A stretch of DNA of 32,000 nucleotides from Candidatus Saccharimonadota bacterium (GTDB taxonomy: Bacteria; Bacteroidota; Bacteroidia; Cytophagales; Amoebophilaceae): NCBI RefSeq assembly GCF_965196625.1, contig NZ_OZ239769.1, positions 930,001 through 962,000 of the forward strand. Direction: 5' to 3'. Positions 1-32,000 of this stretch are shown one piece after another. The number at the start of each line of letters is the position of its first letter. The stretch's first letter is position 1. The notes beneath the pieces were generated by a model. It was given only the letters and a program-made list of their open reading frames with translations, searched no databases and was not told the origin of the DNA. The position numbers and the translations under genes were made by a program.

Positions 1-839
1 CAGATACATTCAAAGAGCTGTATGGTACAGAGGTATCACACAGTTTAATTTCGAAAGTAACTGAATCTGTTATTGAGGAGATTACTGTTTGGCAGAATCG
101 TCCATTAGAAACAGTATATCCCATATTGTATTTAGATTGTATCGTTATCAAGTGTCATCAAGATAAACGCGTAATCAACAAATCAATTTATTTGGCATTA
201 GCCATTAATTGTCAAGGGCAAAAAGAATTACTTGGTTTGTGGATAGCAGAAACCGAAGGTGCAAAATTTTGGCTCTCAGTATTAACTGAGTTAAATAATC
301 GTGGCATTAAGGATATTTTTATTGCTTGTGTTGATGGATTAACCGGATTTCCAGATGCTATTAATACAGTATTTCCAAAAACCAAAATTCAGTTATGCAT
401 TGTTCATCTTATTCGTAATTCGTTACGTTATGTACCCTATAAGGACATGAAGTCCGTCGCATCGGATCTTAAAGTTATTTATCGCGCTATTTCTCTTGAG
501 CAAGCGGAAGAAGCACTTCTTATTTTTAGTGAAAAATGGGATAAAAAATATCCAGCTATTAGTCGTTCATGGCATAAAAATTGGAGCAACATTATAACTA
601 TTTTTGACTATCCTGATGAAATACGAAAAATTATTTATACGACCAATGCCATTGAATCACTCAATAGCGTTATTAGAAAATCTATCAATAACCGTAAAAT
701 TTTTCCTAATGACCAATCTGCATTAAAAGTAGTATATTTAGCCATACAGAAGGCATCACAAAAGTGGACTATGTCTTTACATGATTGGAGAGCGGCTCTG
801 AATCGATTCGCTATCGAATTTGAGGGAAGATTCTCCTAA
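1..839 (+). CDS. IS256-family (Mutator-type) DDE transposase, 5' end off the window
   Basis: The frame is open from position 3 (DTFKELYGTEVSHSLISKVTESVIEEITVWQNRPLETVYPILYLDC...). Family-typical motifs are present: ACVDGLTGFPDAI, QLCIVHLIRNS, TTNAIESLNS. Stop codon at 837-839. Confidence 0.9.
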   Translation, partial: DTFKELYGTEVSHSLISKVTESVIEEITVWQNRPLETVYPILYLDCIVIKCHQDKRVINKSIYLALAINCQGQKELLGLWIAETEGAKFWLSVLTELNNRGIKDIFIACVDGLTGFPDAINTVFPKTKIQLCIVHLIRNSLRYVPYKDMKSVASDLKVIYRAISLEQAEEALLIFSEKWDKKYPAISRSWHKNWSNIITIFDYPDEIRKIIYTTNAIESLNSVIRKSINNRKIFPNDQSALKVVYLAIQKASQKWTMSLHDWRAALNRFAIEFEGRFS

Positions 840-869
840 AAAACGGCACTTACACAAAATAATTTACAG
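1..869 (+). mobile_element. Right-hand part of an IS256-family insertion sequence; right boundary approximate (840-870)
   Basis: The transposase ends at 839. The neighbouring minus-strand AAA-ATPase/PDDEXK gene stops prematurely at 864-866 (tail ...GIALSL*), whereas the intact paralog has about 20 further residues. This suggests the IS end abuts or truncates it. The terminal inverted repeat was not verified because the left end is not in the window. Confidence 0.55.
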
Positions 870-2547
870 GCTCAAAGCAATACCAACTTCTATTACCTCC
901 TGGACATGAGGATATTGTAGTATTTCAGTATGATAGGCTTGTGCTTGTATTTGCGATAAGGCCAGTTTAGAAGCGCTTTCTAATTCTTCTTCTTTCCGAA
1001 CCTGCTTAAATTCCAATAGCAGCGCCTTGGAACCTTCTTTTTTAGGTATTAACAGCAAGATCATAACGACCTAAGCCACTTTCTCTATTGGAGCGTATAT
1101 AATGGGTGATACCCAAACTGGCTAACATCCCTAACACAAGAGCATGGTAAAACCCTTCTGATCTATTACTTTTTTGTGTATCAAAATAGCTAACACTTCG
1201 ACGTAAAAAGGAGCTAAGCTGTTCTACAAAAGAAGGAACGTCACCAGCTACCAAATGTTTCAAGAAAGAATCATATTGCCGCTTTCTCTCAAACTGATTA
1301 ATGAACCATTCTTGAAAAAATGTACTATAGAGTCTCCATATTTCATAATTGGGTAGTCTGACTCTACAATCATATACTGTAGTATAGGCACTTAAACTAC
1401 TGCTTTCAAAGGTTAAATAGCCAGCAAACAATAAAAGGCTCCAAAAAGATGTATCATCTTTATCTAGGATATCAAAAGCAAGGTGTTTGTTGATAGATAT
1501 ATCTAAAGATTCCCCGCGCATCAACTGTTCGAACTGTTCTTTGATATCAGAATGAGCAGTAAGTACCTTTTGTTCAATTAAGTTATTATTACCCGTATTC
1601 ACCCAATAGACATCAAAACGACCTGATTTATTGATACAAGAAATAATAGACCAAGGGTTGTACATGACTAAATTCCCTACCCTATAACCATTGTACCAAC
1701 TTTTTACTTCCTCCATAGCAGCACTAAGACCATGTTCTTTAAATAAATAGGAAACTTCCGTTTCACTAAATCCAAAGTGTGCGCTATATTCTTCATCTAG
1801 CAAGGTATAGGTCTCTAGATTATTCAATCCAGAAAGCATACTATCTTTAGAAACACGCAATATGCCCGTTAAAACGCCTCTTTCTAGTGCATTATTATCC
1901 TTTAAAGCAGCACTAAATAGATTACGCATAAATGCGACCATCGCATCCAAATATTCCTTATTACCGTAAGCTTTGTTGAGTGGGGTATCGTATTCATCTA
2001 TCAAAATATAAACTTTTTGACCATGGTGTTGGTAGAGGCATTGACTAAGGAGCTTTAAAGATGATTCTAATTCTTGCTGATTGGATTGCTTATTCAGGAT
2101 AGTATGTAATTGTCCTAGCTGTATTTCATTAATTTTATTGCTTTTTAACAAGTAGGCATATGCACTATAGACCTCTATGGTCAACCTATACACCGAATTG
2201 TACTCACCTTCAAAATTATCTGCATGAACATCCTTAAAACTGATCATAATAATCGGATACTTACCTTGATGTTGATTAATGTAGCTACCACCATCTAACT
2301 TGCTAATCACTAAATCATCAAATAAGCCTTTTGTATTTACGCCATTCACTTCTTCTGAAAAAAAATGCTGCAGCATAGACATATTGAGTGTCTTTCCCCA
2401 ACGGCGAGGGCGTGCGATTAGCGTAACCTTCTCCCCTTTGCTCAGGAAATCAGCAATCATGACTGTCTTATCACAAAATAGGTAATCCCCTTTTACTAAC
2501 TCTTGAAAGTTACTAACCCCAATCGGTAATTTTTTCATGATGAGCAT
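864..2547 (-). pseudogene. AAA-ATPase_like (PF09820-type) plus PD-(D/E)XK nuclease (PDDEXK_9-type) family gene, split by a frameshift and 3'-truncated
   Basis: The 501-aa ORF (1042-2547) carries Walker A ARPRRWGKT and Walker B ILIDEYD, and ends GRYDLAVNT*. The 66-aa ORF (864-1064), in the +1 frame, continues with KKEGSKALLLEFK, the E-x-K half of the nuclease motif. Together they are colinear with the intact 566-aa paralog at 14439-16139. The frame switch lies at a T6/A6 tract at 1038-1043. Confidence 0.8.
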
Positions 2548-2615
2548 ATTTAAAACTATGCAATCTATTTAAATATAGGTTATGATAACTAGCGACTTAA
2601 TATAAATTGATTATG

Positions 2616-3227
2616 CTATTGCTTGACTGTAGTGATTTTTTTGAGATAATTACTCAATCCCATATGATTGCTATACCCCAATATAGCTGCTATTTTTCTA
2701 ATCGAAAGGCCCAAACCAGCCAGTTCTTTGATTCGGTCAAGATCTTTATCAAACTTACTTTTTTGAATCGTCCCCTTCGGCTTACCTAACTTTACCCCTT
2801 GTAGTTTCTTAGCCTGTAAAGCTTCTTTGGTTCTTAGACTCACTAGATCACGTTCTAGCTCAGCTAACAGAGAAAATATCGTTACAATGATCTTAGAACT
2901 CAGACTGTGTTTGTTCAAATCTAACCCTTGCTTAATGGCCATGATTCGGATCTTTCTTTTAATCATTTCATTGATTAGATGAATCACTTCTGAGGTACTC
3001 CTACCCAATCTACTGATTTCAGTAATAATGATGGTGTCTCCATCTGATAACTTACCTAGTAATTCATCGATTCTTCTTTTTAGCCGATCCTGTTGAGAAG
3101 AGATTTGGGTTTCTATTATATCATCAATGGTCAGCTCTTTTTTTCTAGCATATTCATAGAGTTCCAGCTTCTGATTGTTTACATCTTGTTGACTGGTCGA
3201 AACACGAATATAGGCAATGGTTTTCAT
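2616..3227 (-). CDS. Small serine recombinase (resolvase/invertase family) with C-terminal HTH
   Basis: MKTIAYIRVSTSQQ (catalytic Ser motif), ITEISRLGRS, LLAELERDLVSLRTKEAL, and a C-terminal HTH SIRKIAAILGYS. The start was set at the Met of MKTIAYIRVS because the ORF track extends 8 codons further, to 3251. Confidence 0.9.
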   Translation of the reverse strand: MKTIAYIRVSTSQQDVNNQKLELYEYARKKELTIDDIIETQISSQQDRLKRRIDELLGKLSDGDTIIITEISRLGRSTSEVIHLINEMIKRKIRIMAIKQGLDLNKHSLSSKIIVTIFSLLAELERDLVSLRTKEALQAKKLQGVKLGKPKGTIQKSKFDKDLDRIKELAGLGLSIRKIAAILGYSNHMGLSNYLKKITTVKQ

Positions 3228-3308
3228 CTGGTAAAAGTGGAGTGTAAACAATTAATATAAATATCTATATAATTTACAGAATGTATAACAGATATAAAGT
3301 GTTTTACC

Positions 3309-3323
3309 TATACAAATTGTATA
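3309..3323. repeat. Perfect 7-1-7 palindrome TATACAA-A-TTGTATA about 80 bp upstream of the recombinase start
   Basis: Read directly from the sequence. A TGTATAA half-site also recurs at 3282-3288. The surrounding DNA is AT-rich, so chance is not excluded. Confidence 0.3.
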
Positions 3324-3563
3324 AGTAATAACGTTTTTAGTGTACAGAAAGTGCTTCCTAAATCCTAACTAGACCCTTAACTTTCTATATAACCCTTTAG
3401 ATGATATTGTAGCACTTACAGGTTTATCTATCAAACAAGTAGAACAACTCATGCAGGCTAATTAAATTTTGTAAATTTATCTATTCTATTTTGCAGTAGG
3501 CATCACGCCTATACATCCCTAAATAAAAAGAAAAGGATATGGATTCTAAAAAAGAAGATAAAG

Positions 3564-3887
3564 CACTTCGCACAAGGCAATAAAGGACTATTTAAGGAAT
3601 GTATTATTTATAGGGACAAAACATATAAATGGAAGAAATATCCAGTTATTTGGTTGAATTTCTCAAAGTTAAGTGCTAAAACAGGCGCATCACTGGAGGC
3701 TAGTTTAGTAAAAAAATTATATGACATCGCTGATGATTATGATATAGATAAATCTAAGATGCAACCTATCATTGGGTCACCAACGGTGAACGACTCACTT
3801 AATGACTTGATTAGGGCACTGCAACAATTAGGTGGTAATTATGCCTCAACCATATGCGTGAATAGATTTTTTATCGGCGACCATTAG
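3564..3887 (+). pseudogene. Internal fragment of another AAA-ATPase_like/PDDEXK_9 paralog (about residues 75-150 of the family only)
   Basis: The in-frame translation HFAQGNKGLFKECIIYRDKTYKWKKYPVIWLNFSKLSAK aligns with IASGEKEIFKDCYIGKPENGYEWKKYPVIKLDHSRLTND of the intact copy. No Walker A lies upstream and no Walker B or nuclease domain lies downstream. Confidence 0.7.
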
Positions 3888-4041
3888 CGCTTTAACTTGA
3901 CGAAATGAGAACAACCGCCCATTAAAACGATTTTTATTGTAAAATCTATAATAAAAATTTGCAAATTAAATATAAATATATTATACTAAAATGTTTTTTA
4001 GAGGAAAAGTATCTTAAAATATTTTAACTTTTGCTTAGCTT

Positions 4042-4710
4042 ATGTTTAAGTATAATATCAAAAAATACATTTTTTTAATAGCAGCTTGCACGCTGAGTAA
4101 TTGTCAGCAATACCATCCGATGGAAATGTTGACCTGCTTGACTAAACTTTCTTCATTTATTCCTTCAGATAAAGGATACAAAGAAAGCTCCCCAGTTGCT
4201 TATGCAAAACTAGAAGTGCTACTTCCCAAATTTATTGTAGCAGTATTGCCTAGCCCCGGGGAAAATGCAGCACAAACCGATCAAATCAAGAATGCGCTAA
4301 AGAAAAGTTTTGGAGAAGATATTTCTGTCATTCAAATAAAATCAATAGAAGGTTTAAAACCAATAGATATAGAAGAAGAGCTAAAGATAGAACAGTATAC
4401 AAAAGAAATTTTCAATGAAATACTCTGTACCTTAGCGGATAGATTCCATATCAAATCCTCGCTCAAATTCCAAAAATATAATCTGCCCATCCATATACTT
4501 GGTTATGAACAACCTAAATTGGTGGCTAGCATCAAAGCACAAAACTACAACTTGTTATCATCTTCATTATGCAATATTAAAACCCTATCTGTTGCAGATC
4601 CAGTTGAGGATAAAAAGCTCATTAAGAATGATATGACAATACACTTTTTTAAATACGATGAAAATAAAAATATACCGGGTTATATAGATTTTTTAAAGCA
4701 AGAAGGATAA
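4042..4710 (+). CDS. Hypothetical lipoprotein
   Basis: The N-terminus MFKYNIKKYIFLIAAC has a basic n-region, a hydrophobic core and a lipobox-like IAAC. I recognise no family for the rest. Confidence 0.5.
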   Translation: MFKYNIKKYIFLIAACTLSNCQQYHPMEMLTCLTKLSSFIPSDKGYKESSPVAYAKLEVLLPKFIVAVLPSPGENAAQTDQIKNALKKSFGEDISVIQIKSIEGLKPIDIEEELKIEQYTKEIFNEILCTLADRFHIKSSLKFQKYNLPIHILGYEQPKLVASIKAQNYNLLSSSLCNIKTLSVADPVEDKKLIKNDMTIHFFKYDENKNIPGYIDFLKQEG

Positions 4711-4718
4711 AGAGATCA

Positions 4719-6032
<1,314 letters not shown>

Positions 6033-6070
6033 TCATTTTACATATTAAGAAATAGATCATAAAGGCCAAC

Positions 6071-7621
6071 TCACCTAAAACGCAGCAAACTTTTCCCTGT
6101 CATTTCTTTAGGGGGTTGCAAGTCTAATAGAGCTAATAAGGTTGGTGCCACATCTGCTAAACTACCAGATATGGCTAGACTAGCAGGGCGGCCCATGTAA
6201 AGCAATGGAACAGGTGCTAGGGTGTGTGCGGTATGGGGTTGTTGTATCGCCTCATCATACATACATTCTGCATTGCCATGATCGGCTGTAATAAGGGCTT
6301 CTCCCCCTTGCTTTTGTAATGCAGCAATAATGCTTCCCATACAGCCATCTACAACAGCAATGCCTGCTTCCGTAGCCTGTTGATTGCCTGTATGGCCCAA
6401 CATATCCGGATTGGCAAAGTTGCAAATAATTACATCATAGGCCTTCTGTTCAATGGCTTTAACCACTTGATCGGTAACTTCTAGTATACCCATCTCAGGC
6501 ACTACATCATAGGTAGCTACCTTTTTAGAAGGAATCAGTAAACGGGTTTCACCAGGAAAGGGCGCTTCAATAGCTCCATTGAAAAAGAAGGTAACATGGG
6601 CATACTTTTCTGTTTCTGCAATACGCAGCTGGGTAAAACCCGCTTGGGCCAGGTAGGCACCTAAACCATTTTGTATAGACAAAGGCGGAAAAGCAATACG
6701 ACTAGGGATATCAGCTGCATAGGCGGTTAATGAAACAAAATCCCCCAAACGGGGGAAAGCCGAACGGTTAAAGTGTGCGCAATCAGGATCAGTTAAAGCA
6801 CGGCTAAGCTGTCTTACTCGATCTGAACGAAAGTTCATAAAAAAAACCACATCACCTGAATCAATCGTTATAGCTAGTTGACCTGGTGTATATACAGCAG
6901 TAGGTTGTACAAACTCATCGGTTTCACCCCGTGCATAAGCGGCTTGCAACCCGCTTAAAGCCGTTGAAGCACTATAAGTAGATTGACCGGCTACTATACA
7001 ATTATAAGCCGCTTGGGTACGCTCCCAACGATGGTCTCTATCCATTGCATAATAGCGACCAGTCAGGGAAGCAATGGTACCTAGCCCTATTTGGTCACAT
7101 TTGTTTTGCAATAATTGAATGGAAGCTGCGGCACTCATAGGTGGTGTATCACGCCCATCTAAAATGGCATGGATATAACAATTTTGTATAGCCTTTTGCG
7201 CACATAATGTTAATAAAGCAGCTATGTGGTTTTCATGGCTGTGCACGCCACCAGGCGACAATAGCCCGATTATATGAACAGATGTCTGCGCATCCTTTGC
7301 CTTGCGTAAGGCAGATAAAAATACTGTATTATTAAAGAAATCACCTGTTTCAATGGCTTTATTCAAACGGGTTAAATCCTGATCCAGCACACGACCTGCT
7401 CCAATCGTCAAATGGCCAACCTCAGAATTACCCATTTGGCCTTCTGGCAAGCCTACTGCATAGCCAGATGCATCCAATAGAGTATGCGGATAGGTCTGCA
7501 TGAAATGATCCCAATAGGGCGTCTTTGCCGCCGCAATAGCATTATAACGGGTTTGCGCAGCATGGCCCCAACCATCAAGGATCAGTAAAAGAATAGGTTT
7601 AGGTCTCTTGAATGTACGCAT
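6071..7621 (-). CDS. gpmI: 2,3-bisphosphoglycerate-independent phosphoglycerate mutase
   Basis: LLLILDGWG, GNSEVGHLTIGAGR, ILDGRDTPP, NFANPDMLGHTG, ITADHGNAE; 516 aa. Confidence 0.95.
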   Translation of the reverse strand: MRTFKRPKPILLLILDGWGHAAQTRYNAIAAAKTPYWDHFMQTYPHTLLDASGYAVGLPEGQMGNSEVGHLTIGAGRVLDQDLTRLNKAIETGDFFNNTVFLSALRKAKDAQTSVHIIGLLSPGGVHSHENHIAALLTLCAQKAIQNCYIHAILDGRDTPPMSAAASIQLLQNKCDQIGLGTIASLTGRYYAMDRDHRWERTQAAYNCIVAGQSTYSASTALSGLQAAYARGETDEFVQPTAVYTPGQLAITIDSGDVVFFMNFRSDRVRQLSRALTDPDCAHFNRSAFPRLGDFVSLTAYAADIPSRIAFPPLSIQNGLGAYLAQAGFTQLRIAETEKYAHVTFFFNGAIEAPFPGETRLLIPSKKVATYDVVPEMGILEVTDQVVKAIEQKAYDVIICNFANPDMLGHTGNQQATEAGIAVVDGCMGSIIAALQKQGGEALITADHGNAECMYDEAIQQPHTAHTLAPVPLLYMGRPASLAISGSLADVAPTLLALLDLQPPKEMTGKSLLRFR

Positions 7622-7666
7622 AGCATCTAAAAAGAAAGTTGAATGATGGATATATAGATCCCTTTC

Positions 7667-8410
7667 CTAGACTAAATTTTTAAGCCTACGCACCGCTTGA
7701 TCTTTCAAAAAGATCCATTTGCCACGAGGGATACGCTGCTTAGTAAGGTGGGCATAACCTACCCTATCCAATTTATCGACTAGATAACCCAAATGGCCAA
7801 ACATTCTTCTAATAATTCGGTTCTTACCCATATGGATCACCACACCTACTTGGGTTGGGTCTTGCGCTACTATAGCCACCCGATCTACCTTTGCCAGACC
7901 ATCTTCGAGTAAAAGGCCTTCTTGAAGAAGCTGTAAATGTTCAACTTGTATAGGCTTGTTCAACACTACATGATATAATTTTTCAACCCTGCTAGCAGGA
8001 TGCGACAACTTACGCGCCAAGTCCCCATCATTGGTTAGGAGTAATAGGCCTGTAGTATCATAATCCAAGCGACCAACGGGATAAATACGCTCAGCACAAT
8101 ACCTTTTGCTAATAAGATCTAAAACGGTTTTTCGGCCCTCAGGACCTTGAACGGTAGTAACATACCCCCTAGGCTTGTTTAAAAGTATATACCTTAACTT
8201 TTCTATATGCAAAGTAACACCTTTATACGCAACAACTGCATCGATGGGTATCCTGGTACCTACCTTTTGTACAACTGTGCCATTAACGGTAATACAACCT
8301 GATTGAATCAGTTGATCCGCCTCCCTCCTAGCACAAACACCCGCGTTACTTATAAACTTATTTAACCGTATTAAAGATGAAAGACAAGGCTTACTAGAAT
8401 AATCTTCCAT
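7667..8410 (-). CDS. Pseudouridine synthase, RsuA/RluB family, with N-terminal S4 domain
   Basis: S4-like IRLNKFISNAGVCARREADQLIQSGCITVNG and the catalytic motif GRLDYDTTGLLLLTNDGDL. Confidence 0.85.
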   Translation of the reverse strand: MEDYSSKPCLSSLIRLNKFISNAGVCARREADQLIQSGCITVNGTVVQKVGTRIPIDAVVAYKGVTLHIEKLRYILLNKPRGYVTTVQGPEGRKTVLDLISKRYCAERIYPVGRLDYDTTGLLLLTNDGDLARKLSHPASRVEKLYHVVLNKPIQVEHLQLLQEGLLLEDGLAKVDRVAIVAQDPTQVGVVIHMGKNRIIRRMFGHLGYLVDKLDRVGYAHLTKQRIPRGKWIFLKDQAVRRLKNLV

Positions 8411-8437
8411 AAAGAACAGATAACCAATATAATTTGT

Positions 8438-8812
8438 CTATTGGATTTGTTTTTTTGTATTTAACTTTGCATCCACCGCATACATGGTATGGGGCACTAC
8501 TTTTAAACGCTCCTTATCTATAACCTTTCCTGTTAAGACACAAATTCCATACGTACCATTTTTAATGCGTTGAATAGCAAGTTCAATTTGTTTGATAAAC
8601 TTTTGTTGACGTTCCGCCAATTGACCTACATTTTCTGTCTCTATTACTTCTGCATTTTCCTCAAAGGCTTTACCAGCAGGCTCAAGGCCCGCCTCTTGAC
8701 GACTCAAAACCTTTTCCAATACTTGAAGTTCATGGTTAGCTTTTTCTAATTTTTCTAAAAGAATTTTTTCAAAAAATCTTAGATCCTCAGATGAATATGC
8801 TTCCTCTTCCAT
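8438..8812 (-). CDS. DksA/TraR-family regulator (Bacteroidota-type, single Cys)
   Basis: A coiled-coil N-terminus followed by IKNGTYGICVLTGKVIDKERLKVVPHT. Confidence 0.75.
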   Translation of the reverse strand: MEEEAYSSEDLRFFEKILLEKLEKANHELQVLEKVLSRQEAGLEPAGKAFEENAEVIETENVGQLAERQQKFIKQIELAIQRIKNGTYGICVLTGKVIDKERLKVVPHTMYAVDAKLNTKKQIQ

Positions 8813-8923
8813 AACTTTTTGATCTTAATTGTAAGTAATCTAAAGCAACAAATTCAAAAATTGCTATTGCTATTGTACACTAAAGCAAGCTGGTAACCTA
8901 CGCCACCTTATTGCTTAATCTTT

Positions 8924-9673
8924 TTAGCTGACGAATAAAAGTTTATCTATAGGCTGTTCCAAAGCAATTAACATTCTACCACAATGCTCGCAAAGTACTA
9001 TTTTATTGCGCTCATATACGCCTATTTTTTGCTGAGGAGGAATGACTATACAACAACCACCACAGGCGCCTTTTTTAATAGGGACTACAGCCAAATTATT
9101 AGGCACATTGTTTTTAATCCTTTCATAAGCAAGATATAAAGGCTCACCTAGCACGGCTATTACAGTTTTTCTTTTTTCGTGCAAGGCAGACTCCTCTTTT
9201 TCACTTGCCTTTAAAATCAATTGCAGCTCTTCTTTTTTTAAAACTAAATCAGCTTTTTTTGATTCCAATAGTTTAGAAGAGGCTTCTAAATCAGCTTCTT
9301 CTTGCTCTATATTTCTATAAGCAGTATGTAGAAATTTTTCTGCAAGTTGGATATCCAATTTATGTAATTCAAGCTCTTTAGTAATGGCGTCATACTCCCT
9401 ATTGTTTCGGACTTCCATTTGCTGAGACTCATATTGCTGGAGTTTTTTTTCAGTTTGCTTGATAAATGCTTTCTTGTTGGCTACTTCTTCTCGCAGTGTA
9501 GTCAACAGCGATGCACGTGATTGGATGGTTGTAGATAAAGTTTCTATATCCCTTTCTAAGACATATACCTCCTCTGGAAGGGTGCCTCTAAGTTTTAAAA
9601 TATCATTAATATGCGTATCAGTTTCCTGAAGTTCATAGAGCTTAGTCAATTTAATTGCAATATTTTTATCCAT
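8924..9673 (-). CDS. Coiled-coil protein with C-terminal C4 zinc ribbon (COG1579/DUF164-like)
   Basis: A long heptad-rich body ends in GACGGCCIVIPPQ...CEHCGRML. It lies 4 nt downstream of the Nif3-like gene, a pairing I recognise from other genomes. Confidence 0.7.
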   Translation of the reverse strand: MDKNIAIKLTKLYELQETDTHINDILKLRGTLPEEVYVLERDIETLSTTIQSRASLLTTLREEVANKKAFIKQTEKKLQQYESQQMEVRNNREYDAITKELELHKLDIQLAEKFLHTAYRNIEQEEADLEASSKLLESKKADLVLKKEELQLILKASEKEESALHEKRKTVIAVLGEPLYLAYERIKNNVPNNLAVVPIKKGACGGCCIVIPPQQKIGVYERNKIVLCEHCGRMLIALEQPIDKLLFVS

Positions 9674-9676
9674 TGG

Positions 9677-10843
9677 TTAGTCATTAATGTGATGCACAGG
9701 ATTGGTAATAGTTTTACAGCGCAGTATTACAATATTATTAAATTCTTTTGACAATAATGCAAGTATTAGTTTTTTTAGGCCTAATCGGGTAGCATCATAC
9801 CCTACATCAATCAGTAATGTTTTACCATTAGCTTCTAAAAACTGCTCATACTGTAAACCTGTTGTAATAAACGCATCTATTTTTTTGTGCAAGACTTCTT
9901 TAAGCAACCAGCCACCATTGCCCGCATAAATGGCAACTTTTTTGATAGGCCGGTCGAAATAGTTGGTGTGCTGAAGGTGGGATAAAGTCAATTTTGTTTT
10001 GATATACTTTAAGAAATATTTTTCTGGCAACTCTATAGGCAAACTACCTACTACACCACTACCTATATGGTTTACAACTACTTCCACCTGTTCTAAATAG
10101 TAGGTAACCTTTTCATAAGGATGTGCATGCAATAAAGTTTGAATGATTTTTTCCTTACAAGGCATGGGGACTATAAAAGCAAGCTGGCTTTCTTGTGAAA
10201 ATTCTACCTTTGCAGTAGAGGAAACATGCGATAAAGACCCTGACCCTGTTGCGCAATGCAGATTAGCTGCAACACCTGTTAGATTTTGAGTGGCCAATAC
10301 AGCCCCTACTTGACATAAAGATTGAATGAGATGCTTTTCTGCATGAGGCGGCACAAAAGTAGTAAGCCTATGCAGCATTACCTTATGAGGAATAATCGGA
10401 TGGGTCTCTTGTAATTCAATAAAACTAGCCATCCTATGGCTCGTTCCTCGACCGAAATGATCTAAATTGGTACTCAAAACATAAATGGTAAGTCCATGCT
10501 TTATCGCCTTGATCACACATCTACCGGCATAAGTTTCTGGAATGATTTGAGCCAATGGTTCAGTAAAGACAGGCTGGTTTACAATTATAAAATTGCATCC
10601 TTTTTCGATAGCCTCATCCAATACCTTTTCTGTTATATCCAAAGAAATCAATATACCAGTCACTACATGATCTATATCACCAACTATAATACCGGATGTT
10701 GCCACACTACTCTGACCTTGCAATTGCACTTTTTGCTCCAAGTAGCTTACTACATCGGATATAGTAACAGAAGTGTCGCTATATCTTGGTGCTTTTATAG
10801 TCATCGTGGTGTTATATATAGGCAAAATATATTCATACAACAT
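9677..10843 (-). CDS. Nif3-like dinuclear metal centre protein (YbgI/YqfO family)
   Basis: ISDVVSYLEQ...SGIIVGD..., IIVNQPV, and a C-terminal half with an inserted domain typical of the long Nif3 form. The true start may be the Met at 10804 (MTIKAPRY...). Confidence 0.75.
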   Translation of the reverse strand: MLYEYILPIYNTTMTIKAPRYSDTSVTISDVVSYLEQKVQLQGQSSVATSGIIVGDIDHVVTGILISLDITEKVLDEAIEKGCNFIIVNQPVFTEPLAQIIPETYAGRCVIKAIKHGLTIYVLSTNLDHFGRGTSHRMASFIELQETHPIIPHKVMLHRLTTFVPPHAEKHLIQSLCQVGAVLATQNLTGVAANLHCATGSGSLSHVSSTAKVEFSQESQLAFIVPMPCKEKIIQTLLHAHPYEKVTYYLEQVEVVVNHIGSGVVGSLPIELPEKYFLKYIKTKLTLSHLQHTNYFDRPIKKVAIYAGNGGWLLKEVLHKKIDAFITTGLQYEQFLEANGKTLLIDVGYDATRLGLKKLILALLSKEFNNIVILRCKTITNPVHHIND

Positions 10844-10927
10844 GGACCTGTTTAGATCTGTATTATAGGTAATATAAGAAATATATCGTTATTTGTGTAA
10901 TAGTTTCAATGATTTTTTATTATTAAG

Positions 10928-11989
10928 ATGGCCTCTATGTTTTCGTTATGGTTGCGAATATTGAGTTGGGTGTATGGTGGGGTAGTTATATTGCGTAATT
11001 TGCTATATAGGAAAAATATTAAAAAAAGTGTTGTTTACAAACAACCCAAAGTGATTGGTGTAGGAAATCTCTCATTAGGTGGCACTGGAAAAACACCTTT
11101 GATCATCTATTTAGCCCGATTGCTTTCTAAACAATATGTTATAGCGGTTCTTAGTAGAGGGTATAAGCGGAAATCGAAAGGCTTTAAAGTAGTCCATACG
11201 CTAGAATCTGCTGCAACAGTGGGTGATGAGCCTTACCTTGTGTATAAACATTTTCTAGACAACCCTAATGTGGTGGTTGCCGTTTGTGAAAATAGAGTAA
11301 AAGGGGTTGCCAAAGTTATGGAATATAGACCAAGTGTCGAAGTGATTCTTTTAGATGATGCTTTTCAGCATCTTAGGTTAACGCCTCACTTGAATATTTT
11401 ATTGACTACCTTTCATCAGCCTTTTTTTAAAGACAATCTATTGCCTTTCGGTCGATTGCGTGAACCACGTAAAGGGGCATCACGTGCTGATATCGTATTG
11501 GTAACCAAAAGCCCGCCAAATTTAAGCCAATCAACCATTGATGCCATCAAAACGGAGATACAAAAATACCATACCAAAAAGGTGTCGATTTTTTTTACAC
11601 ATACGGTCTACCATAATCCTATCGCCATGGAAAGCGGCCAAAAGAATAAATTACCTAGCGTCTTATTGTTGGTTACGGGTATTGCAGATCCCCTACCCTT
11701 GCGCATCTATTTGGAAACAAATGGGCATAAGGTGACCCATCTGATATTCCCAGATCATCATTGGTTCAATGATGCGGATATAGTAAAGATGATCCGCCTC
11801 TTTCATAGATTAAGTCATTCAGATAAAGCGATTGTTATAACAGAAAAAGATTATGTAAGATTAACAGCGCATCGTTGGATGCAATTGTTAGCGCCATTAC
11901 CTGTATTTTATATTCCTATAGAAATAAGCTTTGCACAAGACACACAAGAAACTTTTGAGGCAAAAATCAGTCAAGCTTTACTTTCCTAG
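10928..11989 (+). CDS. lpxK: Tetraacyldisaccharide 4'-kinase (lipid A biosynthesis)
   Basis: VIGVGNLSLGGTGKTP P-loop, SRGYKRKSKG, GDEP, LLDDAFQH. Confidence 0.9.
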   Translation: MASMFSLWLRILSWVYGGVVILRNLLYRKNIKKSVVYKQPKVIGVGNLSLGGTGKTPLIIYLARLLSKQYVIAVLSRGYKRKSKGFKVVHTLESAATVGDEPYLVYKHFLDNPNVVVAVCENRVKGVAKVMEYRPSVEVILLDDAFQHLRLTPHLNILLTTFHQPFFKDNLLPFGRLREPRKGASRADIVLVTKSPPNLSQSTIDAIKTEIQKYHTKKVSIFFTHTVYHNPIAMESGQKNKLPSVLLLVTGIADPLPLRIYLETNGHKVTHLIFPDHHWFNDADIVKMIRLFHRLSHSDKAIVITEKDYVRLTAHRWMQLLAPLPVFYIPIEISFAQDTQETFEAKISQALLS

Positions 11990-12141
11990 TCTGATATAGA
12001 CGACTCATTTTTACAAAATTTATTATACCTTGCAGTCAAAGCCATGGTATGATATGATCATCAAATGGAGCCAATAGGCGGCATATGGCTTCCGAAAGCC
12101 GATATATAGCTGATATATAATTTTTTAAGTAGTAAATCACA

Positions 12142-14142
12142 ATGGTGCATCTTTCGATTTGGTGGCGGTATTGTTTATTTTTTTTAGTTTTTTTTCTACC
12201 ATTTAGCGCTAATGGCAATGAAAAAGCTGAAGATATTTTTGAAAAACCTGAAGAAGAAAAAGTTGAAGCAACTTCTACCTTTTTTATAACACCACGAGAT
12301 GTAAAACAAAACTACAGAAGGTATCACCGGATCGATCGCTCTGTAACCAAGATGGACCGTTTTACAGTTGCAGAACGACACAACTACAACTTTCAAGATC
12401 TTGGTAACCATTGGACAGCTGCTCAGCACATTTTTTATAAATTACCCCAACAGATAGGCGCAACCTATGGGCTCTCTGCCTACGATTTTTATTTTCAGCA
12501 CCCTGAAGACATACGTTACTATCATACACACAAAGCATATCTATATTTCAATGTTGTACTAGCCAATCTAAGTAGTTTTATATTTAATGCCTGCTATACC
12601 CAACGATTGCTTGAGAACTGGCACATAGGTACAAATTGGCAAGGTACCATGGCAGAAAATGAATGGCCACATAGCAAAGATGATAAGATTGTTAACGCCT
12701 CTCCACATTTTAATATTTTTACCCACCTCAAAAGCTCAGATGGGTGCTATCACTTATTTACGAGTTGGGCGAATATGCAGTATGTGACTAGAGAAACGGG
12801 TGGCGTACGCTCAGTACCCTCACGTAAAAAGCAATTTGAATTTCAGGAACAAAATCCAAGTAAGCGCTACAAATCTTCTTTTCCACTATTAGAAGAGGAA
12901 TACATGGAAAACAAAATTAACAAAGAAAGTCAATGCATCCATAAAGAACTTAGACGGAATTTTTACCTCTACCACCATTATGAGTTTAGCAAAACACTAC
13001 AATTGTATCATGAACTGCATGACAATCGTAAAACCAATCTATCCACTATTGAAAAACCAGATGCACCATTATTAAGTTTTATAGCTGCGCCTGATGCATC
13101 TTACAAAGATCGCCACAGTGCGGTAATGAAATCCCTTGGCAATGAAATAGGCATGAAAGGGGACATAGAACAACCCCATTTATTCTATTCACTACATTAC
13201 AGACACGAATACATTCGTTTAAATTGTGACTTCTCTAACCCTAAAGACATAGAACACAACCGTCCTTTACAAGAAGCAAAAAAAGAACACGAACACGAAC
13301 ATTACCTGGGTGGTAATACACGGTTGAACCTTTCCGAACATAGGAAACTTTGCATAGACGGAGCCTATCTTTTGCAAAAGGGAGGCTACCATAGACTCAA
13401 CCTAGCTTACGAAGAGAAATTCTTTAAAGTTTCTGGCCATACCATTAAGCATAAAGTACCCTATATAGTAGCTGGCTATAGCAGCAGGCTATGGAACAAA
13501 GATTTTATAGCACCATCTGCACGTGCAATAGATGCAGAGATATGGTATAATTGGCCCCATATCACCATCCATCCCATCCTATCTTTTAAAAAGATCAACA
13601 ACCATATCTTTTATACAAAAGCACTGTCAAATATAGATGACCATTGCATTGCTGAACCGATGCAGGCTACCACACCTATTTATCTACTTTCCTTAGAAGC
13701 AAACTTAAATTTTTGTTTCTTCTCTTATTTTCATTTTGACAACACCTTTACCATCCTAAAGGATCTAAGCAAAGAAAGCAAAATTTTTAAAGGCTATATC
13801 CCCCCCTATATCTATACAGGCCGGTATTATTATGCACACCAACCCTATGATAAAAAGATGGATATAGAAACAGGTTTAAATATACATTTTAAAGAGCTTT
13901 ATTATGGAGATGGCTACGATGTAATCGCGCAACAATTTTACCGCCAAAATAAATTCGCTGTACAAGGGAGACCTATTGTAGATATTTTTTGTAATGTGCG
14001 CATCAATAATCTAAAGCTCTCTTTTAAGTACAGCTACATCAACGCGTATTTTTATAAACCAGAAGCCTATTTTGCCACACCATTTTATCCTGGCCTAAAA
14101 AAAGCAGCTGATATTGGTATACATTGGTCTTTCTTTGACTAG
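12142..14142 (+). CDS. Large secreted protein, possibly an outer-membrane beta-barrel (putative-porin-like); function unknown
   Basis: Signal-peptide-like N-terminus (LFFLVFFLPFSANG). The protein is very Tyr/His/Phe/Asn-rich and has an aromatic C-terminal end (IHWSFFD). No family was firmly recognised. Confidence 0.45.
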   Translation: MVHLSIWWRYCLFFLVFFLPFSANGNEKAEDIFEKPEEEKVEATSTFFITPRDVKQNYRRYHRIDRSVTKMDRFTVAERHNYNFQDLGNHWTAAQHIFYKLPQQIGATYGLSAYDFYFQHPEDIRYYHTHKAYLYFNVVLANLSSFIFNACYTQRLLENWHIGTNWQGTMAENEWPHSKDDKIVNASPHFNIFTHLKSSDGCYHLFTSWANMQYVTRETGGVRSVPSRKKQFEFQEQNPSKRYKSSFPLLEEEYMENKINKESQCIHKELRRNFYLYHHYEFSKTLQLYHELHDNRKTNLSTIEKPDAPLLSFIAAPDASYKDRHSAVMKSLGNEIGMKGDIEQPHLFYSLHYRHEYIRLNCDFSNPKDIEHNRPLQEAKKEHEHEHYLGGNTRLNLSEHRKLCIDGAYLLQKGGYHRLNLAYEEKFFKVSGHTIKHKVPYIVAGYSSRLWNKDFIAPSARAIDAEIWYNWPHITIHPILSFKKINNHIFYTKALSNIDDHCIAEPMQATTPIYLLSLEANLNFCFFSYFHFDNTFTILKDLSKESKIFKGYIPPYIYTGRYYYAHQPYDKKMDIETGLNIHFKELYYGDGYDVIAQQFYRQNKFAVQGRPIVDIFCNVRINNLKLSFKYSYINAYFYKPEAYFATPFYPGLKKAADIGIHWSFFD

Positions 14143-14148
14143 GTGCTT

Positions 14149-14241
14149 CTATCCATTCAACCAATGGTGGGGAGGTAGGTAATCGTTAGATACTAACTTA
14201 TGAAAGTTACTGACCCCAATCGGTAATTTATATTTATTCAT
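14149..14241 (-). pseudogene. 5' relic (first ~22 codons) of an AAA-ATPase_like/PDDEXK_9 paralog
   Basis: The minus strand reads MNKYKLPIGVSNFHKLVSNDYL..., matching MKKLPIGVSNFQELVKGDYL of the copy at 2547. A 28-nt stretch gaaagttactGaccccaatcggtaattt differs at one base from 2505-2532. Homology stops at about 14175. Confidence 0.65.
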
Positions 14242-14438
14242 ATTAACATAGGTCGTTTTGGATTAGCCTATTTTATTTAACTTTGATAATCAGTACTATT
14301 ATTTATTTTAGATAATCGATTCAAAAAAAGAGCTTAAAAAAGCCCCTTTATGGTTTAAATTTTGAAGTAAGAATAAAAAGTAAAACACTAAATTAACTTT
14401 AACAAAGGAACCAATCATGAATGTATCGAACATTTCCG

Positions 14439-16103
14439 TTATTTTTTTATATGCTCTTCATGTATTTCATAATCCCAACTATCTATCATCCTGGTTTCCT
14501 CATTGAAATTAATACCCAATAGTATAATCGCTTTTTGCCTGAGTAAATAAGGTTTATAATACCCGTTTGCTTTGATTTGTGCTAAGGCTATTTTCCCGTT
14601 GGATTTATACTTTATTTCTATAATATATATAGCTGTTTCTAATTCTAAAACAATATCTGACCTACCTTGGCTAGAAGCTGATTCACTATGCATCTGCATT
14701 TTTCTACCACCTAAAAATCCCAATCCTTGCAGCAGCATATGTAAATTGCTATGGTATTGTTTTTCTTGCTTGGTATCTATATAATAGGGAAGTGTGGAAA
14801 AAGCCGTATTGATATGTTCTATAAACATTTCAATTTTTTTATCAGCTAGTGCGCTTCTAATTCTATCCCGCTCTTGTAAAAAATAATCCTTTACACTCTT
14901 TTCCAAACTGGATTGTATACTCTTCTGAAAAGAGGCCTCTATTTCTTTGTTAGGGAATTTTAGGATATATAGCCCAGTAAAATCATCATAATTGTGAATG
15001 GTTAGATACCCCGTTTGAAACATTAGCGACTTTAAACTAATCTCACTCCTACTGCCTGTATACATTAGGTCTTCTCTAGTGGCTTCTATTTGCAAATTAT
15101 CTGACTGAAATTCAAACCTATCAGGATCTGCTAACATCTGATTAATCAGTATAGTTGGACTACCTGATTCATACCAGTAATTTTCTAATTCTCCACTCTT
15201 TAAAAACTTTAATGTAGACCAGGGATTATAGACACTTATACCATCCTTATGGAATCTATATCCATTGTAATGTGTTGCCATACGCTCCATTACTGCTGCT
15301 TTAGTGATTTTTTTATCATTATTTAGACTCCATTCTAAAGCGATACTTTCTAAATAGACTGGAAAAGTAGATAAGATTTCATCTTGGGTGTACCCAAACA
15401 TCGCATCAACATTTTTGAAAATCGTAATATCGTCTAAATGATTGGCCCCTGAAAATACATCGGATAAACTAAATTTGCTTACGCCAGTGATAAAGGTGAG
15501 TTGAAAGTATTCATTGAGTGACTTTAAAGTCATAAAAAAATCTTTCATCACTTTTATATTGGCCTTTTCTAGGTCAGAGCCTTTGGTTAGATGAACTATA
15601 GGTGCATCGTATTCGTCTATAAGGACTACTATTCTAGCTTCATAATGCAATGATTTGATCGCATTACTTGAACGGCTTAAGTCCGCTAACTGAATGACTA
15701 AATCTTCCAAAATATCCTTTACAGTGTGCGCTTCTATTACTAGGTCATATAGAGATGCTATTTTTTTTAAGGCTCTTTTGATCGATTCTTTTAGTTCTTC
15801 AGGTGTGTCATTGGTCAATCTAGAGTGATCCAGTTTAATCACGGGATATTTCTTCCATTCATATCCATTTTCTGGTTTACCTATATAGCAATCTTTAAAA
15901 ATTTCTTTTTCTCCGCTAGCTATAGTAGCCAGTGTATTGATGAATAGTGATTTCCCAAATCTGCGAGGCCGGGCTATAAATACAGGATTTTCTTTTTCTA
16001 TTAGTTCTTGAGCATACCGGGTTTTATCTACATAATAGCCTGTTCTGATAACCCTTTCAACATCTGAGTATCCAATAGGCAGTGCATATATCTTGCGCAT
16101 CAT
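14439..16103 (-). CDS. AAA-ATPase_like (PF09820-type) plus PD-(D/E)XK nuclease (PDDEXK_9-type) protein, intact paralog
   Basis: MMRKIYALPIGYSD..., Walker A ARPRRFGKS, Walker B VVLIDEYDAP, and C-terminal GRSDIVLE...YIIEIKYK. The ORF is open up to 16139; the start at 16103 was chosen by alignment with the paralog N-termini. Confidence 0.85.
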   Translation of the reverse strand: MMRKIYALPIGYSDVERVIRTGYYVDKTRYAQELIEKENPVFIARPRRFGKSLFINTLATIASGEKEIFKDCYIGKPENGYEWKKYPVIKLDHSRLTNDTPEELKESIKRALKKIASLYDLVIEAHTVKDILEDLVIQLADLSRSSNAIKSLHYEARIVVLIDEYDAPIVHLTKGSDLEKANIKVMKDFFMTLKSLNEYFQLTFITGVSKFSLSDVFSGANHLDDITIFKNVDAMFGYTQDEILSTFPVYLESIALEWSLNNDKKITKAAVMERMATHYNGYRFHKDGISVYNPWSTLKFLKSGELENYWYESGSPTILINQMLADPDRFEFQSDNLQIEATREDLMYTGSRSEISLKSLMFQTGYLTIHNYDDFTGLYILKFPNKEIEASFQKSIQSSLEKSVKDYFLQERDRIRSALADKKIEMFIEHINTAFSTLPYYIDTKQEKQYHSNLHMLLQGLGFLGGRKMQMHSESASSQGRSDIVLELETAIYIIEIKYKSNGKIALAQIKANGYYKPYLLRQKAIILLGINFNEETRMIDSWDYEIHEEHIKK

Positions 16104-16398
16104 TTTATCTTTTTTGATTTCTTTTTCTCTCTCTTTCATTGATTTCGTATGTTATCATACTTATATCTTAGTAGCAAATATAAAGCGGTGTTGTCTAATT
16201 CCTCTTCATTAGGTGCATAGATAAATGATAGTAATGAGGTTATTGGCCTATGACTATTCTTAAATTTCTTTGTACACGTGATGAATACATCATGGACTTT
16301 AGCTCCATTTAATACCCGAACACCTTTTGAAAAATTCCCTACAACTACGTACCTTAGTATAGTGAATGTTTAGTTTAAACCATTCCTTTTAACCGCTT

Positions 16399-17448
16399 AT
16401 GTTCCATTTTAGATTGTTTAGCCTACTTTACGCCATTTTAAATCAGCGTATGCGCGCAAAAAAACCATTTTGGGTGTTATATCTATTGAGTTGTATCGCT
16501 CCTTTTAGCACCCATGCTACGCCCCAGCAAGCTGGGTACTCTATTATAGAACATGTAACAGATGCCCACAGTTGGCATTTTGCAACCATTTCGGGCAAAC
16601 ATATTGAACTACCCTTGCCCATTATACTTTATTCCTCAGATAAAGGCATAGAGTGTTTTTCCTCTGCTCGTTTTTATGACCAGAACCACCAGCCCACTGC
16701 GTATCATGGTTACCTCCTATTGGATCAAAAAATTCATTGCGTAGATCCAAATAGATCTGTCTTAGACCTATCGATTACCAAAAATATAGCTGCCATGTTT
16801 TTAAGCATCATACTGCTCGTAAGCGGGCTGCTATGGGCTACAAACAAATATCGCCGTGCGCCACTTGCTCCACCTACAGGGTGGTTTGCGGTTATAGACC
16901 TGATCATATCTTTTATAAAAAATGAAATAGCCATTCCTAATATAGGCAAGGAGCATTCTGCAAGGTTTCTGCCCTATCTATTAACCATTTTTTGTTTTAT
17001 ATGGCTCAATAACCTTTTGGGACTGCTTCCGGGTGGTGCCAATGTAACCGGAAGCATTTCAGTCACTTTAGTACTAGCTGCCTTCACCATTCTAATTACT
17101 ATTTTTAATGGCAACAAACACTATTGGCACCATATATTTAAGCCAGAAGGCTTGCCTAATTGGCTGCTGCCTATTATGGTTCCAGTAGAAATTTTGGGCA
17201 TTCTAACTAAGTTTTTTTCACTTATGGTACGGCTATTTGCCAATATTACAGCAGGCCATATTATCTTGTTAAGCATTATAGGGCTTACTTTTAGTATGAA
17301 AAGCACATGCATAGGCTTTTTCGTAAGCGTACCCCTTGGTACGTTTATGTTCCTATTAAAGCTGCTCGTTGCATTTTTGCAAGCATATGTTTTTACACTA
17401 CTTTCCGCCATTTATTTAGGGCAGGCTGTTGATAAAGGCACCCATTGA
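16399..17448 (+). CDS. atpB: F-type ATP synthase subunit a
   Basis: C-terminal helices with LMVRLFANITAGHI (essential Arg) and a long N-terminal extension of the kind I recall for Bacteroidota. An alternative start is at 16450. Confidence 0.9.
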   Translation: MFHFRLFSLLYAILNQRMRAKKPFWVLYLLSCIAPFSTHATPQQAGYSIIEHVTDAHSWHFATISGKHIELPLPIILYSSDKGIECFSSARFYDQNHQPTAYHGYLLLDQKIHCVDPNRSVLDLSITKNIAAMFLSIILLVSGLLWATNKYRRAPLAPPTGWFAVIDLIISFIKNEIAIPNIGKEHSARFLPYLLTIFCFIWLNNLLGLLPGGANVTGSISVTLVLAAFTILITIFNGNKHYWHHIFKPEGLPNWLLPIMVPVEILGILTKFFSLMVRLFANITAGHIILLSIIGLTFSMKSTCIGFFVSVPLGTFMFLLKLLVAFLQAYVFTLLSAIYLGQAVDKGTH

Positions 17449-17503
17449 TATAGTTATATTTCTTAGTTTTTATGTATATTTGGCTGATGTCTTTAACAAT
17501 TAA

Positions 17504-17752
<249 letters not shown>

Positions 17753-17805
17753 TATTTGCCTTAGTTAGCCTCAATAGCCTCTTTTCCCCTAAATCTATAG
17801 CTGTC

Positions 17806-18303
17806 ATGACTTTAATAACACCCGATTTTGGTATTATATTTTGGCAAACTACAACATTCTTAGTGGTCCTTTTGCTATTGTCTAAATTCGCTTGGAAGCC
17901 TATTTTAGAAATAGTACAAGCCCGAGAGCATGCAGTGGCGGGTGCCATAGATAAAATCAGTGCAGCACAAATATTAATCAAGCAAATCGAAGATGACCGA
18001 GCTAGGTTAATAGGAGAAGCGCATATAGAACGTGAGCGCATTATCGGTGAAGTATTGACCACCCAACGCGAAATCATTGCGCAAGCACATCAGGAAGGCT
18101 TAGCCATAAAGGAGCAGCTCTTAACGCAAGCCAGGGTCGAGATTACTAGAGAGGAAGCGCGTGCGCTTGAAACGGCTAGAGCCAATATCGGATCATTAGT
18201 TATTCAAGTTGCTGAAAAATTATTGGTCAAGGAACTTAGTCAAGATGCATCCCAATGGGAACTAATAGAACAACGCATGGCAAGCGATCACGCATCTGCT
18301 TAG
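17806..18303 (+). CDS. atpF: F-type ATP synthase subunit b
   Basis: MTLITPDFGIIFWQTTTFLVVLLLLSKFAWKPI followed by a long charged helix. The start was moved to 17806 because the upstream ORF part overlaps atpE. Confidence 0.85.
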   Translation: MTLITPDFGIIFWQTTTFLVVLLLLSKFAWKPILEIVQAREHAVAGAIDKISAAQILIKQIEDDRARLIGEAHIERERIIGEVLTTQREIIAQAHQEGLAIKEQLLTQARVEITREEARALETARANIGSLVIQVAEKLLVKELSQDASQWELIEQRMASDHASA

Positions 18304-18323
18304 TGCACAGAAAAGCTTAATCT

Positions 18324-18863
18324 ATGTTTAAAAAAAAGAAGATAGCCGCACGATATGCTAATGTTTTTTTAGCCCAAGTCATTCAAAGTGGTAGCCTGAA
18401 AACCATTCATAGTGACCTCTCCTTTTTACAAGATCAGTTTAAGCGCTATCCTACATTAGACGACTTGCTCAACAACCCTACCCTACCTCGCTCCGAGAAA
18501 CAAAAATTGCTTAAAGAAATTTGCCACCAAGGTCTTAGCCTTATGGTCTGGAGATTTATTGAAATAATTATAGATCAACATCAAATCGGTTTACTAAAAG
18601 AAATTTTAACTGCTTTTTCCATAGCCTATCGTAACCATCTAGGCATTCAATCTGCCATTTTAACGACCGCTGTTGCTTTACCAGAAGCTTTGATCAAAAA
18701 ATTAAGAGAAGAGGTAAAAAAGTGGGTTCCTTGTAAAGAGGTCGTATTGGAGCAACAAATTGACCCCTCTATTATTGGAGGTTATATCCTTCAAATGGGT
18801 GGACTAAAACTAGATAAAAGTATAAAGCATGATCTGCACACACTACAAAGCGCTTTACATTAG
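18324..18863 (+). CDS. atpH: F-type ATP synthase subunit delta (OSCP)
   Basis: Position in the operon, size (179 aa), and the C-terminal IDPSIIGGYILQMGGLKLDKSIK motif. Confidence 0.85.
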   Translation: MFKKKKIAARYANVFLAQVIQSGSLKTIHSDLSFLQDQFKRYPTLDDLLNNPTLPRSEKQKLLKEICHQGLSLMVWRFIEIIIDQHQIGLLKEILTAFSIAYRNHLGIQSAILTTAVALPEALIKKLREEVKKWVPCKEVVLEQQIDPSIIGGYILQMGGLKLDKSIKHDLHTLQSALH

Positions 18864-18930
18864 GGGTAATTATTCCTATTAAAAAAACACTTAGGTCTCT
18901 TATAGCGCAAATAAAATTACAATTGAACAC

Positions 18931-20517
18931 ATGGCACAAATAAATACAGATGCGGTTACTGCAATACTCAGAGCCCAACTATCCAACTTTAAAACAGAAG
19001 TGGAACTAGCAGAAACAGGTATAGTGATGCAATCTGGTGATGGTGTAGTACGCATCTATGGTCTCTTAAATGCACAAGCAGGAGAGTTGCTTTCTTTTGC
19101 AAATGGATGCAAAGGGCTGGCATTGAATCTAGAAGAACATATGGTAGGCGCTGTTATTTTAGGGGACGCCAATTCCATCAAGGAAGGAGATGTGGTTACA
19201 AGAAGCAAGCATGTAGCTTCTATTCAAGTAGGTGAAGGCTTACTAGGCCGTGTCGTAGACACCCTTGGCCTACCTATAGATGGCAATGGGCCTATCGTTG
19301 GCGAAACATTTGAAATGCCTTTAGAACGGAATGGACCTGGTGTGATTTACCGCCAACCTGTAGATGCACCCCTCCAAACAGGATTAAAAGCCATCGACAC
19401 AATGATTCCTATTGGCAAAGGGCAAAGGGAGCTTATTATTGGCGATCGTCAGTCTGGTAAAACATCCATTGCACTCGATACGATTATCAACCAACGTCGA
19501 TTATTTGAGCAAGGTAAACCTATTTATTGTATTTATGTAGCCATTGGTCAAAAAGCATCTGCTGTTGCTAATGTAGTAGAAATACTGACCAGGCATGGTG
19601 CCATGGACTATACCACTATTGTAGCTGCATCCTCTTCCGCTTCCGCACCTATGCAATCCTTTGCACCCTTTGCAGGAGCAGCTATTGGTGAATTTTTTAG
19701 AGACACTGGAAGAGATGCACTGATTATCTACGATGATCTTTCCAAACAAGCAGTGGCTTATAGAGAATTATCGCTATTGTTGCGCAGGCCACCTGGTCGG
19801 GAAGCTTTTCCTGGTGATATTTTTTACCTACATGCCCGTTTATTGGAGCGTGCAGCACGCATTATTGCTAGTGATGCAATGGCTGCTTCTATGAATGATA
19901 TTCCAGATACTTTAATGGGAAAAGTCAAAGGAGACGGATCACTTACCGCATTGCCTATTATAGAAACCCAAATGGGTGACGTATCTGCGTATATTCCCAC
20001 CAACGTTATTTCGATTACGGATGGGCAAATATTTCTGGAAATGAATTTGTTTAATGCGGGCATCAAACCTGCGATTAATGTCGGGATTTCTGTATCCCGA
20101 ATTGGCGGTGCTGCACAAATTAAAGCGATTAAAAAGGTAGCCGCCACCTTAAAACTAGATCAGGCGCAATTTGCTGAGTTAGAAGCTTTTTCAAAATTTA
20201 GTTCTGACTTAGAGGCTACTACTAAAAAAGCTATTGACAGAGGTCGTAAAAACCAAGAGCTACTTAAACAAAACCTGCACACACCTATGGCGGTAGAGGA
20301 GCAAGCTGCTATTTTATATATAGTTATGAATGGATACTTGGATACCGTTCCAATAGATCAGCTAAAAATATTTGAAAAGGAATTTTTGGAGCGATTGCGT
20401 GCCCAACATGCTACCATACTAGCCAATATTGGCGCAGGCGCATGGGACGATGAAATGACTCAGGTATTGATAGAGACTGCCAAGCCACTTCTCATAAAGT
20501 ATGTAGCAAATACTTAA
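18931..20517 (+). CDS. atpA: F-type ATP synthase subunit alpha
   Basis: [12 protein letters not shown]-loop, [32 protein letters not shown]. Confidence 0.97.
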
Positions 20518-20592
20518 AGAGGCGGGTTTCTTTGTGGAGATCAACAATAGGCCTCTTTTTCAATTTAATAAAAGTAAAGCAACCCAATTACT

Positions 20593-21477
20593 ATGGCACA
20601 TCTTAAAGAAGTAGTAGACCGAATCAGTTTGATCGCCTTTACCCAACAAATCACCAAAGCGATGAAGATGGTATCTGCTTCGAAACTGTATAAAATCCAA
20701 CAGCTTCTCTTACCCCTAAGGGCATATACCACACAATACATCACCATATTGGATGCTGCCTTACAAAATATAGATAAAGCTGATCTAGTTCATCCCTTGA
20801 CAAGGCAAACAGCAGGCGGACGGGTGCTGTTGATAGTAGTTGCTTCCAATCGGGGGTTATGTGGTGCATTTAACAAAAACATACTTAAAGCAGCTTATGA
20901 GGAGGTTACCACCCGCCAACAAGAAGCCTCCGCTACTGTAGAGGTGCTTGTTATTGGCAAGAAAGCCTATCAGTTTTTTAAAAAGTCTAATATACCAATT
21001 ATAGAGACCTATGTTGACCTTCTATCAAAATCAAATGATGAGGCAAGTAGTGAACTGACTAAATATTGTATAGAAGCTTTTCAAAAAAATAGGTATAATG
21101 AAATTCTATTGGCTTATACTGCATTTAAAAATTCAGCCAAACAAGAAGTAACCATCTTCCCCTTTCTACCCTTTGTACCTGATCTAGAAACACACTCCCC
21201 CCCTACTCGACCGCTTTATTATATTTATGAGCCTTCCCGCCAGCTATTGATCGCACAGCTTATTCCTGAGATACTCAAACATAAAATCATGCATATGCTG
21301 GTTGAATCTAGTGCAAGCGAATATGCTGCCAGAATGGCCACCATGAGTCAAGCAACTGATAATGCCGATGAGCTTTTAAAAGCACTACGCATCAGTTATA
21401 ATAGGACTAGACAAGCATTAATTACCAGTTCTCTAGCAGAAATTACAAGTGGCGCAGAAGCTTTAGCAGAAGCTTAA
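20593..21477 (+). CDS. atpG: F-type ATP synthase subunit gamma
   Basis: N-terminal ITKAMKMVSASKL and C-terminal NRTRQALITSSLAEITSGAEAL. Confidence 0.93.
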   Translation: MAHLKEVVDRISLIAFTQQITKAMKMVSASKLYKIQQLLLPLRAYTTQYITILDAALQNIDKADLVHPLTRQTAGGRVLLIVVASNRGLCGAFNKNILKAAYEEVTTRQQEASATVEVLVIGKKAYQFFKKSNIPIIETYVDLLSKSNDEASSELTKYCIEAFQKNRYNEILLAYTAFKNSAKQEVTIFPFLPFVPDLETHSPPTRPLYYIYEPSRQLLIAQLIPEILKHKIMHMLVESSASEYAARMATMSQATDNADELLKALRISYNRTRQALITSSLAEITSGAEALAEA

Positions 21478-21489
21478 AAGTGGGCACAC

Positions 21490-21531
21490 TGTATCTATTC
21501 AGCTGTGTTGATCTTTTAATGTATCTATTCA
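21490..21531. repeat. Perfect 12-bp direct repeat TGTATCTATTCA x2 with 30-bp period
   Basis: Copies at 21490-21501 and 21520-21531, in the 97-bp spacer between atpG and the M16 remnant. Confidence 0.6.
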
Positions 21532-21544
21532 CGCACATGGTTGA

Positions 21545-22213
21545 GGCTTAAGGCCTTGCCATACAAAAGAGCAAGTGCTTTGCCTGGCTCATCAAGGTCC
21601 TTTTGTAGTGGAACAACCAACTACAGCCCAAGGCAATGGCATCATCTTAACGATTGACCAAGGCCCTTTTTCCTTTGAAAAACAAGCAGCACAAGCCATT
21701 CTATCGATCGCTTTACAAGAAGCATTTTTTACAGCCCTCCGAACCAAGCAAAAAACAGGCTATATTGTTCAAAGTGTAGATCAAGAAATAGAACAAAGAT
21801 TGTTTCAAAAATTTGCTGTGCAATCAAACTCCCATCAATGTCAAGATCTTCTTTACCGTTTTGAGCTTTTTCTAGAGGATTTTCTTCAAGAAATGCCCCA
21901 TGATATTTCTATTGAACGTTTTGAAAAACTCCGGGCAAACGATCTCCTTACCCTAGAACATCTATGCCCTAACTTACAAGATAAAGCGGTTTGCTTAGAT
22001 GCGTTTGCTTTTGAACGCAATGGGGACTTTAAGTGGCTAGAAAAGAAGATAGAAGCAGCAAAAGCGCTCACCTACGAACACTTTTTACAATACGCTAAAA
22101 CCTTTCTCTCTAGGAAAAACCGAAAACGGCTTGCCATTGCCATATCAGGAAAACTTCCAGAAAATCAGAACTTTTCGTACAAATCGCTATCTGCAAGCGA
22201 GATCTTAAAATAG
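21545..22213 (+). pseudogene. C-terminal remnant (last ~210 aa) of an M16A insulinase/pitrilysin-like peptidase
   Basis: FFTALRTKQKTGYIVQS, VQSNSH, RFELFLEDFL, IERFEKLRAN and NRKRLAIAISG align with my recalled C-terminal domain of insulin-degrading-enzyme-like proteins (...FNTLRTKEQLGYIV...). The frame opens right after a stop at 21542-21544. There is no ATG and no N-terminal catalytic HxxEH domain. Full-length family members are about 900+ aa. Confidence 0.8.
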
Positions 22214-22463
22214 GGAAAATATCTTACCAAAGCAGATTTTTAAAAAGTGTAATAAAAAACCAGGGATTAGCTAGTTTTATTATGTTTTTCATACTAAAAT
22301 CACGTTTACAGCCTAGTCTTCTTGGAAATTTCCCCTTTATTTAATTTATTGCTTCTAGTAAGAGGTCTAGCATTTTTTGAATGGGTTTACCCAATATACT
22401 ATGGGCTGTGCCTTTATTGAAATCAGCGCAGGCTCAATCATATTTTTTTATTCTTTTGTCTCC

Positions 22464-24257
22464 ATGGCTACTCCTATACCAGGTGATTTTATTAAGTACG
22501 CAATAAAAGTAGGGTCTAAAACCCTAGATGCAAGCTACCCGATACAATCTATAATAGTGGATAAAAGAATCAATAAGATCCCTTATGCAAAAATAGTTGT
22601 GCATGACGGTGACCTTCAAGCACAAACCTTTTCTATAGCCAATGCTAAAATCTTTTCCATTGGCGCTACGGTTGCCATACGATCCGGTTATGGAGACAAA
22701 TTAGAACAGCTATTCGAAGGTGTAGTGGCCAAATTGGCGATTCAGTCTCGGTCAACAGGATCATCTACCTTAACCGTAACCTGTAGGGATCCTGCCTATA
22801 AAACTACCCTTGCACCTAAAACGGCGCATTTTGTAAAAATCAAGGATAGTGACCTTCTAAAAAAAATTTTGAGTGGTTACAGTGGCTTAAATAGTAAAAT
22901 TGAAGGAACCACTATTGTACACGAAAATATTTCCCAACATGAAATATCAGATTGGGACTTCTTAAATATCCGCGCTGAGGCAAATGGACAAATTGTAGTG
23001 GTCAATGATGGAACCATTTCCGTTAAAAAACCAAAAGCAACTGGAAAAGATGCTTTTACCTATATCTATGGTGTTGATTTTATTGACTTTAATGCTGAAA
23101 TAGATGCAAAAGATCCATGGTCAACTGCTACTGCCCTCTCTTGGAATAGTAGCAAACAAAATAGGGTAGCTGAAAAGGCAAGTGACCCAGGAGAACAGTC
23201 TATGGGAGACCTCTCCTATAAAAAATTAACCAGTGCGGCCCAGCCAGGTAATGTGGCTATATCCCACGGTGGCGTATTAGATCCTCTGGAAATTAAAACG
23301 TTGGCTACTGGCTTACTCAACCGAAGCAGAATCGCTAAAATAAAAGGTAGTGTTACGGTTTCAGGGAATGCTGCATTGCGCCATGATGGTCTTATCACCA
23401 TTCAAAAAGGGGCAAACCACTTTTCAGGGGATGCTTATGTATCTGGCATTCAGCATATCATATCAGATGGAAACTGGCAGACTACCTTAACCTTAGGACT
23501 AGATGCACAACGCTACATGCACAAATACCATGACATTGGTGCACTTCCAGCAGCGGGCATGATGCCGCCTATGCATGGGTTGCAGCTCGGCATTGTCAAG
23601 CAAATTACACAGGACCCTCAAAAGCATAACCGCATTTTGGTACATTTGCCTTTGGTACAAGACAAACCAAAAGAAGGCATTTGGTGTCGTTTAGCCTCAT
23701 TTTATGCTACGCAAGCTGCAGGTGCTTTTTTTATTCCAGAACTAGAGGATGAAGTGGTCGTAGGTTTTATCAATGATGACATTCGATTTCCTATTATTCT
23801 AGGCTCGCTGCATAGCAGTAAACATGCAGCACCTAAAACCGTTGATCCTAAAAATCTTTTTAAATCTTTTGTCTCTAAGGAAAAATTAGAATTGAATTTT
23901 CATGACGATAAAGAAGGGCCTGAAATCATTATTAAAACACCTAAAGGAGGGCTTATTCAAATATCAGATAAGAAAAAAAGCATTGAGCTGGTAGATCAAA
24001 ATGGCAATAAAGTAGTTTTAAGTAATGACGGCATTAATCTAACCAGTAGCAAAGATATCAATTTAAGTGCAAGGGCTAGTATCACTATAAAATCAGGCAA
24101 AGACGTTGTAATAAATGGTACACAAAACATAAACTTGAAAAGTATGAACATCAATGCACAAGCCTCTATGAAGGCCATTTTAAGTGGCAATGCCAGTACA
24201 GAAGTAAAATCTGGTATGGCTACCATTATCAAAGGGACTACCGTACTGATTAATTAA
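22464..24257 (+). CDS. VgrG-like spike/baseplate hub (gpD-like N-domain, gp5 OB-fold, C-terminal beta-helix); Afp8/Pvc8-type
   Basis: GLQLGIVKQITQDPQKHNRILVHLPLV...GIWCRLASFYA...FIPELEDEVVVGFINDDIRFPIILGSLHS (Phage_base_V/gp5 OB-like). The C-terminus has repetitive beta-helix segments (KVVLSNDGINLTSSKDINLSARASITIKSGKDVVINGTQNINLKS). The start was chosen at MATPIPGDF; the ORF track extends to 22377. Confidence 0.85.
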   Translation: MATPIPGDFIKYAIKVGSKTLDASYPIQSIIVDKRINKIPYAKIVVHDGDLQAQTFSIANAKIFSIGATVAIRSGYGDKLEQLFEGVVAKLAIQSRSTGSSTLTVTCRDPAYKTTLAPKTAHFVKIKDSDLLKKILSGYSGLNSKIEGTTIVHENISQHEISDWDFLNIRAEANGQIVVVNDGTISVKKPKATGKDAFTYIYGVDFIDFNAEIDAKDPWSTATALSWNSSKQNRVAEKASDPGEQSMGDLSYKKLTSAAQPGNVAISHGGVLDPLEIKTLATGLLNRSRIAKIKGSVTVSGNAALRHDGLITIQKGANHFSGDAYVSGIQHIISDGNWQTTLTLGLDAQRYMHKYHDIGALPAAGMMPPMHGLQLGIVKQITQDPQKHNRILVHLPLVQDKPKEGIWCRLASFYATQAAGAFFIPELEDEVVVGFINDDIRFPIILGSLHSSKHAAPKTVDPKNLFKSFVSKEKLELNFHDDKEGPEIIIKTPKGGLIQISDKKKSIELVDQNGNKVVLSNDGINLTSSKDINLSARASITIKSGKDVVINGTQNINLKSMNINAQASMKAILSGNASTEVKSGMATIIKGTTVLIN

Positions 24258-24308
24258 TAGCATTATTTTGTAGATTTTTATGCCTACATCACTATATAAT
24301 ATAACACT

Positions 24309-24617
24309 ATGCCACCTGCAGCTGTATTGTTAAATAAACATATGTGTCCTATGGTCACGCCAGGTGTTCCACCTGTGCCGCATGTGACTGGAGGGATGAT
24401 TATGTTGGGTTGCCCCACTGTTTTAATAGGGAAGTTCCCTGCAGCAAGAATGGGAGATACAATGCTTTGTAATGGGCCTCCACCCCATCCGGATACCATT
24501 ATAAAGGGATCTTTAACTGTGTTAATAGGTAAAAAACCAGCGGCACGCTTAGGAGATACAACAGGCATGGGTGGAATGATATTACAAGGGTGCCCTACGG
24601 TAATGATTGGTGGGTAA
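24309..24617 (+). CDS. PAAR-domain spike-tip protein (Afp10-type), with no extension domain
   Basis: Two literal PAAR motifs, GKFPAARMGD and GKKPAARLGD, in a Gly/Pro/Cys-rich 102-aa protein. Confidence 0.9.
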   Translation: MPPAAVLLNKHMCPMVTPGVPPVPHVTGGMIMLGCPTVLIGKFPAARMGDTMLCNGPPPHPDTIIKGSLTVLIGKKPAARLGDTTGMGGMILQGCPTVMIGG

Positions 24618-24623
24618 AACCCG

Positions 24624-25052
24624 ATGCAACGAATAAAAAGCGAAGATATGGAAGATGACCACAATTTCTTGGGTATAGGATGGAAATTTCCACCTACTTT
24701 TAACCACCATAGCAGTACAGTAGAAATGGTAAATGGATTAAACGATATCAGAGAAAGCTTAATCATCTTAATGCGTACTAGAGTAGGTGAGCGCATTGTA
24801 GAAGAGAAATATGGTTGTGATTTAACGCCACTTGCCTTCCAACAATTGGATCTTAATTTAGAAACCTTTATGGTCAATAACATCAAGCAAACCATTACAG
24901 AACATGAACCCAGAGTGGAGGTACTTGATGTGCAATTGACTACACCAAATGATGGAGAAGGGGCTATTGATATTAATGTAAGTTATAAGGTTAAAAAACT
25001 AGATATAGAAGAAACGATCCAATATAGCTACCATCCTATTTTTAATAAATAG
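24624..25052 (+). CDS. gp25/GPW-family baseplate wedge protein (Afp9-type)
   Basis: FLGIGWKFP...IRESLIILMRTRVGERIVEEKYGCDL...ITEHEPRVEV. It starts 6 nt after the PAAR stop. Confidence 0.88.
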   Translation: MQRIKSEDMEDDHNFLGIGWKFPPTFNHHSSTVEMVNGLNDIRESLIILMRTRVGERIVEEKYGCDLTPLAFQQLDLNLETFMVNNIKQTITEHEPRVEVLDVQLTTPNDGEGAIDINVSYKVKKLDIEETIQYSYHPIFNK

Positions 25053-25116
25053 TCGTTCTCCATTCATGCTTTATGAACTATAACTTTAAAATCAGCATTA
25101 TTTATAGATAAAGACT

Positions 25117-27603
25117 ATGGAAAATACCCCACTAGAACTGGATTATCCTTTTTTAAAGGCGCAAGGGATAGCCTACATTCAGCAGTTAGCAGGCAAGAAA
25201 TGGACCGACTATGGAGACCATGACCCTGGCATTACCATTTTAGAAGTGCTTTCTTTTGCGATCATGGATCTAGAATATAGAACCAACTTCTATATAGAAG
25301 ATATATGGGCTAAGGATCCTGATGCAGCAGCCAATCCCAATGAACAACCCTTCTATAAAGCTGAAGAGATCCTTCCTTGCAATCCACTAACCAAGTGGGA
25401 CTTTTTAAAGATTGTATTGGATGTTCCAGGAGTAAAAAATGCCAATATTTTTTTAAGTGATGGCCCAAAAGAAATTAAAGGGGGTTATAAGATTTTTGTC
25501 GATGTAGAAGGACGCATCAGCCATACGCCCCAAGAAAAAGAGGTATTAGATTTAGTTAAGAAAAGATTATATGCCCAAAGAAATCTATGTGAAGATTTCT
25601 TTCTGATTCAAACCATGGAAACACTACCTATTAGTGTGAAAGCAACCTTTGAGTTGTCCAATTGTTTGGCTTATGAAGAAGGAGAGACCATTATTGCGCA
25701 TATATTGTTTGCGTTTCAAGATTTTTTTACACCACGTATTCCTTTTTATAGCATCAGTCAATTACTAGAAAAAGGTAGAACCATAGATCAAATCTTTACA
25801 GGACCACTTTTAAAACAGGGCTTTATAGATGAAGAAGAGTTAATTTATCTGAAGAATAGAGCCAGAATCTACGTAATTGAACTCCTAGAACAGGCCACTA
25901 AAATTGCAAATATCAAAAATGTATTAAACTTTGAACTCTTTATTCATGAAGAAAATACAAGAACAGCTAGCGTAACTGTACCCATATTACCAGATCGATC
26001 TTTAGTGCTTGATATTGCACAAAGTGAAATTGTGCTCTATTACAATGGTTTGCCCATCAATACAGATTGGGGAAAAGTTATTGATATGCTTGAAGATATA
26101 AAAGGAAGGGGCACATTAACAAAAGCCTACTTACAAGAGGAAAATGTTTTTGTTTTAGAAGGAAACTATAGACATTTAGAAGATCATGTTTCCATACAAC
26201 AAGACTTTCCTTTACTCTATAATGTAGGGCATGAAGGGTGCACTCCATCTGAAACACCTGAAAACCAAGCTAAAGCAAAACAATTAAAAAGCTACTTAAT
26301 GTTTTTTGACCAGCTTTTTGCTAATTATATGGGTCAATTGTCTAATATCAAACACACCATGGCCATCTACAGCGAAGACTATAACAAGCCTAATGGCCGC
26401 TTGCCTTTAGATGTACCTAGAATGGATACCATTATTAAGCAACCTACTAAAGAGACTGATCCAGGTAACGACCTTGAGTTTGTAGTACAAAGAAAGTACT
26501 TAGATTTGAAAAAAGAAATAATGGATAAGTCCTGTGAAGATAAAGACCAAGGCGATGAAACCTCGCAAGCGTACCGCGCTTATATCCATAAAGCATTAGA
26601 AAGTGATATTAGAAGCCTAGATAAACGGTCAAGACTATTAGACCATTTATTAGCTTATTTTTCAGAACGATTTACCATCTACTCGCTGCATCTTTATCCT
26701 AAAAATGAAGAAATGCAATTGGATGAGTTTAATAAAAATAAAGCACTTTTTTTAAAGGATTATATTGATATCAGTAAAAATAGAAACCGAGCGGCCTATA
26801 TAACAGCCAATCATATAAACAACTGGATCCATCATATTCCATCTGGTTTTAAGCGACGCATTTACCGGAACCTAGGCATTAAAAGTTTAGACAAAAAGCT
26901 TTTCCACCAGGTGGTTAAAAATAGTATGTACTTAGAAAAAAAGTCCACACAATATAATTTGGATATCTTTCTAGGCAAAAATTCCCAAACAGAACATGAT
27001 GATATTTTTATGTTTAGAGGAAAATATGAAAACATGCAATCTTTGGTTATGTCCTATGGCATCAATGAACACCATTACAACATTATCAAAAAAGCCAATG
27101 GTAGCTATAGCATTCTCCTTTATGTGGATAAAGCAAAAAAGAATACGATTGAACTAGTTACTGAATCGGTTATAGACATTGAGCAAGCAGAGGCTATCGT
27201 ACAAAAAAGTGTAGAAGTGTTTAGGTCATTAAACAAAGCATGTGAAGGATTTCACTTAATAGAACATATTCTGCTTAGAAGTGACGATACATTAAACATG
27301 GAGCAAGACGCCTATTCCTTTATAATGACAATGATTTTTCCTGCATGGCCAGCCAGATTTCAACAATCTTCATTTAGGCATGCTGTAGAGGAAATGGTTG
27401 TAACCGAAGGCCCAGCCCACATACTTACCAATATTTTATGGTTAGATTTTGAAGATATGGAAACCTTCGAGAAGGCCTATAAATCATGGATACAGTTAAA
27501 AACTGATGCTAAATCTAATAAAGCAGAAATAGACGCAGCAGCCAAAGTATTAATGGATTTTATAGAACCTTATAATAATAAAAAAATAGATTTATGTGGA
27601 TAA
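25117..27603 (+). CDS. Baseplate wedge protein, BaseplateJ/gp6-like (Afp11-type)
   Basis: The N-terminal WTDYGDHDPGITILEVLSFAIMDLEYR motif is one I recall as typical of gp6/BaseplateJ homologues of phage-tail-like systems. Its position after the gp25-like gene fits. I cannot assign the remaining ~700 aa from memory. Confidence 0.7.
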   Translation: MENTPLELDYPFLKAQGIAYIQQLAGKKWTDYGDHDPGITILEVLSFAIMDLEYRTNFYIEDIWAKDPDAAANPNEQPFYKAEEILPCNPLTKWDFLKIVLDVPGVKNANIFLSDGPKEIKGGYKIFVDVEGRISHTPQEKEVLDLVKKRLYAQRNLCEDFFLIQTMETLPISVKATFELSNCLAYEEGETIIAHILFAFQDFFTPRIPFYSISQLLEKGRTIDQIFTGPLLKQGFIDEEELIYLKNRARIYVIELLEQATKIANIKNVLNFELFIHEENTRTASVTVPILPDRSLVLDIAQSEIVLYYNGLPINTDWGKVIDMLEDIKGRGTLTKAYLQEENVFVLEGNYRHLEDHVSIQQDFPLLYNVGHEGCTPSETPENQAKAKQLKSYLMFFDQLFANYMGQLSNIKHTMAIYSEDYNKPNGRLPLDVPRMDTIIKQPTKETDPGNDLEFVVQRKYLDLKKEIMDKSCEDKDQGDETSQAYRAYIHKALESDIRSLDKRSRLLDHLLAYFSERFTIYSLHLYPKNEEMQLDEFNKNKALFLKDYIDISKNRNRAAYITANHINNWIHHIPSGFKRRIYRNLGIKSLDKKLFHQVVKNSMYLEKKSTQYNLDIFLGKNSQTEHDDIFMFRGKYENMQSLVMSYGINEHHYNIIKKANGSYSILLYVDKAKKNTIELVTESVIDIEQAEAIVQKSVEVFRSLNKACEGFHLIEHILLRSDDTLNMEQDAYSFIMTMIFPAWPARFQQSSFRHAVEEMVVTEGPAHILTNILWLDFEDMETFEKAYKSWIQLKTDAKSNKAEIDAAAKVLMDFIEPYNNKKIDLCG

Positions 27604-27636
27604 CCGATATCCACATCCATACCCTATGGTATGGAT
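27596..27636. terminator. Two adjacent perfect hairpins between convergent genes (candidate bidirectional terminator)
   Basis: GTGGATA-accga-TATCCAC (27596-27614, overlapping the stop codon) and ATCCATACC-ctat-GGTATGGAT (27615-27636). An A7 run follows at about 27654, which is a T-run on the minus strand. Confidence 0.45.
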
Positions 27637-27667
27637 ACAGCTCATGTGCTCAATAAAAAAAGTAAGC

Positions 27668-29338
27668 TTAGCGTATAGGCAACCGTTTATAAAATACAAA
27701 ACATCCGGCATCTTTTATATAAATGATATCTTTATAACTTTCTAAAAGCGCTCGATCACTTTTGTAAAGAATAAAAAAACAAGGTTTATCAATGGCCCCT
27801 TCTAAGCGCCAGGCTATATCTGGTTGTGTTAATCTTTTAGGCTGATCAGCATAAAAAAGAGGTGCAGCTGATTTAAAACCAATGGTCGTAAGGTATAACT
27901 CCTTTCCTTTGCATGCTTTACAAAAAGCCACCATTTCTTTTTGCGTATAAGCCTCAACCTTAGGTGCTATACGAACGAAAAATAATGCCAATGTGCAAAT
28001 ATTGATGCACATAAAGATGCTGATAAAAGGCACCCAACGAAACTGCAAAAGGCAATAATACGCTGCGCCTATACCTATCATATAGAGCAAGCCTGGTAGA
28101 CCATCCCAGTAACTCCATACAACAGGTAGCCCCAATGCATCCTGTATATATTGATTTTTAATAAAAGAAAGCCATAGTGATTTATGTAGCATTACCCAAG
28201 GCATAATGGTTAAAGCCCCACCTATAACTAGGCCAATGACTAAAAATAGAGATACAATTCCTAGATAGATATATTTTCTATTGTAGATCCGTTGATGAAA
28301 AAAATTAGCTGCCAAAAAGGTTATGGGGAAATAAGCCATCGAACTATAATGCACAATCTTTGTACCCACTAGTGTAAAAATAACTAAGATGGTCACCAGT
28401 AAAGCTTGCATATTAGCTAAAAAATAATCATCCCTACAAAATATTTTTTCTTTCAAAAAGCAGATAGCAAAGAGAGCACTTGGAAAGCACCCCAAAAAAA
28501 GGACTACATAGTGATAGTACCAAGGTTGTGCATGGGTAGCAACAGGTTGTTGACACAGCAATAGATGGTAGGCCCAAAACGCTTTAATAAAGATCCATCC
28601 ATTAGCGGCAATTTCTGGAATAAGCCAACAAGATAGAACGACTATTGCGACAAAAACAGTTAAAATAAGCAGCTTCAACTGCACGACCTTTCCGCTAAAC
28701 CAAGTGTAAGATAAAGATAAGGTAGCCAGGGGTATGATAAAGGCCATAGGCCCTTTGGCCAATAGCGCGCAACCTATACATAGCCCTGCAAGACCATACA
28801 ACCATTCTTTAGATGGCATGGTTGCATTTGATAAACAATAGATAGCCAGCAGCAAGAAATAATTAAAAAAAGGATCTATAATGCCTGATTTAAAATAAAA
28901 ATGAGGTAAAAAAGCAGTTGCATATAAGCACATCCATAACAAACCGAACCATCTCCCCTTGTATTGCTTGCCTATGCAGTATAGCGTTGCCAGGGTCAAT
29001 AATCCACACAGCAAGTTAGGAAAACGGGCACCGATCTCATTAATGCCCCAAAGATGCATACTAGCCGCTTGTAGCCAAAAGAAAAGCGGCGGTTTTTCAT
29101 AAAGTGGCTCAAAATTAAAGTTTACTTGACCATAGTGGCCCGTACGCATCATTTCTCTAGTGATCTCAGCAAAATAGAGTTCATCTAAATCAAATAGATG
29201 CACCGATCCTATGCCCCATGCAAAAATGCATCCAAAACCAATTAAACAATAAACAACCCTACTATTTTTTAATCGGCAACCCCTTTCCATACCTGTATAA
29301 CAAAAAATAGATAGAACGGTCCAACCAATCTGCCGCAT
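27668..29338 (-). CDS. ArnT-like undecaprenyl-phosphate-sugar-dependent glycosyltransferase (GT39/GT83, PMT_2-type), polytopic membrane protein
   Basis: DLDELYFAEITREMMRTGHYGQVNFNFEPLYEKPPLFFWL matches the ArnT-type N-terminal loop (DE..YAEI.REM...G.W....YFEKPPL.YW as I recall it). About 12 hydrophobic segments follow. The start may be 29290 (MERG...). Confidence 0.8.
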   Translation of the reverse strand: MRQIGWTVLSIFCYTGMERGCRLKNSRVVYCLIGFGCIFAWGIGSVHLFDLDELYFAEITREMMRTGHYGQVNFNFEPLYEKPPLFFWLQAASMHLWGINEIGARFPNLLCGLLTLATLYCIGKQYKGRWFGLLWMCLYATAFLPHFYFKSGIIDPFFNYFLLLAIYCLSNATMPSKEWLYGLAGLCIGCALLAKGPMAFIIPLATLSLSYTWFSGKVVQLKLLILTVFVAIVVLSCWLIPEIAANGWIFIKAFWAYHLLLCQQPVATHAQPWYYHYVVLFLGCFPSALFAICFLKEKIFCRDDYFLANMQALLVTILVIFTLVGTKIVHYSSMAYFPITFLAANFFHQRIYNRKYIYLGIVSLFLVIGLVIGGALTIMPWVMLHKSLWLSFIKNQYIQDALGLPVVWSYWDGLPGLLYMIGIGAAYYCLLQFRWVPFISIFMCINICTLALFFVRIAPKVEAYTQKEMVAFCKACKGKELYLTTIGFKSAAPLFYADQPKRLTQPDIAWRLEGAIDKPCFFILYKSDRALLESYKDIIYIKDAGCFVFYKRLPIR

Positions 29339-29969
29339 TACAATAAATGGAAACCGTATAAACTACTATGGTAGAGATGGTACCAATCAAAGCACCTATA
29401 TAGACATCTGTATAAAAATGTTGACAAAGATAAATTCTTGAATAAGCAACCAACAGGGCTAGCCCCAATAAGATGACACTGCAGATTTTTTGCTTGCTTC
29501 TAGACAACAGCTGTATAACCGATATCAACACAAAGATGGTAGCAGAGTGGCCTGAAGGGAAGCTTAAATCCCGTAATAAGGGCACACCATCTACTAGGTG
29601 CAAGGATGCATCTACAGGAAGCAAGGCTATAGGCCTTAACATACAGGTAAAAAAAACACGTTTCAACAATTGCACTACAATAGACATAGAAACAAAACTT
29701 CCCCCCATAATGATCAGCTTTCTACAACTTACACGAAACACGGCAGCTATCAATAAAAGGGATAGATAGGTAACCCCATCACCTAACCAAGTTAAATAAG
29801 GTGCTACACAATCTGCTACAGGATGGTGCCACTGCTTGAGTAGCACCAAAAAAGCAACTTTATCCAATAGGAAAAAAGGGAAGATACCGATAAGCAACAG
29901 AGCAGTAAGCAGGTAAAAAAACAACTTGTTTTCATACCAAATCATTCTAACAGCTGTAATCTTTTTCAT
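29262..29969 (-). CDS. PAP2-family membrane phosphatase (LpxE/LpxF-like candidate lipid A phosphatase)
   Basis: The three PAP2 motifs are present: KRVFFTCMLRP, PSGH and SRIYLCQHFYTD. The start was set at MKKITAV; the ORF track's 30068 start would overlap the upstream gene. Confidence 0.85.
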   Translation of the reverse strand: MKKITAVRMIWYENKLFFYLLTALLLIGIFPFFLLDKVAFLVLLKQWHHPVADCVAPYLTWLGDGVTYLSLLLIAAVFRVSCRKLIIMGGSFVSMSIVVQLLKRVFFTCMLRPIALLPVDASLHLVDGVPLLRDLSFPSGHSATIFVLISVIQLLSRSKQKICSVILLGLALLVAYSRIYLCQHFYTDVYIGALIGTISTIVVYTVSIYCNAADWLDRSIYFLLYRYGKGLPIKK

Positions 29970-29997
29970 GCAATTTTTTGAAACTGTAGATGATAAT

Positions 29998-30591
29998 TCA
30001 GAACGAATAACCAATATAGAGATAGCTAAATAACAGATTAAAGCCTCCTGTAGAACTGTGTTTCCCATTTTTAGGTGAGAAAGTAGTTTTCATTCCAACG
30101 GTAATCCCTTTTAAATTACCCATGTTACTTAAATGATAATTTATTCCTATGGAAGGAAATGGCATCAATGAAGTATGATATTCTGCAGTTTCCCAATCTT
30201 GAGCGCTATATGCACTAATGTATAAATCCCCATGCAATGAAAAATATTTATTTACATAATATCTATAGTTTCCACCTAACCCTACTGCGAAGGCTGCCCT
30301 ATCATTACAATCTTTAAAAGTTATAGCCATTGCAGACCAGGCAAAAGAACTACCATCTTCTTTGTTGCGGTTATCATAGACTATCCCGATGCCTGGATTA
30401 ACTACAAAAGCGCCATTTTTATCTAAGCCACGTGGAGCTTTTCGATAGGCTGGGTTAGAAGCATTAGCTCGTATATGATAGGATATTCCTGGAATAAATA
30501 AACCTATTTCACCCCCAAGCGCATTCATTGAAAACAGAGCCACTGATAGGAGCATAACCCCTATTTTTTTTAAAAACGTACTGTTAAGCAT
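29998..30591 (-). CDS. Small outer-membrane beta-barrel, PagP-like (candidate lipid A palmitoyltransferase)
   Basis: A signal peptide is followed by LFIPGISYHIR, which I align with recalled E. coli PagP LYIPAITWHAR. AMAITFKDC aligns with AMAFKDS, MPFPSIGINY with LPLASVGYG, and the end is aromatic (IGYSF). The size is similar (197 vs 186 aa). The alignment was made from memory, not computed. Confidence 0.6.
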   Translation of the reverse strand: MLNSTFLKKIGVMLLSVALFSMNALGGEIGLFIPGISYHIRANASNPAYRKAPRGLDKNGAFVVNPGIGIVYDNRNKEDGSSFAWSAMAITFKDCNDRAAFAVGLGGNYRYYVNKYFSLHGDLYISAYSAQDWETAEYHTSLMPFPSIGINYHLSNMGNLKGITVGMKTTFSPKNGKHSSTGGFNLLFSYLYIGYSF

Positions 30592-30648
30592 CTTTCATTC
30601 GTCTGTCAATTAATATGACATACCTTTACTTTATTATGCTGCTTTTAT

Positions 30649-32000
30649 CTAATTGCTCATAGAAACCAAAAACTCTTCATTATTACGTGTACCCCGCATT
30701 TTCTTCAGTAGAAAATCCATTGCTTCTGTAGAGCTCATATCTGCCATGATGTTACGCAATATCCAGATGCGCGCCAGCTCCTCTTTTCCAATCAACAGCT
30801 CTTCATGTCTGGTTCCAGAAGCAGGTACATCAATAGCTGGATAAATACGTTTATTGGCCAACTTGCGATCCAATTGCAATTCCATATTACCGGTACCTTT
30901 AAATTCTTCAAAAATCACCTCATCCATCTTAGAGCCTGTATCAATAAGGGCCGTAGCCAAAATGGTCAATGACCCCCCATTTTCTACATTACGGGCAGCA
31001 CCAAAAAACCGTTGTGGTTTATGCAGGGCATTGGCATCAATACCGCCAGAAAGTATCTTTCCAGAAGAAGGGCTAACCGTATTGTGTGCCCGAGCGAGTC
31101 GGGTAATAGAGTCCAATAGAATCACAACATCCCGACCACATTCTACCATTCTCTTTGCTTTTTCTAAAACAATATTAGAAACTTTTACATGCCGCTCAGC
31201 CTGTTCATCAAAGGTTGAAGCAATTACCTCTGCTTTTACATTTCTAGCCATATCCGTCACCTCTTCTGGGCGCTCCCCAATGAGTAGCACAATCAAATAA
31301 ACCTCTGGGTGATTGGATGCAATCGCATTAGCGATCTCTTTTAACAGCACCGTTTTACCAGTTTTAGGTTGCGCTACAATCATACCACGCTGCCCCTTAC
31401 CAATAGGAGAAAACAAATCCATAATGCGGGTTGAATATTGACTGGCTCCATTGGAAATATGCAACTTATCATGTGGAAAAAGCGGCGTAAGGTGTTCAAA
31501 AGGAATGCGATTGCGCCCCTCCTCTGTGGTTACACCATTCATACAAATGACCTTTAAAAGGGCAAAGTATTTTTCTCCTTCTTTGGGTGGACGTATTTTA
31601 CCACGAATGGTATCGCCCGTTTTTAGGTTAAACAATTTGATTTGAGAGGGAGATACATACACATCGTCTGGACTGGCTAAATAGTGATAATCAGATGAAC
31701 GTAAAAAACCATAGCCATCTTGCATAATCTCTAATACACCTTCGCATTCAATAGTAGTATCCAAGCTATGCAATATACTTGCTTCTTTTTTACTCTTTTC
31801 AAACGAGGGGGGGGCCTCCTTTGGTTCTTTAGTGGAGACAACACGTTCAGTTACAACTGATTTTTCTGACTCTGCAGCCTCACTGCGCTTACCTTGTAGA
31901 TTAGATTCCGCTTGTGCTTCTACTGCTCTAGCCTTCACATAACCCCTCTTGGGCAATACAGGTGGGATGCCTTCTTTTGCAGGCAATGGTGTAACAAGCG
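30649..32000 (-). CDS. rho: Transcription termination factor Rho, 5' end off the window
   Basis: GYGFLRS, CSD-like RNA-binding region, P-loop [19 protein letters not shown], and C-terminal RIYPAIDV. The frame stays open to position 32000, so the Lys/Glu/Ser-rich N-terminal extension continues beyond the window. Confidence 0.95.

Follow-up and report, generated by a model that had tools for sequence, protein, structure and literature searches.

Gene content and surroundings of the module

The window analysed here, a stretch of 32,000 nucleotides, carries four intact and closely packed open reading frames on the + strand between positions 22464 and 27603, which encode proteins of 597, 102, 142 and 828 aa according to the ORF list and are separated by gaps of 51, 6 and 64 nt. 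The first gene (22464..24257; orthologues CAHE_0763 and Aasi_1080) encodes a VgrG/Cis8 (Afp8-like) spike protein without a C-terminal effector domain, and the second (24309..24617; CAHE_0762 and Aasi_1081) a PAAR/Cis10 spike tip. The third (24624..25052; CAHE_0761 and Aasi_1082) encodes a gp25-like/Cis9 baseplate protein, the sheath-assembly initiator, and the fourth (25117..27603; CAHE_0760 and Aasi_1083) a protein that we assign to the Afp12/Cis12 wedge family. The VgrG frame is open from 22377, and the ATG at 22464, which is also the start used by the Cardinium orthologues, yields the 597-aa product (MATPIPGDF...). For gp25 a length of 134 aa instead of 142 aa is possible, because its orthologues begin at an internal Met (MEDD..., window position 24648). 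The four co-oriented, tightly spaced and intact frames described in a first-pass annotation of this DNA were thus recovered with the same lengths. An antisense ORF of 203 aa lies opposite PAAR and gp25 (24284-24895) and is taken as spurious.

Upstream of the module are ATP synthase genes, followed by what is left of an M16 peptidase gene, its C-terminal 212 aa (21575-22213), while a convergent gene for a PMT_2 membrane glycosyltransferase lies downstream in a PMT_2/PAP2/Rho region. A stem search where the Cis12 and PMT_2 genes converge found a double hairpin (27594..27636, assigned to no strand) that consists of two perfect 9-bp stems (27594-27616 and 27615-27636); a T-run follows it on the - strand only, and the structure is probably a terminator. 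Scanning for sigma-70 promoters and terminators gave counts equal to those of shuffled sequence, and the sigma-70 consensus does not describe Bacteroidota promoters. Besides the M16 stump, the window holds a truncated Mutator transposase and a truncated DUF1703 gene. No further gene of a contractile injection system (CIS) was found in the window by Pfam searches of all larger ORFs, and tblastn of the window with cap, sheath, tube, Afp7-like and tape-measure proteins gave no match; sheath and tube genes are therefore absent within 22 kb upstream and 4 kb downstream of the module. The earlier description of the flanks (ATP synthase, a dead peptidase gene and a convergent membrane gene), of the double hairpin and of a neighbourhood free of sheath, tube and ATPase genes agrees with these results.

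Protein families and relatives in other systems

Profile searches recovered the families expected for the first three proteins. VgrG matches Phage_base_V (3e-19) and TIGR01646 vgr_GE (7.7e-42, above the TIGR01646 cut-off), gives full-length alignments with All3320 (2e-118), the SalCis VgrG (1e-117) and the AlgoCIS spike (2e-99), and aligns end to end with Cis8 proteins of 589-597 aa. PAAR matches PF05488 (3.7e-17) and, over its full length, SalCis10 (5e-31), and gp25 matches PF04965 (3.7e-16), Alg9 (1.6e-25), Pvc9 (2.5e-19) and T4 gp25 (1.7e-7). An effector extension is absent from both PAAR and VgrG; the former, with 102 aa, consists of the PAAR domain alone, as had been proposed. Judged by its TssE, TssF, TssG and VgrG families, the canonical T6SS (subtypes i-iii) does not account for these proteins: gp25 scores 25 bits against TssE TIGR03357, where the cut-off is 53, VgrG falls under the cut-off of TIGR03361, and none of the four proteins matches TssF or TssG.

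The 828-aa protein has no Pfam match at E<=0.01, Baseplate_J (PF04865) included. Among solved structures, a phmmer search of the PDB connects it with the Cis12 chains All3315 (3e-78), Alg12 (2e-70) and SalCis12 (3e-40), and more weakly with Pvc12 (3e-18) and Afp12 (1e-14); the match to SalCis12 extends to the C-terminal residues 640-816. We therefore dropped the gp6/Baseplate_J candidate (Cis11, TssF-like), since Baseplate_J is not detected, the strong PDB matches are all Cis12 chains, and cEper1 encodes Cis11 in a separate gene, CAHE_0037. By homology to solved Cis12 proteins over its full length, the protein is an Afp12/Cis12 wedge protein with a gp6-like part and a gp7-like part, and a gp6-like N-terminal part is indeed known in Cis12 (PMC8894135). 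The earlier label 'gp6' is accordingly apt for this N-terminal part and wrong in so far as it implied the Baseplate_J homologue Cis11. Because the protein is Cis12 and not Cis11, the gp7-like wedge that had been listed as missing is present in the window as part of it. WP_419241272.1, a protein of the Cardinium endosymbiont of Nabis limbatus, matches this Cis12 with 100% identity; relatives of the protein are annotated as 'Afp12-like', and the window belongs to the genome of this endosymbiont.

The closest known counterpart is found within the same genus. Cardinium hertigii cEper1 has the four genes in the same order (CAHE_0763-CAHE_0760), likewise separated from the sheath-tube region, and its orthologues are 76-84% identical to VgrG and Cis12 of the window; the two differ in strain and host, and the Nabis flanks consist of ATP synthase and the M16 remnant on the 5' side and PMT_2/PAP2/Rho on the 3' side. 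Amoebophilus asiaticus shares the order VgrG-PAAR-gp25-Cis12 in its T6SS-iv cluster (Aasi_1072-1083; Penz 2011; Bock et al. 2017), with orthologues that are 44-68% identical, and it also encodes Cis11 outside the main cluster. In this species, however, the cap, sheath, tube and Afp7-like genes run straight on into the four genes, a link that is broken in Cardinium, and in Amoebophilus sp. 36-38 a tape-measure gene comes next after the four. The claim that Amoebophilus keeps all its genes in one operon is contradicted by A. asiaticus, where Cis11 and the fibre, ATPase and Afp14-like genes lie at other loci (PMC3486910). Nor is the position of PAAR before gp25 unusual, as had been thought, for the same order occurs in Amoebophilus and in the CIS loci of the free-living Draconibacterium, Raineya and Maribellus; VgrG-PAAR-gp25 is the normal order in the Bacteroidota CIS clade to which the module belongs.

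More distant systems retain the same components in other arrangements. The Cis8, Cis9, Cis10 and Cis12 proteins of AlgoCIS (Algoriphagus), Anabaena tCIS and SalCis are recognisable by sequence (E 1e-17 to 1e-118), which supports the same predicted spike and wedge architecture, whereas each of these systems is encoded in one uninterrupted cluster, where Cis11 separates gp25 from Cis12, and acts extracellularly or anchored to thylakoids. Serratia Afp and Photorhabdus PVC (CIS clade Ia) also possess Afp8, Afp9 and Afp12 homologues, but they are far more distant (E 1e-12 to 1e-33), follow the order 8-9-10-11-12 in one operon with toxin cargo genes adjoining, and are released as particles.

A conserved block apart from the sheath locus

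The dispersed layout of these genes in Cardinium has been known since the study of Penz et al. 2012, in which 16 AFP-like genes of cEper1 were located in five regions (PMC3486910). Table S5 of that work gives CAHE_0763/0762/0761/0760 as VgrG/PAAR/gp25/Afp12-like, with Aasi_1080-1083 as their orthologues; CAHE_0456-0463 make up the sheath-tube region, and CAHE_0037 encodes Cis11 (PMC3486910). Moreover, all sequenced Cardinium carry T6SS-iv homologues (PMC12342168). In the Nabis limbatus strain, the 1,158,289-bp contig that carries the Cis12 of the window also encodes a 'phage tail sheath family protein' (WP_419241498.1), so that the label 'orphan' used earlier is misleading. A scan of genome contigs with an Amoebophilus sheath yielded 22 loci, none of them in the Nabis limbatus genome. 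In seven Cardinium loci from other strains, cap, tube and Afp7-like genes adjoin the sheath, and the whole set, with Cis11, tape-measure and ATPase genes, is reported for every sequenced Cardinium (PMC12342168). The Cis11, tube, ATPase and tape-measure genes of the Nabis strain are likely to be situated at other loci as well, judging from other Cardinium genomes and a review. A misassembly that hides the missing genes was rejected, as complete chromosomes of other strains have an equal separation.

The module behaves as a unit along the Cardinium genomes. A DNA block on the + strand (22447..27616), delimited by blastn and gene tables, is conserved with differing flanks, and its homology limits (start at ~22447 and end at ~27616) come from comparing the window with L027, L028 and L002; homology with distant strains begins only 17 nt 5' of the VgrG ATG. 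The module stays in one piece in at least five other Cardinium genomes, with surroundings that vary and are sometimes flanked by IS; in the gene tables of L002, L025/26, L027 and L028/29 the four genes sit side by side and the flanks differ. In CP101107.1, from another strain, Ank-repeat and Peptidase_C48 genes adjoin the module. In the Tipula unca strain, the sheath module and the spike/baseplate module lie at ~0.16 Mb and ~1.06 Mb, in one order or the other, along one chromosome, with DDE transposases flanking. Seven Cardinium and two Amoebophilaceae sheath loci stop at the Afp7-like gene without VgrG, a split common to all Cardinium sheath loci examined, whereas no break separates Afp7-like from VgrG in the Amoebophilus-like loci L001, L003 and L004 or in the outgroups. 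These distributions suggest that an ancestral contiguous cluster, still present in Amoebophilus-like genomes, lost its link from the Afp7-like gene to VgrG in an ancestor that Cardinium shares with its nearest relatives, probably by IS-mediated rearrangement, and that the four-gene block has remained intact and under purifying selection since.

The separation of the module from the sheath-tube operon, which is expressed at very high levels, is old, and it might be an adaptation and not simply a neutral consequence of scrambling by IS, a reading that we consider unlikely. If it were correct, uncoupling would allow few spike and wedge units to be made per many sheath subunits, and each lineage would supply its own promoter, since the upstream homology stops 17 nt before the VgrG start codon. 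The split is retained at every Cardinium locus examined.

Selection on the four genes is comparable to that on housekeeping genes. Their dN/dS values are mostly 0.03-0.14 (VgrG 0.08-0.10, gp25 0.03-0.08, Cis12 0.08-0.14 and PAAR 0.01-0.10, with 0.35 for PAAR against the Sogatella strain over 102 codons only), on par with 0.084 for AtpA, the ATP synthase alpha subunit, and 0.068 for Rho. Six genomes or more carry the four genes as intact frames, which upholds the earlier claim of maintained function. The truncated genes around the module and the distance to any sheath or tube gene could otherwise suggest a decaying relic, in which four genes left over from a lost contractile system evolve neutrally. 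This reading is effectively refuted by the constraint and the intact frames, by the sheath gene on the same chromosome and by RNA-seq of cEper1, where all 15 AFP-like genes are transcribed (PMC5698495).

It is also extremely improbable that the module serves another machine, or stands alone as a spike/baseplate complex independent of the sheath locus. It is physically apart from the sheath operon and its flanks shift independently; however, gp25 and Cis12 have no known role in the absence of sheath and Cis11 (PMC8894135), Amoebophilus-like genomes carry these four genes in one cluster with sheath and tube, and the Cardinium literature describes one CIS gene set per genome, except for a duplicated region in cPpe. 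The alternative raised in the first-pass annotation, of a module used by something else, is thus unsupported, while its proposal of a machine built from dispersed loci, as in Cardinium-like symbionts, corresponds to the published arrangement in the genus to which the window belongs.

A dispersed T6SS-iv and its significance in Cardinium

Taken together, we regard the module as the operon for spike and inner baseplate in the phage-tail-like T6SS subtype iv of Cardinium, an insect endosymbiont; this T6SS is an AFP-like CIS of clade Ib whose other parts lie at dispersed loci (probability roughly 0.93). The first-pass annotation was right to see in the four genes the spike and inner baseplate of a contractile injection system. 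Membership of clade Ib is indicated by the orthology and the order of VgrG, PAAR, gp25 and the Afp12-like gene as in Aasi_1080-1083, and by the contractile sheath gene WP_419241498.1 in the same genome. The module is a predicted functional part of this dispersed system. If the parts work as in CIS baseplates of solved structure, a trimer of VgrG with a single PAAR as its cap would form the membrane-piercing spike, gp25 would sit on the wedge ring and nucleate the sheath, and Cis12 together with Cis11, encoded elsewhere, would build the six baseplate wedges, in line with the roles described for Alg11/Alg12/Alg9 in AlgoCIS (PMC8894135). Through lateral contacts, the outer gp7-like part of Cis12 may join the machines into arrays, and the microfilament-like arrays of Cardinium have been ascribed to T6SS-iv (PMC12342168). 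As other loci would supply the ATPase, the tape-measure-like gene, the paired Cis11 and fibre genes and the cap/sheath/tube/Afp7-like operon, the machine is likely put together from the products of dispersed operons.

Instead of being anchored in the cell, such a machine might be freed by lysis, so that the spike would serve released extracellular particles of the AFP/PVC/AlgoCIS kind. In favour of this, the closest solved homologues include the extracellular AlgoCIS and SalCis, and the two modes of action are not separable from sequence alone. The released form nevertheless seems very unlikely. Beyond Cardinium, the nearest relatives are proteins of Amoebophilus (44-46% identity), whose system was shown by cryo-ET to be membrane-anchored in situ (Bock 2017, as cited in PMC12342168 and PMC8894135); electron micrographs of Cardinium show intracellular parallel arrays (PMC3486910, PMC12342168); and lysis is of little benefit to an obligate intracellular, maternally inherited symbiont.

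The arrangement in the window is real yet ordinary, because sheath and tube genes have been known since 2012 to sit elsewhere in Cardinium. The dispersed layout, the gene content of the module, its conservation and its transcription are already published (2012-2025), and the window adds one more strain and modest quantitative support in the form of housekeeping-level purifying selection, precise limits of the block and a breakpoint common to the clade. T6SS-iv is thought to be the main route by which Cardinium delivers effectors into host cells, possibly including factors of cytoplasmic incompatibility, and for this reason its genes matter for research on symbiosis.

Identity of the four spike-block genes

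The four co-oriented reading frames on the plus strand (22464-27603) are present as the first-pass annotation described them, and encode VgrG (22464-24257, 597 aa), PAAR (24309-24617, 102 aa), a gp25-like protein (24624-25052, 142 aa) and an 828-aa protein (25117-27603), separated by gaps of 51, 6 and 64 nt. Since VgrG orthologues elsewhere begin at the same position, the ATG at 22464 is its correct start; a TTG at 22377 would extend it to 626 aa. The gp25 orthologues start at what is an internal Met here (24648). Three of the four families predicted earlier were recovered by profile search, namely VgrG (Phage_base_V, 3e-19; TIGR01646, 7.7e-42, above its cut-off), PAAR (PF05488, 3.7e-17) and gp25 (PF04965, 3.7e-16), and all three have full-length matches to solved components of contractile injection systems (CIS). 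Neither VgrG nor PAAR carries an effector extension.

The fourth prediction, Baseplate_J, was not recovered, and the 828-aa protein gave no Pfam match at all. Sequence searches against the PDB returned All3315 of the Anabaena tCIS (3e-78), Alg12 of AlgoCIS (2e-70), SalCis12 (3e-40), Pvc12 (3e-18) and Afp12 (1e-14), and on sequence grounds the protein is firmly assigned as an Afp12/Cis12 wedge protein. [quoted passage not shown] The gp7-like wedge, listed as missing, is therefore present within Cis12, and the absentee here is Cis11, the Baseplate_J protein with which Alg12, Pvc12 or Afp12 is paired to form the wedge (PMC8894135).

The organism is a Cardinium. Its Cis12 is 100% identical to WP_419241272.1 from the Cardinium endosymbiont of Nabis limbatus (1,158,289-bp contig); the next-best matches are other Cardinium strains (90-60% identity, several annotated "Afp12-like"), followed by Amoebophilus (~44%). 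The same contig encodes a sheath protein, WP_419241498.1, found in a cluster from a Cardinium sheath-protein search.

Constraint, conservation and the divided gene set

Pairwise Nei-Gojobori comparisons with four Cardinium strains gave low dN/dS for VgrG (0.08-0.10), gp25 (0.03-0.08), Cis12 (0.08-0.14) and PAAR (0.01-0.10, with a single value of 0.35 over 102 codons). The control genes gave 0.084 (AtpA), 0.068 (Rho), 0.146 (AtpG), 0.21 (PMT_2) and 0.30 (PAP2). The constraint on the module equals that on core housekeeping genes, and PMT_2 and PAP2 lie above the CIS genes.

The four-gene block recurs, its order unchanged, in five other settings. DDE transposases enclose it in Cardinium of Tipula unca (L002), and in two Cardinium genomes of 1.26 Mb (L025/L026) it is bordered by the ATP synthase region and by an ankyrin-repeat gene. 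Its neighbours are an aminoacyl-tRNA synthetase and an HD_4 gene in the Sogatella strain (L027), and an rve transposase and MscL in C. hertigii (L028/L029). DNA homology with the differently flanked strains runs from ~22447, 17 nt 5' of the ATG, to ~27616. The position of PAAR before gp25, earlier regarded as unusual, is normal for the clade, as the order VgrG-PAAR-gp25 is shared by CIS loci of Draconibacterium, Raineya and Maribellus.

Each of the seven sheath loci from Cardinium (L007-L012, L015), like two from related Amoebophilaceae MAGs (L006, L014), terminates at an Afp7-like gene, and VgrG is absent from the 5-7 kb beyond it in all nine. In three Amoebophilus-like loci (L001, L003, L004) the sheath genes continue straight to VgrG-PAAR-gp25-Cis12, with the tape measure next in L001 and L003. 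Because nine sheath loci end at the same gene, and because the complete Tipula unca chromosome keeps the spike block (~0.16 Mb) apart from the sheath block (~1.06 Mb), the split between the Afp7-like gene and VgrG is, on this comparative evidence, old and shared rather than an assembly artefact. The transposases flanking the Tipula unca module are of equal length (426 aa, DUF772 + DDE_Tnp_1; 3646-4926 and 12756-14036 in L002), and in its sheath module the gene next after the Afp7-like one encodes a DDE_Tnp_1_3 transposase (L011, 15236-16111), which fits IS-mediated shuffling of CIS blocks.

This arrangement is already known: its publication dates from 2012, several later descriptions have followed, and the window holds one further strain's copy. 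Penz et al. (Table S5, PMC3486910) listed CAHE_0763 (VgrG), 0762 (PAAR), 0761 (gp25) and 0760 (Afp12-like) as orthologues of Aasi_1080-1083, the sheath-tube set CAHE_0456-0463 as orthologues of Aasi_1072-1079, Cis11 and fibre as CAHE_0037/0036, the ATPase as CAHE_0409 and the Afp14-like gene as CAHE_0118. Their table also contradicts the single long operon supposed for Amoebophilus, since Cis11 plus fibre, the ATPase and the Afp14-like gene each occupy separate loci in A. asiaticus. Apart from this operon, the gp6 label and the PAAR position, the first-pass interpretation was broadly right in kind, and even named Cardinium-like symbionts.

Flanks of the module and other window contents

Upstream lie genes for ATP synthase subunits a, b, delta, alpha and gamma, followed by what is left of an M16/PqqF-like peptidase, 212 aa from its C-terminus (21575-22213, plus strand), the sole occupant between atpG and VgrG. 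The same interval spans ~3.4 kb in the closest relatives, L025/L026 (L025 3504-7071), with 296-aa and 148-aa ORFs, a Peptidase_C48 gene (Ulp/SENP-like, a eukaryote-type protease) and a 184-aa ORF; this stretch is lost from the window, where blastn homology skips from 21477 to 22275. Downstream and convergent are a PMT_2 glycosyltransferase, a PAP2 phosphatase, a small outer-membrane beta-barrel protein and Rho. Pfam searches of all larger ORFs found no further CIS components in the 32-kb window, and tblastn of the window with cap, sheath, tube, DUF5908, Afp7-like and tape-measure proteins gave no match.

The double hairpin reported at the 3' end of the module does exist, as two perfect 9-bp stems (27594-27616 and 27615-27636). 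Its T-run occurs on the minus strand only, and the pair more probably terminates transcription of the convergent PMT_2 gene, perhaps acting bidirectionally. PMT_2 (ArnT-like; 27668-29338, minus) and PAP2 (29262-30068, minus) share 77 nt as listed. In the Sogatella strain this pair and Rho are likewise adjacent, with HD_4, SSF and DAO genes intervening before Cis12. Rho (30649-31986, minus) has 445 aa as listed, a TTG start and no Rho_N match, and its Sogatella orthologue has 508 aa with Rho_N; because DNA homology ends at 31964, the N-terminus has either diverged or its start is mis-set.

In L025/L026 an ankyrin-repeat gene lies directly 3' of Cis12 on the same strand (L025 12694-13599, L026 12589-13599), and, as a neighbour of the spike operon, could encode a cargo protein or effector. 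The window lacks this gene, and the convergent PMT_2 gene follows 64 nt past Cis12 instead. Resolvase pairs also occur 3' of the module in both genomes. Within the window, an N-terminally truncated Mutator-family transposase fragment (126-839, plus; profile positions 164-378 only) and a nearby serine resolvase gene (2616-3251, minus) are mobile-element debris typical of Cardinium genomes. Two DUF1703-family paralogues (AAA-ATPase_like PF09820 + PDDEXK_9 nuclease PF08011) lie at 1042-2547 and 14439-16139 (both minus), the former probably truncated, with ~38 residues of its nuclease domain left. Certain Cardinium strains (cCpun, cSfur, cPpe) are known to carry an expanded set of this family, whose members have been considered as potential secreted effectors (PMC6387759). 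G+C content reaches 0.43-0.45 at 5001-8000 (enolase and phosphoglycerate mutase iPGM), against 0.31-0.40 in the rest of the window.

Proposed assembly and action of the machine

AFP-like genes were tied to the fibril arrays of electron microscopy by Penz et al. (PMC3486910), and transcripts of all 15 were found in strain cEper1 (Mann et al. 2017, PMC5698495). Homologues of T6SS-iv, the type VI secretion subtype iv, occur in all sequenced Cardinium and probably build the columns behind the genus name (2025 review, PMC12342168). For the Nabis limbatus strain, the analysis establishes the protein families, the organism, the conservation and selection of the module, and a sheath gene in the same genome; that the machine is assembled from dispersed operons, how it is anchored and what cargo it carries are matters of inference. 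Taking solved baseplates as the model, together with the Amoebophilus studies that PMC12342168 and PMC8894135 cite, the spike would be a VgrG trimer with a PAAR tip, serving as the base for tube polymerisation, and six gp25 copies on the Cis11-Cis12 wedge ring would initiate the sheath. Lateral contacts between baseplates, proposed to lie at the outer, gp7-like portion of Cis12, would arrange the T6SS-iv machines in arrays. On contracting, the sheath would push tube and spike out of the bacterium, across its envelope, and into either the cytoplasm or a membrane of the host.
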